A stretch of DNA of 64,000 bases from Marispirochaeta sp. (GCA_963676835.2 CAXXFF010000002.1:1472001-1536000), one strand, 5' to 3'; positions 1 through 64,000 are shown, numbered from the stretch's first letter. Notes: generated from the letters alone by a model not told the origin. Program-made: numbers and translations.

Positions 1-1038
1 GCTGATGATATAGGCTATGAGGAAAAAATTTCCCGCTGCAGTTACGGCAAACCCGGCGAAAACGGCATGTTGTACGGCATCGGTCTTGCCATCTCCTACC
101 GCGGTGCCAGTGTCGGTGCGGAAGCGAAGGATTTCTGTTCCTGTGTAATTAACTGTCAGTATGACGGATCGATTCTGCTCGAAACAGGAATTCACGAGAA
201 CGGTCAGGGGGCTCAGTCGGCCATGATGCTTGTCCTTGCCCGGGAACTGGGAGTCTCTCTTGGAAGAATCCGCTACACCGAAGCCACCACCAGTCAGGTG
301 CCTGAGGGAGGAACCACTGTTGCCTCCCGGGGAACCCTGATGGGAAGCGCTGCTGTGGTTGATGCAGTCAAGAATCTGAAAAAAGTCATTGGTGAGGTTA
401 TTGCTCCGGAACTTGGCACTTCAGCGGAAGAGCTTGTTTTTACCGATGACCGTATTTCATCTCCCTCAGCATCCATTACCTGGGAGAAGGCCATGGCGGT
501 AATGCACAATGCCCGGGTCTATCCCTTTGCCTTCGGCAGCTTCAAAGCGCCGGCGGTTACCTGGCATCATGAAGACGGCACCGGTGAGCCCTACTTTACC
601 TATGTTTACAGCTGTCAGGCGGTGGAGCTGGAGGTCGACCCGAAACTTGGCAAAGTCAAAGTTCTCAATGTGACTGCTGCCCATGACATAGGCCGGACAG
701 TAAACAAGGCTATGCTGGAAGGGCAGATCTACGGGGGAATTGTACAGGGCATGGGAATGGCCCTCTATGAAGACCTGAAGGTTGTTGAGGGGAAGCCGAA
801 GGCTCTCAACTACAATAACTACCGGATTCCCCGAACAGTGGATATCGGCGAGATCAAGGCCCTGATCGTGGAAAACAAGGATCCCACATCTCCCTTCGGC
901 TGTAAGGGAATAGGTGAGCCTGCGCTGGAGCTGATTTCTCCGGCTCTGAGTAATGCTCTGTACAGAGCAACCGGAAGGAGGGAATATTCCCTGCCGATTC
1001 CGGTAAAAAAACTGCTTGCTCCGGGAGATAATGCATGA
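1..1038 (+). CDS. Xanthine dehydrogenase-family molybdopterin-binding subunit (C-terminal part; 5'-truncated by window)
   Basis: Frame is open from base 1. MoCo-binding motifs GIHENGQG, GGTTVASR, EGQIYGGIVQGMG and catalytic-Glu motif KGIGEP. Confidence 0.93.
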   Translation, partial: ADDIGYEEKISRCSYGKPGENGMLYGIGLAISYRGASVGAEAKDFCSCVINCQYDGSILLETGIHENGQGAQSAMMLVLARELGVSLGRIRYTEATTSQVPEGGTTVASRGTLMGSAAVVDAVKNLKKVIGEVIAPELGTSAEELVFTDDRISSPSASITWEKAMAVMHNARVYPFAFGSFKAPAVTWHHEDGTGEPYFTYVYSCQAVELEVDPKLGKVKVLNVTAAHDIGRTVNKAMLEGQIYGGIVQGMGMALYEDLKVVEGKPKALNYNNYRIPRTVDIGEIKALIVENKDPTSPFGCKGIGEPALELISPALSNALYRATGRREYSLPIPVKKLLAPGDNA

Positions 1039-1502
1039 TTATTGAGGTTAACGGAGTCTCTGTAACCGTGGATGACTCAAAAAAAGATATGACTCTGCTT
1101 AAATTCTTAAGGGAAGAGCTTGCCTTAAAGGGCACAAAAAACGGCTGCGGCATTGGCAGCTGCGGGACCTGCACTGTGCTTGCAGATATGAAAGCAGTCA
1201 GGTCCTGTGTTACGCCCCTTTCCAAATGTGACGGGAAAAAGATCATCACCATTGAGGGAATGGCTCTACCTGATGGAACTCTACACCCTATTCAGCAGGC
1301 ATTTCTTGATGCCGGAGCTATACAATGCGGATTCTGTACGCCCGGAATGGTTCTCAATGCCCAGGCACTGCTGTACAAAAATCCAACTCCCCGCCGGGAG
1401 GAAATCCGGGAAGCCTTTAAGAATGTTCTCTGCCGCTGTACCGGGTATCAGCAGATTGTTGATGCCGTTGAACTTGCGGCAGAGCGGATGAAGCAGCCCT
1501 GA
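1035..1502 (+). CDS. (2Fe-2S)-binding small subunit of Xdh/CoxS family
   Basis: GTKNGCGIGSCGTC, QCGFCTPG and CRCTGY cysteine motifs; 4-bp overlap with the upstream gene. Confidence 0.95.
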   Translation: MIIEVNGVSVTVDDSKKDMTLLKFLREELALKGTKNGCGIGSCGTCTVLADMKAVRSCVTPLSKCDGKKIITIEGMALPDGTLHPIQQAFLDAGAIQCGFCTPGMVLNAQALLYKNPTPRREEIREAFKNVLCRCTGYQQIVDAVELAAERMKQP

Positions 1503-1507
1503 TATCT

Positions 1508-1981
1508 ATGGCAATCACCATAGTTACCGGGGAAATTGACTCAGGCAAAACTGCCTGGATGCAATCCCGGGCGGAGGCAGAGGGGCGTGTGTCCTGGCTC
1601 TCTGTTAAGGTATTTGCCGAATATGAATTCATCGGCTACGATCTGCACATGACTCCCACCGGTGGCACCATTCCCCTGGCAAGGGCGGACTCCGCCGGCG
1701 GGGCTCCTTCCGACTGGTTCCGGTTCCGCCGCTTCTGGTTTAATCCGGAGGCCTTTACCGGAGCCCAATATTTCTTTAACCGGCAATCTGCAGCAGACAG
1801 CACCTTCATCCTTGATGAAGTGGGCCCGCTGGAAATGGAGGGTAAAGGATTCGCACCTCTCCTGGAAAAGCTTCTAAAAAGCGGTGCTTCACTGATGTTG
1901 AGTGTCCGGCCTTCACTGGTAGAAGAGGCTCAGCGGAGATTTTCTTTTGAAGCCCATGAGATAGTGCGGCTGCCCTTATAA
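1508..1981 (+). CDS. NTPase_1/DUF2478-like small P-loop NTPase
   Basis: Walker A GEIDSGKT; Walker B FILDEVGPLE. Confidence 0.7.
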   Translation: MAITIVTGEIDSGKTAWMQSRAEAEGRVSWLSVKVFAEYEFIGYDLHMTPTGGTIPLARADSAGGAPSDWFRFRRFWFNPEAFTGAQYFFNRQSAADSTFILDEVGPLEMEGKGFAPLLEKLLKSGASLMLSVRPSLVEEAQRRFSFEAHEIVRLPL

Positions 1982-2554
1982 CATCTGCTCCAGCCTTGCC
2001 AGATCTTCAGGAGTATCTGCATCGAGATAGATCCCGGGATCATCTACATCGACCGTTTCAGGCTTCAGGGGGGCTATAATCTCCATCGCCTTGCGTCCGG
2101 GGTCTCCGGCGGCAATCATGCCCCGGGCTTCCTCATTGAGACGGACCGGATGCCCCCGTCTGCCGGAGCATACCGGGTAGGCGGGTGTCTCGGTATTTCC
2201 GCTAAATGCCATTTTGCGCCAGGTATCGGGCTGCAGCAGTGCCAGGTCTCCCAGGCTGACAAGTACTATACCGGGATCGGCTGCCAGCAGACCTGTCTGG
2301 AGTGAGCTGAGTCTCCCCTGCTCGTAGTTACTGTTGGTAATCAGACGTATCCTGCTGTCTCCGGGAAGAATCCCTTCAAGGGGAACTGCTCCCTGAACAA
2401 CAATAAGCCGGTCCAGTACTTTCAGGGCTGAACGGACAGAATGGAGTATCAGGGGGATGCCGTGAAGGGTGATGAGCTGTTTGGGAGTCCCCATACGTCT
2501 GGATGTCCCTGCGGCAAGTATCATTCCCTGAAGTACGGCCCGTTCTTTATTCAT
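1976..2554 (-). CDS. mocA: Molybdenum cofactor cytidylyltransferase-like nucleotidyltransferase
   Basis: ILAAGTSRRMGTPKQL, GRRGHPV and D-x-DTPED motifs; adjacent to Xdh genes, which use the MCD cofactor. Confidence 0.85.
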   Translation of the reverse strand: MNKERAVLQGMILAAGTSRRMGTPKQLITLHGIPLILHSVRSALKVLDRLIVVQGAVPLEGILPGDSRIRLITNSNYEQGRLSSLQTGLLAADPGIVLVSLGDLALLQPDTWRKMAFSGNTETPAYPVCSGRRGHPVRLNEEARGMIAAGDPGRKAMEIIAPLKPETVDVDDPGIYLDADTPEDLARLEQML

Positions 2555-2560
2555 ATGTCA

Positions 2561-2590
2561 ATAATACCTCTGTACATTCAAAAACTGCAA
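2561..2590 (-). promoter_or_regulatory. sigma70-type promoter for mocA (probably leaderless)
   Basis: Minus strand TTGCAG-N18-TATTAT, 6 nt before the ATG; no SD. Confidence 0.45.
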
Positions 2591-2614
2591 GCCGACGGGA
2601 AAAGGCGGATTCAG

Positions 2615-2643
2615 TTGACTCCACGGATCGGTGGCCGTACTAT
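2615..2643 (+). promoter_or_regulatory. sigma70-type promoter of ABC importer operon
   Basis: TTGACT-N17-TACTAT. Confidence 0.55.
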
Positions 2644-2666
2644 GAGAACAGCTTTTAATCAAAAGG

Positions 2667-3755
2667 ATGGTCCTGTTCATGAAACTACTTTTGAAAAACA
2701 TATTTCTATTTCTGGTTCTTACAGGAATGGCATTTTCTCTGAGCGCCGAAGCCGCTGAGGAGGTGCAGTCGACCTATACCGTTACCGATGCCCTGGGCCG
2801 GGAGGTCTCTTTTCCTGAAGTTCCCTCCCGTATGGTGCTCACCGGAAAAGCGGTGATTATGCTGGTGGATGCCCTGTACCTTTTTCCCGATGTAAGCGAC
2901 AGGGTCGTCGCTGTGGGAGTTACCGATCAGGGACTGGGTGACTTCTTCAAGGTTCTTGATCCAGATGCAGAGGCAAAGGTCAGGCTGGGTAAGACAACCG
3001 GACCGGAAGAGGTTCTTGCCCAGAATCCGGACTGTGTACTGCTGAAATCCTATCTGCGAGATTCCCTCGGCAAGCCCCTGGAGACGGCAGGAGTTCCGGT
3101 TATCTATCTCGATCTGGAAACCCCCGAACAGTATGAACGGGACCTGCGCATTATCGGCGATCTCCTTAATCAGGCAGACCGGGCGGAAGAGGTAATCGGA
3201 TTATACCAGGATAGAGTAGAAAACCTGCGGCAGGTTGTATCCTGCATTGCCCACCCGTACTCGCTGCTTCTGAATGTCGGAACCCAGGGAGGTGATACGG
3301 TGTTCAGTGTTCCTCCTAAAGGCTGGATTCAAGGAGATCAGGTGGAACTCGCCGGGGGCATCCCTGTCTGGTATGACGAAGCCCTCAGTCCGGGATGGAA
3401 CAAGGTAAGTTTTGAGCAGATAGCCGCATGGAATCCCCAGTCCATTGTGCTCCTCTCTTACCGGGGGAGTACTGCCAATGTCGTTGAAATGATGGAAAGC
3501 GATGCTCTCTGGCAGGATATTCAGGCGGTTAAGGATGGGCGCATCTTCTCCATGCCTGCAGATTTCTACAGCTGGGGGCAGCCGGACAGCCGCTGGATTC
3601 TCGGTGCAGAGTGGATAGCCACAGCGTTTCGGGGCGGAGATTTCGGCAATGGATTTGTCCGGAATATCTACAGCTTCTTTGAAGATTTTTACGGAATGTC
3701 TGCAGAAAAGGTAGATAGGGATATTCTTCCCCTGCTTCCGGATCCGCTTTTTTGA
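2667..3755 (+). CDS. Type II (BtuF/FecB-like) ABC transporter substrate-binding protein
   Basis: Signal peptide, TVTDALGREV, EEVLAQNPD, WQDIQAVKDGRIF; start may be ATG 2679. Confidence 0.9.
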   Translation: MVLFMKLLLKNIFLFLVLTGMAFSLSAEAAEEVQSTYTVTDALGREVSFPEVPSRMVLTGKAVIMLVDALYLFPDVSDRVVAVGVTDQGLGDFFKVLDPDAEAKVRLGKTTGPEEVLAQNPDCVLLKSYLRDSLGKPLETAGVPVIYLDLETPEQYERDLRIIGDLLNQADRAEEVIGLYQDRVENLRQVVSCIAHPYSLLLNVGTQGGDTVFSVPPKGWIQGDQVELAGGIPVWYDEALSPGWNKVSFEQIAAWNPQSIVLLSYRGSTANVVEMMESDALWQDIQAVKDGRIFSMPADFYSWGQPDSRWILGAEWIATAFRGGDFGNGFVRNIYSFFEDFYGMSAEKVDRDILPLLPDPLF

Positions 3756-4750
3756 TATCAAAAAGGCTGCAGCGGAGAAGGCTGATAATCCTCGGCCTTC
3801 TCTGTGGCGGGGTACTTGTTTTCTCCATGCTTCTGGGGAGGTATCCTGAACCCGGGATAATCTCTATCCGGAAGCTCTTTGAGGAGAATCTTGCCCTGCG
3901 TATTTTTCTCCGCCTGCGCATTCCCCGGGTCCTTGCCGGCGCCCTTCTGGGGGCTGGTCTGGCCATGGGGGGCGCTGCGTTTCAGATGCTTTTCCGTAAC
4001 CCTCTGGTTGAGCCGGGCTTTCTCGGAGTTACCCAGGGTGCTGGCTTCGGTGCTGCCCTTGCCATCCTGCTTCTCCCGGGAGTTCCCGGGGCGGTTCAGA
4101 TTTCGGCGGTTGCCTTTTCCCTTCTTGGTCTTACCTTGAGCTATCGGGTTGCCAGCAGGCTTCCCTTCGGCGGCTGGATTATCCGCATGGTTATTTCCGG
4201 GCTCACCGTATCTGCCCTGTTTACCGCAGCAATCGGGGTTATCAAGTATATGGCCGACCCCCTTTCCCAGCTTCAGGAGATGACCTTCTGGATGATGGGG
4301 GGACTTGATGGGGTAACCTGGTCAAGGGTTATCGCCATGATTACCACCTCACTACCGGGGATGATTCTTATACTCTTTTTTCGCTGGAGGATTAATATCC
4401 TGAGTCTGGATGATCTTACGTCCTACTCCATTGGCGCTAATCCCTCCAGGGAAAGACTCCTTCTGCTTACCGCAGCTTCAATTGTTACCGCCGGTGTCAC
4501 CGCTGTAGCCGGCATCATCGGCTGGGTGGGACTGCTGGTTCCCCATATCGCCCGCCGCCTGGTAGGTCCGGAAGCAGCTGTTTCCATACCCGCCTCGGCG
4601 ATGATCGGGGCTATAATGGTTCTTGTATGCGACGATTTTGCCCGCACTCTGATGGTATTTGAAATTCCCCTGGGAATTCTTACCTCTCTTTCGGGAGCCG
4701 GAATGTTTCTTGCCCTGCTCGCCTTTGGTAAAGTGAGGTTCCACCGATGA
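3752..4750 (+). CDS. FecCD/BtuC-family ABC permease
   Basis: LRIPRV, FQMLFRNPLVEP, GIIGWVGLLVPHIAR, EIPLGILT. Confidence 0.93.
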   Translation: MISKRLQRRRLIILGLLCGGVLVFSMLLGRYPEPGIISIRKLFEENLALRIFLRLRIPRVLAGALLGAGLAMGGAAFQMLFRNPLVEPGFLGVTQGAGFGAALAILLLPGVPGAVQISAVAFSLLGLTLSYRVASRLPFGGWIIRMVISGLTVSALFTAAIGVIKYMADPLSQLQEMTFWMMGGLDGVTWSRVIAMITTSLPGMILILFFRWRINILSLDDLTSYSIGANPSRERLLLLTAASIVTAGVTAVAGIIGWVGLLVPHIARRLVGPEAAVSIPASAMIGAIMVLVCDDFARTLMVFEIPLGILTSLSGAGMFLALLAFGKVRFHR

Positions 4751-5526
4751 CTGCCGTCGAGATCGATAATCTCGGTTTTGCCTATCCCGGGGAAGCGACA
4801 CTTTTTGACGGGTTTTGTCTGAATATTGCTCAAGGCCGGGTTACCGCACTTTTAGGCCCTAACGGTTGTGGAAAAAGCACCTTGCTGTCTCTGGTTCTTG
4901 GTTATTATCATCCCTCTAAAGGTGAAATCAGGCTTTATGGAAAGCAGTCTTCCGCATATTCACAGAAAGAGCGGGGCAGGCTTACAGGCTTTGTTTCCCA
5001 GGCCGGCAGGCTTCCTTTTAATTATTCTGCCGGGGAGTATATTCTCCTTGGCCGGGGTGCCGGGCTTTCCCTTTGGGAAAAGCCTTCAGGCAAAGATATG
5101 GAACAGGCTAAGGCTGCGGCGGAACGGGCCGGTGCGGCTGATTTACTGAAAAAGAATGTGCAGGAGCTTTCGGCAGGAGAACTGCAGCTGGTTCAGATTG
5201 CCCGGGCCCTTGCCCAGGAGCCCCGACTGCTGCTTCTGGATGAGCCGACCAGTCATCTCGATCCATCTAATGCACTGAGTATATTCAGACTGATACGGCA
5301 GCTGGCCTCTGACGGGGTAACGGTTCTCTATTCTACCCACGATCCGCTGCATGCCCTGCAGGCAGCAGATGATGCCTGCCTGATGAAAGAGGGAAAAGTG
5401 CTTGCAGACGGACCTGCCAAAGAAGTGCTGACTGCTTCCAATTTGAATACCCTCTATGGGGTGGAATTTCAGGAAGCAGAGTACCGGGGCCATCTCCTGC
5501 CCTTTGCTGGATTCAGGGAACCATAA
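4747..5526 (+). CDS. ABC transporter ATP-binding protein (FecE/BtuD-like)
   Basis: GPNGCGKST, LSAGE signature, LLLDEPTSHLD, H-loop STHD. Confidence 0.93.
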   Translation: MTAVEIDNLGFAYPGEATLFDGFCLNIAQGRVTALLGPNGCGKSTLLSLVLGYYHPSKGEIRLYGKQSSAYSQKERGRLTGFVSQAGRLPFNYSAGEYILLGRGAGLSLWEKPSGKDMEQAKAAAERAGAADLLKKNVQELSAGELQLVQIARALAQEPRLLLLDEPTSHLDPSNALSIFRLIRQLASDGVTVLYSTHDPLHALQAADDACLMKEGKVLADGPAKEVLTASNLNTLYGVEFQEAEYRGHLLPFAGFREP

Positions 5527-6454
5527 TAGTTCCGGCTTTTCCTTCTATTGCCTCTGCCAGATGTTCCGGGTTGGTAATTACCCCGGGCTTTCCGGTGGCG
5601 CTAACAAACTCAATCATGGCTTCGATCTTCGGCAGCATGCTTCCTTTGGCGAACTGGCCTTCATCGATATATTTACGGGCTTCCGCAAGGGTAATGGTAT
5701 CGAGAGAACGGCGTTCCGGGCGGGTGTAATCAAGATAGACATGGTCTACGGCGGTGGAAATAATAAACTCATCGGCACCGATGCTTCTGGCAAGAAGGCT
5801 TGCTGCAAGGTCCTTGTCGATTACCGCCTCCACTCCCATGTAGTGATCCTGATGATCCTGAATAACCGGGATTCCTCCTCCACCAGCTGCAATGGTTATG
5901 GTTCCACTGTCAATGAGACTGCGGATTACATCAAGCTCCAGAATTTCCAGCGGACGGGGAGAGGGGACCACACGACGCCAGCCCCGGTCTGCGTCTTCCA
6001 TTACCGACCAGCCGTCCTTCTGCATATGCAGCTTCGCTTCCGCTTCAGACATAAAGGAGCCGATGGGCTTTGACGGATCCCTGAAGGAGGGATCATCCTT
6101 GTCCACCATTACCTCGGTAACCACTGTTGCAACATTGCGGGTCTGGTGCAGTCCTCCCAGAACATTGCGGATAGCGGTTTGAATGTTGTAGCCCAGGGCT
6201 CCCTGGGTATCAGCGACACAGCTGTCCAGGGGAACCATATGCAGTTCCTTTTTGGCAAGCTCAGCCCGGCGCAGAATAAATCCCACCTGTGGGCCGTTGC
6301 CGTGAACGATGGCAATTTTATGGCTGGAGGTAAGAAGGGAACCCATATTCTTTGCGGTAAGGTAGGCTGCTTCGTACTGGGCCGGGACGGTTACGTGGGT
6401 GGAGTCGGTTATAAACGAGTTACCACCCAGGGCGATTACTACGGTTTTACTCAC
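5513..6454 (-). CDS. arcC: Carbamate kinase (YqeA/ArcC)
   Basis: VIALGGN, HGNGPQVG, GWRRVVPSPRP, EAVIDKD, GSMLPK; probable GTG start at 6454. Confidence 0.95.
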   Translation of the reverse strand: MSKTVVIALGGNSFITDSTHVTVPAQYEAAYLTAKNMGSLLTSSHKIAIVHGNGPQVGFILRRAELAKKELHMVPLDSCVADTQGALGYNIQTAIRNVLGGLHQTRNVATVVTEVMVDKDDPSFRDPSKPIGSFMSEAEAKLHMQKDGWSVMEDADRGWRRVVPSPRPLEILELDVIRSLIDSGTITIAAGGGGIPVIQDHQDHYMGVEAVIDKDLAASLLARSIGADEFIISTAVDHVYLDYTRPERRSLDTITLAEARKYIDEGQFAKGSMLPKIEAMIEFVSATGKPGVITNPEHLAEAIEGKAGTIMVP

Positions 6455-6589
6455 CTTTTCAATGTAAACCCTAAACAGCGGTTTTGGAAAGAAAAAGATA
6501 GTATTGACCACGTAAATGACAGCAGCGTTGCCGTATCCGGTTTGCAGGGGTATATTGAACGCTCAGTCGAAATCTAAGGAACCAATTGT

Positions 6590-7168
6590 ATGCTGTTCGA
6601 CAAGGTGTTGGAGTTTTTAGCAGACTGGCTGTCCCGCAGCGGGGATCATACCTTCTGGTCTTGGGTAATAACCATCATGTATTTTATTACTGCTGTTATG
6701 GCATTTGTCTATCTAAGGAAGATCAGGTTAAGTCAGATTCCGGATGACAGGCAGAAGCTTTTTCTCTGGACGGGGATTTTCATTTTTCTTCTGCTCATGG
6801 GCATTAATAAACAGCTGGATATTCAGACTCTCATATTGATGAGCATGCGCTATGTTATGTGGCGATTCCGGCTTTGGCATTACTGGAGAACCTTTCATTT
6901 TCTGATGTTCTACGGCCTCGGGTCACTGTTTCTGATATCCGGGATTCTGATGACAGTAAAATCGGGGAAAGCCATGCTCAAGAGCCTGGCCGCTGTAGCC
7001 GGTGTTCTGGTGGTAATGCTGTTTGTATTTATGCGGGCAAACTATATTTTTATGCAGCATATTCATGCCCTTGAGCTTGCCGGCATCGGGCTGATTTTTA
7101 TCGATCTGGTAATTAAAATGATCTTTGAGCGCCGCAGGAACAGCAGCCCGGTACAGGAAAAAATATAA
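6590..7168 (+). CDS. Uncharacterised multi-pass membrane protein
   Basis: About 5 hydrophobic segments, GINKQLDIQT motif, SD AAGGA upstream. Confidence 0.7.
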   Translation: MLFDKVLEFLADWLSRSGDHTFWSWVITIMYFITAVMAFVYLRKIRLSQIPDDRQKLFLWTGIFIFLLLMGINKQLDIQTLILMSMRYVMWRFRLWHYWRTFHFLMFYGLGSLFLISGILMTVKSGKAMLKSLAAVAGVLVVMLFVFMRANYIFMQHIHALELAGIGLIFIDLVIKMIFERRRNSSPVQEKI

Positions 7169-7175
7169 CAATACG

Positions 7176-7200
7176 CGGCCTCCTGGTTGACAGGAGACCG
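7176..7200. terminator. Hairpin between convergent genes
   Basis: CGGCCTCCTG-gttga-CAGGAGACCG (one mismatch), T-run downstream on + strand. Confidence 0.5.
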
Positions 7201-7216
7201 GTTGATTTTTCAGGTA

Positions 7217-7867
7217 TCAGTTAAAATAGATGGTGAGACCTATTCTGGGACTGATAAGGTATATATCAGTATCAATTGTATTATCTTCCCCAGTTATTGA
7301 GCCTGATGTATAGTCATAATCCACTTCTGTCACATAACGGTATATAAGGCCCGTTTCCATGCTGAGTGCAACGGAAGAATTAAACATATATTGCAGACCT
7401 AAAAGTGCCTCAGCATTAATATATTTGTATTCTCTCTTATCCGTTATGGTTTCAGTGCTATCGTAATCTTCACTCTTACGATCCGTATACCCGAAACCTG
7501 GGCCGGTATAAAGGGTTAGCCCAGGTCCAAGATCAATGAAGTATAATGCATCAATTGAGGCACCCAGGAAAAACTCCTCTTCAGACTTGTATTCGGGACC
7601 GCTTCCATATACGTCTTCTTCATTCGTTGAGTGAAAACTGAATGTAACACCTGGCCGGACAGCGATATTGGGTGTTACATGTACGATCGCACCTGTTCGA
7701 TAGATGTTCTCGAAGGTTAGGATAGATTCTCCTGCAAAAACAAAATTCTGAACAAAAAGCCCTGTTTTGTATGGAGTGATTGCTGAATCCTCTTCAGCTG
7801 AAAGTGAAGAAATAGAGATAATGAGAGTGATACAGACTAGTAGAAAGATGTGTGTTGCTTTTTTCAT
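7217..7867 (-). CDS. Exported protein, probable outer-membrane beta-barrel
   Basis: Signal peptide, amphipathic beta strands, C-terminal RIGLTIYFN; SD AAGGAG. Confidence 0.7.
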   Translation of the reverse strand: MKKATHIFLLVCITLIISISSLSAEEDSAITPYKTGLFVQNFVFAGESILTFENIYRTGAIVHVTPNIAVRPGVTFSFHSTNEEDVYGSGPEYKSEEEFFLGASIDALYFIDLGPGLTLYTGPGFGYTDRKSEDYDSTETITDKREYKYINAEALLGLQYMFNSSVALSMETGLIYRYVTEVDYDYTSGSITGEDNTIDTDIYLISPRIGLTIYFN

Positions 7868-7928
7868 TGGTTGCTCCTTTTTAAATTATATTGATTATCA
7901 TTATACCACTTTTTCTGTAGATTTCAGT

Positions 7929-10900
7929 TTACTCCTCTATCAATGCTTTCAGAAACCCGATTCCCGTATAATCGGCAATCTTCGCCAGGGTAAGATCTCC
8001 CGGCATGCTGATTTTTTCCATAAATCCTGCATTCCGGGAAGTTTTCCGCAGATAACCGGGGAAGATTGTGCTGTGGACATCCCTGTGTGCCCCTTCGGCA
8101 ACCAGGTAGTCGGCAACAATTGTGGCCTGCTCTTCAAAGGCCAGGGTCAGCAGGGTGCGGCCCCAGACATCATGGGATTCAAGGTCGAAATCGGGCATTT
8201 CTGCAAGAACTCTTTGAAACTCCCCCAGGTCATCGCCAAGAACGGCGTAATAGAGTTTCAGCATAATTAAATCGGCATCGTTGACCATCTCCTCATCGAA
8301 AGCGCTTTGCCGGTAGCGGTCCATGAGGTCAGGATCGGCCCCGTATTTCAAGAGGAGCAGTCCTATTTCAATACCCCGGAAGGGGCCGACTGCATCAAAG
8401 AGCGGGGTTTGCTGTACCCGGTTTCTGCAGTTGGGGTCTGCTCCTGCAGCAAGAAGGGCATCTACAATCAGAAAGGATGTTTCCCGTGTCAGCATGCTTG
8501 TCTGTTTGACTGCAGTAAGTAGTACCGGGAAGCCGTCTGCTGCTTCTGTATCGGGGTCAGCGCCATCCTTTAAAGCTTTCAGCACTTCGCCGTAATTCAT
8601 ATAGCGTACGGCATTGGCCAGTGCCGCATCCGGCCCGACTGCCGCAACTGCTCCGGTTTCTTCCAGAAGAGTTCGGACTTCACTGCTTTTTGCCAGGTCC
8701 AGGGCGGTTTCTCCATTTTCGTTCTGCGCGGAGGCATCTGCACCGGCTTTCAGCAGCAGCTTGATACATTCACTGCTGTTTGCTGCAGATGCAGCCATAA
8801 GGGGTGTTGTCAGTCGGATTGTCTCTTTATCGGCCTCTTTATTCGGGTCGGCTCCCCAGTCAAGAAGCAGGTTTATCATATCAACGTTTCCCTGAGCTGC
8901 GGCGGATATAAGCGGGGTAATGCCGTTGGTACTCTGCTCATCAACTGAAGCGCCGATTTCGATGAAGAATTTCACTGTATCCAGATTTCCCTCTCCCGCG
9001 GCAATATGCAGCATGGAGCGGTATTCTCCTATGTTGTAGAACACCAGCTCATCTGCATCCCGCAGATGACTATGACGGATGGTATCGGTAATAAGGTTTA
9101 TGTCGCCGGTTTGGATAACATCCCGCATTATACTGTTGTAAAGGGCATTACGGTCGGGGCGTGCTCCCTGGGTCAGGAGATAGCGGAAGAGTTCATAATG
9201 TCTATTCTCCAGGGCCTTCTCCAGAGGCTTAACCGGGCCGGAATCGGTTTCATTAACACGTGCGCCTCCGCCTATAAGAAGTTTTACCATCTCCATTCTC
9301 CCGGCAGCAGCGGCAATCTCAATGGGATAGATTCCTTCAGCACCGGCTGCATCCGGATCTGCTCCCTTAACGATCAGAACACCGACCTGGCTCAGGTCTC
9401 CTGATTTTACCGCGTTTATCAGATCTTCCGCCCCGAAGGAGTGGTCCGATGGATCGGAGGCCCCATACTGTTTCAGGAGTTCCTGTATCTCCTGACTGCC
9501 ATCGGGAACCAGCTCCAGAGGGAGTTTATTGTCCGCGCTTCTCATGTCCGGTTCGGCACCATTCTCCAGAAGAAGACGTACTGCGTCAGTTTGTCCGGCT
9601 ATTACGGCTTCTCCCAGGGGAGTGGTATGGTCAACGTTGATATTCGGTGAAATCCCTGCATCAACAAGCCGCTGAATATATCTGAGACGTCCCAGATATG
9701 CCGCCTTGTTCATGGCGGCATATGCGCTTTTTTCTATTCCGGGCCGGACTGTATAGCCCGTAAGCAGGGAGAAGAGGTTGTCATCCTGTTTCTCCACAAT
9801 ATTTGATAAAGCGTAGGTTCCCAGGTAATCGGTGCTTAAATCAGCGCCCTTTTCCAGCATAAGCCTGCAGAGGTCCGGAAATTCCCCATTAAAGTTCCTG
9901 TATCCAGCTCGAATAAGAGTATTTAGGGGGGGATCCGCATCCCGGGTGGTTGATCCGTAGCCGGAAGCTTTTGCCGCCAGTACTGTGTTCACTTCTTCCG
10001 TTTCAAGGAACATCCGTAGTATTTCAGGCTTTCCGAAGGATATGGCACAGGCGAGGGGAGTGTCTGTTACTCCCGCACCTTTCCCGCATGCCTCGGCAAT
10101 CTTTACTCCTGCTTCCATGAGAATCCGGATAATTTCAATATCTCCCTCATTGAGAGGTTCCTGCCCGATTAAAAGGGAGGAGAGTGCGGGAATGTTTCGG
10201 GGCGCTTCATTGGGGTCCCAGCCAAGATCAAGAAAATAACGGACTGCCTCCGGATTGTGGGAGTCGGCGGCTGCCATATATGCCGGGGAAGGGTTGTCTC
10301 CACTTACTGCAAAGGGGTCATACTTTTCCGTCTCTATCAGTTCCCGGATAACCGGCATGTATCCCCCGGCGGTTGCGGGATGCAGAATATTCTGCCACTG
10401 GAATTCCAATGCCATATACTCTTCCGGCCGGGTTTTGGCGCGATAGTATTCTATTATCTCTTTATTGCCGGTTAAGAGGGCATTCCAGAAGGCCTTTGTG
10501 TAGTTATATTCCACCTCGGGATAGTCGGCGTAGATCTTCCGGGTAACATCAAAAAGGCCGTAATAGATGCATTGGCGGGATACCGAGTCCGGATCGAATT
10601 CCGCGCCTTTTTCCATGAGGTAGAGCAGGGCTTCCGGGCTGCTGAAACTCATGGCAACGTTGAGGGCTGTATTGTCCCAGGGATCGGGAGTATTTATATC
10701 CATTCCGTTGTCCAGGCAGAGTTGAATTATCCCGGGGAGGTTGCCCTCCGCCGCCGCGTGCAGCAGGCCCGGCCCCTGTTTATTCTGTATAAAGATATCT
10801 TCCCCGTGACTCAGGAAAAACCGTACCAGTTCTGCATTGCCCGCCCGGGCGGCTTTAAGCACTAATGGATAATCGCCGCCCAGTAATTCTTCCGGGAGGG

Positions 10901-11366
10901 ATTCAGTCCAGGATTCTGCCCGGCTTTTAAGCTCCTGCAGAGCCAGATCGTCAAACCCGAAGTAGAGGGTTGTATCGATTGTATCTTTATCGATAGTTAT
11001 TGAAGCACCGTTCTCAAGCAGCATTTTTACCATAGCTTTGTTGCCGGCAGACATTGCCAGCGCGATAGGCCGGTTGTTGATAGCGAAATCAATGGAATAG
11101 TAATCTTCATCACCCGATTCCTCTCTCAGCAGGTTCTCCGGAAGTAGGTTCGGGTCGGCACCTTCTTTCAGCAGTTTTTCTGCCGCTGCAATGTCTTCCC
11201 GGGCCACGGCATACTGAAAGTCAAACTGCCGGTTTGCGGCGTCTCTATCCAGGGCGGAGAGATGTATAAGTGGTATAAATGAGAACAGCAGTAATAGGGC
11301 TGAAATTATCAGAGATTTGAAATTCCTGCTGGTGACAGATGTTGTGTCCAGATTGAGTTGTTTCAC
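7929..11366 (-). CDS. Large exported ankyrin-repeat protein
   Basis: N-terminal hydrophobic signal; many TPLxxA/LLxxGAD ankyrin repeats over 1145 aa. Confidence 0.9.
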   Translation of the reverse strand: MKQLNLDTTSVTSRNFKSLIISALLLLFSFIPLIHLSALDRDAANRQFDFQYAVAREDIAAAEKLLKEGADPNLLPENLLREESGDEDYYSIDFAINNRPIALAMSAGNKAMVKMLLENGASITIDKDTIDTTLYFGFDDLALQELKSRAESWTESLPEELLGGDYPLVLKAARAGNAELVRFFLSHGEDIFIQNKQGPGLLHAAAEGNLPGIIQLCLDNGMDINTPDPWDNTALNVAMSFSSPEALLYLMEKGAEFDPDSVSRQCIYYGLFDVTRKIYADYPEVEYNYTKAFWNALLTGNKEIIEYYRAKTRPEEYMALEFQWQNILHPATAGGYMPVIRELIETEKYDPFAVSGDNPSPAYMAAADSHNPEAVRYFLDLGWDPNEAPRNIPALSSLLIGQEPLNEGDIEIIRILMEAGVKIAEACGKGAGVTDTPLACAISFGKPEILRMFLETEEVNTVLAAKASGYGSTTRDADPPLNTLIRAGYRNFNGEFPDLCRLMLEKGADLSTDYLGTYALSNIVEKQDDNLFSLLTGYTVRPGIEKSAYAAMNKAAYLGRLRYIQRLVDAGISPNINVDHTTPLGEAVIAGQTDAVRLLLENGAEPDMRSADNKLPLELVPDGSQEIQELLKQYGASDPSDHSFGAEDLINAVKSGDLSQVGVLIVKGADPDAAGAEGIYPIEIAAAAGRMEMVKLLIGGGARVNETDSGPVKPLEKALENRHYELFRYLLTQGARPDRNALYNSIMRDVIQTGDINLITDTIRHSHLRDADELVFYNIGEYRSMLHIAAGEGNLDTVKFFIEIGASVDEQSTNGITPLISAAAQGNVDMINLLLDWGADPNKEADKETIRLTTPLMAASAANSSECIKLLLKAGADASAQNENGETALDLAKSSEVRTLLEETGAVAAVGPDAALANAVRYMNYGEVLKALKDGADPDTEAADGFPVLLTAVKQTSMLTRETSFLIVDALLAAGADPNCRNRVQQTPLFDAVGPFRGIEIGLLLLKYGADPDLMDRYRQSAFDEEMVNDADLIMLKLYYAVLGDDLGEFQRVLAEMPDFDLESHDVWGRTLLTLAFEEQATIVADYLVAEGAHRDVHSTIFPGYLRKTSRNAGFMEKISMPGDLTLAKIADYTGIGFLKALIEE

Positions 11367-11509
11367 ATATAATCCTTGAACATTGCTTATATTGTTTTTT
11401 GTGTTCCGGTGATCCTACCGTATCGGGACAATGCCTGCAAGCAGTGTGGACAATGTGAATAAATATGAATAAATTAGAATAATGGTAATGATGAAAGGAG
11501 CAATGCAGC

Positions 11510-11749
11510 ATGGCAAAAACAATTACTCTTCGCATTGATGACGATACCTACAGGTTATTTAAATCTGCTGCTGAAGGTGAACGGCGCTCGATTTCCAACT
11601 TTATCGAGTATGCGGCTATCGCTTTTTTGACCGAAGAGAGTTTTGTTTCAGACAATGAGATGGAAGAAATTATGAACGATAAAAACCTTCTTTCATCCCT
11701 GGACAGGGGCAGAAAAGAGATAGCTGAAGGAAAGTATAGAGTTGTCTGA
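11510..11749 (+). CDS. Ribbon-helix-helix (CopG/DUF1778-like) antitoxin
   Basis: KTITLRIDD...AAEGERRSISNFI RHH pattern; SD AAGGAG; overlaps the downstream toxin. Confidence 0.8.
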   Translation: MAKTITLRIDDDTYRLFKSAAEGERRSISNFIEYAAIAFLTEESFVSDNEMEEIMNDKNLLSSLDRGRKEIAEGKYRVV

Positions 11750-12017
11750 AGAGTTTGTTATTGCAGAAACAGACAGTTTTCAGAAAACGATTAAGCTGCC
11801 TGAATTTAAGAAACTTTACAAAAAGATTACCGACTATGTGTATCCTCTCATTAAGCGTAACCCCTATTACGGGCCCAATATAAAACGTCTGAAAGGTGAC
11901 TATTCGGACTTCTATCGCTACAGGATTGGCAATTACCGCCTGTTTTACACTATCAATGGATCAGAGGTTATCATCTACATTATTGATATTGTGCATAGAA
12001 AAAATGCCTATAAGTAG
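11742..12017 (+). CDS. RelE/ParE-family toxin
   Basis: IKRLKG..YRYRIGNYRLFY..IVHRKNAY RelE motif. Confidence 0.88.
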   Translation: MSEEFVIAETDSFQKTIKLPEFKKLYKKITDYVYPLIKRNPYYGPNIKRLKGDYSDFYRYRIGNYRLFYTINGSEVIIYIIDIVHRKNAYK

Positions 12018-12041
12018 GCATTGCATATTTCAGTTTGCTTT

Positions 12042-13031
12042 TTACTCCTGACTGAATGCCCTCAGCATCTCTTCCAGATACCAGGACTCAAACTTGCTGT
12101 TTTTAATATACCCGCAATGTCCGCCGTTTTCCTGAAGAATAAACCGCACTGAATCGCTCATGGCGGCAGTTGAAATATCGGTATAGGGAATTATGGGGTC
12201 ATCCTTTGAGGTAAGCAGGGTAAAGGGCAGGGTTATTCCGTCGAGGTATCCCTCTTTGAGGGTATATCTGCCGAAGTAATCCTCCAGGGAGGTATAAGGG
12301 GTGTACTTCAGGAGTTCTTCGGTCATGGGAATGCAGCCATTCATGGAGAGGATCTTGCTGAAATCGTAGAGTTCCGGGTAGAGGCTCTGTTTTAAGGCCA
12401 GGGACTTTTTCCATTTTTTGAGAAAGTAGCCGCGGATAAGGGGAATGGTATCTACCCTGCGGGTGGAATCCAGGGGATCGATTGCCGGGTTAACGGCGAA
12501 TATGTGTTTCAGTCCGGTGAAGCCTTCATGGGAGGCACGTTTTGCAACGCGGATGCAGAAGTTGGCCCCCATGGAGAATCCTGCAAGGTAGGCGTCCAAG
12601 GAAGGGGCATTCAGCCGGATTATCTCTTTTACTGCTGCCCAGGCTTCGTCGATAAGGGTTCCAAGAAAAAAGCCCTCATTCAGGTGGTGGCTCTCACCAT
12701 GATCCCGCATGTTCAGCCGGAATACGTTGTAGCCCCGGTCGAAAAAGTAGCGGCCCGTACTGATCATGTAAGCAGATTTGGCGCTGCCCTCCCAGCCGTG
12801 AAAAAGGATTATTAGTCCTTTTGCGGGTAAAACTTTCTGCCCGGAAAGGAATCCCTGAAGGCGGATACCGTTGCCGGCATCTATAATCTCTTCAGTGCTG
12901 CATCTCTCAAAATCAGTAATACCCCTGTTCCTGAATTTCGCGCTGTTCAGCAGAGTCTGTCTCATAGGGCCCTTGATGTACCAGGGAGGGGTGAATGGAG
13001 TAGATGTTTTTTGTATCTGGCTGTTTTTCAT
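12042..13031 (-). CDS. YheT-family alpha/beta hydrolase
   Basis: FHGWEGS, GFSMGAN nucleophile, SKDDP, GGHCG; probable start ATG 13031. Confidence 0.88.
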   Translation of the reverse strand: MKNSQIQKTSTPFTPPWYIKGPMRQTLLNSAKFRNRGITDFERCSTEEIIDAGNGIRLQGFLSGQKVLPAKGLIILFHGWEGSAKSAYMISTGRYFFDRGYNVFRLNMRDHGESHHLNEGFFLGTLIDEAWAAVKEIIRLNAPSLDAYLAGFSMGANFCIRVAKRASHEGFTGLKHIFAVNPAIDPLDSTRRVDTIPLIRGYFLKKWKKSLALKQSLYPELYDFSKILSMNGCIPMTEELLKYTPYTSLEDYFGRYTLKEGYLDGITLPFTLLTSKDDPIIPYTDISTAAMSDSVRFILQENGGHCGYIKNSKFESWYLEEMLRAFSQE

Positions 13032-13089
13032 ACTGTTTCTTCCGCCTGCAGCTGCAATAGTATGAGATAGGAATAATCTCTGCAAGGCA

Positions 13090-13139
13090 GGTGGTTTCGA
13101 CTACTTCGACAATGCACAGCATAACTCTGCTCAACCACC
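13090..13139. repeat. Degenerate TTCGAC...GCTCA-type palindromic (REP-like) element
   Basis: GGTGGTT...AACCACC ends enclosing TTCGAC twice and GCTCA; related reverse-orientation relic ATTGAACGCTCAGTCGAAAT at 6554-6573. Confidence 0.4.
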
Positions 13140-13148
13140 AAGTAAAAA

Positions 13149-13177
13149 TTGACGAAAGTGTACCCTGTGGCTATAAT
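13149..13177 (+). promoter_or_regulatory. sigma70 promoter, leaderless TA transcript
   Basis: TTGACG-N17-TATAAT, 6 nt before ATG 13184. Confidence 0.7.
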
Positions 13178-13183
13178 TAAAGC

Positions 13184-13480
13184 ATGATAACCGTTGGAAT
13201 CAGAAATCTACGCAACGCACTCAGCAGGTATCTGGATCTTGTAAAACAGGGCGAGAAGGTAATTATTACCGATCACAACAGGATTGTGGCTGAAATTGTT
13301 CCGCCCCAGGCGGGACAAAGTGAATCTGAAATGCTGCAGAAATACCTGTCCGAGCAGATAAAATCCGGTGGTGTTATTAAGGCTTCCGGCAATTTCAGAA
13401 TTGAACCAAAAGATGCTGCTGTCCAGAAAGATTCAGACCTGGAAAAAATCTATACCGAAACACGGTCAGAGAGAGTATGA
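13184..13480 (+). CDS. Phd/YefM-family antitoxin
   Basis: VGIRNLRNALSRYLDLVKQGEKVIITDHNRIVAEIVP. Confidence 0.88.
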   Translation: MITVGIRNLRNALSRYLDLVKQGEKVIITDHNRIVAEIVPPQAGQSESEMLQKYLSEQIKSGGVIKASGNFRIEPKDAAVQKDSDLEKIYTETRSERV

Positions 13481-13911
13481 AAACCGGGTATATAGATACC
13501 AGCTTTCTCTTGTCCATTATTTTTAAAGATGAAAACTATAATGCATCGGTTGAACATTGGAACAATACGGAGTTCAAATACAGTTCAATCTTGCTGGAAA
13601 TAGAATCCAGAATTAACCTGTTCAAGTATTGTATTAAAAGCAGAGCGAATGAAGCATTATATACGGAAAAGCAGCTTGAATTAAACAATCTCTTAAGCAG
13701 CATAAATCTTAAACTGATAGATAACGAGATAAACCTCGAAATTAAAAACAACGATGCCCTGAAGCGAGCCCGGTCGCTGGACAGTATTCACCTGGCTACT
13801 GCACATATAATAAACAAACTGGATACAGAAAAGATCCTTTTGTGCAGCTACGATAAAGAGATGAGCACAGTAGGCAGAGAGTTGGGTATGAATATCCTCA
13901 GTAAAGGATGA
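13477..13911 (+). CDS. vapC: VapC/PIN-domain toxin
   Basis: YIDTSFL...E...RSLDSIHLATA...SYDKEM PIN acidic residues; ATGA overlap with the antitoxin. Confidence 0.85.
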   Translation: MKTGYIDTSFLLSIIFKDENYNASVEHWNNTEFKYSSILLEIESRINLFKYCIKSRANEALYTEKQLELNNLLSSINLKLIDNEINLEIKNNDALKRARSLDSIHLATAHIINKLDTEKILLCSYDKEMSTVGRELGMNILSKG

Positions 13912-13915
13912 TTAG

Positions 13916-14233
13916 CTAACCGCAGGAACTGCAGGAGGAGCACTTGGACGGTGTGCATGCCGGCGGTTCTTCTATGTCGCCAATGCTGCCGTCGTACATC
14001 AGCACGCTCCACCAGAAGCCCAGTTCATCCAGCATGGTGTTCTGCTCTTCTGTGGGGGATTCGGTTTTAAGATGGTTCAGGGATTCCTCGAATTCATAAA
14101 GCTTGAAGTGGAAGCCCGATTCCTGAATCGCATGCAGTACTTCCAAGGATGAGCCGTACTTGTAGAAGGATTTGCGCAAATCGTTATTCTTTACAATCTC
14201 TTTAATGAATTTCTCGGCATCGATTAATGGCAT
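13916..14233 (-). CDS. Nif11-like leader-domain protein with Cys-rich C-terminus
   Basis: AEKFIKEIVKNNDLRK...AIQESGFHFKLYEF resembles the Nif11 leader pattern; tail CTPSKCSSCSSCG; SD AAGGAG. Confidence 0.65.
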   Translation of the reverse strand: MPLIDAEKFIKEIVKNNDLRKSFYKYGSSLEVLHAIQESGFHFKLYEFEESLNHLKTESPTEEQNTMLDELGFWWSVLMYDGSIGDIEEPPACTPSKCSSCSSCG

Positions 14234-14283
14234 ACAGCGCTCCTTCCTTTTCTTTGCTGACTTAAGATAACACTATTAAACAA

Positions 14284-14299
14284 TGCAAGGAGCGTACCA
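14284..14299 (-). promoter_or_regulatory. sigma54 (-24/-12) promoter for Nif11-like gene
   Basis: Minus strand TGGTACGCTCCTTGCA = GG-N10-GC consensus, 50 bp upstream of the ATG. Confidence 0.75.
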
Positions 14300-14460
14300 A
14301 ATATTCTAAACTACAAAAAAGGTTTGTAATTCTTTTTATTGTGGGTAATTACGTGCCTGCTTTATTTTTCTTTGATACTGTGAAGTGCAAAAAGAAGCGC
14401 ACCATAATGTAAACTCATGCCTCTTTCTTACCTGGAAGTAAAAAAGGGACCAAAGCCAGT

Positions 14461-14489
14461 TTGACCCCGGTAGTTTCCTCAGGTATAGT
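14461..14489 (+). promoter_or_regulatory. sigma70 promoter (near-leaderless)
   Basis: TTGACC-N17-TATAGT, 8 nt before ATG 14498. Confidence 0.55.
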
Positions 14490-14497
14490 CGCTAATA

Positions 14498-15328
14498 ATG
14501 AAATCGTTAATAACAATAAAAACTGACAAGACCCTTTCCCCTGCAGAAGAGCGGTATCTTCGCCGCTTTGTACTAGGGAATCTCATTGCAAAGTACATTA
14601 TTCTTACCAGTCAGGCCGCCGGTTTTGTCTTCATTATATATCTTGTTCTGGAATGGCTGATCCCGGGTCTTACAAATAGTTTGTCTTTCAGGGATTTTGA
14701 TTATCTTGCTGCGGCTGGGAATATTCTGGCCCTCCTTTTATTCCTGATCTTAATTCTGGGCTCCGGGTTGCTTGTGCTGGGCTGGCATCCCTTGCGAGCG
14801 GGTTATTCCATAATGACTTTACATGCCGTTGTCACCCGGAAAGGGAGGTCCCTGCAGTATGGCCCCCTTATTGCTCCGCCGCCATGGCGGAAGTACTTAC
14901 CTGAGCAAAGCCCCATTCCCCTGAAGGTTGCCGAGTTCAACGGATTTTCTGATCTGGGAAGGCGGGCACCGATTCTTTTAGGAGTTCCGCAGCTTGGGCT
15001 GGACATGGATCAACATGCGAAACTGGGACTGCTTAAATACCGTAATACCCTGTTCCCCGGTGTTGCAGCTGTCGTAAGTATTTTCGGGATGCTGGCAGCA
15101 TGGATCGGGGAAGTTGACCGGATGGGATTCTTTGCAGGAATTGAGATATCCCTTGCTGCCTGGGTAATGAATGACACTGTACATAGAGCTTTTGCAGCCT
15201 TTTCTGTCGTCGGTGTCTGGTCGGTTTTCACCTTACTTTTTGTCATCCCGCGTAATCTGATAATCCGTTGCCGTATTAACAAGGAAATTGCGGGACGGTC
15301 AAAAAAGAAGAGCACCTGGTATAAGTAG
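14498..15328 (+). CDS. Hypothetical membrane protein
   Basis: 276-aa ORF with about 4 hydrophobic segments and its own promoter. Confidence 0.65.
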   Translation: MKSLITIKTDKTLSPAEERYLRRFVLGNLIAKYIILTSQAAGFVFIIYLVLEWLIPGLTNSLSFRDFDYLAAAGNILALLLFLILILGSGLLVLGWHPLRAGYSIMTLHAVVTRKGRSLQYGPLIAPPPWRKYLPEQSPIPLKVAEFNGFSDLGRRAPILLGVPQLGLDMDQHAKLGLLKYRNTLFPGVAAVVSIFGMLAAWIGEVDRMGFFAGIEISLAAWVMNDTVHRAFAAFSVVGVWSVFTLLFVIPRNLIIRCRINKEIAGRSKKKSTWYK

Positions 15329-15362
15329 TTTTTTAAGAGTCCCCTATGGTAAATTCAGGAAA

Positions 15363-15800
15363 TTATTCCACCGAACGATGGCGTTCCAGCCAGAAAAGAA
15401 ATGAAATGAGCAGGGCGTTCATGGCCAGAAACAGCGGAAGGGTATCTATGATGCTGATGTACTGCGTTGTGCTGCGGACATACCAGCTGGCATCAATTGA
15501 ATAAAGCTGGGGGCATGGTGTGCCGGCTCCACGGCACTCAAAAATGAAGGCTGCATAGAAAATGTTGCTGAGAATAAGTGCGGTAAACCCGTGAACCATA
15601 TATCCTCTGGCAATTTTACGGGTTATCAGAACTCCCAGAATCAGCAGGCAAGCCTGCAGTAGAAGATGGATGGATGATATCCCAAGATGGTTGGCTCCGG
15701 CAAATGAGAAGATCTGCGGCAGGGTTACGGCTGCAGAGAGAAGGCAGAAGAGAGTAAAAAACACAGTTGCTCGAAAAAACGGACTATTTCTCATACACAC
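15363..15800 (-). CDS. Hypothetical membrane protein
   Basis: Four hydrophobic segments; start may be ATG 15794. Confidence 0.55.
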   Translation of the reverse strand: MCMRNSPFFRATVFFTLFCLLSAAVTLPQIFSFAGANHLGISSIHLLLQACLLILGVLITRKIARGYMVHGFTALILSNIFYAAFIFECRGAGTPCPQLYSIDASWYVRSTTQYISIIDTLPLFLAMNALLISFLFWLERHRSVE

Positions 15801-15916
15801 TCTTTAAATAATTTTCAAACAGACTTGAATCCTATAATGGAACGATATAATGCGCAAGAAAAAAAATTAATCTGCCATGGACGAAAACGGGAAAGTGATC
15901 GTAATATGGTCGGGCT

Positions 15917-18900
15917 ATGAAAAAACATTATCTTCCAATAAGCGTTCTATTATTTGCTGCTTTACTGTTCAGTACCTGTACTTCAAGTGCAGTTAACACC
16001 CTTCCCGATCCACGCCAGATACAGGCGGTTACAAGTGGCGAGCTTGGCCTTTCCTCGCCGGTAAGGATTGTTTTTACCAAAGCACTGGGCGAACAGGGAA
16101 CGGTGCCTGCCGTTAACCCTCTGCATATCCGTCCCCGGGTGGCCGGTTCTGTTGTCTGGGAGGATGACTGGACCCTCAAGTTTACCCCCGAGGAGTTATA
16201 CCGGCCTGATACCGAGTACCGCATCTCTTTTTCTGCTGAGTCCGGTCCTTTTTCGGAGATCAAATCCTTTGAGTACGGCTGTCATACCGTATCGGATTCG
16301 CTGCTGCTTGAAAAAGAGACCCTGCGCATACCTGATCCTTCGGTTGCTGAGTCAATGGTGCTTTCCTGTGCTGTTACTGCAGCTGAGGGACTGACCGCCG
16401 ATGCCGTGGCAGAGAAGATCGAAGCAAAACTTGACGGCCGTGTACTGCCGGTGTTCGTCGCTCCTTCCCCCGACAGCGACGGCTACAGCCTCAGCGTTGA
16501 CGGTATTGTAAAGAGCGGGAAGAGTGCTGATCTTGTTCTTTCCTGGAGTGAGAAGCAGGGCGGCAAAGTGAGAAAGCTGCAGAAGGTTGTTACTGTTCCC
16601 GGAAGCAGCGATTTTTCCGTTCTTTCAATTCGGCCTGTGCCCGAGCCGAATGAGCATATTGAAATAGTCTTCAGCCAGCCTCTAAATGAAACACAGCCTC
16701 TGGAAGGGCTGGTTTCTGCCATGGGACTGGAGAATCTGACGCTCAACCGTAAATCAAACATAGTCAGACTCTATTCGAACCGGAAGCTGCCTAAAAGCGC
16801 AGAGGTGCTGGTGAGCGAACTGGTAATGAGCTCCGGCGGTGTCGCCCTGGGTTCGGATAACCGCAGCACGGTGCGGATTCCCAGCCAGAAGCCGCTGGTC
16901 CGCTTTGTCGGCAACGGGGTAATTATTCCCACCAGTCAGGGAACCACCGTCCCTATTGAAACGTTGAACCTGTCCGCCTTTATGGTGGAGGCCGTAAAGA
17001 TTTACGGTGACAATATGCGCCAGTTTCTGCAGATTAACGACCTGGACGGTGACAAAGAGATGTACCGGGTTGGTGATGTTATCTGGCGCAAGGTTATTCA
17101 GCTGGACTGGGATGATGAAAATACCGATCGCTGGGTCCGCTACGGACTGGATGTTTCGCCCCTTATAAAGGGAGATCCCGACGGCATGTACCAGCTGCGG
17201 GTAACATTTCGCAGGCCTCATATAAAATATCCGGGCGCAGAAGGTGCCACAGCAGAGCCTGTTACCTGGGATAATCTTTCCGCCGGCGAATCCGGGGAGT
17301 CCAGCTTCTGGGACAACTGGCAGCCGAACTACTCCTGGGATTACCGCCGCAACCGGAATGACCCCAACCATCCTGCCTACTACCAGAAATGGAATGATCA
17401 CGACATCAGTGCCGCTCGGAACGTGCTGGTATCGAACCTCGGGCTGATTGTTCAGCAGGGTGCGGATGCTGATGCAATGGAAATCAGCGCCACTGATCTT
17501 CGAACAGCAGAGCCTGTACGAAGTGCCGAAGTTTCCATCCTCAATTATCAGGGCAGGGTGCTGGATTCCGCCCGAACCTCCGGCAGCGGAACTGCTACCC
17601 TCAAATCTCCTGCCGAGGCTTTTCTGGTAACCGCCTCAAGGGGGAGCGACAGAGCCTATGTTAAGGTGAATGACCAGTCCGCCCTTGAAACCAGCCAGTT
17701 TGATGTCAAAGGTGTTAAGCCCCATAAGGGCGTTTACGGCTTTATTTACGGAGACCGTGGAGTCTGGCGGCCGGGAGATACGGCCCACATGAGTTTTATG
17801 CTCCATGACCCCCAGAGGGTTATACCCCATAATCATCCGGTAGTAATGGAATTGTCCGATCCCCGGGGAAGTGTCCGGGAGAGCCGGACAGTTACCGACA
17901 ACGAAGGCGGTCTTTACTATTTCCCTATAGATTTTGCCGCCGATGCCCAGACGGGTAACTGGACCATGAGGCTTCGGTTGGGTGGGCAGGTTTTTGAAAA
18001 AACCGTAAAGGTTGAGTCGGTTATGCCCAACCGTCTTAAAATTATGCTTGATCTTGCCTCTGCAGGAGGCGCCGGGGAGGCTTTAAGCAACGGAATCCTC
18101 TCGGGAACCCTCTCTTCTGTCTGGCTTCACGGTGCAATCGCTTCAGACCTGAAAGCCAGTGTTGATATGAGTTTTTCTCCCGCACAGACCAGTTTCCCCG
18201 GCTACAGTGAGTATGTCTTTGATGATCCTGTAGGTCAGTTCTTCTCTGACCGGGAATCGATTTTTTCCGGCAATCTTGATGAGGATGGAAAGGCTCAGAT
18301 ACGCAAATCCGTGCGTATTAACGATGCTCCCGGAAGACTTACTGCCACAGCCAGCACCCGGGTGTACGAAACCGGCGGCAGCTATTCCAGTGAATATGTA
18401 AGTTTCCCCTTTGATCCTTATGATCAGTATGCGGGAATCAAGGTACCCAAAGGGGATGCCGCCAGAGGCATGCTCTTAACCGATGAGGATCAGAGAATAG
18501 ATATTGCCCTGCTGAACAAAGACGGCAGCCGGGTTTCCAGCGGACGGGTAAAGGTTGAATTGATTAAACTCAACTGGCGCTGGTGGTGGGAGACGGATGA
18601 AGAGAATCTTTCCAATTTTATGCGCCGCCGCTCTTATACGGTACGGCTGGAAGATGAAATTGATATAAGCAACGGCCGTGGATCCTGGACATTCCAGCTC
18701 CACTACCCCGAGTGGGGCCGTTACCTTATCCGGGCCACCGACAGGTCTTCCGGCCATGTTACCGGTAAAATTGTCTATATTGACTGGCCCGGCTGGGCCG
18801 GCAAGGGGCAGAAAGAGGGGATGGGCAGCGCCTCCATGCTGGTTCTCAGCGCTGACAAGACTGCCTGCACCGTGGGAGAAGAGGTGACTGTCAGTTTTCC

Positions 18901-21427
18901 CAGCGATGGCGACGGTAAAGCCCTGGTAACCATCGAAGCGGATCAGCAGATTGTTGAGAGCCGCTGGATTGATACTTCTGCAAACACTACGGACTACACT
19001 TTCCGTGCAGAACACAGCATGGCTCCCAATATTTATGTCCATGTCCTCTATGTGCAGCCCCATATGCAGACTGTCAATGACAGGCCCATTAGAACCTACG
19101 GTGTGGTTCCGGTGACGGTTGAGGACCCGGTTACGGTAATTTCTCCGAAAATTATTACCGATGACGTATACGAACCCGGCAGCCTGATCTCCATCCGTGT
19201 TTCTGAAGAACACGGCCGTGCCATGGCTTACACCCTTGCGGTTGTGGATGAAGGTCTTCTGGGTATTACCCGTTTTCAGACTCCCGACCCCCGGACGGAA
19301 ATATTCCGCCGAAGGGCATCGGGTATGAAAACCTGGGATATTTATGACTATGTCGCCGGTGCCTACTCGGGAGAACTGAACACCTTGCTGGCAATCGGTG
19401 GTGGTGACGAGGGGGCCGGTGCCGGAAAGAAGAAACAGAACCGCTTTGAACCGGTAGCCCTGTTTATTCCCCCTTCATCCATAGCCGCGGGGGAAACAAA
19501 GGTACATCAGATCAAACTTCCCCAGTATGTCGGGGCAGTAAGGGTAATGCTTGTGGCGGCCGACCGGGGGGCCTATGGTTCTGTGGAAAAAGAGGTGCCC
19601 GTTAAAAAGGATCTTATGGTTGTAGGTACCGCCCCCCGGGTGGTCAGTCCCAATGAAACCTTTGATATTCCTGTCTCTCTCTTTGCCCTGGGAGAGTCCA
19701 TGTCCGGTGCAAGTCTTGCCATAGAGGTTCAGGGGCCGTTTTCCATCAACCAGAGTTCGAGAAAGCTTGTTGCCATTGAAAAGCCCGGGGAGTATGAAGA
19801 GAGCTTTTCCGTAAGGTCCGCCGACAGCCTCGGGTTCGGCTCTATTGTAATAACCGCTAAGGGAGGAGGGCACACTGCTGTCAGCCGTATTCCCCTTGAG
19901 GTACGCAGCCCGGCACCTGAGCTGCATCAGGTGGCGGTTCAGGATATCAGCCTCGATCCCGACAGTTCAGACAGCCGGTTTATAGAGTTTTTCGGAATAC
20001 CCGGATCAAACACCCTTACTGTGGAAGCGGCGGCTATTCCGCCCATGGATCTCTCCCGCAGGCTTGAGTATCTGATCCGCTATCCCCATGGCTGTATTGA
20101 GCAGACAGTGTCATCTGTATTTCCCCAGCTGTTTCTGTCGGACCTGACCAACCTCACCGAGGCTGAAAAAAGCAGTGCCCGCGCCAATATTGAGGCGGGC
20201 ATCTCACGACTGGCCGGCTTCCGTACAGCTTCGGGGGGATTCTCCTACTGGCCGGGACAGAGTGAAGACAGCCTCTGGGGAACCAACTATGCCGGCCATT
20301 TTATGCTAGAGGCTAAGGCCCGGGGATATGCGGTGCCTGCAGATCTTTATGAAGGCTGGGTAAGCTTTCAGGCGGCAAAGGCCAATGAAGCCTATCCCCG
20401 CCGTGATCAGGATAAAATGATTCAGGCCTACAGGCTTTATACCCTTGCCCGGGCGGGAAGTCCCGATTTCGCTGCCATGAACCGGCTGAGGGAAACCGGG
20501 AACCTGCCGGAAGCGGCCCGCTGGCGGCTGGCTGCGGCATACGGTATGGCAGGCCTGAAAGAGGATGGACGCAGACTGGCGGCCGGTGCGGGGACGGATG
20601 TCTCTTCCTATATTGAGTATTCAGGCACATTCGGTAACCGGGACCGGGACCGGGCCTTTATTCTGGAAGCCCTGGTGGAACTCGGCCAGCGCACCCAGGC
20701 GGCCCGGCTTGCCCGGGAAATCTCAGGTGTAATGACCTCGGACAGATCTCTCAGCACCCAGACCTGTGCCTACGGTCTGCTTGCCATGGCCAAGTTCGGC
20801 ATGGACGATGCAAAGAACGAACCCCTGACGCTGGAGATAGTCTGGGACGGCGGGCGCCGTCAGTCCTTCTCCACGGACAAGCCGGTTCTCACCATTCCCA
20901 TAGCTCCTGGAAACAGTCTCAATGGAAACCTTGAAATACGCAACAATTCGGGACGAAGAATCTATCCCCGCATACTTACCGGAGGGGTACCCCGGCAGGG
21001 CAGTGAGCAGGGGGTAAACCAGGGGCTGGTAACCAGTGTCCGCTACAAGGATAAAGATGGAAGGGATCTTCCGGGGGACCGCTTCTATCATGGAGATGAA
21101 ATAAGAATAGAGATCGAGGTTTACAATAATACCCGTACCAACTACGAAGAGCTGGTTTTAAGCCATATGCTTCCCGCGGGGTTTGAGATCTTTAATGAAC
21201 GTCTCTCCGGGGATACCTCTTCCCGGGCTGAGTATGACTACCGGGATATCCGGGATGACCGGGTATATACCTATTTTGATCTTGAGGGGCGGAAAAGAAA
21301 AACCTTCACCCTGTATGTAAATGCCGGATATGCCGGAAAGTTCTACCTGCCGCCGATACTGACCCAGGCTATGTATAATCCGGATGTTCAGTCGGTTGTT
21401 CCGGGGCAGTGGATCAGCATTGAATAA
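15917..21427 (+). CDS. yfhM: Bacterial alpha-2-macroglobulin lipoprotein (YfhM-like)
   Basis: Lipobox FSTC, DRGVWRPG MG2 motif, LAVVDEG, thioester motif YPHGCIEQ, DIRDDRV; followed by pbpC. Confidence 0.95.
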   Translation: MKKHYLPISVLLFAALLFSTCTSSAVNTLPDPRQIQAVTSGELGLSSPVRIVFTKALGEQGTVPAVNPLHIRPRVAGSVVWEDDWTLKFTPEELYRPDTEYRISFSAESGPFSEIKSFEYGCHTVSDSLLLEKETLRIPDPSVAESMVLSCAVTAAEGLTADAVAEKIEAKLDGRVLPVFVAPSPDSDGYSLSVDGIVKSGKSADLVLSWSEKQGGKVRKLQKVVTVPGSSDFSVLSIRPVPEPNEHIEIVFSQPLNETQPLEGLVSAMGLENLTLNRKSNIVRLYSNRKLPKSAEVLVSELVMSSGGVALGSDNRSTVRIPSQKPLVRFVGNGVIIPTSQGTTVPIETLNLSAFMVEAVKIYGDNMRQFLQINDLDGDKEMYRVGDVIWRKVIQLDWDDENTDRWVRYGLDVSPLIKGDPDGMYQLRVTFRRPHIKYPGAEGATAEPVTWDNLSAGESGESSFWDNWQPNYSWDYRRNRNDPNHPAYYQKWNDHDISAARNVLVSNLGLIVQQGADADAMEISATDLRTAEPVRSAEVSILNYQGRVLDSARTSGSGTATLKSPAEAFLVTASRGSDRAYVKVNDQSALETSQFDVKGVKPHKGVYGFIYGDRGVWRPGDTAHMSFMLHDPQRVIPHNHPVVMELSDPRGSVRESRTVTDNEGGLYYFPIDFAADAQTGNWTMRLRLGGQVFEKTVKVESVMPNRLKIMLDLASAGGAGEALSNGILSGTLSSVWLHGAIASDLKASVDMSFSPAQTSFPGYSEYVFDDPVGQFFSDRESIFSGNLDEDGKAQIRKSVRINDAPGRLTATASTRVYETGGSYSSEYVSFPFDPYDQYAGIKVPKGDAARGMLLTDEDQRIDIALLNKDGSRVSSGRVKVELIKLNWRWWWETDEENLSNFMRRRSYTVRLEDEIDISNGRGSWTFQLHYPEWGRYLIRATDRSSGHVTGKIVYIDWPGWAGKGQKEGMGSASMLVLSADKTACTVGEEVTVSFPSDGDGKALVTIEADQQIVESRWIDTSANTTDYTFRAEHSMAPNIYVHVLYVQPHMQTVNDRPIRTYGVVPVTVEDPVTVISPKIITDDVYEPGSLISIRVSEEHGRAMAYTLAVVDEGLLGITRFQTPDPRTEIFRRRASGMKTWDIYDYVAGAYSGELNTLLAIGGGDEGAGAGKKKQNRFEPVALFIPPSSIAAGETKVHQIKLPQYVGAVRVMLVAADRGAYGSVEKEVPVKKDLMVVGTAPRVVSPNETFDIPVSLFALGESMSGASLAIEVQGPFSINQSSRKLVAIEKPGEYEESFSVRSADSLGFGSIVITAKGGGHTAVSRIPLEVRSPAPELHQVAVQDISLDPDSSDSRFIEFFGIPGSNTLTVEAAAIPPMDLSRRLEYLIRYPHGCIEQTVSSVFPQLFLSDLTNLTEAEKSSARANIEAGISRLAGFRTASGGFSYWPGQSEDSLWGTNYAGHFMLEAKARGYAVPADLYEGWVSFQAAKANEAYPRRDQDKMIQAYRLYTLARAGSPDFAAMNRLRETGNLPEAARWRLAAAYGMAGLKEDGRRLAAGAGTDVSSYIEYSGTFGNRDRDRAFILEALVELGQRTQAARLAREISGVMTSDRSLSTQTCAYGLLAMAKFGMDDAKNEPLTLEIVWDGGRRQSFSTDKPVLTIPIAPGNSLNGNLEIRNNSGRRIYPRILTGGVPRQGSEQGVNQGLVTSVRYKDKDGRDLPGDRFYHGDEIRIEIEVYNNTRTNYEELVLSHMLPAGFEIFNERLSGDTSSRAEYDYRDIRDDRVYTYFDLEGRKRKTFTLYVNAGYAGKFYLPPILTQAMYNPDVQSVVPGQWISIE

Positions 21428-23768
21428 CAGCTTTCTCAAAAAGCTGATGGCTGCACCCCTGCTGGTTCAGCTACTGATTCTGCTGATCTGGTGGGCTGCC
21501 TTTCCGGCAGAGCTTTTTCCTCCCCGGTATTCAAGGGTTCTCCTTGACCGGGAAGGGGAGCTTCTCTCCGCCCGGATTGCAAGCGACGGGCAGTGGCGCT
21601 TTCCCTCCTTGTTAGAATCAGGATCAGTCCTTCCTGAGAAATACCGGCAGGCTCTGATCCGTTTTGAAGACCGCCGCTACTATTCCCACTCCGGTATCGA
21701 TGTTCCGGCACTTTTCCGTGCCTTCCGGGATAATCTGGCAGCCGGGGAGGTTGTCAGCGGCGGTTCCACCATTACCATGCAGGTAATGCGTATGAGCCTG
21801 GGGAATCCAGGGCGGACATTGCTGCAGAAAGGTTATGAAGCACTCCTTGCCCTGCAGGCAAACCTGCGTTTCAGCAAGGATGATCTTCTCGCAGTCTATG
21901 CCTCCAACGCACCCTTCGGCGGGAATGTGGTGGGAATTGAAGCGGCTTCCTGGCGCTATTTTCACCGGGATCCCTACAATATCTCCTGGGCCGAGGCGGC
22001 CCTGCTTGCGGTGCTTCCCAACAGTCCCTCCGCCATCAATCTGGAAACCGGCAGAGCCCTGTTAAAAGAGAAGCGGGACCGGCTTCTTGAAGGACTTGCC
22101 GAAACGGGCATTATCAGTCAGGAGGATCTCCGCTTTGCAGAAAGCGAGCCGGTTCCTTCCGCCCCCTATCCTCTGGATGATCTTGCGCCTCATGTGATGG
22201 ATTACTTTTCCGCAGAAGATGGGGGCTTCCGCAAATACGGGGGCAAAATTGTTACCACCATAGATCGAAACCTGCAGATAAACGCCGCGGATATCCTGAA
22301 CCGAAACGGACGGCTGTTGAACAACTACGATGTAGAGAATGCGGCGGCCCTGATGGCTGATACGGCAAGCGGAGAAATCCGTGCCTATATCGGAAATCTG
22401 ACCTATCCGGGAGTGCAGGACCGGCATGTCGATATTGTTTCCTCTCCCCGCAGTACGGGCAGTCTCTTAAAGCCCTTTCTCTATGCGGCCATGATGGATG
22501 ACGGGATGCTCCTTCCCCGGCAGCTTGTGCCGGATGTTCCCGTAAAGATCGGCACCTATGTGCCGGAAAACCATACCCACGAGTTCCGGGGTGCGGTGCC
22601 TGCGGATCAGGCCCTGATTCACTCCCTTAATGTTCCCATGGCTCTGCTGCTGCGGGATTACGGGGTGGACCGTTTCTACGGTGTTCTGAAGGAGCTGGGA
22701 ATGAGTACCCTCTACAGGACTGCCGATGGTTACGGTATTACCCTGATCCTCGGAGGAGCGGAAGGGATCCTCTATGATCTGGTTGGTATGTATGCCGGGC
22801 TTACCTCCGCGTTGATTCCCTCCGGAGGAGCGCTGCGGCCGCCATATAAAACCCTGCGTCTGCGGGAGGGGACTCCCGACTATGTAAAAGACAGTGCTGC
22901 AGTAAGCTCAGCCGCCTGGTGGCTGACCCTGCAGGCCATGCAGCAGCTGGACCGCCCCGGCGAAGAGGGAGCCTGGGAATCCTACTCCTCCGCCCGCCGG
23001 ATAGCCTGGAAAACCGGAACCAGCTACGGCAACCGGGATGCCTGGTCCATAGGGCTTACCGCAGATATGACTATAGGTGTATGGGCAGGAAATGCCAGGG
23101 GAAATGGTAATCCCGCATTGAAAGGCTCCGAGGCGGCGGCCCCGATTCTCTTTGATCTTTTCAATCTGGTTGAACAGGAGAAAGAACTGCATAAACCGGC
23201 AGGCTTTATTGAGGTCGAAACCTGTGCCGAGAGCGGTTATCTTGCAGGTCCTTACTGCACTGACCGGGAATATACCGCAGTGCCGTCAAAACCCAACCGG
23301 GTATGCCCCTACTGCCGTATTGTTCATACCGACGCCGACGGGTTGTATCAGGTGGACAGCTCGGTCCTTTCCCCGGACCGTATTGTCAGCACGCCCCGCT
23401 TTGTGCTGCCCCCCCAGATGGAGTGGTACTATCTGAAACGGAGTGCAGATTACTCCCGGCTGCCTCCGCTGCATCCGGAGCTTGCACAAAATGGAGCCGA
23501 CGGCAGGCTGGTTCTGGTGAACCCGGCCCGGGGAGATACGGTCTACCTGCCCCTGGATTTTGGTTCAGGACGGGAGAAGCTTGTGTGTGAGGCCTTTCAT
23601 TCCAATCCGCAGGAAATGCTGTTCTGGCATCTCGACGATGAATTTCTGGGCAGTACAAGTGGTTTTCATACCATAGAAATAAGCCCGGGCCCGGGGGTAC
23701 ACTCTGTGACGGTTATGGATGGGGAGGGGTACTATCAATCCCATACCATAACAATTGTACAGGAATAA
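21420..23768 (+). CDS. pbpC: Penicillin-binding protein 1C
   Basis: FEDRRY, SGGSTITMQ transglycosylase; SLLK, SLN, KTG transpeptidase motifs; C-terminal BiPBP domain; start TTG 21420 or ATG 21447. Confidence 0.93.
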   Translation: MNNSFLKKLMAAPLLVQLLILLIWWAAFPAELFPPRYSRVLLDREGELLSARIASDGQWRFPSLLESGSVLPEKYRQALIRFEDRRYYSHSGIDVPALFRAFRDNLAAGEVVSGGSTITMQVMRMSLGNPGRTLLQKGYEALLALQANLRFSKDDLLAVYASNAPFGGNVVGIEAASWRYFHRDPYNISWAEAALLAVLPNSPSAINLETGRALLKEKRDRLLEGLAETGIISQEDLRFAESEPVPSAPYPLDDLAPHVMDYFSAEDGGFRKYGGKIVTTIDRNLQINAADILNRNGRLLNNYDVENAAALMADTASGEIRAYIGNLTYPGVQDRHVDIVSSPRSTGSLLKPFLYAAMMDDGMLLPRQLVPDVPVKIGTYVPENHTHEFRGAVPADQALIHSLNVPMALLLRDYGVDRFYGVLKELGMSTLYRTADGYGITLILGGAEGILYDLVGMYAGLTSALIPSGGALRPPYKTLRLREGTPDYVKDSAAVSSAAWWLTLQAMQQLDRPGEEGAWESYSSARRIAWKTGTSYGNRDAWSIGLTADMTIGVWAGNARGNGNPALKGSEAAAPILFDLFNLVEQEKELHKPAGFIEVETCAESGYLAGPYCTDREYTAVPSKPNRVCPYCRIVHTDADGLYQVDSSVLSPDRIVSTPRFVLPPQMEWYYLKRSADYSRLPPLHPELAQNGADGRLVLVNPARGDTVYLPLDFGSGREKLVCEAFHSNPQEMLFWHLDDEFLGSTSGFHTIEISPGPGVHSVTVMDGEGYYQSHTITIVQE

Positions 23769-23783
23769 ACAGGTCCCTCTGAT

Positions 23784-24920
23784 TCAGTCTGACGGTAGAG
23801 AGTGAAACATTTCCAGCTTGCAATATGGAAAAGACATACAAATTTCCAGAGTTTCTTTCTCTTTTATCCGGTATTCGCCTTCAAGCTGATCTTCTATCAG
23901 GCTTTTAATTATAAGCAGGGCGGTTCCTTCCGGCAGGTTCATTGTTCCTTTTTTGAATGAATCTCTGAATGCACCCTCAAAACTGATTCTCAGTGCAATG
24001 CCGGTCTCCGATTGTTCATGCTCCAGGGAAATGTGGTATTTCTCTCTCTTTTTTCCCATGGTTATTTGGGAAATGAGATTACGAAAAACCTCAGTCAGGG
24101 CTATTCCTAAGGTAAAAGACTGATTGATCTCCAGAATCAGGGCCTGGTCGGGAAGATCCAGACTACAATCATTTCTATCGATATTCCGGTCTCTGCGTTC
24201 AGCCAGGAACATTCTGGAAATAAAAACGGTCATATCAATGCTGTTCATGGTTTTTGAATGCAGCAGCAGCCCTTGAATCTGAGCCATTGTCCGAATACGG
24301 GAATTGAATCTTTCTATAAATCCTGTAACTTCCTGGTTCGTATTTTTTGGTTTGTCTATTGCTGCCAGGCTCTGAATAAACTGCAGATTGTTATTGACCC
24401 GATGATAAACTTCCTGAAGAAGAAACGTCCTCTGCTGCAGTGTTTTTTCGAGGACCAGATTCTGAGTGTTCAGTTCTCTGGTCCGTTCCCGCACAATTGA
24501 TGAAAGGTCGATATTCGTTTGTTCCAGCTGCCGTCGATTTTTCAGCAGCTTGATCTGGGATTCCAGACGGGCGAGCAGTTCTCTTTGATCAAAAGGCTTA
24601 CTGATATAATCCGCCCCTCCGGCCTCCAGGGCATCATCTATTACCGTCTGATCTGCAGATGCGGAAAGAAACAGAATTGGAATTGTCGCATAAACTGGAT
24701 CCGCCTTAAGCTGCCGGCAGAATTCTATGCCGTCTATTCCCGGAAGGGAAATATCCAGCAGTATCAGGTCTATTGAATACTCATGCAGAATGGTGAGGGC
24801 ATCGGCTGCGTTGAAGGCGGCGGCTATCCAGTGGTCTTCCTTATGCAGGACAGTGTTCAGCATAAACAGGTCGTCCCTGCTGTCATCGACAATAAGTATT
24901 TTCCAGCGGTGTCTGCTCAT
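23784..24920 (-). CDS. Response regulator with C-terminal HisKA_2-type (degenerate) kinase domain
   Basis: ILIVDD..LLDISLP..ADYISKPF receiver; EVYHRVNNNLQ H-box. Confidence 0.85.
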   Translation of the reverse strand: MSRHRWKILIVDDSRDDLFMLNTVLHKEDHWIAAAFNAADALTILHEYSIDLILLDISLPGIDGIEFCRQLKADPVYATIPILFLSASADQTVIDDALEAGGADYISKPFDQRELLARLESQIKLLKNRRQLEQTNIDLSSIVRERTRELNTQNLVLEKTLQQRTFLLQEVYHRVNNNLQFIQSLAAIDKPKNTNQEVTGFIERFNSRIRTMAQIQGLLLHSKTMNSIDMTVFISRMFLAERRDRNIDRNDCSLDLPDQALILEINQSFTLGIALTEVFRNLISQITMGKKREKYHISLEHEQSETGIALRISFEGAFRDSFKKGTMNLPEGTALLIIKSLIEDQLEGEYRIKEKETLEICMSFPYCKLEMFHSLPSD

Positions 24921-27484
24921 TGGCCGGATGCTTCCTTGTTAAGGGTATTTAACAGTTTTCTGAACTCATGCTGTAATACCTGAATACGTAACGGGTCGAA
25001 GGATGCGACAGCAAGGGTGAGAGCATGTGTCCAGGGGAGCAGCTGGGGAGCATGGTGTTCTTCAGCAAGCAGTTCTATTTCTCCTGCTATTTCGAGATAT
25101 TCATCTACCAGCAGATTGCTGCCGATTTTATTCAGTCTGGGCAGGTAGCGTTCTTGCAGTATGGTAGAAAGCTCCAGGGATGAAAATTCTGCCGGAGCCT
25201 GATACGGTATCTCATCATTTTCCGATCTGGTTATCGTTTCGAAGGAGAGTATTTTTTTCAGCTCGTCTATAAGCAGGGCAGGGGAAACAGGTTTAAGAAT
25301 AAATGCATTACATACAGGTTCCAGACGTTCCCGTTCTTCTCTGTCAGTTGAGGCTGTAAGCAGGATAACCGGCACCGAGGTTGTCTCTTTCCGGTTCCTG
25401 AGCCAGGTGAGCAATTCCACTCCATCCATGACCGGCATTTTTATATCTGCAATTATGAGATCGGGTGTAAAAATTCTTAGAATCTCCAGTGCTTCCTGTC
25501 CGTTGGAAGCAGTTCTGAATTGAATGGGGCTTTCATGCAGATAGCTCTCTATAAGCAGGTTATTCGCCGGAACATCGTCTACCAGCAGGATGGATGCCGG
25601 TTTAAAACGAATGGATCTGTAGTTTATATCAGGTTCTGCCGTGTCTGCTGCAGTTCGGGCAGGTTGGACTTTGTGCAGTACAAGGGTAAATGTACTGCCG
25701 GAGTTGGGTGTGCTCTTAAGGTGTATTTCTCCATTCATAAGGCCGGCGAGCTGCCTGCATATGGAGAGGCCCAGCCCTGTGCCTCCGTACGATCTGTTTT
25801 GCAGGCTGGTACTCTGCTCGAAGGGCCTGAAAATACGCTCCTGCTCGTCGGGAGTAATGCCTATGCCGGTGTCCTGGACATTGACTGTGAGGATCCCCTC
25901 CGCATAATCCACTGAAAGTGCAACTCCGCCCTTCCGGGTGAATTTAATGGCATTAGCAATCAGATTAATGATGATCTGCCGTAGTCTCTCCTGATCAAGG
26001 ATAAGCAGTTCCGGTATCTTTTCTCCGATATTTACGGCAAACCAGAGATCTTTCTTCGCCGCTGCCGGAGTATAGATATACCGCAGCTCCTCTATGAGTG
26101 CCGTAACATCTGTCGCTTCGGGATGCAGCTCCAGCTTGCCTGCTTCAATCCTTGACAGGTTCAGCAGGCTGTTTATCAGGGACAGCAGGGAGTTTCCGCT
26201 TGAATGTATAGCCTTGAGGTATTTCTGCTTGAGGGGGTCGTGTTCATCCTGCCTGAGTATTTCGGTAAAACCCAGCACCGCATTCATGGGTGTACGGATC
26301 TCGTGGCTCATGTTTGCCAGGAAAACTGACTTGGTTCTGTTGGCGGCTTCTGCAGCTTCTTTGGCTTTCTCCATCTCCTCTGTATACAACTGCTGAAGGT
26401 AGGCGGTCCGATTCCGTACCCAGACCAGATAAGAGCTGATTAATAGAAAAAGCACAAACCCTGCCAGTACCGGTAAGGTCAGCAGCCTGTTGGCGCTGCT
26501 GAGAACTGAAGAATCCAGGAAGAGGATGCATTTCCAGTTTTCTGCAAATTTGACACTGTATGATGTGGTCTGAAGATTCAGGGATTCCTGATTAATGGTG
26601 GCGAAGGTGAAGAGTCCCCTGTCGGTTTCTATCTCGCCGTAATCATTATTCAGAATTCTTTCTGCCGCCTCCGGATAACGGGTTGTCAGGGTTGTTGTCT
26701 GTTTGTCATCAAACATAAATCCCCATTCATCTGCAGGTTCCGGACCCCTCAGCCAGTAGCCCTGGTCGTTAATCATCCAGAACTGAAGATCTCCCAGGGC
26801 GGCTGAATTATCAATTCTGTCCATCAGATTCTGTCCGAGGTAGTTGAGAATCAAAATCCCCCTGGACTGTCCGTTTTTGTCAAACAGCCGGGTTGCGGTT
26901 CGTATCATGGGTTTTCTCGGGGTTTCAATGCAGCCATTCTCAATATTCAGATCGAAGGGGGAGATGTATACCTCATCCTGTACTGTTTTCATAGTATCGG
27001 TGAAGTAATAGCGTTCGCTTTTATCCTGTAGTTCTGATAACGGTACCACAACCGGACTTCCTCTGTTGAGGTTTATACGTATTTGCTCCATACCCTGATT
27101 GTCAATGATGCGGAACTGATCATATACCTTTTGATCGTGGATAAAGCTGGTCATATCTGCGGTGATATCCAGATATGCACGCTCATAATCTTCCGGTACA
27201 GGAGTGTAAAAATAGTGGATGTGATCGATTTTACTGAGAAAGTGAGTATCGGCGGTTATCTTTCTCAGCTCAGCTTCGATACTGTCGGATACCAGCTGTA
27301 TGCTTTGCTGTTGTGTCTGTATTAATGCGGTTTTTTGCATTTTTTCCGGGACAAGTATTAACAGGAGGGAAAAGATTATCCCCAGGAGAACCACGGATAT
27401 CATCGATCTTGCGGTTTGCAGGATAAGCCCTGTTTTTTCTGACTTATCAAGGACTTTCTTTTTCGGAGACTCTCTGCTGGTCAC
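24917..27484 (-). CDS. Hybrid sensor histidine kinase (Cache-like sensor, HisKA, HATPase, receiver)
   Basis: Two TM segments, FLANMSHEIRTPMN, NLIANAIKFT, DTGIG, GGTGLGL, receiver DIKMP. Confidence 0.93.
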   Translation of the reverse strand: MTSRESPKKKVLDKSEKTGLILQTARSMISVVLLGIIFSLLLILVPEKMQKTALIQTQQQSIQLVSDSIEAELRKITADTHFLSKIDHIHYFYTPVPEDYERAYLDITADMTSFIHDQKVYDQFRIIDNQGMEQIRINLNRGSPVVVPLSELQDKSERYYFTDTMKTVQDEVYISPFDLNIENGCIETPRKPMIRTATRLFDKNGQSRGILILNYLGQNLMDRIDNSAALGDLQFWMINDQGYWLRGPEPADEWGFMFDDKQTTTLTTRYPEAAERILNNDYGEIETDRGLFTFATINQESLNLQTTSYSVKFAENWKCILFLDSSVLSSANRLLTLPVLAGFVLFLLISSYLVWVRNRTAYLQQLYTEEMEKAKEAAEAANRTKSVFLANMSHEIRTPMNAVLGFTEILRQDEHDPLKQKYLKAIHSSGNSLLSLINSLLNLSRIEAGKLELHPEATDVTALIEELRYIYTPAAAKKDLWFAVNIGEKIPELLILDQERLRQIIINLIANAIKFTRKGGVALSVDYAEGILTVNVQDTGIGITPDEQERIFRPFEQSTSLQNRSYGGTGLGLSICRQLAGLMNGEIHLKSTPNSGSTFTLVLHKVQPARTAADTAEPDINYRSIRFKPASILLVDDVPANNLLIESYLHESPIQFRTASNGQEALEILRIFTPDLIIADIKMPVMDGVELLTWLRNRKETTSVPVILLTASTDREERERLEPVCNAFILKPVSPALLIDELKKILSFETITRSENDEIPYQAPAEFSSLELSTILQERYLPRLNKIGSNLLVDEYLEIAGEIELLAEEHHAPQLLPWTHALTLAVASFDPLRIQVLQHEFRKLLNTLNKEASGQ

Positions 27485-27621
27485 ACTATGCTTCCTCTCT
27501 GATGCAGGTCTCCCTTGAGTCTAATGAACGGAAGGAGACATCGCAAATAATATTCAATCCTGTTATTGCTGGACATTTTCCGTAAAACTGATAAGATTGC
27601 CAAAAACCTGGAGATTGAAGC

Positions 27622-28614
27622 ATGAATATTAAAACTGTGTTTTATGCAATTGTTGTATGTGTAAGTGTTCTGATTATGGGATGTACTCCCAAAGCGGATG
27701 TTGCTGTTTCGGACCAGCCGGAAGCTGTACCTTCCTTCAATGCCGTTTACGACCTGATTACCCAGATTCCCGCGGATGAGTCAAAGTCGAAATTCAAAAC
27801 CGGAGATCTCAGACTGGTTTATGGAGAGAAAATCAGCTCTCTGAATGAAAGCGCCGAGGCGGAGACCTCCGGCGGCCAGGCTGTTACCTACGTGAAGATT
27901 CAGAATCAGGATGGTAAAGAGGCCTGGATTCCGCAGAAATGGTTTGTTCCGAACGGAAAGCTCGGCGTGGTAACCAGTTATGAGGCCGTTGTGTATAACT
28001 CCGCCAAAGTAATCGACCCTTCTTCGGATATAATCAGCCGGGGAACCCTGGTTGTCACTGTTCCCGATGAAACAGACAGCTTTGTCGAGTTTATTGCCTG
28101 GGATGAGGTTAAGGATAAATCCTACACCGGTAAGTTTCTGAAGGCAGAGGATATTTCTTTTAAAGAGATTGATGTTGATGCCGCCCGCTATCTGTTTCTT
28201 GCCTCTACCTTCGAGGGTCCCAATGCTGAGGTCCAGAAAAAGGAGCTGCTGAAAGCCGCTTACGATACAAAGAGTGCTGCCTTTATGAAAGAGATCACCA
28301 ATGAAATGAACTCCATGAAAGGCGATGCTCCTGCAGTCAGCAGTACTGCAAAAGAGGATACAGCAATTAAGCTGCCCACCAGGGAGGTTGAGGATTTTAC
28401 CTTCAGCGGGGTTCTCAATGACAGCAATGTGAATGTCCGGGATTATCCTTATGAGCAGGGCACTACTGTAGTCGCCCAGCTGAACTCCGGCGATGGAGTA
28501 GAAATCTCAAAAAGGACAGTCAACGCCTATACCGTGGGCGGTGTTACTGCAAACTGGTACTATATTTCCCAGCTTGACGGATGGATTTTCGGCGCATTTG
28601 TAGATCCAATGTAA
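27622..28614 (+). CDS. SH3-domain lipoprotein
   Basis: Lipobox IMGC; C-terminal NVNVRDYP...WYYI..DGWIFGAFV SH3b motif; SD GGAG. Confidence 0.8.
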   Translation: MNIKTVFYAIVVCVSVLIMGCTPKADVAVSDQPEAVPSFNAVYDLITQIPADESKSKFKTGDLRLVYGEKISSLNESAEAETSGGQAVTYVKIQNQDGKEAWIPQKWFVPNGKLGVVTSYEAVVYNSAKVIDPSSDIISRGTLVVTVPDETDSFVEFIAWDEVKDKSYTGKFLKAEDISFKEIDVDAARYLFLASTFEGPNAEVQKKELLKAAYDTKSAAFMKEITNEMNSMKGDAPAVSSTAKEDTAIKLPTREVEDFTFSGVLNDSNVNVRDYPYEQGTTVVAQLNSGDGVEISKRTVNAYTVGGVTANWYYISQLDGWIFGAFVDPM

Positions 28615-28640
28615 GCCATTGGTTGAATGTTCATTACACA

Positions 28641-28670
28641 GGGCTGTCCGGCTGCGGGCGGCCTTTTTTT
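28641..28670 (+). terminator. Rho-independent terminator
   Basis: GGCTGTCCG-gctg-CGGGCGGCC followed by T7. Confidence 0.7.
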
Positions 28671-28678
28671 CTGCTTCT

Positions 28679-30400
28679 TTATTCTGCTTCCAGGGGAATA
28701 AAGTCAAACCGGGTAACATCAAAAAGCCCCATGTCGGTGAGCTTCAGTTCCGGAATAACCGGCAGGGCCAGAAAAGAGAGGCTCATAAAGGGATCGATTT
28801 TCCTGCTTATGCCCAGTTTTTCCCAGGCGATCCGGTTTAATTCTGCCAGCTGCCGGTTTACTTCGTCCCCTGTCCGGTTGGACATGAGTCCACCAATGGG
28901 GAGTTCCAGTGTTCCTGCAATGGTGCCTCCGGAGGAAATGGTCATGCCTCCCTGACAGCGGATCAGCGCTTCTGCGGCAATCAGCATGTCTTCATCATTA
29001 TCCCCTATCACTATAAGATTGTGGGAGTCGTGAGCAATGGTTGTGGCCAGGGCACCGTTTTTCAACTGAAACCCTTCCACCAGTCCGAGGCCGATATTGC
29101 CGGTACCTTTATGCCGTTCTATTACCGCCAGTTTGGCGATATCCAGTTTGGGGCTGTAAACAAAGGCCCCGTCTTTAACTTCAACCTTGCGTACAGCTTT
29201 TTCCGTTATAAGAGAGCCCGGGTGCAGGTGAATTATATGGACCAGATCGCTTGTAAGGGGCAGCCGGAAACTCTCTCCGGCAAGCTCTTTTACCTGTACA
29301 CTGCCGGATACGGTACGTATATCCGGTTCTGATACTGAAAACAGGGGGGTGAGATTCTCTGCTGCCAGCTTGCCTTTCTTGTACACCTCCAGGGGGGTAA
29401 AGCTGCGGAGGTTATCTACCACCAGAATATCGGCATCGTAGCCGGGGGCCAGGGCTCCTTTCTGTTTGAGTCCGTAGCCTTCGGCGGCATTAATGGTTGC
29501 CATCTGAATTGCCGTCAGCGGGTCCAGCCCGTTTTCAATGGCAAGGCGCAGGTTGTGGTCTATATGGCCTTCGCTGAATATCTCTTCCGGCTGTTTGTCA
29601 TCGGTGCAGAAAGAGCAGCGCCGGGAGGTGCTGCCGTCCACCCCTTTGACCAGGGAGGAGAGGTTTCTTGCGGCAGAGCCTTCCCTGATAAGAACCCGCA
29701 TCCCGAGGCGAAGCCGTTCCCGCATCTCCTCCAGGGTGGAGCATTCATGGTCGGTTTCGATCCCTGCCGCTCTGTACGCCGAGAGAGCCTTCCCTTCCAG
29801 CATGGGGCTGTGTCCGTCTATGGGTTTTCCACGATCCGCTGCTATCGCAATTTTCTTAAGAGTTTCAGAGTCTCCATTAACCACCGACGGGTAGTCCATC
29901 ATCTCCCCAAGGCCAAGTACTGCTTCATCATCTATCAGCTCTGCAAGCAGTGTCGAATCCAGCACTGCTCCGGCATTTTCAAAGCCCGTGGCTGGTACGC
30001 AGGAAGGAAGCATAAAATAGACATTCAGGGGAAGGTTTCCGGAGGCGTTTATCATATAGCGGATGCCCGCCAGGCCGGCTACATTGGCAATTTCGTGGGG
30101 GTCGGCAATGACCGTGGTTGTTCCCCGGGGAACAACAATACGGGCAAACTGTTCCGGGGAAAGCAGGGAAGATTCAATGTGCACATGGCTGTCAATCAGT
30201 CCGGGAATAAGGTATTTGCCGTGAAGGTCCTTCTCTTCTTTCCCTTCGTAGGCGCCGATGCCGGCGATAACTCCCTGATCAACCGCAAGGCTCGCCTCTA
30301 TTGTTTCATGGGTAAAAACATTAACAATCAGTCCGTTTTTCAGCACCAGGTCCGCTTTCCTGCGTCCCATGGCCACATCGATCAGCCGTTTTCTGTCCAT
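28679..30400 (-). CDS. ade: Adenine deaminase
   Basis: PGLIDSHVHIESS, DPHEIANV, LGEMMD, DGHSP, TDHEC, REGSAA, CTDD, AHDSHN; start ATG 30400 with SD GAGGGGG. Confidence 0.96.
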   Translation of the reverse strand: MDRKRLIDVAMGRRKADLVLKNGLIVNVFTHETIEASLAVDQGVIAGIGAYEGKEEKDLHGKYLIPGLIDSHVHIESSLLSPEQFARIVVPRGTTTVIADPHEIANVAGLAGIRYMINASGNLPLNVYFMLPSCVPATGFENAGAVLDSTLLAELIDDEAVLGLGEMMDYPSVVNGDSETLKKIAIAADRGKPIDGHSPMLEGKALSAYRAAGIETDHECSTLEEMRERLRLGMRVLIREGSAARNLSSLVKGVDGSTSRRCSFCTDDKQPEEIFSEGHIDHNLRLAIENGLDPLTAIQMATINAAEGYGLKQKGALAPGYDADILVVDNLRSFTPLEVYKKGKLAAENLTPLFSVSEPDIRTVSGSVQVKELAGESFRLPLTSDLVHIIHLHPGSLITEKAVRKVEVKDGAFVYSPKLDIAKLAVIERHKGTGNIGLGLVEGFQLKNGALATTIAHDSHNLIVIGDNDEDMLIAAEALIRCQGGMTISSGGTIAGTLELPIGGLMSNRTGDEVNRQLAELNRIAWEKLGISRKIDPFMSLSFLALPVIPELKLTDMGLFDVTRFDFIPLEAE

Positions 30401-30455
30401 GCTGCGCCCCCTCTGTCTTATATTAAGGATACTTCTCTCTTTCATGCTGCGCAAT

Positions 30456-30510
30456 AAAAAAGCCCTTCCGGTAACCGGGAAGAGGCGGCTTGATCAAACG
30501 GGAAGGTTTG
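30456..30510 (-). terminator. Intrinsic terminator-like hairpin within the ade 5' leader (candidate attenuator)
   Basis: Minus strand GCCTCTTCCCGG-TTA-CCGGAAGGGC-T6, preceded by hairpin CAAAC-CTTCCC-GTTTG. Confidence 0.55.
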
Positions 30511-30537
30511 CAAAGTTATAACTACTTATTTGAGCCC

Positions 30538-30574
30538 CTATTCAGCCTCTATTCAGTCTCTATTCAGTCTCTAT
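30538..30574. repeat. 11-bp tandem repeat CTATTCAGYCT x3 plus a partial fourth unit
   Basis: ctattcagcct ctattcagtct ctattcagtct ctat; extra CTATTCAG at 30753-30760. Confidence 0.85.
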
Positions 30575-30593
30575 AGGGAGGGAAAAGCCTGAG

Positions 30594-30627
30594 AAAACTT
30601 GACAGCTTTTCTGTCGAGTTTTACTAT
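30594..30627 (+). promoter_or_regulatory. sigma70 promoter of purine catabolic operon with overlapping palindromic operator
   Basis: TTGACA-N17-TACTAT (30599-30627); AAAACTTGACAG-N5-CTGTCGAGTTTT inverted repeat (11/12). Confidence 0.65.
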
Positions 30628-30800
30628 GATTTTAAAAGGTTCTGCGGGAACACGATAAAGTTAAGCTGTCACGTGCAGTTGAACTGATTTTTCCTATTCT
30701 TTTTTTCAGGTTAAACCCAAAAAGAGTAGCTTTATCTGTATTTACAGATTGGCTATTCAGATCAGTTCTCTACTGTATGGAACTGTTAAAGGGGTGTCGT

Positions 30801-32162
30801 ATGATCGTAAAAAACGGTCTTGTCGCTTTCTCCGGGGAAGATGAGTTTCTCCAGAAAGATCTCCGCCTGGAAAACGGGAAGATTGCAGAAATCGGCCGGG
30901 ATCTCACCGGGCCCGATATTATTGACGCTTCAGGTATGCATGTTCTCCCCGGAGGCATCGATCCTCATGTTCACTTTTACGATCCCGGATATACAGAAAA
31001 GGAAGATTTTCTCCACGGTACCGCCGCTGCAGCTTCCGGCGGAATTACCACAATTATTGATATGCCCTGCACCTCGGTTCCGCCGGTTACCGATGCAGCA
31101 AGTCTAAAAAACAAACTCGAAATTGTGCAGCCCAAGGCTCACATTGACTTTGCCTTTTTCGGTGGAGTATCACGGCAGCTTTTTGATTCCGGATACGAAG
31201 CAGCCATGGCTTCCATCAGCCGTGATGTCATGGGCTATAAGGTATACTCAGTCTCCGGTATGGAAGATGTCTGGGGGGCCCTGGATCATTTCCGTTTCCG
31301 TAAAGTACTTGAGACTGCCAGAGATTTAGGCGTTATTATTCTTCTCCACGCTGAAGATGCGGAGTATGTGGACAATGCTTCTGAGTATTATAAGAAGGAA
31401 GGAACCTCTGCCCGTCAATGGTACGATGCCCGGCCCGAACTTGCTGAAGTTCTTGCGGTTTCCAGTGCAGCCCGGATTCTTAAGGAAACCGGCGGGAACC
31501 TGCATATCGTACATATCGGTTCCGCGGAAGCGGCGGCAATGCTGAACACCTTTCGTCCCGGAGATAAAGAGGCTGTGCTTACCGGGGAAACCTGCCCCCA
31601 GTATCTTGCTTTTAATCTTGATGATTTTCTGGCTCAGGGAGCGGCTCTGAAAATATCTCCTCCCATAAAACCCGATGGTAACCAGCGGCAGCTGCACGCA
31701 TTTCTGAAAGACGGCACGCTCTCCTTTGTTACCTCCGATCATGCTCCGGGAACAAAAGAAGAGAAGGCTCCCGGTGACATCTGGTGCAATTCCGCCGGCA
31801 TCGCAGGCACGGGGACCATTCTTCCCTATCTCTACTCAGAGCTTTTTACTGCAGGGGAACTGCGGCTTTCCCGCTTTCTGGAGATAATCAGCGAGGGAGC
31901 CGCAAAGCGGTACCGTTTTTTTGACCGCAAGGGATCAATCGAAATCGGCAAGGATGCTGATCTTGTCATGATCGATCCGAATAAGAACTGGACAGTACAG
32001 GGAGAAGATTTTCTTTCCAAAGGAAAAATTACTCCCTTTGAAGGCACCGTTTTCCGGGGCAGGGTGGAAAAGACCCTGGTTCGGGGAAAGGTTGTCTATG
32101 ACCGCAGTAAGAACAGTGCTTTACATCAGGGCTGGGGCAGCTTTATCCGGCCCGCGAACTGA
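30801..32162 (+). CDS. Cyclic amidohydrolase, allantoinase/dihydroorotase-like
   Basis: PGGIDPHVH, TAAAASGGITTIIDMP, HAED, HIVH, ETCPQYL, SDHAP; start ATG 30801. Confidence 0.88.
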   Translation: MIVKNGLVAFSGEDEFLQKDLRLENGKIAEIGRDLTGPDIIDASGMHVLPGGIDPHVHFYDPGYTEKEDFLHGTAAAASGGITTIIDMPCTSVPPVTDAASLKNKLEIVQPKAHIDFAFFGGVSRQLFDSGYEAAMASISRDVMGYKVYSVSGMEDVWGALDHFRFRKVLETARDLGVIILLHAEDAEYVDNASEYYKKEGTSARQWYDARPELAEVLAVSSAARILKETGGNLHIVHIGSAEAAAMLNTFRPGDKEAVLTGETCPQYLAFNLDDFLAQGAALKISPPIKPDGNQRQLHAFLKDGTLSFVTSDHAPGTKEEKAPGDIWCNSAGIAGTGTILPYLYSELFTAGELRLSRFLEIISEGAAKRYRFFDRKGSIEIGKDADLVMIDPNKNWTVQGEDFLSKGKITPFEGTVFRGRVEKTLVRGKVVYDRSKNSALHQGWGSFIRPAN

Positions 32163-32177
32163 ATATAAGGAGATTTT

Positions 32178-35100
32178 ATGGGCGACAAGATGCGCTTGAT
32201 ACCCTTTGCAGAACTTCTGGAACGCATTTTCGAGGAATACCGTACCTCCCGTTCCATCTTTGATATTCCCGAGAGTTCCTGGTACCGCAAAACAGGCGAT
32301 CGGAAGATACAGATATTCGGTGAATCATGCGCAACCGCTCTGGGGCCCGCTGCGGGACCTCATACCCAGCTGGCGGGGAATATCTTCAGTTCCTATCTTA
32401 CGGGAAGCCGTTTTATAGAGCTCAAGACCGTTCAGATACTGGATTCTCTGGAGATTGAAAAACCCTGTATCGATGCCGCCGATGAGGGATACAACACTGA
32501 GTGGAGTACCGAACTTGCTCTGGAAGAGGCCTGGCGGGAGTATGCCAGGGCATGGGTTCTGCTTCATCTGGCGGATTATCTGTTTGATCTTAACGGCTCC
32601 TTCAAGGGGCGGTCTTTTATTTTCAACATGAGTGTGGGTTATGATATGGCGGGCATAAAAACCGAACCCATGCAGCGCTATATAGCCCGGATGAAGGATT
32701 CTTCCGGGGAGCCGCTTCTTGCAGAGTGGATTCAGGAAGTACGGGATCTGGTCCCGGGACTTATTGCAGGAACTTCACTGGAAGCAAAGGCCGAGGGGCT
32801 TGCCGGGTTTACTGTTCCCGGGGAAATCTTCCGCTCTGTTACCCTTTCCACCATGCACGGCTGTCCGCCTGATGAGATTGAAGCCATCTGCGCCTACATG
32901 CTTACGGAACAGAAACTGGATACCTATGTTAAACTGAATCCTACCCTGCTGGGGTTTGATACGGTAAAAGAGATACTCTCCGGACTCGGTTACGGTTATG
33001 TTGAACTGAACCGGGAGAGCTTCAGCCATGATCTCCAGTATGACCGTGCCCTGAGTATCCTGAACAGCCTTCGGGATCTTGCACAGAAAGAGGGCAGGCA
33101 GTTCGGCGTTAAGCTCACCAATACCCTGGCCAACCGCAATATCCGCGGGGTGCTGCCCGGGGATGAGATGTACCTCTCCGGCAGAGCCCTTTTCCCGCTT
33201 TCTATTACCCTTGCGGCCAGACTCTCTGAAGAATTTGACGGAACCCTGCCTATTTCCTATTCCGGCGGAATTACCGCTGCCAACGCAGAGGCTGTATTTA
33301 AAACCGGTATCCGGCCGGTGACCCTCGCGACTGATATGCTCAAACCCGGGGGCTATATGCGTCAGGGCCAGATAGCAGACCTGCTGGACGAAATGACCGA
33401 TGCCGACTGGAAACGGGGTGCCATTGATGTTCAGGCACTCTCCTCTCTTGCTGTGGCATCAAAGAAAGACCGGACTCTGCATAAGGATTTCCGGGGCACC
33501 GATGAAGTTTATAACCCGGGGGAACTTCCCCTTACCGACTGCTATGTCGCCCCCTGTGTTACCGCCTGTGCCATAAATCAGCATATCCCCGAGTATATCC
33601 GGCTGGTTGGAGAAGGCCGCTATGGTGAAGCCCTGGAGTGTATCTATGAGCGCAACGCCCTTCCTTCAATAACCGGAAACATCTGTGATCATCAATGTCA
33701 GCTGGTCTGCACTAGGCTGGACTATGAGGGCTGTCTGAATATCCGGGAAATCAAAAAGATTGCTGTGGAAAAAGGATCCGAGGAATTCCGGCGCCGCTGG
33801 ATACGTCCCGAGGTGAAACATAAAGAGCGGATTGCCGTAATCGGAGCAGGTCCTGCCGGTCTTTCCGCCGCCTATTTCCTGGCCAGGGAAGGATTTTCCG
33901 TAACCGTCCTGGAGCGGGAAGCCGACGCCGGCGGGGTTGTCCGCTATGTTGTGCCCTGGTTCCGTATAAGCCGGGAGGCCATAGACCGGGATATCGATTT
34001 TATCCGGGATCACGGGGTTGAGTTCCGCTTCGGCGTTGATGAGAAAATAGATATTCCTTCCCTTGAGGCGGAGGGATTCAGTTATATTGTGCTTGGACTG
34101 GGTACCTACAGAACCAGGAAGCTTCCCATAGAGGGGGATAACCGGAAGGTATATCCTTCCCTCTCCTTTCTTACCCAGTTTAACCGGGACGCCTCAAAGC
34201 TCGATATGGGCCGCAGGGTTGTTGTTATCGGCGCCGGGGATACTGCCATGGACTGTGCCCGGTCTGCTTTGCGCTGCCGGGGCGTGGAAGAGGTCTCTAT
34301 TGTCTACCGCAGAGCCTTTGAGCAGATGCCTGCCAGCCGTGAAGAGTACGAGTATGCCCAGGAAGATCAGGTGGGATTCCGCTGGCTGCGGAATCCTGAA
34401 CGCTTCGATTCAGACGGAACCCTTACATTGAGGGTTATGGAGCTCGGTGAGCCGGATTCATCCGGACGCCGGCGCCCGGTACCGACAGAAAAAACCGAAA
34501 GCCTTGCAGTAGACAGTATTGTCTATGCCATCGGCGATGATCCGGATGCGGAAACACTGAAAAGTGCCGGTCTGGAGCCCGATCCCTCCGGTATGGTTGA
34601 AACCGCAGAGGGAGGAGAAACCGGCCTTAAAGGTGTTTTCCTTATCGGTGACAGCCGTACCGGAGCGTCTACCATTGTAAACTGTATATCCGAAGGTCGG
34701 CGGGCTGCGGATGTAATCTGCCGTAAAGCGGACAGCGAGTGGGAACGCAGAGAAATGATCCCCTTTATGGATCCTGCAGAACGGCAGGAGGATATTCGGG
34801 TCAAGAAGGGCTCTCTTTCGCAGCAACCGGATCCCCGGTCCAGCTATGAGGTCCCCGAGTTTGCCGCCCGGGAGAAATCCCGCTGCCTTGAATGTGATTT
34901 TATCTGCAATAAATGCGTGGATGTCTGTCCTAACCGGGCCAATATTACCGTTGCTACCGAAGATCATCCCCTGTTTGCCGATCCTTTTCAGATTGTCCAT
35001 GTGGATGCCTACTGTAACGAGTGCGGCAACTGCGGGCATTTCTGTCCCTGGGAGGGACGGCCTTACATGGATAAGCCCACTGTGTTCAGCACGGAAGAGG

Positions 35101-35321
35101 ATTTTCGTAACAGTACCAACCCCGGCTGGCTCTGGATAGGTGAAGATCTGCAGGTCCGCTTTGACGGCGAGGAAGAGAAGCTCAGTCTTGAACAGGCTGA
35201 AAAGGAAGCTTCTGCAGATACCGACCGGGGAAGATTCTTCTCACTTTTTACTATTCTGAAAAGCTCAAGGCCCCATCTGTTCGGGCCGGTTGAGCCTGCT
35301 GTACCGGGAGTTCCAAGATGA
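32178..35321 (+). CDS. ygfK: YgfK-family Fe-S flavoprotein oxidoreductase
   Basis: GPAAGPHTQ, SRFIELKTVQ, TLSTMHGCPP, GAGPAG FAD/NAD motifs, C-terminal 4Fe-4S CxxCxxC clusters. Confidence 0.93.
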   Translation: MGDKMRLIPFAELLERIFEEYRTSRSIFDIPESSWYRKTGDRKIQIFGESCATALGPAAGPHTQLAGNIFSSYLTGSRFIELKTVQILDSLEIEKPCIDAADEGYNTEWSTELALEEAWREYARAWVLLHLADYLFDLNGSFKGRSFIFNMSVGYDMAGIKTEPMQRYIARMKDSSGEPLLAEWIQEVRDLVPGLIAGTSLEAKAEGLAGFTVPGEIFRSVTLSTMHGCPPDEIEAICAYMLTEQKLDTYVKLNPTLLGFDTVKEILSGLGYGYVELNRESFSHDLQYDRALSILNSLRDLAQKEGRQFGVKLTNTLANRNIRGVLPGDEMYLSGRALFPLSITLAARLSEEFDGTLPISYSGGITAANAEAVFKTGIRPVTLATDMLKPGGYMRQGQIADLLDEMTDADWKRGAIDVQALSSLAVASKKDRTLHKDFRGTDEVYNPGELPLTDCYVAPCVTACAINQHIPEYIRLVGEGRYGEALECIYERNALPSITGNICDHQCQLVCTRLDYEGCLNIREIKKIAVEKGSEEFRRRWIRPEVKHKERIAVIGAGPAGLSAAYFLAREGFSVTVLEREADAGGVVRYVVPWFRISREAIDRDIDFIRDHGVEFRFGVDEKIDIPSLEAEGFSYIVLGLGTYRTRKLPIEGDNRKVYPSLSFLTQFNRDASKLDMGRRVVVIGAGDTAMDCARSALRCRGVEEVSIVYRRAFEQMPASREEYEYAQEDQVGFRWLRNPERFDSDGTLTLRVMELGEPDSSGRRRPVPTEKTESLAVDSIVYAIGDDPDAETLKSAGLEPDPSGMVETAEGGETGLKGVFLIGDSRTGASTIVNCISEGRRAADVICRKADSEWERREMIPFMDPAERQEDIRVKKGSLSQQPDPRSSYEVPEFAAREKSRCLECDFICNKCVDVCPNRANITVATEDHPLFADPFQIVHVDAYCNECGNCGHFCPWEGRPYMDKPTVFSTEEDFRNSTNPGWLWIGEDLQVRFDGEEEKLSLEQAEKEASADTDRGRFFSLFTILKSSRPHLFGPVEPAVPGVPR

Positions 35322-36643
35322 GACTGTTAAAGAATGCCCTGCTGGTGGAGTTTGATCCTCCCCGTATCCGTGAAGGTGAAGATGTGCTGGTTGATGGTGA
35401 CCGGATTGTTAAGGTCGGGCCATCGCTTTCTGAAGACGGGGTTGAAAAAACCGTCGACTGTACCGGCAAGCTGCTGTTTCCGGGGATTGTCTGCAGCCAC
35501 AACCATTTCTATTCCGGCCTTTCCAGGGGCATTATGGCGGATATCGGGCCCACCCCGGATTTCGTCTCTGTCCTGAAGCAGCTCTGGTGGCGTCTCGACC
35601 GGGGCATAGATGAGCCCATCCTTAAAGCATCGGGGATGATCTGTTCTCTTGATGCCATCAGAAACGGAACCACTGCGGTTATCGATCATCATGCCAGTCC
35701 TGATTTTATCTCCGGTTCCCTGTCGGTGCTGAAACGCGCCTTTGAAGAGACAGGCCTGAGGGGAGCAACCTGCTACGAGGTGACTGACAGGCACGGACCT
35801 GATGCAATGCTTGAAGGGATAGAAGAAAACCGCCGCTTTGCTGAACAGATTGATGAAGAAAAAAAAGCAGGAACATGGTCGGGGCTTACAGAGGCTCATG
35901 TCGGTGGTCATGCTCCCTGTACGCTCCCCGATGAGGGGCTGAAAAGGATTGCCGATGTCTGCAGTTCCAGCGGCCGGGGTTTTCATTGCCATGTGGCAGA
36001 GGACCGCTGGGATGTTTCCCATTCACATATAAATTACAGCAAAGATATTGCCTTTCGGCTTGATGATTTCGGACTGCTGACGGATAAGACCCTGCTTGTA
36101 CACGGGGTGTTTCTGAATGATCAGGAAGTTGATTTGATTAACGAAAAAGGAAGCTTTCTTGTTCACAACAGCCGGTCAAATATGAATAACGGTGTGGGCT
36201 ATAACAGCCGCCTGCCGCTGTATAAGAATCTCGCCCTTGGTACCGACGGTATTGGATCGGATATGATCAGCGAGATTCAGACAGCTTATTTCAAGCATAA
36301 GGATGCCGGCGGTGCCTGGTGGCCTGGAGATTTTCTTTCCGCCCTGGCAGCGGGAAACCGGATACTGGAACAGGTCTACCGCAGGCCCTTCGGCCGGCTG
36401 GAGTCCGGCTATGCTGCCGATCTTGTGATTGCGGATTATCAGGCCCCCACACCGCTTGCCCCGGAAAACCTTGCAGGACACATGGTCTTCGGCATGGGAT
36501 CTGGCATGGTGGAATCGGTCATTATCGGAGGCCGCTTTGTCATGGAGAACCGGAAATTTCCCATGTATGTAAGCGGTATTTATGAAGACGCCCGTATTCA
36601 GGCTTCACGGCTTTGGGAACGGATGAACTCAATAGAAGCGTAA
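35318..36643 (+). CDS. ssnA: SsnA-family amidohydrolase
   Basis: PGIVCSHNHFYSGLSRG, LWWRLDR, IDHHAS, HVAED, SNMNNGVG; follows ygfK as in E. coli. Confidence 0.92.
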   Translation: MRLLKNALLVEFDPPRIREGEDVLVDGDRIVKVGPSLSEDGVEKTVDCTGKLLFPGIVCSHNHFYSGLSRGIMADIGPTPDFVSVLKQLWWRLDRGIDEPILKASGMICSLDAIRNGTTAVIDHHASPDFISGSLSVLKRAFEETGLRGATCYEVTDRHGPDAMLEGIEENRRFAEQIDEEKKAGTWSGLTEAHVGGHAPCTLPDEGLKRIADVCSSSGRGFHCHVAEDRWDVSHSHINYSKDIAFRLDDFGLLTDKTLLVHGVFLNDQEVDLINEKGSFLVHNSRSNMNNGVGYNSRLPLYKNLALGTDGIGSDMISEIQTAYFKHKDAGGAWWPGDFLSALAAGNRILEQVYRRPFGRLESGYAADLVIADYQAPTPLAPENLAGHMVFGMGSGMVESVIIGGRFVMENRKFPMYVSGIYEDARIQASRLWERMNSIEA

Positions 36644-36700
36644 ATATAGAAGCCTGAGGGCTTATAAAAAGAGAAAATACAAGAGAAACAGGAGTTGGAT

Positions 36701-37924
36701 ATGAAGAACGCGGAAAAGATACTTAAACTTGCAGAAACTTACAGAGATGATACAGCAGAGCTCTTGAGCGAACTGATTAAGATAAAATCTTACAGCTCTC
36801 AGGAAGAGGATATCTGCCTGCGACTGCGGGAAATCTGCGGCACCCTCGGCTTCGATGAAGTCAGGATAGACGGTCTGGGAAGTGTACTTGCCAGAATAGG
36901 TTCCGGCCCCCGGGTAATAGCCTTTGACGCTCATATTGATACCGTAGAAGTCGGTAACCCTTCTATCTGGGAAAAGGATCCTTTCTCCGGAGAGATTTCC
37001 GACGGCTATGTTTACGGCCGGGGTGCTTCCGATCAGAAAGGCGGAGCTGCTGCCATGCTTACCGCAGGGCGGATACTCAAGGAACTTGCCTACGATGGTG
37101 ATTTCAGTGTCTGGTTCAGTTTTACCGTTATGGAAGAGGACTGCGACGGTATGTGCTGGAAATACCTCATTGAAGAGGAAAACTTCAAGCCTGAGTTCAT
37201 TGTCTCCACCGAACCCACAAGCTGCCGTATCTACCGGGGACACCGGGGCCGGATGGAAATGGTTGCCCGGATGAAGGGGGTTTCAGCCCATGGTTCTGCT
37301 CCGGAACGGGGAGTAAGTGCTGCTTACAAAGCAAGCCGGGTTGCTCTTGCAATAGAGGAGCTGAATGAGTCGCTTAAACCGGATGACGACAATTTCCTGG
37401 GCAAGGGAACTATTGTTGTGAGCCAGATGGATGTCCGCGGACCCTCCCAGTGTGCGGTACCCGATCAGGCAATGCTGTATATGGACCGCCGCCTTACCTG
37501 GGGAGAGGACAAGGAACTCGCTATCCGTCAGGTGAAAGAGGCGGCTGCAAAGGCTATTGGCGAAGACGAATCAGCCATAGAGGTTACCATGCCGGATTAT
37601 GCCAAGCGGGGCTGGAAGGATATGGATTATTCCCAGGAGCTTTATTTTCCCACCTGGAAAATCGATGAAGATCATCCCCTGGTGCAGGGGGCCCGTAAGG
37701 CATACAAGAAACTCTGGAGTAAAGAGCCGGTCATCGATAAATGGACCTTCAGTACAAACCTGGTTGCTTCCACGGGGCGTCATAAAATTCCCGCCATCGG
37801 CTTTGGCCCGGGGGATGAAAATCAGGCCCATGCTCCCAATGAGAGAACCCGGGTGGCGGATCTTGAGGTCTGCTCTGCATTCTACGCCATGCTGCCCTTT
37901 ATGCTGGAGGAGCAGAAGGGCTGA
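36701..37924 (+). CDS. ygeY: YgeY-family M20 hydrolase
   Basis: FDAHIDTV, GRGASDQKGG, EEDCDG, RGHRGRME, DKWTFSTN, AHAPNE; SD AGGAG. Confidence 0.93.
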   Translation: MKNAEKILKLAETYRDDTAELLSELIKIKSYSSQEEDICLRLREICGTLGFDEVRIDGLGSVLARIGSGPRVIAFDAHIDTVEVGNPSIWEKDPFSGEISDGYVYGRGASDQKGGAAAMLTAGRILKELAYDGDFSVWFSFTVMEEDCDGMCWKYLIEEENFKPEFIVSTEPTSCRIYRGHRGRMEMVARMKGVSAHGSAPERGVSAAYKASRVALAIEELNESLKPDDDNFLGKGTIVVSQMDVRGPSQCAVPDQAMLYMDRRLTWGEDKELAIRQVKEAAAKAIGEDESAIEVTMPDYAKRGWKDMDYSQELYFPTWKIDEDHPLVQGARKAYKKLWSKEPVIDKWTFSTNLVASTGRHKIPAIGFGPGDENQAHAPNERTRVADLEVCSAFYAMLPFMLEEQKG

Positions 37925-39084
37925 TGATTACCTTCGGATGCCGCTGCAGTACCTGCGGCCGGGAATACAGCTTCAGTCACGAAACAATGCTCTGTCCGGT
38001 ATGTTCTGCTGAGCAGGAAGCGGACCAGCCCTTAAAGGGAATACTGGAGTTTTCACTTTCCGGCTCCCCGGCTAAGGATTGGGATCCTCTGGATCTGCTG
38101 CCGGTGGAGCGGCGCTGGTTTCCTCCGGCCCCGGTGGGAAACACTCCTCTTTGGGAACCCGCCGGACTGCGGAAGGAGACAGGATTCAATAACCTGTTTA
38201 TCAAGGATGACAGTCTTAACCCCACGGGGTCTCTGAAAGACCGGGCCAGTTACTTGGTGGCAGCCTATGCCCGCAGTGTCGGGATCAAGCGTATTGTGCT
38301 TGCATCCACCGGCAATGCGGGATCATCCATGGCAGGAATCGGCGCAGCTTCCGGCCTGGATATCCGCCTTTTTCTTCCTGCGGCAGCACCTCCTGCCAAG
38401 CTGATACAGGCCCTGCAGTATGGTGCTGATCTGGTCAAGGTCGACGGAACTTACGATAAGGCCTACGACCTCGCTCTTGAAGAAGCCGGTATGGACGGCG
38501 TCATGAGCCGCAATACCGGTCATAACCCCCTGACAATCGAGGGGAAAAAGAGTGTATCCCTTGAAATATTCAGGCAGCTCGGGAACCGGGTGCCGGATTA
38601 TCTGTTTGTCTCCGCCGGTGACGGGGTAATCCTCTCCGGTGTCTACCGGGGATTTGAAGATCTGATGAGCCTGGGCCTTTCCGACAGGATGCCAACCGTG
38701 GTGGCTGTGCAGGCAGAGGGCTCCTCGGCAATTCACCGGGCGCTTAAATCCGGGGGCTTCCGGAAACCCGTACCGTCAACCACCCTGGCGGATTCCATCT
38801 CGGTGGATGTACCCCGGGGCGGCCTCTTTGCTCTGGAAAGGCTTCAGCGGCATGACGGCATTACCGTTACTGTTGCGGATGATGAAATACTTGATGCTCA
38901 GGGGCTGCTGGCTTCCGGAGCAGGACTCTTTGCAGAACCCGCTGCAGCAGCCGCCTGGGCGGGATTTCAGCAGCTTATGAGTGAGATAGATATTGATGCA
39001 AGTGTTGTTGTTCTGGTTACCGGCAGCGGTCTCAAGGATATTGACGGAGCCCGGAAGGGGCTGGAACAGCGGGGGAGAATATAG
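37924..39084 (+). CDS. Threonine-synthase-like PLP enzyme (fold type II)
   Basis: N-terminal CSTC/CPVC Zn ribbon, VGNTPL, NPTGSLKDRAS (PLP Lys), ASTGNAG, TGSGLKD. Confidence 0.85.
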   Translation: MITFGCRCSTCGREYSFSHETMLCPVCSAEQEADQPLKGILEFSLSGSPAKDWDPLDLLPVERRWFPPAPVGNTPLWEPAGLRKETGFNNLFIKDDSLNPTGSLKDRASYLVAAYARSVGIKRIVLASTGNAGSSMAGIGAASGLDIRLFLPAAAPPAKLIQALQYGADLVKVDGTYDKAYDLALEEAGMDGVMSRNTGHNPLTIEGKKSVSLEIFRQLGNRVPDYLFVSAGDGVILSGVYRGFEDLMSLGLSDRMPTVVAVQAEGSSAIHRALKSGGFRKPVPSTTLADSISVDVPRGGLFALERLQRHDGITVTVADDEILDAQGLLASGAGLFAEPAAAAAWAGFQQLMSEIDIDASVVVLVTGSGLKDIDGARKGLEQRGRI

Positions 39085-41231
39085 TGCAGAATGTTCATCC
39101 TATAAGTAAGTCCATACCGCGGCCGGACGGGAAGGAGAAGGCCGGCGGGGCGGCTGCCTATATCGCAGATTTTCCTCATCAGGATTTTCTCACCGCCCGG
39201 TTTTACCGCTCTCCTTTTACCAGAGGTACTATTACTGCTATCCATCTTCCGGAACTGCCGGATGGTTATTTTGCGGTGGATTACCGGGATGTTCCCGGGG
39301 AAAACTACATAGCCCTGATAAAAAACGACTGGCCCGCCTTCGCGGAGACCGAAATCCGCTACAAGGGTCAGATTATCCTGCTCCTGGCGGGACCGGATCC
39401 GGAGGTGGTGGATAAGCTTTTGTCGGGAATCTCCGTGGAGTACACCGAAAAAGAACCGGCGGTTACCCCCGATGACGGCCTTGCCTGCCGCGGCGGTGCC
39501 ATGCATGGTGACAATAACATCTATGCCGACCTTAATCTTGTTAAAGGCGATCCCGACGAGGCATTCCGGCAGGCAAGCCGCATTGTTGAAGGTACATACG
39601 CCACGGGCTTTCAGGAACAGCTCTATATGGAGCCCCAGGGGCTCATGGCCTGGACCGAGAAAAACGGAAAGAAAGTTGTTGTCCAGGGCACCATGCAGTG
39701 TCCCTATTATGTTAAACACTCCGCCGAAGTTGTCCTTGGCGACGGATTTGATGTCCGGGTCATTCAGACCACCACCGGAGGCGGCTTCGGAGGCAAGGAG
39801 GATTACCCCGAGATTATGGCGGGACCTCTGGTTACTGCGGCAGTTAAAATAGGAAAACCCTTAAGGATGATCTTTGACCGCACTGAGGATCTAGCATACA
39901 CCTCCAAGCGGCATCCTTCCCGCACAAGGGTTCGAACCGCCCATGATGAGTCCGGACGGATTACCGCCCTGGATTTTGACATTATCATTGACGGCGGGGC
40001 TTACGAGAGCTACTCCCTTATTGTCCTTCAGCGGGCGGTGTTCACCTCCAACGGCGTCTACAATTTTCCCAGCGCCCGGGTACGGGGCAGGGCCGTGGCT
40101 ACATCCACGGTTCCTTCAGGTGCATTCCGGGGCTTCGGCGCACCCCAGGCTCTGCATGCCCTGGAGATGCACATGACCAAAGCTTCCCGGGAGTTTGGCG
40201 AAGATACGCTGAAATTCCGGCTTCCCTACCTGCTGAAAAAAGGTGACCCTACCATAACCGGGGGAACTATCCGGGAAGAGGTGATCCTTGATCAACTTAT
40301 TGAAAAGGCCATGAATGTTTCGGATTTCCGCCGCAAACGGAAGCAGTACGCGGATGTTCCCGGGAAAGGAATAGGCCTTGCTCTGATGAATCACGGCTGC
40401 GGCTTTACCGGTGACGGCGAGCAGAAGATTATCAAGGCGAAGGTGAAGATCCGCAAGAATGCTGATGATACGGTGGATCTGCTCCTGGCCAATATCGACA
40501 TGGGCCAGGGGCCGAGGACAACCATGCGCAAGGTTGCGTCTGCCGTCCTCGGTATACCCACAGACAGAATTACCTACGATAACCCCGATACCGATCTGGT
40601 TCCCAACTCGGGGCCGACTGTAGCCAGCCGAACCATGATGGTGGTGGGCTACCTTCTTAAGGAAGCGGCGGAGAAGCTGAAAGCAATCTGGCAGCCCGGG
40701 AAGCTTCAGGTGACTGAAGCAGACTACACCATGCCACCTGGAATGGAGTGGGACCAGGAAAAACTTTCCGGTGACGCCTATGCCGCCTACGGCTGGGGGG
40801 TGAATATCGTGGAAGTCGAAACAGATCCGGTAACCTGGGAAGTTAAAGTTAACGGCGTCTGGGCTGTCTACGACGTGGGTGTTCCCATCGATGACCTGGT
40901 GGTGCAGGGACAGATCCAGGGCGGCATGAGCCAGGCCCTGGGCTATGCCAGCTGCGAAAAGCTGGAAGTAGGCGCCGATGGTGCCTTTCGGCAGGCAAGC
41001 ATGGCGGACTATATCGTGCCCACCAGTCTCGATTTTCCCCGTACCAGTGCCTATACGCTGAACAACCCTTACGAATATGGACCCTTTGGAGCCAAAGGGA
41101 TGGGTGAGATGGTCCATGATGCCGGTCACGCCGCCTACTGTGCCGCGGTGGAGCAGGCAACGGGACATGAGTGCCCGGAAATCCCCCTCACCCCGGAAAA
41201 ACTCGCGGAGATTATGCAGCATGAAAATTGA
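39084..41231 (+). CDS. Xanthine dehydrogenase-family molybdopterin-binding (large) subunit
   Basis: QEQLYMEP, GGGFGGK, GAFRGFGAPQ, DMGQG, SGPTVASR, GAKGMGE. Confidence 0.93.
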   Translation: MQNVHPISKSIPRPDGKEKAGGAAAYIADFPHQDFLTARFYRSPFTRGTITAIHLPELPDGYFAVDYRDVPGENYIALIKNDWPAFAETEIRYKGQIILLLAGPDPEVVDKLLSGISVEYTEKEPAVTPDDGLACRGGAMHGDNNIYADLNLVKGDPDEAFRQASRIVEGTYATGFQEQLYMEPQGLMAWTEKNGKKVVVQGTMQCPYYVKHSAEVVLGDGFDVRVIQTTTGGGFGGKEDYPEIMAGPLVTAAVKIGKPLRMIFDRTEDLAYTSKRHPSRTRVRTAHDESGRITALDFDIIIDGGAYESYSLIVLQRAVFTSNGVYNFPSARVRGRAVATSTVPSGAFRGFGAPQALHALEMHMTKASREFGEDTLKFRLPYLLKKGDPTITGGTIREEVILDQLIEKAMNVSDFRRKRKQYADVPGKGIGLALMNHGCGFTGDGEQKIIKAKVKIRKNADDTVDLLLANIDMGQGPRTTMRKVASAVLGIPTDRITYDNPDTDLVPNSGPTVASRTMMVVGYLLKEAAEKLKAIWQPGKLQVTEADYTMPPGMEWDQEKLSGDAYAAYGWGVNIVEVETDPVTWEVKVNGVWAVYDVGVPIDDLVVQGQIQGGMSQALGYASCEKLEVGADGAFRQASMADYIVPTSLDFPRTSAYTLNNPYEYGPFGAKGMGEMVHDAGHAAYCAAVEQATGHECPEIPLTPEKLAEIMQHEN

Positions 41232-41700
41232 TTTTACCCTGAACGGAACCCCGGTCTCTCTGGAGTCAAGCCCGGTAAAGCGCCTCCTTGATGTTCTGCG
41301 GGATGACTTTGACATGAAAGGTACCAAAGAGGGCTGCGGCGAAGGGGAGTGCGGAGCCTGCAGTATCTTTATCGACGGACGTCTTGCCAACAGCTGTCTT
41401 ATTCCGGCAGCCCAGGCGGAAGGTGCAGAGATTGTTACCATAGACGGTGTTCGCGATACTGAAGCAGGCATACTGATTACCGAAGCCTATGCGGAAGCCC
41501 ATGCGGTGCAGTGCGGGTTCTGTACCCCCGGTATGGTAATGGCCTCCATTGCCCTTTTAAAGGTAAATCCCGATCCCGACGAGCAGGCAGTGCGGGAGGG
41601 CATCTCCGGCAATATCTGCCGCTGCACCGGCTACGACATGATTATTGATGCCGTTCAGTTAGCGGCAAAGCGTGCAAAAGAGCGGGGTCTTGCATGGTGA
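41221..41700 (+). CDS. Xdh/CoxS-type 2Fe-2S subunit
   Basis: GTKEGCGEGECGAC, QCGFCTPG, CRCTGY; true start ATG 41221. Confidence 0.93.
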   Translation: MKIDFTLNGTPVSLESSPVKRLLDVLRDDFDMKGTKEGCGEGECGACSIFIDGRLANSCLIPAAQAEGAEIVTIDGVRDTEAGILITEAYAEAHAVQCGFCTPGMVMASIALLKVNPDPDEQAVREGISGNICRCTGYDMIIDAVQLAAKRAKERGLAW

Positions 41701-42569
41701 ACAGCAAGGTAGATGCATTACGCCCCGGATCCCTGGCTGAGGCGATTGATTTTCGCACCCGTACCGGTGCGCTGCCCTTTGCGGGGGGCACGGACCTGAT
41801 GGTTCGCCGCAGGAGATACACCGGCACAGCAGGCCCTGACTTCAGCGGCCCCGTACTTTTTCTCGATGGAGTTCCGGAGCTTAAACAGGTGCAGATCAAA
41901 GGAGGCATTCTTGAGGCAGGTGCTGGTGTAACCCTCAGTGATCTGCTCGCCCGTAAAGAGCTGCCTCTACTGCTTCGCCGGGGTATCGAGCTTATCGCCG
42001 CTCCGGGACTGCGCAACCGGGCAACTCTTGCAGGAAACATCTGTAATGCTTCTCCTGCGGCTGATTCCCTTCCTTCCCTGTATGTACACGGGGCGGAAGT
42101 AGTTCTTACCGGCCCTTCCGGTGAAAGGACTCTCCTTCTCTCTGATTTCATACGCGGGCCGGGTAAAACAGTACTCAAGGATGATGAACTGCTTACTGCA
42201 GTGAAGATTCCCCTGCTGGATAAGGGGCGCATCTACTACCGTAAGGTGGGCACCCGCAAGGCCAATGCCCTTTCAAAGCTGTCCGCTGCAGGATACGTCA
42301 GAACCGTGGATGGTCTTATTGAAGATTTCCGCTTCGCCCTGGGCGCCGTTGCTCCCACAGTCGTTCGTCTGAATGAGGTGGAGCAGGCGGTGCGCGGTAA
42401 AGAGCTATCAGAACTCGATGCAGATACGCTGCTTGAACTTGCTGCACCTGCGGTTTGTCCCATAGATGACCAGCGCTCCACCGCTGACTATCGTCGGCAG
42501 GTGGCATTTAACTGTCTAAAAGAATTTCTTGAACAGATACAGAATAATAACTTTCCGGAGGAAACATGA
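41694..42569 (+). CDS. Xdh/CoxM-type FAD-binding subunit
   Basis: AGGTDL, RNRATLAGNICNASPAAD, PIDDQRST. Confidence 0.92.
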   Translation: MVNSKVDALRPGSLAEAIDFRTRTGALPFAGGTDLMVRRRRYTGTAGPDFSGPVLFLDGVPELKQVQIKGGILEAGAGVTLSDLLARKELPLLLRRGIELIAAPGLRNRATLAGNICNASPAADSLPSLYVHGAEVVLTGPSGERTLLLSDFIRGPGKTVLKDDELLTAVKIPLLDKGRIYYRKVGTRKANALSKLSAAGYVRTVDGLIEDFRFALGAVAPTVVRLNEVEQAVRGKELSELDADTLLELAAPAVCPIDDQRSTADYRRQVAFNCLKEFLEQIQNNNFPEET

Positions 42570-44029
42570 TTGACCTGACCCTGAATCCAAAACAGATAGA
42601 GAAAAACGCAAAACTCTGCGCAAAAAAAGGCATACTGCTGCCCACGTTCAAACAGATGGCCGACTCTTCCCTGATACCGGAAGAGATTAAATCAGAACTG
42701 AAAAAGATAGACCTGAACGAGGTCCATTCCCGCAACCTCTACCGGGTAAGCTGGGAAAATGAGCCCACCGAAAACGGCGGCACCTATGGCGGAGTCAACT
42801 GGATGGAGCTGCCTTCAGCTCTCACCGGTGTTAAAGCCCGGATTGTCGGTCTTGTGGGCAAGTGGTTTCCCACGGGCGCCCACAAAGTAGGAGCAGCCTA
42901 CAGCTGCCTGGCCCCGACCCTGGTTACCGGACAGTTTGACCCGGAGAGCAACATGGCTGTCTGGCCTTCAACCGGAAACTACTGCCGCGGTGGTGCCTAT
43001 ATCTCCCGGCTGTTAGGCTGTAAATCCATAGCCATACTTCCGGAAGAGATGTCGAAAGAGCGCTTCAAGTGGCTGGAAACGATGGCTGACGAGACCATTG
43101 CCACCCCGGGCTGCGAGAGTAACGTAAAGGAGATCTTCGACAAGTGCCATGAACTGGATGCAGAAAGGGGAGAGCATATCTTTATTTTCAACCAGTTTGC
43201 CGAGTTCGGTAATCATCTCTGGCATCACGAAGTAACAGGACGGGCAATGGAGAAGGTGCTGAATCAGGTAATGAAACCCGGCCAGACACTGGCGGGAACC
43301 TGTATCTCTTCCGGCTCCGCCGGGACCACCGCTTCTGGAGAGTACCTGAAAACCCGCTTCCCCGGTGCAAAGCTTGCAGTCAGTGAAGCGGTGCAGTGTC
43401 CCACCCTTCTTTCCAACGGCTTCGGCGGCCACCGCATCGAAGGTATTGGGGACAAGCATGTTCCCTGGATTCACAATGTAAAGAACACCGATATGATTGT
43501 TGCGGTAGACGATGAAGCCACCATGCGGCTCCTGCGTCTTTTCAACGAGAAGGTTGGCCGGGAATATCTGGTACAGAAAGGTCTTGATCCTGCTCTTGTG
43601 TCGGTTCTGGATACTATGGGTATCAGCGGTATCTGCAATATGCTCACCGCTGTCAAGTTTGCCAAATACTACGAACTGGATGAAAACGATGTGGTAATGA
43701 CGGTCTTTACCGACTCCGAAGCCATGTATACCTCCCGCCTTCAGGAGCTTACCGAAGAGCGGGGTCCATACTCCCGGGAAAACGCCGTAGCTGACTACGA
43801 GCTGCTGATGCAGACCGGAATCGATTCACTGCTGGAGCTGCGCTATGAGGACCGCAAACGGGTTCACAACCTGAAATACTACACCTGGGTTGAGCAGCAG
43901 GGTAAAACCTACGAGGAAATCAATGCCCAGTGGTACGACCGAAACTACTGGAAGAGTATTTACGAAACCCGGGACGAACTGGACAAGCTGATTGAAGAGT
44001 TTAATGAGAAGGTGAAGGGGTATATGTGA
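42566..44029 (+). CDS. Uncharacterised PLP-dependent enzyme (fold type II, cysteine-synthase-like)
   Basis: GKWFPTGAHKVGA (PLP Lys), WPSTGNYCRGG, GSAGT, HRIEGIGDKH. Confidence 0.85.
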   Translation: MIDLTLNPKQIEKNAKLCAKKGILLPTFKQMADSSLIPEEIKSELKKIDLNEVHSRNLYRVSWENEPTENGGTYGGVNWMELPSALTGVKARIVGLVGKWFPTGAHKVGAAYSCLAPTLVTGQFDPESNMAVWPSTGNYCRGGAYISRLLGCKSIAILPEEMSKERFKWLETMADETIATPGCESNVKEIFDKCHELDAERGEHIFIFNQFAEFGNHLWHHEVTGRAMEKVLNQVMKPGQTLAGTCISSGSAGTTASGEYLKTRFPGAKLAVSEAVQCPTLLSNGFGGHRIEGIGDKHVPWIHNVKNTDMIVAVDDEATMRLLRLFNEKVGREYLVQKGLDPALVSVLDTMGISGICNMLTAVKFAKYYELDENDVVMTVFTDSEAMYTSRLQELTEERGPYSRENAVADYELLMQTGIDSLLELRYEDRKRVHNLKYYTWVEQQGKTYEEINAQWYDRNYWKSIYETRDELDKLIEEFNEKVKGYM

Positions 44030-44112
44030 GGATTTTTCTCTCACTGAGTTTACGGAGGAGACAGAGTCGAATCCGGGGAGTGCTCTTTAGATTATAAGGA
44101 ACTTCCTGGTCG

Positions 44113-44219
44113 ACCCTCACCCCGGCCCTCTCCCAGGGGGAGAGGGTGTAGGAAAGCGGGAATGTATCTACGACAGCTCCCCCTCGCCCTCTGGGAGAGG
44201 GGGCTGGGGGGGTGAGGGT
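44113..44219. repeat. REPIN-like inverted pair of CCCTCACCCC-CCCTCTCCC palindromic repeats
   Basis: ACCCTCACCCCGGCCCTCTCCCAGGGGGAGAGGG (44113-44146) and inverted unit (44179-44219). Confidence 0.85.
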
Positions 44220-44309
44220 TGGTAAAAGCTTCTTGCTGGATGTAACTGGTGCTGAAAAGCCAATATCAGGATAAAGGCTACATGTGAGAGATATTAAAAG
44301 GGGTAGAAC

Positions 44310-45674
44310 ATGCTGTTACTGAAAAACTGTTTTCATCTTGTTCAGCGGGCGGACGAACCCGGGCTTTCCGGAGTGGATCTCCTTATAGACGGAAACCGGA
44401 TTGCTGAAGTTGGGAAAAACCTGAAGGTTTCCGCGGGAGATTGCCGGGTAATAGATGCCTCAAAGCATCTGGTTATTCCCGGGCTTGTAAACACTCATCA
44501 TCATTTTTATCAGACCCTTACCCGCAACCTGCCGGCAGTTCAGAATGCAAAGCTCTTTAACTGGCTGGTCTACCTTTACGAGGTGTGGAAATATGTGGAT
44601 CAGGATGCCATTTACTGGTCTACAGCCCTTGCGACGGCAGAACTTTTAAAGACCGGCTGCACTCTTACCTCGGATCATCATTATCTGTATCCCAACAATG
44701 TTTCTGCCGACATTATGGCTACCCAGTTTGAGGCTGCCGGAGTTACAGGAATCCGTTTTTCACCTACACGAGGCTCCATGAGTCTCTCCAAAAAAGACGG
44801 CGGTCTGCCGCCGGATACGGTTGTGCAGACGGAAGATATAATTATGCAGGATTCGGAGAGGGTTATTAGAGAGTTTCATAACCCGGAGCCTTTGAGCATG
44901 CAGAAGATTGCCCTGGCTCCCTGCAGCCCTTTTTCTGACTCCGAACAGCTTTTAAAGGATACTGCTGCTCTTGCCCGGCAGCATGGTGTATTGCTGCACA
45001 CCCATCTTGCAGAAACGGAAGACGAAAACGCCTACTGCGAACGGGTATTCAAGCGCCGGCCTCTGAAGGTTATGGAAGATTGTGATTTTGTCGGCCCCGA
45101 TGTCTGGTTTGCCCACGGGGTGTTTTTCAATGATGATGAACTGAAGGTGCTGAAAGAGACTGGCTGTTCTATCGGTCACTGTCCTACCTCCAATATGCGT
45201 CTGGGCTCAGGTATCTGTCGGGTTCGGGATATGCTGGATACTGGTATAAATGTAAGCCTTGCAGTGGACGGCAGTGCCTCCAACGACTCTTCAGACATGG
45301 TTGGTGAACTGCGGAATGCCCTGCTGCTGCAACGGGTCGCCAGAGGATCGGATGCTCTGACTGCAGCGGAAGTTTTGAGGATGGGTACGGAGAACGGGGC
45401 GAAGCTGTTGAACTTTCCCGAGTGCGGCACCCTGTATCCCGGACAGGCGGCAGACATTGCCATGTTTGATATGCAGCGCATGGAGTATGCAGGGGCCTTG
45501 AGCGACCCCATGGCGGCGCTGATTTTTTCCGGCTACAATCATGGTACGGACTATACCATAGTCAACGGCAAGGTGGTGGTTGATAAGGGACGGCTAACCG
45601 GAATCACCGAAGAGGAGATCCGGGATAAGGCAAATGCTGCGGCGGAAAGGCTGTACCGTAAGGCGGATATTTGA
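44310..45674 (+). CDS. 8-oxoguanine deaminase/AtzB-like amidohydrolase
   Basis: PGLVNTHHHFYQTLTR, RGSMSL, LAPCSPFS, HTHLAET, HCPTSNMRLGSG, VDGSASND. Confidence 0.88.
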   Translation: MLLLKNCFHLVQRADEPGLSGVDLLIDGNRIAEVGKNLKVSAGDCRVIDASKHLVIPGLVNTHHHFYQTLTRNLPAVQNAKLFNWLVYLYEVWKYVDQDAIYWSTALATAELLKTGCTLTSDHHYLYPNNVSADIMATQFEAAGVTGIRFSPTRGSMSLSKKDGGLPPDTVVQTEDIIMQDSERVIREFHNPEPLSMQKIALAPCSPFSDSEQLLKDTAALARQHGVLLHTHLAETEDENAYCERVFKRRPLKVMEDCDFVGPDVWFAHGVFFNDDELKVLKETGCSIGHCPTSNMRLGSGICRVRDMLDTGINVSLAVDGSASNDSSDMVGELRNALLLQRVARGSDALTAAEVLRMGTENGAKLLNFPECGTLYPGQAADIAMFDMQRMEYAGALSDPMAALIFSGYNHGTDYTIVNGKVVVDKGRLTGITEEEIRDKANAAAERLYRKADI

Positions 45675-45703
45675 AGAAATGAGGGGCTCTCTCAGAGGGA
45701 TCA

Positions 45704-45955
45704 ACCCTCACCCCGGCCCTCTCCCAGGGGGAGAGGGTGACAGGAGCGACCGGCCATCGGAACAGAAGCCCCCTCGCCCTCTGGGAGAGGGATTGGGGGT
45801 GAGGGTTGGTTAAAATATGGGAGATGCTTTTTAGAAGCACTGATATACAGAGGGATAAAAGGATATCTCATTTGTCCTTCATGAGATCGATATTGAAGAT
45901 TGACAGCCCCCTCGCCCTTTGTCTTTTCAAAAAAAGAAGAGGGGGGGTGAGGGTT
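45704..45955. repeat. Second REPIN-like pair plus a decayed third unit
   Basis: 45704-45737 is identical to 44113-44146; inverted unit 45769-45807; degenerate unit 45907-45955. Confidence 0.85.
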
Positions 45956-46004
45956 GGTTAAATAAATGGCCTGGATTTAACAGGCTTGATACCGGGAGCG
46001 GGTT

Positions 46005-46820
46005 ATGATAATGGAGTTTAAACAGGCTTCATCGGTGGATGAAGCAGTCGGCCTGAAGAAGGACGGCTATATATTTCTGGCCGGGGGTACCCAGGTAAAC
46101 AGCACCCCCTTCAAGATGCGACACGAGAGTCATAGACGGGAGAAGGTTGTCTCTCTTGCCGGCCTCGGACTGGAAGGGATCAGCAGTGAGGGCGGCGATG
46201 TTATTGTAGGGGCTACGACAACCCTGCAGGATATTGCCGACAGCAGTGAAGTTCCTCAGGCTTTAAAAGATGCAGCAGGTTTTATCCCTACCCGTAGTGT
46301 GCGGAACATTGCCACCATCGGCGGTAATGTGGGAGCAAAGAGGCCGGACTCCTATGTGATTCCCGCTCTTATTGCCCTTGGAGCCTTGGCTGAAACAGTA
46401 AATGGCAGTGTCAGTGTGGAAGAGTATGTCTCCACGGATGCGGAAGATCTGATCTTAGGCTTCCGGATACCGGCGGTCGATTCGGGAAAAAAGAGTGTCT
46501 GCCGTGCGGTTAAGGAATCACGTTCTCATGTAGCCCTGCCGGTGGTGAGTGCTGCTGTAAGTGCAGCTTCCGAAGGCGGAAAAGTATCAGAAATTATTAT
46601 TGCCGCCGGCTGTGTTGCTGCAAAAACAATCCGGCTTTCTGCAGTCGAGGAGGGCATCCTTTCCGGTGCTGTATCTCTGGAAGGAGAGTTCCTTGAAACC
46701 GCTATTGCCGGAGCCCTGCATCCGGCAGAAGACATTCTCGGCAGCAGAGCTTTTAAAACCTACCTGAACTCGGTGCTTATTGCGGACCTTGTACGGGGCT
46801 GCATCCGTGAGGTGGTGTAA
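46005..46820 (+). CDS. ygfM: YgfM-like FAD-binding subunit
   Basis: FLAGGTQVN, RSVRNIATIGGN; directly upstream of xdhD as in E. coli. Confidence 0.75.
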   Translation: MIMEFKQASSVDEAVGLKKDGYIFLAGGTQVNSTPFKMRHESHRREKVVSLAGLGLEGISSEGGDVIVGATTTLQDIADSSEVPQALKDAAGFIPTRSVRNIATIGGNVGAKRPDSYVIPALIALGALAETVNGSVSVEEYVSTDAEDLILGFRIPAVDSGKKSVCRAVKESRSHVALPVVSAAVSAASEGGKVSEIIIAAGCVAAKTIRLSAVEEGILSGAVSLEGEFLETAIAGALHPAEDILGSRAFKTYLNSVLIADLVRGCIREVV

Positions 46821-49690
46821 TGAAGATCAGTTTTACCCTTAACGGAAAGCCCGTTAGTTTTGAAGGCGCTCCCGGCGAGTCTGCCCAGAAGTTTCTGCAG
46901 CGAAACGGTATTGCCTCGGTGCGGAACTCCGACGACGGCTTCGGTTTTGCAGGATCCGACAGTATCCTGCTGGATGGACGTATTGTTGGTTCAAATATCA
47001 TAGTGGCGCCCCAGCTGGAAGGCCGGGATGTTAAAACCATTGAGTTTTACGGTACCAGCCGCACTTTAAGTGTTGTGCAGCAGGCTATGCTAGATTCCGG
47101 CTGTGTTCAGTCGGGCTATAACTCTCCTGCAGCAGCCATGATGATCCACGAGCTTCTGGACCGCAGTTCTGAGCCTTCAAAGGATGAGGTAAAAGACGCG
47201 CTGTCCGGACTGTTCAACCGGGCTACGGGATACGAGCAGTTTTTTCAGGCCGTTGAACTTGCCTCGGCCAGAATGAAAGACCCGGCCTATACAAAGGTTC
47301 AGGCTCCATCCTTCGGCCCCAATTACGATATTGTTGGTAAACCGGAACCGAAAAAGGACTCCGCCCGTATGGTGGCAGGAGACCGGGTTTTTGTAGAAGA
47401 CCGGGTTGAGAAGGGTAGCTGTATCCTCAAGGTTCTCCGAAGTCCCCATGCCCATGCCTGGATTAAAAGTATCGATACATCTGCAGCGGAAGCTGTTCCG
47501 GGAGTGGTGGGTATTTTTACGTATAAGGATGCACCGCAGAAGGTCTACACCCAGGCGGGGCAGAACTTTCCCGAACCCTCTCCCTACGACAGAATGGTTC
47601 TTTCCCGCAAGGTCCGTCATATAGGAGACAGGGTTGCAGCAGTGGTTGCAGAGACCCTGGAAGCGGCGGAAAAGGCCCGTGATCTGATAAAGGTCCAGTA
47701 TGAAGTCCTTCCAACGGTTCTGGACTGGGATGATGCCTACGATGACAGCCTGCCGAGAATCCATAACGGACCAATCGAGTATGTTGAAGGTGCTCCTGAT
47801 GACATTGCACAGCTGAATGCTGATGTGAACAGTGAGGAGGAGCCGGTAATCTATCAATTCCCTATAGGGGGAAATCCGCGGAAGAACATTGCTTCCTCCA
47901 TCTCCGGCGGTATCGGCGATCTTGAGAAGGGCTTTGCCGAGGCCGACGCGGTAATTGAGCGCACCTATACCACCACTCAGATACAGTGTACTCCCCTTGA
48001 GATGCATGTCTGCTATGCGAAGATGGAAGGTGACAGGCTTGTGGTGCATGCATCCACCCAGGTGCCCTACCATGTACGGAGGCTTATCTCCACTCTGCTT
48101 GATCTCCCGGAAAACAAGGTTCGCATTATCAAGGAGCGGGTCGGCGGTGGCTACGGCTCCAAGCAGGATATGACCATTGAAGATCTGGTAGCCTTCTGCG
48201 CCTACAAGACGGGACGAGCGGTTTTTCAGCACTACAGCCGTGAGGAGGAGTTTATTGCCAACTCGTCCCGAAAGCCCATGCGCTGTACAGTGAAGCTTGG
48301 AGCAAAGAAAGACGGCACCATGACTGCCATGTATGTAAAGGTGGAGTCAAACCAGGGAGCCTACGGAGCCCACTGCCTCACGGTTCCCATGAACGGTGTC
48401 TCCAAGAGTCTGCCCCTCTTTCTCTGCGACAATGCGGGATTTGATGTTGTGGCTCTCTATTCCAACCGGCCGCCCACCGGGGCCTATCAGGGCTACGGAG
48501 CGCCCAAGGTGAACTATGCGGTGCAGTTAGCGGTGAAGGAGCTTGCCGCGGAGATTGGTGTTGATCACCTGGAGGTTGTTGAGAAGAACCGGGTTAAAGA
48601 AGGTTCAATGCTTGAGATTCTCCGCTGTCTCGGCGAAGGCCGGGAAGGAGCTCCTGCACCGGCAACCACCTGCGGTCTGGGGCCGGCCCTTGAACAGGGA
48701 GCTGAGATGATTAACTGGTCTCAACGGGAAGAGAGCGGCGACCCGGATATAAAAATCGGTAAAGGGCTGGCCACAGTTCAGCAGGGATCTGGGCTTCCAG
48801 GCCTTGATTCGGCCAATGCCATTATAAAGATGCTTGGAGACGGAACCTTTCTGGTACAGTCCGGCGGTGCCGACCTGGGTACCGGTCTTGATCTGGTAAG
48901 TGCAAAGATAACCGCCGAGGTTTTAAAGTGTGATATGGAGATTGTTACCGTCCAGTCCGGCGATACCGATGCTGCCCCCTTTGATACCGGCGCCTACGCC
49001 TCAAGCGGTACCTACTTTTCCGGCGGGGCCACCCGCAATGCCGCTTTAAAAATGGCAGAGCAGATTAAAACCGAAGCTGCAGCAATTCTCGGCGAGAAGC
49101 CTGAAGATATTGAACTGCTGCGGCCGGGAATTGCCCGGGGAAAAACCGGGGAGCTTACCTACCGGAAACTTGCCTGGCATAGTCAGACAGGATCTGGCTG
49201 CGGTCAGCTGATATCGTCGGCAAGCTTTACCACCGACAAGTTCAGCTTTCCCTATGGCGCCCACTTCTGCCAGGTGGCTGTGAATACCCGCACTGGCAAG
49301 GTAAAGGTACAGAAGTATTATGCCCTGGAAGACTGCGGTACTCCCATAAATCCCGAGTACGCCATGGGACAGGTTTACGGTGCGGTGGTGAAATCCATGG
49401 GACATGCTCTGTATGAGGAGATGATCTTCGACAAGGAGGGCCGCTGCCTGAATACCGACCTGCGCAGCTACGGTGTGCCCATGATCGGGGATATTCCTGA
49501 GGATTTTAAAACAGTGCTGGTAGAGACGGATGATCCCTTCGGCCCATTCGGAGCCAAATCGGTTTCGGAGATCAGTGTAAACGGTGCGGCTCCGGCCATT
49601 GCCGCGGCAATTTATGATGCCGTCGGCGTATGGATGCGGGACTGGCCCTTCAGCCCCGAGAAGATTCTCAAGGCCCTGAAGAAAATATAA
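46820..49690 (+). CDS. xdhD: XdhD-like fused (degenerate Fe-S + molybdopterin) oxidoreductase
   Basis: SVRNSDDGFGFAGSD and VQSGYN (Cys-less Fe-S domain typical of XdhD), GGGYGSKQ, GAYQGYG, GAKSVSE. Confidence 0.9.
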   Translation: MKISFTLNGKPVSFEGAPGESAQKFLQRNGIASVRNSDDGFGFAGSDSILLDGRIVGSNIIVAPQLEGRDVKTIEFYGTSRTLSVVQQAMLDSGCVQSGYNSPAAAMMIHELLDRSSEPSKDEVKDALSGLFNRATGYEQFFQAVELASARMKDPAYTKVQAPSFGPNYDIVGKPEPKKDSARMVAGDRVFVEDRVEKGSCILKVLRSPHAHAWIKSIDTSAAEAVPGVVGIFTYKDAPQKVYTQAGQNFPEPSPYDRMVLSRKVRHIGDRVAAVVAETLEAAEKARDLIKVQYEVLPTVLDWDDAYDDSLPRIHNGPIEYVEGAPDDIAQLNADVNSEEEPVIYQFPIGGNPRKNIASSISGGIGDLEKGFAEADAVIERTYTTTQIQCTPLEMHVCYAKMEGDRLVVHASTQVPYHVRRLISTLLDLPENKVRIIKERVGGGYGSKQDMTIEDLVAFCAYKTGRAVFQHYSREEEFIANSSRKPMRCTVKLGAKKDGTMTAMYVKVESNQGAYGAHCLTVPMNGVSKSLPLFLCDNAGFDVVALYSNRPPTGAYQGYGAPKVNYAVQLAVKELAAEIGVDHLEVVEKNRVKEGSMLEILRCLGEGREGAPAPATTCGLGPALEQGAEMINWSQREESGDPDIKIGKGLATVQQGSGLPGLDSANAIIKMLGDGTFLVQSGGADLGTGLDLVSAKITAEVLKCDMEIVTVQSGDTDAAPFDTGAYASSGTYFSGGATRNAALKMAEQIKTEAAAILGEKPEDIELLRPGIARGKTGELTYRKLAWHSQTGSGCGQLISSASFTTDKFSFPYGAHFCQVAVNTRTGKVKVQKYYALEDCGTPINPEYAMGQVYGAVVKSMGHALYEEMIFDKEGRCLNTDLRSYGVPMIGDIPEDFKTVLVETDDPFGPFGAKSVSEISVNGAAPAIAAAIYDAVGVWMRDWPFSPEKILKALKKI

Positions 49691-49719
49691 TACGGAGACG
49701 CGTCAGGGATAGAAGCGAA

Positions 49720-49760
49720 AATCCCGTAGAGGCGTTCTATCAGAACGCCTCTACGGGATT
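49720..49760. repeat. GTAG-type REP palindrome
   Basis: Perfect 19-bp inverted repeat AATCCCGTAGAGGCGTTCT-atc-AGAACGCCTCTACGGGATT. Confidence 0.8.
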
Positions 49761-49842
49761 GCAGCGGATAGCCCGGCCCGACCGAAAGGGAGGGAGACGC
49801 CCGGATGAAGAAGAAATAGAGAACGAGTAACGAGGAGAGGCT

Positions 49843-51039
49843 GTGAAACAGACGGTTTTAAAGCAGAAGCTGGCGGCGCTTGAGAAGCTTGCCACGCAGA
49901 AGATGGTGAACAATGATTTTCTGTTGACCTGGGAAAAAAGTGATGACGAGATTGCGGCGACCTTTCTGGTGGCCGAGGCGCTGAAGCTTATGCGGGAAGA
50001 GAATATTTCCACCCGGGCCTATGATTCGGGGCTCGGAATCAGCCTGTTCCGGGATAATTCCACCCGGACCCGCTTCAGTTATGCATCGGCCTGTAATCTG
50101 CTGGGCCTGGAAGTGCAGGACCTGGATGAGGGAAAGAGCCAGATTGCCCACGGAGAAACTGTCCGGGAGACGGCGGTAATGATCAGCTTTATGGCAGACG
50201 TTATCGGTATTCGGGACGATATGTACATCGGCAAGGGGAACACCTATATGCGTCAGGTGGCAAAGGCGGTGCAGGAGGGCTTTGACGACGGTGTGCTCGA
50301 GCAGCGTCCCAGCCTGGTGAATCTGCAGTGTGATATTGATCACCCCACCCAGAGCATGGCGGATACCCTGCATCTGATTAACCATTTCGGCGGCGTTGAG
50401 AATCTTAAAGGCAAGAAGGTCGCCATGACCTGGGCCTACAGCCCCTCCTACGGCAAGCCCCTGTCGGTACCCCAGGGGGTGATCGGTCTGATGACCCGCT
50501 TCGGTATGGATGTGGTGCTGGCTCATCCGGAAGGCTACGAGGTTATGCCCGAGGTTATGGATGTGGCGGCGAAGAATGCCGAGGCTTCCGGCGGCGGATT
50601 CAGCCTCACTAGCGATATGGGGGCGGCTTTTGATGGAGCGGATATTGTCTATCCCAAAAGCTGGGCGCCTTTTGCGGCCATGGAGAAGCGGACAGATCTT
50701 TACGGCAATGGTGATCATGACGGGATTAAGGCTCTTGAGAAGGAGCTCCTGGCACAGAATGCCGGACATAAAGACTGGGAGTGTACCGAGGATCTGATGA
50801 AGAAGACCAAAGACGGCAAAGGTCTTTACCTGCACTGTCTGCCCGCGGATATAAGCGGCGTCAGCTGTAAAGAGGGTGAGGTTGCGGCGTCGGTGTTTGA
50901 CCGCTACCGGGTGCCTCTGTATGCCCAGGCGGGATTCAAGCCTTATGTAATTGCCGCGATGATTTTCTTAAGCAAATTCGGTGATCCCGCGGGCAAGTTG
51001 GGCGAGATGCTGAAGGCCGGACGGAAGCGGATTTTTTAG
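49843..51039 (+). CDS. ygeW: Knotted carbamoyltransferase YgeW
   Basis: FRDNSTRTRFS, GIRDDMYIGKG, NLQCDIDHPTQ, WAYSPSYGKPLSVPQG, HCLPAD. Confidence 0.95.
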   Translation: MKQTVLKQKLAALEKLATQKMVNNDFLLTWEKSDDEIAATFLVAEALKLMREENISTRAYDSGLGISLFRDNSTRTRFSYASACNLLGLEVQDLDEGKSQIAHGETVRETAVMISFMADVIGIRDDMYIGKGNTYMRQVAKAVQEGFDDGVLEQRPSLVNLQCDIDHPTQSMADTLHLINHFGGVENLKGKKVAMTWAYSPSYGKPLSVPQGVIGLMTRFGMDVVLAHPEGYEVMPEVMDVAAKNAEASGGGFSLTSDMGAAFDGADIVYPKSWAPFAAMEKRTDLYGNGDHDGIKALEKELLAQNAGHKDWECTEDLMKKTKDGKGLYLHCLPADISGVSCKEGEVAASVFDRYRVPLYAQAGFKPYVIAAMIFLSKFGDPAGKLGEMLKAGRKRIF

Positions 51040-51053
51040 ATTAGCTCTTACCT

Positions 51054-51093
51054 CCCCCTCGCCTGTTTGGGAGAGGGGGCAGGGGGGTGAGGG
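51054..51093. repeat. Single CCCCCTCGCC...GGGGTGAGGG repeat unit
   Basis: Same family as 44179-44219. Confidence 0.75.
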
Positions 51094-51116
51094 TAGGACT
51101 TAACGTTCTATAAAGC

Positions 51117-51152
51117 AGGGGATTATGCGCAATGCGGGTAATCCCCTTTTTT
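51117..51152 (+). terminator. Rho-independent terminator ending the purine operon
   Basis: AGGGGATTA...TAATCCCCT stem followed by a T-run. Confidence 0.7.
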
Positions 51153-51178
51153 AATTGTAATTAGACTTGATTTGTTAT

Positions 51179-51227
51179 TATATTGGAGTATAATCAAGAA
51201 ATATATGTGATATATTTGAGTATAATC
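51179..51227 (+). promoter_or_regulatory. 17-bp direct repeat containing TATAAT upstream of AAA ATPase
   Basis: TATATTGGAGTATAATC (51179-95) and TATATTTGAGTATAATC (51211-27); TTGATT at 51167. Confidence 0.55.
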
Positions 51228-51229
51228 CA

Positions 51230-52441
51230 ATGATTAGAAATTTCATCACCACGTATAAAAGGCTGATACAGCAGACACGCTATCCTCATCATAGATACAT
51301 TTTCAGCGACTTTAATATTGATAATCGCCTGACCGGTTTAATAGGTCCCCGGGGGACAGGAAAAACAACCCTTCTTCTGCAGTACATTCAGGAAAAAATA
51401 CCTGACCTGGATGAATGTATTTATGCGTCAATTGATAATATCTATTTCTCTCAGAACAATCTGATTGATTTTGTGAATGTTCTGTATGAGGAGTACGGGA
51501 TCAGATACTTTTTTCTGGATGAAATCCATAAGTATCCCCGATGGAACCAGGAGTTGAAGAATCTCTATGATTCCTACCCGGATATAAAGATTGTATTTTC
51601 CGGCAGTTCGAGTATTGATCTGGTAAAAGGTACCTTCGATCTATCCAGAAGAGGTGTTATTTTCAGAATTGGGGGGATGTCCTTTCGTGAATATCTCTTA
51701 TTTAACAATATTGCTGACACCGGGACAATTTCTTACGAAATTCTGCTTCAGAACAGATCGGAGTTCGAAAACCTGATTGCCGGAATTCCCAAACTGAAAG
51801 GCTATTTCAAAACCTATCTTGGATTCGGATATTACCCCTTTGTGCTTGAAGGAACCGAATCGTACAGTCAAAAAATACAGAGAATAATAGCCAAAACCAT
51901 ATTTGAAGACATTTCCAACCACTACAAGCTGAAGACAGAGAACCTGTCAAGCTTTAAGCGGATACTTGCCTACATGGCAACCATCCCTCCGGGAGAACTC
52001 AACAGGAATAGTATTTCCAGGAATATCGGCCTTGATAACAGGACTGTACAGAATTATCTCGAAATCCTGCAGGAGACCGGCTTGATTACATTAGTTTCCA
52101 CCAACAGGGCGGGAAGTCAGATTTTGAAGCAGACAGAAAAGATCTATCTGGATAATCCCGACTTGTATGCATCTATTGCAAATGAAATAGGTTTTGAAAC
52201 TAAAACAGGCACCATTCGGGAAATATTTTTAATAAATATGGCTAAAAACGCCGGTCTCAATATTCACATGGGCAGGATTGGCGATTTTGAAATTGACGGA
52301 TCTTTGTTTGAGGTTGGCGGCAGAAAAAAGGATAGAAGGCAACTTAAAGAGAATTTGAATACTGGGTATATCGTGAAGGATGATGTTCTTTACGGATCAA
52401 GGAAAGAGATCCCATTGCATTTGTTTGGTTTTTTGTATTAG
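51230..52441 (+). CDS. AAA_14 ATPase with DUF4143-like C-terminal domain
   Basis: GPRGTGKTT, FLDEIHKYPRW, FSGSSS, GYYPF, KIYLDNP, GDFEI..FEVGG. Confidence 0.88.
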   Translation: MIRNFITTYKRLIQQTRYPHHRYIFSDFNIDNRLTGLIGPRGTGKTTLLLQYIQEKIPDLDECIYASIDNIYFSQNNLIDFVNVLYEEYGIRYFFLDEIHKYPRWNQELKNLYDSYPDIKIVFSGSSSIDLVKGTFDLSRRGVIFRIGGMSFREYLLFNNIADTGTISYEILLQNRSEFENLIAGIPKLKGYFKTYLGFGYYPFVLEGTESYSQKIQRIIAKTIFEDISNHYKLKTENLSSFKRILAYMATIPPGELNRNSISRNIGLDNRTVQNYLEILQETGLITLVSTNRAGSQILKQTEKIYLDNPDLYASIANEIGFETKTGTIREIFLINMAKNAGLNIHMGRIGDFEIDGSLFEVGGRKKDRRQLKENLNTGYIVKDDVLYGSRKEIPLHLFGFLY

Positions 52442-52496
52442 TTGAGAAACTCCCTCATAAATACACTGTTCACCGGCTTAATTGAAATTTATTTTC

Positions 52497-52525
52497 TTGC
52501 AAAGTATGCATAATATGCATATAGT
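52497..52525 (+). promoter_or_regulatory. sigma70 promoter with tandem palindromic operator TATGCATA x2
   Basis: TTGCAA-N17-TATAGT; TATGCATA at 52505 and 52514; 7 nt to the GTG start. Confidence 0.6.
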
Positions 52526-52532
52526 ATGAGCT

Positions 52533-52769
52533 GTGCCTATAATTCTGATAACAAAAAATTTGAAAATATGTATCTACCCTAAGGATCATGAACCTCCTCA
52601 TGTCCATGTTATTGGTCCTGATTGTGAGGCGAAGATCAATATCCATACCTTGGAGTGTTTTTCCAATTATGGATTCAGTGTGAAGGATATTAAGAGGATT
52701 TCTGCATTTGTTGAAGAAAATCTTGACCTTATTATAGAAGCGTGGGAGGAGTATCATGGAGAAGAATAA
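52533..52769 (+). CDS. DUF4160-family protein (putative toxin)
   Basis: IYPKDHEPPHVHV...AKINI...IIEAWEEYHG. Confidence 0.85.
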   Translation: MPIILITKNLKICIYPKDHEPPHVHVIGPDCEAKINIHTLECFSNYGFSVKDIKRISAFVEENLDLIIEAWEEYHGEE

Positions 52770-53028
52770 GATTGATTTTTCTGAAACGGATAAATTATCT
52801 GATGATGAATTTGCCCCTGAGAATATTAAAGTACGTATAACCACATATATCGATAAGGACATTCTGGATAAGCTTCGGGAAGAAGCGGCTGAGTCGGGAA
52901 AAAAATATCAGTCTTTGCTGAATGAAAAACTGCGGGAGACAGTATTTGAAGAAAAATCGATAAAAGCTTCTATAAAAGATCTGAAGACACGGCTTGAGAT
53001 TGTTGAGAGTAAAATTGAGGCAAGTTGA
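52756..53028 (+). CDS. BrnA-like RHH antitoxin
   Basis: KVRITTYIDKDILDKLREEAAESGKKYQSLLNEKLR; SD GGAGGAG; 14-bp overlap. Confidence 0.75.
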   Translation: MEKNKIDFSETDKLSDDEFAPENIKVRITTYIDKDILDKLREEAAESGKKYQSLLNEKLRETVFEEKSIKASIKDLKTRLEIVESKIEAS

Positions 53029-53067
53029 TTTATACGTAACTATGTTGTAATTTGTTACGTGGAGTCT

Positions 53068-53313
53068 ATGATGAATAAAAAACTCACCCTGAATGTAGAC
53101 GAGTCTCTTATCGATTTTGCAAAAAGCTATTCAAAGGCAAGCAATCAGTCCATATCGAGTATCTTTGAAAAGTATCTTATCCGCCTGAAAGAAGGAAAAG
53201 AGAACATTGAAGTTTCTGAAGATGCCCGGGAACTGTATGGAATAATAGGCAATGAAAAGCTGCCGGATAAGAAAAAGATGAGGGCAGGCTTTTATGAAAA
53301 AAGTACTGATTGA
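53068..53313 (+). CDS. DUF6364-like RHH antitoxin
   Basis: NKKLTLNVDESLIDFAKSYS..SISSIFEKYL; operator-like ACGTAAC..GTTACGT upstream. Confidence 0.8.
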   Translation: MMNKKLTLNVDESLIDFAKSYSKASNQSISSIFEKYLIRLKEGKENIEVSEDARELYGIIGNEKLPDKKKMRAGFYEKSTD

Positions 53314-53710
53314 TTTGAATGTCATAATCGATTTTCTGAATAAAAGAAACGATCATGAAGCTGCCCTTGCAGTTTATGACAAGTGTGTAAAAAGGGAACT
53401 GAAGGGCTATGTCGGCTCCCATGAAATAACAACTTTAAGCTGCTTTCTGGAAAGAGAAAAATACGAGAGAAAAAAGAGGAATAGGATAATAAGTAACCTG
53501 CTGGACAACTTGAGTGTTCTTACGGCTCATGAGGAAATATTGCGCAAATCCCTCGTCTCTGAAATTAATGATTATGAGGATGCTGTAATTGACGCGTTAG
53601 CTTCACATGAAGGTGTAGATTATATTGTGACTGGAAATTTAAAAGATTTCAGGAAATCCGGGAACAGGGTATATACGGCCAGGGAAATTCTGGATGTAGT
53701 AAACAATTGA
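53294..53710 (+). CDS. PIN-domain (PIN_3) toxin
   Basis: KVLIDLNVIIDFL...DYEDAVI...IVTGNLKDF. Confidence 0.85.
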   Translation: MKKVLIDLNVIIDFLNKRNDHEAALAVYDKCVKRELKGYVGSHEITTLSCFLEREKYERKKRNRIISNLLDNLSVLTAHEEILRKSLVSEINDYEDAVIDALASHEGVDYIVTGNLKDFRKSGNRVYTAREILDVVNN

Positions 53711-53826
53711 ATTAAGGTTGAATTTCTCATTGCTCTTTCTTTCAGCTTGATGGCACAAAGTCAGGCATGGTAGATTGCGTTTAACCATGTAGACATGTGT
53801 TTGAATTATTATAAAGAGTAGGTAGT

Positions 53827-54654
53827 ATGAAAAAAAGAGTTACCAGCGTTATGTTTTTCCTTTTTGCTTCTGTCAGTTTTTTCGGATATGACCTTCCCGA
53901 GCTGATTAACACTTTCTACGCTAACCCGGAAATGGAGTGGCGATTCTTCACTAGTGGAATTTTACGAGCTGATGTTTATGATGCGAAAAGCCATGATATT
54001 GTCAGGACAAATTTAGATTACTTAATAGAGATGAAAAGCAGGGTTCCGTTTCTGCATATAGAGAGTCTGGAGTATCCACTGTATTGCGGCGAGACTGTTC
54101 TTGCTCTGCCGGTACACGGGCATAACATCCTCTTTCTGCTTTATGTAGATAAATATGGAAATGTTAAGAGTGACTCTTTCAAGGGCCGGGCTGTGTATGA
54201 TTTTTCAATTGAAGAGGATACCCTCTCGGTAAGTTCCGAATACCGTGATGATTCCGATTCGTTTCCGTCGGGTAATTTATTATCAACCGATGATTTCAAG
54301 CCCTGGGTAGAAGGCGTTCCGGGGGACGGCATCGGGGAAGAAATTGTTGTGCAAGATAAAGATGCTGCTTCCCCCCGGTACACCGGATTTATTATTTCCA
54401 ACGGCTTTGTCTCGTATGAAAAGCCCCACCTGTTTTTATATAACAACCGGGTAAAGAAAATCCTCATCTCTGATCTCGACGGCAGCAGAGTGTTTGAAGT
54501 GGATCTGCCGGATTCACCGGTTCCCCAGTTTATACAATTTAAAGAAAAGTATACCGGAATAAAATTGAGAATACTCGAAGTCTATAAAGGTGAAAAATGG
54601 GATGATACCTGTATAAACTTTATTCTTCCGGAAAAAAGCACCTTTGGATGGTGA
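53827..54654 (+). CDS. Exported protein with C-terminal NADase-type glycan-binding domain
   Basis: Signal peptide; PWVEGVPGDGIGE, ISNGF, NNRVKK, EVYKGEKWDDTCI. Confidence 0.75.
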   Translation: MKKRVTSVMFFLFASVSFFGYDLPELINTFYANPEMEWRFFTSGILRADVYDAKSHDIVRTNLDYLIEMKSRVPFLHIESLEYPLYCGETVLALPVHGHNILFLLYVDKYGNVKSDSFKGRAVYDFSIEEDTLSVSSEYRDDSDSFPSGNLLSTDDFKPWVEGVPGDGIGEEIVVQDKDAASPRYTGFIISNGFVSYEKPHLFLYNNRVKKILISDLDGSRVFEVDLPDSPVPQFIQFKEKYTGIKLRILEVYKGEKWDDTCINFILPEKSTFGW

Positions 54655-54667
54655 TGGAATCTAATGC

Positions 54668-55105
54668 ATGATTGAATACACACTTATAACCTTGTTTTTC
54701 ATCCTGTGGTTCGGAGTTTTTTTCCTCCTTATCTACTCAATGTTCTACCACCGCTACCTGTACCGGAAGTATCTGCAGAACAGCAATATTGCGTATATCA
54801 ATTCTCCCGAGAAGGATATAGAGGCAGTCTTTAAAACCCGCATCTACATACATGGCGGTATTTATGCCAAGCGTATTCAGCTGAATGTCGGTGAAGGGTG
54901 TATCGAAATCAGGCATAAACTGAGTAACCTGTATCTGGTGATTAATAACACCGATATGTTATCCGTGGAGTTTATAAAAGGCTTTTTTCCTGTTAATGGC
55001 CATCATGTGTATATCCGCTTTATGCAGAATGGAGATGAAAAGGCCCTGCTGTTTTCTTCAGTTAAAGCACGGAAAGTGTATGATTTAATTCTGTCGACTA
55101 ATTAA
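54668..55105 (+). CDS. Hypothetical protein with N-terminal TM helix
   Basis: 145-aa ORF; codon-level conservation with the relic at 56410-56590 supports coding. Confidence 0.7.
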   Translation: MIEYTLITLFFILWFGVFFLLIYSMFYHRYLYRKYLQNSNIAYINSPEKDIEAVFKTRIYIHGGIYAKRIQLNVGEGCIEIRHKLSNLYLVINNTDMLSVEFIKGFFPVNGHHVYIRFMQNGDEKALLFSSVKARKVYDLILSTN

Positions 55106-56346
55106 TGCCGGAACCAGGGTACTCCCAGCTTAAAATAATAGCGAACTACCATTGACGGAAGTTCATCGCTGAAACGGATGCCCATGTCTACACCGGCATG
55201 CATGGTAAGCCCAAAGGGAAATTTAAAAGGACTGTGGGTGTCATTTCCACGCTGCATTTCTTCCCGGGCATTCGGGCTGTAGGGGCGCCTGTCGATACCG
55301 AGAATATAGGTGTCCAGCTGCAAGATTATTTCATGATAGGGATCCATATTTTCCAGGCTGACATAAGGGTCGTATTGTCCGTACTCATAGCCAAGAATTA
55401 GTCGGAAGGATCCGTTTTGGTAAAAATCTTCCCGATTGGCAGATACTATATTAGCAGATAGCCAGTCTTCCATGAATTCCTTATCCCGAGCGCTTACATC
55501 ATACATGTGGTTCATAAAATAGAACCAATCGGTTCCAACACTGAAACTGATTAATCGGGAGTTGTTAATTTCCCATTTAGGTGTGGCAAATATCATGAAG
55601 GGGCCTTTTGTTATGCGTAATGTAGGTGACACAAAGGACAGGTTATCTTCAGGAAATACATCATAGGAGAAAGAGTTCAACAAAGGAAATCCCAGATAAG
55701 AAAAACTTGAATAAGCCGGAATATTTCTGTTTTCCATGGTGAGAATATTGAACGTTCGGATTCGGCTCAGCTTGAAAACCTGAGTTTCTCCAAGGTAAAA
55801 GGATTTATCTCCGAATAATTTCGAAAGATCAAGAACATTTGCCTCATAGCTGGTGTAATCAATGTCATCAACTTGCGTTTGCATGGCTCCAAATTCCAGG
55901 GCATCCAGAAGAACAAGGGAACCATTTAAAGAGTAACTGTCTTCGTTAGTCAGAACCAGCTGGGGGTATGCTGCACGGAAGGCACTTTTCACAGCATCTT
56001 CATCCTCATCATAGCCGGTAAAGAAATCTTCATATCGAAGCAAGGCTTGTCTGTATTCAGCTGATAGAGAAACCGGTCCGATGCCAACCCTGTTCATCCT
56101 GTAATGCATATCCACATCCCAGGAGTAGCGGTCATATTCAATATAATATCTGTTACTGAAATCCGGGCCGACCATTAAAAATGACTGGGTTTCCAGATCG
56201 ACCATCATATTTGAGAGTTTTCCACCCTCGGTAAGGTTAAATAAGCTGAAATAGTCTACGGCTTTTTCGCTGAGAGAGATCTGGGAGAAAACGAGGGTAT
56301 TTGACAAGCACAGAAGGAACAGAAGAAAAAGGCCTCTTTTTTTCAT
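55102..56346 (-). CDS. Hypothetical exported (possibly outer-membrane) protein
   Basis: Signal peptide MKKRGLFLLFLLC; SD AGGAG; beta-rich, aromatic C-terminus. Confidence 0.7.
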   Translation of the reverse strand: MKKRGLFLLFLLCLSNTLVFSQISLSEKAVDYFSLFNLTEGGKLSNMMVDLETQSFLMVGPDFSNRYYIEYDRYSWDVDMHYRMNRVGIGPVSLSAEYRQALLRYEDFFTGYDEDEDAVKSAFRAAYPQLVLTNEDSYSLNGSLVLLDALEFGAMQTQVDDIDYTSYEANVLDLSKLFGDKSFYLGETQVFKLSRIRTFNILTMENRNIPAYSSFSYLGFPLLNSFSYDVFPEDNLSFVSPTLRITKGPFMIFATPKWEINNSRLISFSVGTDWFYFMNHMYDVSARDKEFMEDWLSANIVSANREDFYQNGSFRLILGYEYGQYDPYVSLENMDPYHEIILQLDTYILGIDRRPYSPNAREEMQRGNDTHSPFKFPFGLTMHAGVDMGIRFSDELPSMVVRYYFKLGVPWFRH

Positions 56347-56409
56347 ATTAAACTCCTGTTTGTACTAATGGTAGAATGGTCTATATCTGCTGTCAATGAA
56401 AAAACCGCT

Positions 56410-56590
56410 ATGGGCAATTTTTGTCTGGTACTTATAATTAGTATAGACATACTTTGCCAGGGGATTTGTACTAAGATTTTTCCCTGTGAAGGATTGCACA
56501 GTTTTTATCCGGTTTATGCAGAACGGAACCGAAAAAGCCCTGCTGTTCTCTTCTGTTAAAGCACGGAAGGTGTATGAACTTTTTTCGTGA
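56410..56590 (+). pseudogene. Frameshifted relic of the 3' part of 54668-55105
   Basis: Encodes FFPVKDCTVFIRFMQNGTEKALLFSSVKARKVYE vs FFPVNGHHVYIRFMQNGDEKALLFSSVKARKVYD; 63/72 nt identity (56506-56577 vs 55012-55083). Confidence 0.8.
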
Positions 56591-56634
56591 ACAACTGATC
56601 CTGTGTCAACAGAACTCGGGATATAATGTAGAGC

Positions 56635-56886
56635 ATGGAAATACTTCCCGGTACAGTACATGACCTCCCGGATGATATCAGAAGCCTGCTAACTGAAGAT
56701 ACTGATCTTCTGGAAAAATGGAACAGCCTGACTCCTCTTGCACGTAATGAATGGATCTGCTGGGTTATAAGCGTAAAGAAACAGGAAACCAGGGAAAAGC
56801 ATCTCCTCAGATTGCAGGAAGATCTCCTTGGAGGAAAGATAAGACCATGCTGCTGGCCCGGGTGTTCTCACCGCTTAAGCTTGTAA
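56635..56886 (+). CDS. YdeI/OmpD-associated (OmdA) family protein
   Basis: LPDDI...WNSLTPLARNEWICWV..VKKQETR..RPCCWPGC. Confidence 0.85.
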   Translation: MEILPGTVHDLPDDIRSLLTEDTDLLEKWNSLTPLARNEWICWVISVKKQETREKHLLRLQEDLLGGKIRPCCWPGCSHRLSL

Positions 56887-57374
56887 TCAGAAATAACTTT
56901 TCCCAGAAAAGGGCCTTTCCCCTGAAGAAAATCAAGTACCCGGATAATATTCTTTTCTCTGCTCTCTTCGGTTTTTAACCTGTCTATGTAGCCTGATATC
57001 TCCTTTCTTGCAGACGGATTCATCCTGTAAAAGATTCTTTCTGCTTCCGGATTATTATGAAGGCTCTTCGTCAGAAATGCATTTGTCGGAATGGTCCTGT
57101 CCCGGGGATCAAACCCTACAGATACCGTAATTTGCTCTTCAACCCTCTTTGGGGAATCCTTGAGCATTTTGGTATTGATGTAGAGCCGCCATTCACCTTT
57201 GTACTTTATAAGGGTCTGCAAAAATGGGGTTCCATTGATCATGCCCGAGACGGGTATAGGGCTTTTTTCACATGCTGCTTCCGAGAAAATCCGGGCAAGT
57301 ATTTCATCCGGTATGAATACAAAAGGGTTGATGCCGATTTTATTCAGTTTTGCTGTAAAGATTTTCTGATGCAT
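56868..57374 (-). CDS. DUF1905 + YdeI/OmdA domain protein
   Basis: IGINPFVFIP, PIPVSGMING, WRLYIN, PSARKEI..YI..LKTEESR. Confidence 0.8.
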   Translation of the reverse strand: MHQKIFTAKLNKIGINPFVFIPDEILARIFSEAACEKSPIPVSGMINGTPFLQTLIKYKGEWRLYINTKMLKDSPKRVEEQITVSVGFDPRDRTIPTNAFLTKSLHNNPEAERIFYRMNPSARKEISGYIDRLKTEESREKNIIRVLDFLQGKGPFLGKVISDYKLKR

Positions 57375-57391
57375 ACTGCCCCCTTATGCAT

Positions 57392-57423
57392 GTAACGGCA
57401 CTCCGCTACCGGAGTGCTGTTAC
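57392..57423. terminator. 14-bp hairpin downstream of epoxide hydrolase
   Basis: GTAACGGCACTCCG-ctac-CGGAGTGCTGTTAC. Confidence 0.55.
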
Positions 57424-57439
57424 TTTTCTGTAAACACAC

Positions 57440-58564
57440 TCAATGTTTATGCTCAATTATACCTGCAAATTTATGGATATCATTAACATACACTTCCGGA
57501 ACTGTAACGGCGGCAAAATGGCCGCCTGTGTCGTATTCGTTCCATGATACAATATTTTTATGATCCCTTTCTGCAAAGGATCGGATTGACTGAAAGTCTC
57601 CCTTAAAACCTGCAAAGCCGAGGGGTACGGTACTGGCGGTTGTTGAAAGGTTCGGGCTGTGGGAATCTTCAAAATATAGCCTGGCGGCTGACGCAGCTGT
57701 ATTGGTAAGCCAGTAGATCATGACGTTGGTAAGGATAAACTCTTTTTCCAGCTCCTCTCCAAAAAGTTGTAGATTCCAGGCGAGCTGTCCCACCGGAGAG
57801 TCCGCAAGGGCATGGGCAAGGGTTTGAGGTTGTGTTGACTGGAGCATGCTGAAAGCGCCCATGTTATTCTGCCACCACTGCAGGTATTCCAGTCGGGAAA
57901 ACTCATCTGGTGTCAGTCCTGCCATCTCTTCTGGATCGCCACTTGGAAATGAGAATATCTGGGTAACATGGATACCCGCTGCATGCTCAGGATCAACCTG
58001 ACCCAGTTCAGGTGAAACAAAGGATCCTACATCGTTACCTGCAGCAATATAGCGGGAATACCCCAGACGCGCCATGAGTGCGGCCCATGCCTTTGCTATC
58101 CGCACTCTGTCCCAGCCGCGTTCTTTGGTAGGGCCTGAAAACCCGAATCCCGGCAGGGAAGGAATAATCACATCAAAAGGCAGTGCATCTGAATTCCCGA
58201 ATCGTTCAGGATGTACCAGTCTGTCGATTACCGGCAGAAACTCAATAAAAGACCCCGGCCAGCCATGGGTAAAGATAATGGGTGTAGAATTACTTTTTCC
58301 GCACTTTGCATGCAAAAAATGAATATTCTGCCCGTCTATGGTGGTGGAAAACTGGGGATAAGAATTGAGCTTTTCCTGATTGCTGAACCAGTCGTACGTG
58401 TTCAGCCAGTACTCTGTAAGTTCCTTTACCCGGGATAGTTCAACGCCATACTCGTTTTTCACTCCAGGCAGTTCGTTGGTGAAACGGGTTCTGGAAAGTC
58501 GTTCTTTCAGGTAATTAATCTCATTCTCCGGAATATTGATGGTAAATGGTTTAACGGTGTTCAT
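57440..58564 (-). CDS. Microsomal-type epoxide hydrolase (EHN + alpha/beta hydrolase)
   Basis: THGWPGSFIEF, PSLPGFGFS, GNDVGS nucleophile Asp, DSPVGQLAW, GGHFAA; start ATG 58564. Confidence 0.92.
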   Translation of the reverse strand: MNTVKPFTINIPENEINYLKERLSRTRFTNELPGVKNEYGVELSRVKELTEYWLNTYDWFSNQEKLNSYPQFSTTIDGQNIHFLHAKCGKSNSTPIIFTHGWPGSFIEFLPVIDRLVHPERFGNSDALPFDVIIPSLPGFGFSGPTKERGWDRVRIAKAWAALMARLGYSRYIAAGNDVGSFVSPELGQVDPEHAAGIHVTQIFSFPSGDPEEMAGLTPDEFSRLEYLQWWQNNMGAFSMLQSTQPQTLAHALADSPVGQLAWNLQLFGEELEKEFILTNVMIYWLTNTAASAARLYFEDSHSPNLSTTASTVPLGFAGFKGDFQSIRSFAERDHKNIVSWNEYDTGGHFAAVTVPEVYVNDIHKFAGIIEHKH

Positions 58565-58621
58565 CCTGCTTCTCCTTGTGCTTCCGGTTGTTCTTGACAA
58601 CCTGTTAAGAGAAAGATAAGG

Positions 58622-58652
58622 TTTAAATAGGACATAATTAGACCTATTTAAA
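58622..58652. promoter_or_regulatory. Palindromic operator between divergent epoxide hydrolase and WYL regulator
   Basis: TTTAAATAGG-N11-CCTATTTAAA perfect 10-bp arms. Confidence 0.7.
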
Positions 58653-58677
58653 TTTTTTTGGGAAATAGAAGGTTTTA

Positions 58678-59631
58678 ATGTATCACCCCACCGGCAGAGT
58701 TCTGGCAGTTCTTGAACTCCTGCAAATTCATCCTGGTATTAGTGCTTCCGACCTTGCGGAACGTCTGGAGGTGGATACAAGAACTATTCGCAGGTACATT
58801 GTGAAGCTTGAGGATTGCGGCATCCCCGTTGAAACAATCCATGGCCGACATGGCGGCTATAAACTGCAGCCGGGCTATAAACTGCCGCCTCTGAACTTCA
58901 CCGGGGAAGAGGCGGCGGCTATTATGCTGGGGCTTGCAGGATTTTCCATCCTGCAGCAGGGGCAGTCAACTGAGGCTGCCGATAGCGCCCTGGCAAAAAT
59001 AGGCAGGGTTCTTCCTCTGGAAATCCGGGAAAAATTAAATGCAGTTTCATCCATGGCAGTTATCGGCCCGTCAATACGGGATCAGGCACCGCCGCTGAAG
59101 CAGTTTATTCTTTTATCAACTGCCATAAGTGAACGGCAGGTAGTGGAAATTGAGTATTCCAGTGCTAAAAATTCAGCAGAAAAACGACAGATTGAGCCTC
59201 TGTATCTTGGCGGCAAGGATGGACTCTGGTATATCCTTGCTTTCTGCCGCCTGCGCAACGATTACAGGATTTTCCGCCTGGACAGGGTCAGTAAATTGCG
59301 TGAGACAAGCCTTGTATATAGACCCCATGGTTCATTAAATCCAGCGGAGTATTTCAGGAAACATATTACCGCCTATCCGGGGGAGTGGACCCTTGAAATT
59401 GAGTTTGCCATTGAATATGACTACCTTAAAAAGCGGATTCCTGAGCGCTACGGAAAGCTGGAAAAGATTACCGATCAAAAAACACTTTTCAGGGGACCGG
59501 CTTCCGACCTGGCTGCTGCGGGTAAGTATATAATTTCCTTGAATATACCCTTTCGTGTCCTGGCGCCGGTGGAGTTAAAAAGGGAGTTAAAGAAGATCGC
59601 GAAAGAAGTGTCAGAAATTGCGGAGCTGTAG
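58678..59631 (+). CDS. YafY-family HTH_11-WYL(-WCX) transcriptional regulator
   Basis: LAERLEVDTRTIRRYI, GRHGGYKL, LPPLNFT, WYILAFCRLRNDYRIFRLDRV. Confidence 0.93.
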   Translation: MYHPTGRVLAVLELLQIHPGISASDLAERLEVDTRTIRRYIVKLEDCGIPVETIHGRHGGYKLQPGYKLPPLNFTGEEAAAIMLGLAGFSILQQGQSTEAADSALAKIGRVLPLEIREKLNAVSSMAVIGPSIRDQAPPLKQFILLSTAISERQVVEIEYSSAKNSAEKRQIEPLYLGGKDGLWYILAFCRLRNDYRIFRLDRVSKLRETSLVYRPHGSLNPAEYFRKHITAYPGEWTLEIEFAIEYDYLKKRIPERYGKLEKITDQKTLFRGPASDLAAAGKYIISLNIPFRVLAPVELKRELKKIAKEVSEIAEL

Positions 59632-59734
59632 GAAACAGGAAACCATGGAAAAGCATCTCCTCAGATTGCAGGAAGACATTCTTGGAGGAAAAAGGCGACC
59701 ATGCTGCTGGCCAGGGTGTTCACATAGAAAATAA
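59632..59734 (+). pseudogene. Displaced 3' end of the YdeI gene (direct repeat of 56778-56874)
   Basis: Reads KQETMEKHLLRLQEDILGGKRRPCCWPGCSHRK*; 84/97 nt identical to 56778-56874. Confidence 0.85.
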
Positions 59735-59920
59735 TTGCAGATAGTGCCATCTCGGGCTCCACATCCATGTTCCGGTGATAGTTTATCCTATTCACATAAG
59801 TACAGTGTATTTGAAATCTCGTTCATCATTTAAGATAATTATCGTAGATGAAGCACCCGTCTCTGTAAGGCGGCGGGCTCTGAATAATCCGGGAGTGGTT
59901 GAGAGAACAGCGGGCTTACA

Positions 59921-61075
59921 ATGAGGAATAGAATATCTATAGGCATTATCAACATTTATGTACTCATCTTCTCTCTTCTTCCATTCTTTATCGGAATTGG
60001 TTATTCAATTTACACCAGTCAGAATAAACGATACCTGAGTACGGTTATAAATATTTCCGGTTCTCAGAGAATGAGAACCATGCTGCTCTCGAATTACAGC
60101 CAACAGCTCCATCATGCAGCAGTTGTTGGGGATGGCAGGGATAACATAGATCCTGTTTCTCTGATTATCGAAAATGAGATGAGGAATTACGGTCAGATTA
60201 CCGCTGCTTTACGCTATGGTAACGCTGAACTGAATATTGGCCAAAACCATTTTCTTGAAACAATTCAGGTAATTGATGATTTGGAATTCGCTGTAAGAAA
60301 GTATATCGAAAGCTGCGAGCTGCTTCTTGAGGCCCCGGAAATAAATGAAAATCTTCAGCCCATTACTTCAATGGCGGTATTTTTACGCGATAGATTTGAT
60401 CTCCTTACCTCCCTTTTTCAGCGGGCTAATGACAGGCTTATTCGCAGGCAGTGGATAATAGATATCTCAATGATTATTTTTGCCTTTTTGGTAACGGTTT
60501 ACGGCCTGATCATGACCAGGTCTATTTTCAGACAGGAGTCAGAGCTCAAACAAGCTAAAAAAGAGGCTGAAAGACTTGCAACCCACGATGCATTAACGGG
60601 GCTGCCGAACAGAAGGCTGCTGCAGGACCGGGTGGATACCAGTATTCTCCTTGCAAAAAGAAATAAGATGAAAATTGCTGTCTGCATGATGGATATGGAT
60701 GCGTTTAAAAGCGTCAACGACACCTATGGCCATTTAACCGGAGATGAGTTGTTAAAAGAGACTGCACGCAGGTTCAGGGAAGTTCTTCGGGAACATGATT
60801 CTATTTACAGGTTAGGCGGGGATGAGTTTGTGTGTCTCCTGGTCAATCTGCCGGCAAAAGAGGAGTGCGGGCATATTGTACAGCGGATGCTCAACCGGGT
60901 TCGACAGCCTTTTATTTTGCCTGAAACTGTGCTGAAACCGGCTTTCAGTATGGGTGTTGCCTTCTACCCTGATGACGGTGAAACTTTCGGGGATTTGATA
61001 CGGAATGCAGATCTTGCACTTTACCGGGCAAAGGTAAAAGGGAAAGGCCGGTTCAGCTATTTTGGTGAAGAGTAG
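59921..61075 (+). CDS. Membrane diguanylate cyclase with NarX/PilJ-like periplasmic sensor
   Basis: TM, INISGSQRM P-box-like motif, TM, HDALTGLPNRR, REHD I-site, GGDEF. Confidence 0.9.
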   Translation: MRNRISIGIINIYVLIFSLLPFFIGIGYSIYTSQNKRYLSTVINISGSQRMRTMLLSNYSQQLHHAAVVGDGRDNIDPVSLIIENEMRNYGQITAALRYGNAELNIGQNHFLETIQVIDDLEFAVRKYIESCELLLEAPEINENLQPITSMAVFLRDRFDLLTSLFQRANDRLIRRQWIIDISMIIFAFLVTVYGLIMTRSIFRQESELKQAKKEAERLATHDALTGLPNRRLLQDRVDTSILLAKRNKMKIAVCMMDMDAFKSVNDTYGHLTGDELLKETARRFREVLREHDSIYRLGGDEFVCLLVNLPAKEECGHIVQRMLNRVRQPFILPETVLKPAFSMGVAFYPDDGETFGDLIRNADLALYRAKVKGKGRFSYFGEE

Positions 61076-61172
61076 TCTCAATAGAGATATATCCGTTTTC
61101 TTGTGCAAATTGCATTTCTGTAGCATGATACCATCATTGAAAATTTCTCATTAGAAAAGAAAAGAATACGGT

Positions 61173-61553
61173 ATGGAAGAGCAGACTAAAATTCTAAACT
61201 ACCAGGTTAACCTTCCCGTCCTCGGATTTCGCCGGGTTGCCGATAAATTTCGCTATGTCCCAAAAATCTGTATGCTGACTTTTGCCGGGCTCTTTTTTCT
61301 TGTTATCCTGTATGCATTTTTTAAGAGTAAACTGTATATTCCGCGGTTCGAAGTTTATTGTCTGGTTTTAATGTTTGTCAGTCTGGCGGTCGGATTTTCT
61401 TCAGTCAATATTCCCCGCAGCTGCCCGGAATGCAAGCGGGGTATGCACAAGCTGTTCCCTGACAATGAAGACGCCATCTATTCTTATAAGTATTACTGCG
61501 GTTATTGTAAAGTTTATATAGATACAGAGGTGTACAACAGTGATGGAGATTGA
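61173..61553 (+). CDS. Hypothetical membrane protein with C-terminal Zn ribbon
   Basis: Two TM helices then CPEC...CGYC. Confidence 0.6.
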   Translation: MEEQTKILNYQVNLPVLGFRRVADKFRYVPKICMLTFAGLFFLVILYAFFKSKLYIPRFEVYCLVLMFVSLAVGFSSVNIPRSCPECKRGMHKLFPDNEDAIYSYKYYCGYCKVYIDTEVYNSDGD

Positions 61554-61586
61554 TGTACCAGGACCAATGTACTTTCTGAAACAAGG

Positions 61587-62180
61587 ATGACTAAAATGTA
61601 TAACACTGCAATTCTGCTGTTTAACGGGGTAGAGGTCCTGGACTTTGCCGGCCCCTTTGAAGTGTTTTCGGTAACCTCGGAGCTGAATGATTATAAACTC
61701 TTCAATGTATTTACCATTACCAGAGACGGGCTTGGTGTTAAAACGATAAATAACCTTAAGGTCCTGCCTGACTACAGCATAAAAGATCACCCGCCCATTG
61801 ATATTCTGATAATCCCCGGCGGGGCGGGTACTCGGGTTCTGATACAAGACCAGGCTGTTTTAAACTGGGTTGAGGATATGCATGCAGATACAACAATCAC
61901 TCTCTCTGTCTGTTCCGGTGCGCTTGTGCTGGGGAAGTTAGGGTTGCTGGATAATCTGGAATGCATTACTCACCATGAGGTTATTCCGGTTCTTGAAGAG
62001 ATTGCACCTGCCGCAGTTGTTAAACCGGAGAAACGGTTTATTGATAACGGGAAGATTATGACCTCCGCGGGGATTTCCGCAGGTATTGATTTGTCCCTGT
62101 ATCTGGTTGAGAAGCTTTATGGGGCAGATGTTAAACGAAAAACAGTTGAGTATATGGAGTACGGTAACTGGCGGGAGTAA
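61587..62180 (+). CDS. DJ-1/PfpI-family protein
   Basis: EVLDFAGPFEVF, IPGGAG, SVCSGA catalytic Cys, TSAGISAGID. Confidence 0.92.
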   Translation: MTKMYNTAILLFNGVEVLDFAGPFEVFSVTSELNDYKLFNVFTITRDGLGVKTINNLKVLPDYSIKDHPPIDILIIPGGAGTRVLIQDQAVLNWVEDMHADTTITLSVCSGALVLGKLGLLDNLECITHHEVIPVLEEIAPAAVVKPEKRFIDNGKIMTSAGISAGIDLSLYLVEKLYGADVKRKTVEYMEYGNWRE

Positions 62181-62284
62181 GTAAGCTTCACAATTCCCGC
62201 GCTTATTCGTAGCGGGTTCTATTCCGGCACCAGGGGACAGATGATAATCAGTATGCTCCCCTGATCCCGCTGTTACCGGAGATC

Positions 62285-63349
62285 CTACTGATTTTTACCA
62301 AGGCGTATGCCGAAGCTGTAAAATGCATTATCCGGGGCAGTGTGACTAACGTTGGAAACACGCAAATACAGCGGCTGGTTCATGTAGGACCCCCCACGCA
62401 TATTCATTTTCAATTCGCCGTCTATATATCCATATGCGCCAAAGCAGAACTCCGATACATTTCCGTTCATATCGTAGAGGCCAAGTGCATTGGCACTCCT
62501 GCTGCCCACCTGACATGTTTCATTGTTTGAATTATTGTAGCCGATGGTAACGTCGTTTGTGTATTCTGTATCTCCATCACCATCATAGTCAACGGCACCT
62601 GATGTAACACTGTAGGGGGCATCGGCTCCGCTGGAATAGTCGTTGGGATAATACTCACCGCTTTCGCAGATAGTGCTGTCACCATCCGCATCGTTGATGT
62701 AGCGGGCGGCAAATTCCCATTCGGAGACGCTTAACAGTCTGAAACCGGTTGCAGCAGAAGCGGCTTCAGCATCATCGCAGGTCTCCGAGTTGGAATCACG
62801 CAGGACATTGCCTCCATAACGGTAAACACATTCGTCTGTACTGCCTGTTGCCGCGTTGTACCACTCGGTTAGTGCATTACACCAGACAATGGCATCCCTG
62901 TATGAAATGTTGGTCGCAGGTTCGTCGCAGTCTGCGGAGGGTACGGCGTTATCGATGCCGAGGCTTCCTTCACGTCCTGTATTTGCGAAACTGTACTCTC
63001 CTTCACCGGTACTGCCGCCGGTTCCGGCGGTTGCCCAAGTGCATACGGTATACCAGAGTTCATAGGTTACTTCTGTTTCTCCGACGAAACAGGGCTTATC
63101 AAGAGAGACTATGGTGGTATCGGTATATCCTGTGGGAAATGTTACATCTGCCGGAAGATAGACCATGGTGAAATTGACTTCGGTAGTTTCAACATTTACA
63201 TACTGTCCCGCAGCGTCTGCAGAATCAAAGGTTTCCTCGGTTTTGATCATCTTGAACCCGTTTTCAAGGGGGGCAGCGTTTGAGCATGAAGTGATAATCA
63301 AAAGCAATGAAATTGCAGACCATACTGCAGGACTGATTTTCTTTTTCAC
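62285..63349 (-). CDS. Formylglycine-generating-enzyme (FGE-sulfatase/SUMF1) domain lipoprotein
   Basis: GTG start with SD GGAGG, lipobox ITSC, GETEVTYELW, GFRLLSVSEWEFAAR, NALGLYDMNGNV, RGGS, FGIRL. Confidence 0.88.
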   Translation of the reverse strand: MKKKISPAVWSAISLLLIITSCSNAAPLENGFKMIKTEETFDSADAAGQYVNVETTEVNFTMVYLPADVTFPTGYTDTTIVSLDKPCFVGETEVTYELWYTVCTWATAGTGGSTGEGEYSFANTGREGSLGIDNAVPSADCDEPATNISYRDAIVWCNALTEWYNAATGSTDECVYRYGGNVLRDSNSETCDDAEAASAATGFRLLSVSEWEFAARYINDADGDSTICESGEYYPNDYSSGADAPYSVTSGAVDYDGDGDTEYTNDVTIGYNNSNNETCQVGSRSANALGLYDMNGNVSEFCFGAYGYIDGELKMNMRGGSYMNQPLYLRVSNVSHTAPDNAFYSFGIRLGKNQ

Positions 63350-63422
63350 ATCTTCCTCCGAAAACATGTTTATTCGGATAGAATATGTCAGAGAATTAAA
63401 TCAGTCGTCCGGGTTTTGAAAA

Positions 63423-64000
63423 TCAGGACGTTTTGACTGTGGTTTTCCTGTAGTTTGAAGGGGTCTCCCCGGTCTCTTTTACGAAGGCCGAGTTAAAGGC
63501 TGATTTCGAGTTGAACCCGACTGTGTAGGCAACATCGAGTATTGTCAACTCCGGTTCTTCTGCCAAAAGCCGTTGTGCTTCAGTCAGGCGAAGCCTGTTT
63601 ATATAGCTGCGGAAATTACAGCCGAGATAGTCCTTGAGAATTCGGGACAGCTGGTGGTTCTGTATGCCTAATAATGTACTGAGGGACTGAACGGAGATCC
63701 GGGGATCCCGGAATCCCTGGTCCGAGGACATTATATTTTCCAGCCTGGCGAGTAGGGATGGGACATTTAGTGAGTTCAGAACCGCTGCCTTCTTTTTCGG
63801 AGTCAACCGAACCAGAACAGTTTGCTGGGTGTACTCGGGATAACGGTAACTCATAAAAAAGAAGTAAATTGCATTGATCCCATTGGCCAGGACCGCCAGC
63901 CCCAGCAGTGAGTCGCTTTTTAAAACATGGCCTGCAAAGAAGACAGCAAAAAGTGCAAAGCCGAATCCGTAGAATATAAGTGTTGTCCGGAACCGGCCTT
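63423..64000 (-). CDS. Membrane-anchored AraC-family regulator (5'-truncated by window)
   Basis: Frame is open to the window end with TM segments; C-terminal HQLSRIL..NFRSYINRLR..VGFNSKSAFNSAF..TPSNYR. Confidence 0.88.
   Translation of the reverse strand, partial: GRFRTTLIFYGFGFALFAVFFAGHVLKSDSLLGLAVLANGINAIYFFFMSYRYPEYTQQTVLVRLTPKKKAAVLNSLNVPSLLARLENIMSSDQGFRDPRISVQSLSTLLGIQNHQLSRILKDYLGCNFRSYINRLRLTEAQRLLAEEPELTILDVAYTVGFNSKSAFNSAFVKETGETPSNYRKTTVKTS

Follow-up and report, generated by a model that had tools for sequence, protein, structure and literature searches.

The window, the whole 64,000-nucleotide stretch of Marispirochaeta sp. DNA analysed here (GCA_963676835.2, CAXXFF010000002.1:1472001-1536000), holds a tight operon of nine genes at 30777-44029 whose spacings are, in order, 15, -4, 51, -1, -1, -11, -7 and -4 bases. 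At its head lies a cyclic amidohydrolase resembling allantoinases and hydantoinases (30777..32162, + strand; TIGR03178 328 bits, below the cut-off of 358), followed by the dioxopurine reductase YgfK (32178..35321, +; TIGR03315 1328 against 835 bits; 51% identity to the E. coli protein), the aminohydrolase SsnA (35318..36643, +; TIGR03314 537 against 455.5; 52%) and the ureido-hydrolase YgeY (36695..37924, +; TIGR03526 476 against 321.5; 47%), whose product, according to published work, is 2,3-diaminopropionate (DAP). The next gene, whose start overlaps the ygeY stop by one base, encodes a 386-aa PLP enzyme of the threonine synthase (ThrC) fold with an N-terminal CxxC..C motif (37924..39084, +; PF00291 234 bits). 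A second PLP enzyme, of 487 aa and of the CysK/CBS lineage, is encoded by the last gene of the operon (42566..44029, +). Between the two PLP genes lie the three subunits of a Mo hydroxylase of the xanthine dehydrogenase family (39084..42569, +), namely Mo (39084-41231), FeS (about 41221-41700) and FAD (41694-42569). The ATG of the 487-aa ORF shares four bases with the stop codon of the xdhB-like gene before it and is preceded by a GGAGG ribosome site, in agreement with the translational coupling described in a first-pass annotation of this DNA.

Further purine genes flank the operon. Downstream, an amidohydrolase of the 8-oxoguanine deaminase family (44310..45674, +; NF006055 576 against 532 bits) is followed by YgfM (46005-46820, +; 160 bits, below 241.5; 36% identity to E. 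coli) and XdhD (46820-49690, +; TIGR03313 1303 against 1102; 54%), which together form the urate-to-dioxopurine reductase (46005..49690), and then by the carbamoyltransferase YgeW (49843..51039, +; TIGR03316 746 against 500; 67%). An adenine deaminase gene (28679..30454, -; TIGR01178 628 against 472.5 bits) diverges from the operon, and 24 kb upstream a gene identified by sequence similarity (5513..6511, -) encodes what we take to be a carbamate kinase in the YqeA role; its homologues adjoin the PLP pair in 11 of 80 loci. No match to YqeB or YqeC was found anywhere in the genome. YgfK, SsnA, YgeY, XdhD and YgeW all exceed curated cut-offs at 47-67% identity to the E. coli proteins, and the 2,8-dioxopurine cluster markers xdhD-ygfM, ygfK, ssnA, ygeW and ygeY are all present in the window, with ygfM alone under its cut-off. 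The nearest candidate for hyuA in the cluster is the amidohydrolase at the operon head, which is 27% identical to E. coli HyuA, falls below all cut-offs and is a probable HyuA stand-in. Judged by its gene content, the operon encodes the 2,8-dioxopurine (anaerobic urate) pathway. A promoter scan was uninformative, with 13 sites against 13.3 expected.

The last step of this pathway, as presented in the descriptions available for E. coli and clostridia, is the conversion of DAP to pyruvate by YgeX, also called DpaL (PMC12507026; bioRxiv 2025.04.24.650524). The first-pass annotation had found no DpaL-like ORF in the window and proposed the 487-aa protein as its non-orthologous replacement. Its first observation is borne out for the window and also for the genome, which is 97.3% complete: no TIGR01747 score exceeds 22 bits, where the cut-off is 274, and tblastn of the genome with three DpaL queries including E. 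coli YgeX (YgeX at 1e-5) gave no match. A true dpaL elsewhere in this genome, which that annotation had named as counting against its proposal, is therefore not found. The genome contains seven PALP genes, of which two are in this operon and the other five pass the cut-offs for cysK (432 bits to TIGR01139), two types of thrC, trpB and a TrpB-like protein. Housekeeping roles as cysteine synthase or threonine synthase were rejected, since both operon proteins miss the corresponding cut-offs and the genome has genuine cysK and thrC genes at other sites. The ThrC-like PLP gene of the operon, which the first-pass annotation did not mention, gives the missing step a second candidate besides the 487-aa protein; the annotation identified the right gap and about half of what fills it, and is in this sense partly supported.

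The 487-aa protein is a fold-type II PLP enzyme carrying both motifs quoted for it, GKWFPTGAHK at residues 98-107 and WPSTGNYCRGG at residues 133-143. The only family cut-off it passes is that of PF00291 (47.4 bits against 35); its best NCBIfam match is cysK (TIGR01139, 88.8 bits against 350.95), and TIGR01747 is absent from its NCBIfam matches, as from the locus. Its predicted model (pLDDT 90) finds its best fold matches in CysK/CBS-type enzymes (Z 31-34), and CysK, CBS and their relatives are the top sequence and structure matches at 18-28% identity. DpaL structures are not among the fold matches listed, which does not in itself exclude a likeness, and all that the protein has in common with E. 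coli YgeX by sequence is a single 46-aa stretch at 28% identity. In a quick IQ-TREE analysis of 29 rows, in which Fn1055 was not represented, the 487-aa family formed one clade (100) joined to CysK/CysM (SH-aLRT 96), with the DpaL clade separate (99). By these comparisons the protein is a member of the CysK/CBS beta-replacement lineage, outside the DpaL and CysK families. It shares with the CysK/CBS core the conserved Lys, asparagine loop, Gln, glycine loop and Ser and its sister position in the tree, but differs from CysK in having Asp-Lys-His instead of Ala after the GIG motif, in extensions of about 80 aa (N-terminal) and 90 aa (C-terminal) past the core, and in lying outside a cysteine operon. 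Similarly, it resembles DpaL/YgeX in its fold type, its ygeW/ygeY-adjacent position and the step to be filled, yet it is of another lineage, is accompanied by a second PLP enzyme and is kept beside an unlinked dpaL.

Conservation within the family marks out a putative active site. The predicted PLP lysine K107 is kept in 205 of 211 aligned rows, the substrate loop S135-T136-G137-N138 and the phosphate loop G250-T254 are near-invariant, and Q210 (230/238 rows) and S354 of the GISxG motif (204/213) are kept in the family alignment, these roles being ones that we presume from CysK. The Gln after the asparagine loop, the GIG loop and the GISxG Ser are motifs of the CysK/CBS lineage. Asp120 in the T-D-G-N loop of DpaL, named as a catalytic residue in PMC4000059, corresponds to Thr136 here and to a Thr in the ThrC-like partner. 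When residues 270-325 were searched against the PDB, Fn1055 of F. nucleatum came top of 25 entries (E 0.006), and D296 paired with the residue that is Asp in 5b53 and Asn in the D232N entry 5b55, that is, with Asp232 of Fn1055. This position is Ala in the CysK entries shown and Tyr in yeast CBS; in the family alignment 221 of 231 homologues retain D296, as do 100 of 109 rows of distant representatives, many of these being fragments. In Fn1055, Asp232 presumably activates water. The enzyme yields serine and H2S from cysteine and water in a beta-replacement, and Asp232 is described as a key residue in the accounts of PMC12940168 and PMC9865163.

Structure comparison with Fn1055 (5b53, 5b55) shows a common CysK fold (Z 33.2, rmsd 2.7, 313 residues aligned), at a Z-score that ties with ordinary CysK entries. 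The two proteins nevertheless differ in length (487 against 336 aa), in the long terminal extensions and in the purine-cluster context of the spirochaete enzyme. Overall identity is about 20%, and the Asp232-like residue is therefore a shared feature rather than a demonstration of orthology; it could have arisen by convergence, or might assist departure of the amine in a simple elimination. The lineage and the active-site loop point to beta-replacement chemistry instead of the plain beta-elimination that the first-pass annotation had envisaged.

The best sequence and fold matches of the ThrC-like partner are short threonine synthases (30-35% identity, TM 0.74-0.76), but it stays below all ThrC cut-offs (TIGR00260 145 against 167, PRK08197 211 against 303). 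Compared with two solved ThrC structures, its NSVNPxR and GNAGN loops are replaced, the partner family having invariant residues of its own (R196, N201 and G232-D233-G234), and the genome has two other thrC genes. Residues of the NSVNPxR and GNAGN loops presumably bind the substrate phosphate in ThrC, a role for which our literature search gave no confirmation. The partner is best read as a putative lyase or racemase for a non-phosphorylated substrate. A single prediction of a heterocomplex between the two PLP enzymes scored 0.00 and weighs neither way.

The neighbourhoods of the 487-aa gene tie it to purine genes and to the partner. Among the best 80 of at least 587 stretches encoding a relative, many of them on short contigs, the partner was present in 71 and adjacent in 58, a purine-pathway gene lay nearby in 56, and dpaL lay beside the gene in none. 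A second set of 80 metagenome loci, chosen by ygeY of the dpaL-cluster type and standing in for Bacillota genomes, contained dpaL in 53, the 487-aa gene in seven (four with the partner), both in none and neither in 20, of which 14 were under 10 kb. Routine co-occurrence with dpaL in the same clusters, which had been set out as an argument against replacement, was thus not seen in either set (0/80 and 0/80). Two loci place the 487-aa gene where ygeX might be expected, in the orders ygeY, 487-aa gene, ygeW (L135) and hyuA-like, ygeW, 487-aa gene, an unrelated transporter, ygeY, uacT-like (L198), with no partner within the DNA covered. Second full copies occur in purine-type surroundings in three genomes with one partner each (G063, G161 and G214); the second copies at loci L135, L136 and L247 lie in purine-type clusters without a second partner. 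The serine biosynthesis genes serA/serC adjoin the 487-aa gene in only 6 of 96 loci and are absent from this window, and so are a weak hint. No ygeY relatives were found in viral contigs.

At the genome level, 251 Spirochaetia genomes of at least 90% completeness were profiled; their kinship means that the counts cannot be read as independent events, and a gene missed in a MAG is not proven to be absent. The 487-aa gene occurs in 118 of them and the partner in 122, with 117 genomes having both; in the sole carrier without the partner (G018), the latter is cut by a contig end. Of 119 genomes with ygeY and 102 with ssnA, 112 and 98 respectively carry the 487-aa gene. Among the ygeY genomes, 81 have the 487-aa gene without dpaL, 31 have both, seven have neither and none has dpaL alone. 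The anticorrelation with dpaL that the first-pass annotation had predicted fails at this level because 31 of the 33 dpaL-positive genomes keep the 487-aa gene, as 31 of 33 keep the partner, and none of the 31 genomes with ygeY and dpaL lacks it. In these genomes dpaL is unlinked to the 487-aa gene: in 14 dpaL regions fetched from the 33, the 487-aa gene, the partner and ssnA were found in none and a distant ygeY-like gene in three. As to the two dpaL genomes without the 487-aa gene, the cluster of one (G209) is cut at the contig start, and dpaL of the other (G159) adjoins its own distant ygeY-like and ssnA-like genes. The 487-aa gene marks DpaL-free dioxopurine clusters, a conclusion supported by the exclusion at loci and by the 81 of 119 ygeY genomes. 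It almost never stands alone, being accompanied by the partner in 117 of 118 carriers.

A second sample of 121 genomes was taken from the phylum of G255 (Anaerolineae); one unpublished genome of the sample, G281, counts in the denominators only. Here the 487-aa gene is present in 17 genomes, the partner (called above 440 bits, the next score being 377) in 18 and both in 15, and the two genes are often unlinked. DpaL exceeds its cut-off in one genome, which has the 487-aa gene too. By hand count, 11 of the 25 ygeY matches are accompanied by neither dpaL nor the 487-aa gene; of ten loci fetched from these 11, eight have no purine neighbours, one has a carbamoyltransferase and one is a full cluster with the partner only. 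The partner occurs without the 487-aa gene in three genomes, one of them with this full cluster (G358/L144).

Taken together, we consider it somewhat more probable than not that the 487-aa enzyme and its ThrC-like partner form a two-enzyme module which stands in for DpaL in the handling of DAP in a version of the 2,8-dioxopurine pathway that lacks DpaL, a judgement that also covers the stereochemical variant discussed below. A PLP-dependent step is required to take DAP to pyruvate, and CysK-lineage enzymes pass through PLP-aminoacrylate. For the module a relay through serine, the version that we prefer, can tentatively be drawn. The 487-aa enzyme would bind DAP on PLP via K107 and expel the 3-amino group as ammonia, leaving aminoacrylate; Asp296, like Asp232 of Fn1055, would help to add water, and serine would be released. 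The ThrC-fold partner would then deaminate serine to pyruvate and ammonia, giving the net result of DpaL with serine as a divertible intermediate. A divertible or different product of this kind would explain why dpaL never displaces the module and why the module is kept in dpaL genomes, and the frequent separation of the two PLP genes in the phylum of G255 suits sequential steps. However, with two genes of the Fe-S serine dehydratase family the genome has no evident need of a further enzyme devoted to serine deamination, and CysK-type enzymes are expected to take L-substrates. The intermediates have been proposed as (R) in bioRxiv 2025.04.24.650524, and PMC12990295 treats their stereochemistry as still open. 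The duplicated 487-aa copies without a second partner and the partner-only genomes, including G358/L144, also count against the module.

Alternatively, the two enzymes of the module might divide the stereoisomers of DAP, one racemising or otherwise handling D-DAP and the other eliminating L-DAP, a variant that we regard as doubtful. DpaL acts on both isomers (PMC12507026; PMC4000059), its catalytic Asp120 aligns with Thr in both PLP proteins, and a stereochemical split accounts for the near-obligate pairing in spite of the serine dehydratases, which together with the (R) configuration drawn for the pathway intermediates (bioRxiv 2025.04.24.650524) favour this variant over the serine relay. No residue could be identified as a second base, though, and the split leaves unexplained both the Fn1055-type Asp and the presence of the 487-aa gene in 31 of 31 genomes with ygeY and dpaL. 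These two features would be accommodated if the actual DAP ammonia-lyase were the ThrC-like enzyme, with the 487-aa protein serving a side branch in which DAP or albizziin is turned into cysteine or serine by beta-replacement, or sulfide is released from cysteine for Mo hydroxylase maturation: the 487-aa gene is never lost from ygeY and dpaL genomes and its product resembles an H2S producer at the key site. The start of the ThrC-like gene lies across the ygeY stop, its product shares the lineage of serine/threonine dehydratases, and G358 has it alone in a full cluster; the 6 of 96 loci with serA/serC next to the 487-aa gene and the missing YqeB/YqeC match would fit a side branch. Even so, this arrangement appears unlikely, as the ThrC-like gene is kept equally with dpaL (31/33), L135 and L198 show the 487-aa gene next to ygeW/ygeY with no partner, and this gene tracks ygeY (112/118) better than ssnA (98/118).

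The positions in L135 and L198 would fit better with the original proposal, in which the 487-aa protein alone turns DAP into pyruvate and two ammonia, as an ammonia-lyase not orthologous to DpaL, and the partner's role lies elsewhere. Locus-level exclusion with dpaL and duplication without the partner in G063, G161 and G214 are in its favour, and an Asp beside the beta-carbon could assist ammonia loss. We nonetheless think it quite improbable, given that the gene is kept in 31 of 33 dpaL genomes, that a partner present in 117 of 118 carriers would have no explained role, and that a protein of CysK/CBS lineage shares only the short stretch noted above with YgeX. The first-pass annotation had also allowed for action on a ureido-substituted precursor. 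In such a scheme the 487-aa enzyme would eliminate urea directly from albizziin (3-ureido-alanine) and bypass YgeY. Albizziin is a proposed pathway intermediate (PMC12507026; PMC12990295), and the CysK lineage accepts ureido-bearing side chains, O-ureido-L-serine synthase being among the fold matches. Such a reaction is highly improbable here, given that 112 of 118 carriers retain ygeY; in addition, a urease was not found in the 97% complete genome, and in the other intermediate proposed (bioRxiv 2025.04.24.650524) the alpha-amino group would be blocked, making a PLP aldimine impossible.

Returning to the two-enzyme module, many spirochaetes and Chloroflexota have anaerobic urate genes without the usual last enzyme, and the PLP pair probably carries out this step by different chemistry. 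In its more specific form, which we put forward tentatively, a previously undescribed DAP hydroxyl-lyase of CysK lineage (DAP and water to serine and ammonia) and a ThrC-derived deaminase or racemase would be a widespread second ending of anaerobic purine catabolism. It is conceivable, with the same reserve, that spirochaetes, Chloroflexota and others thereby route the C3 skeleton of purines to serine and pyruvate. The 2,8-dioxopurine pathway, which affects host urate levels, was worked out in E. coli and clostridia in 2025, and YgeX is taken as its last step. If correct, the present reading would bring in two further enzyme families and perhaps a novel reaction, tie purine carbon to serine, bear on the stereochemistry of the intermediates and change which microbes count as urate degraders. 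Existing surveys would be affected as well, those that require dpaL missing carriers and those that accept any PF00291 gene mislabelling them. For example, the survey in Fig. 3g of PMC12507026, a study that places Spirochaetota and Chloroflexota among ssnA carriers, describes YgeX as scored by any PF00291 gene within 15 genes, so that either PLP protein of the pair would count as YgeX; the survey in bioRxiv 2022.12.12.520169 describes dpaL (over 25% identity) as required among five marker genes.

In the open literature no description of the pair was found, nor any paper combining ygeY, ssnA and threonine synthase; subscription papers, journal versions of preprints and supplements may mention it. 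Matches in the ESM Atlas are to unnamed PALP clusters only, most commonly from Spirochaetota, Bacillota and Pseudomonadota, and give no functional lead, and source annotations call members cysteine synthase or PLP-dependent enzyme. The 487-aa family is real, widespread and uncharacterised, and marks a form of a recently solved pathway that does without DpaL. It is large, with at least 8000 matching sequences, and has members in Spirochaetota, Anaerolineae, Cloacimonadota, Planctomycetota, Deltaproteobacteria and Marinimicrobia. The anaerobic eukaryote Aduncisulcus paluster also has a member of the family.

The first gene of the operon (window 30777-32162) encodes a cyclic amidohydrolase that shares only 27% identity with E. 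coli HyuA, and its top family score, for allantoinase, falls under the cut-off. The hydantoin-opening step in this operon may also be performed by a divergent enzyme. In one related locus, a hydantoin racemase (L135:12254-12997) is accompanied by a HyuA-like enzyme, an M20 hydrolase and a Bmp-type ABC transporter, and this set, which is divergent from ygeY, the gene of the 487-aa PLP enzyme and ygeW, is relevant to the stereochemistry of the pathway intermediates. Furthermore, a second copy of the 487-aa gene at L136 and L248 (G161:C3) is divergent from a cluster that encodes both a DHO_dh-family reductase and an Amidohydro_3 enzyme and is similar to the UacX/UacY variant reported from C. difficile.

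In loci titled Anaerolineae and loci from the phylum of G255 (L077-L089 and L151-L157), one or two shorter carbamoyltransferases, of ATCase-like and OTCase/YgeW-like types, replace canonical YgeW in clusters that include carbamate kinase and ygeY, and the presence of two would allow phosphorolysis of both ureido groups. Four spirochaete genomes (L128-L131; G121, G066, G087 and G235) carry a longer ygeY (about 610 bits compared to about 480) of the type known from dpaL clusters, which suggests that their ygeY was replaced through transfer. In addition, serA is found close to the 487-aa gene in 6 of 96 loci (L137-L139, L042, L048 and L053), three of them also with serC, and these loci fall into two separate spirochaete groups.

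Elsewhere in the window, the region 24-30 kb upstream (window 67-2554 and 5513-6511) contains another set of Mo-hydroxylase genes, together with a MocA-like gene and a carbamate kinase. As YqeB and YqeC have no match in the genome, the selenium-cofactor trait may be absent. The genes at window 15917-23768, which from their translations we take to be alpha-2-macroglobulin-like (1836 aa) followed by PbpC-like, are a known pair unrelated to the 487-aa finding.

Loci titled Clostridium, Ruminococcus, Bacteroides and similar (L020-L023, L046, L056 and L062) have their genes in the order seen in Sphaerochaetaceae loci, to which they are about 62% identical; these titles are probably wrong and were left out of the evidence on range. 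Records of Aduncisulcus paluster, an anaerobic eukaryote, include full-length homologues P0123 and P0286 (GKT33050.1, GKT33049.1), and in P0123 the Asp-Lys-His motif of the family is intact.
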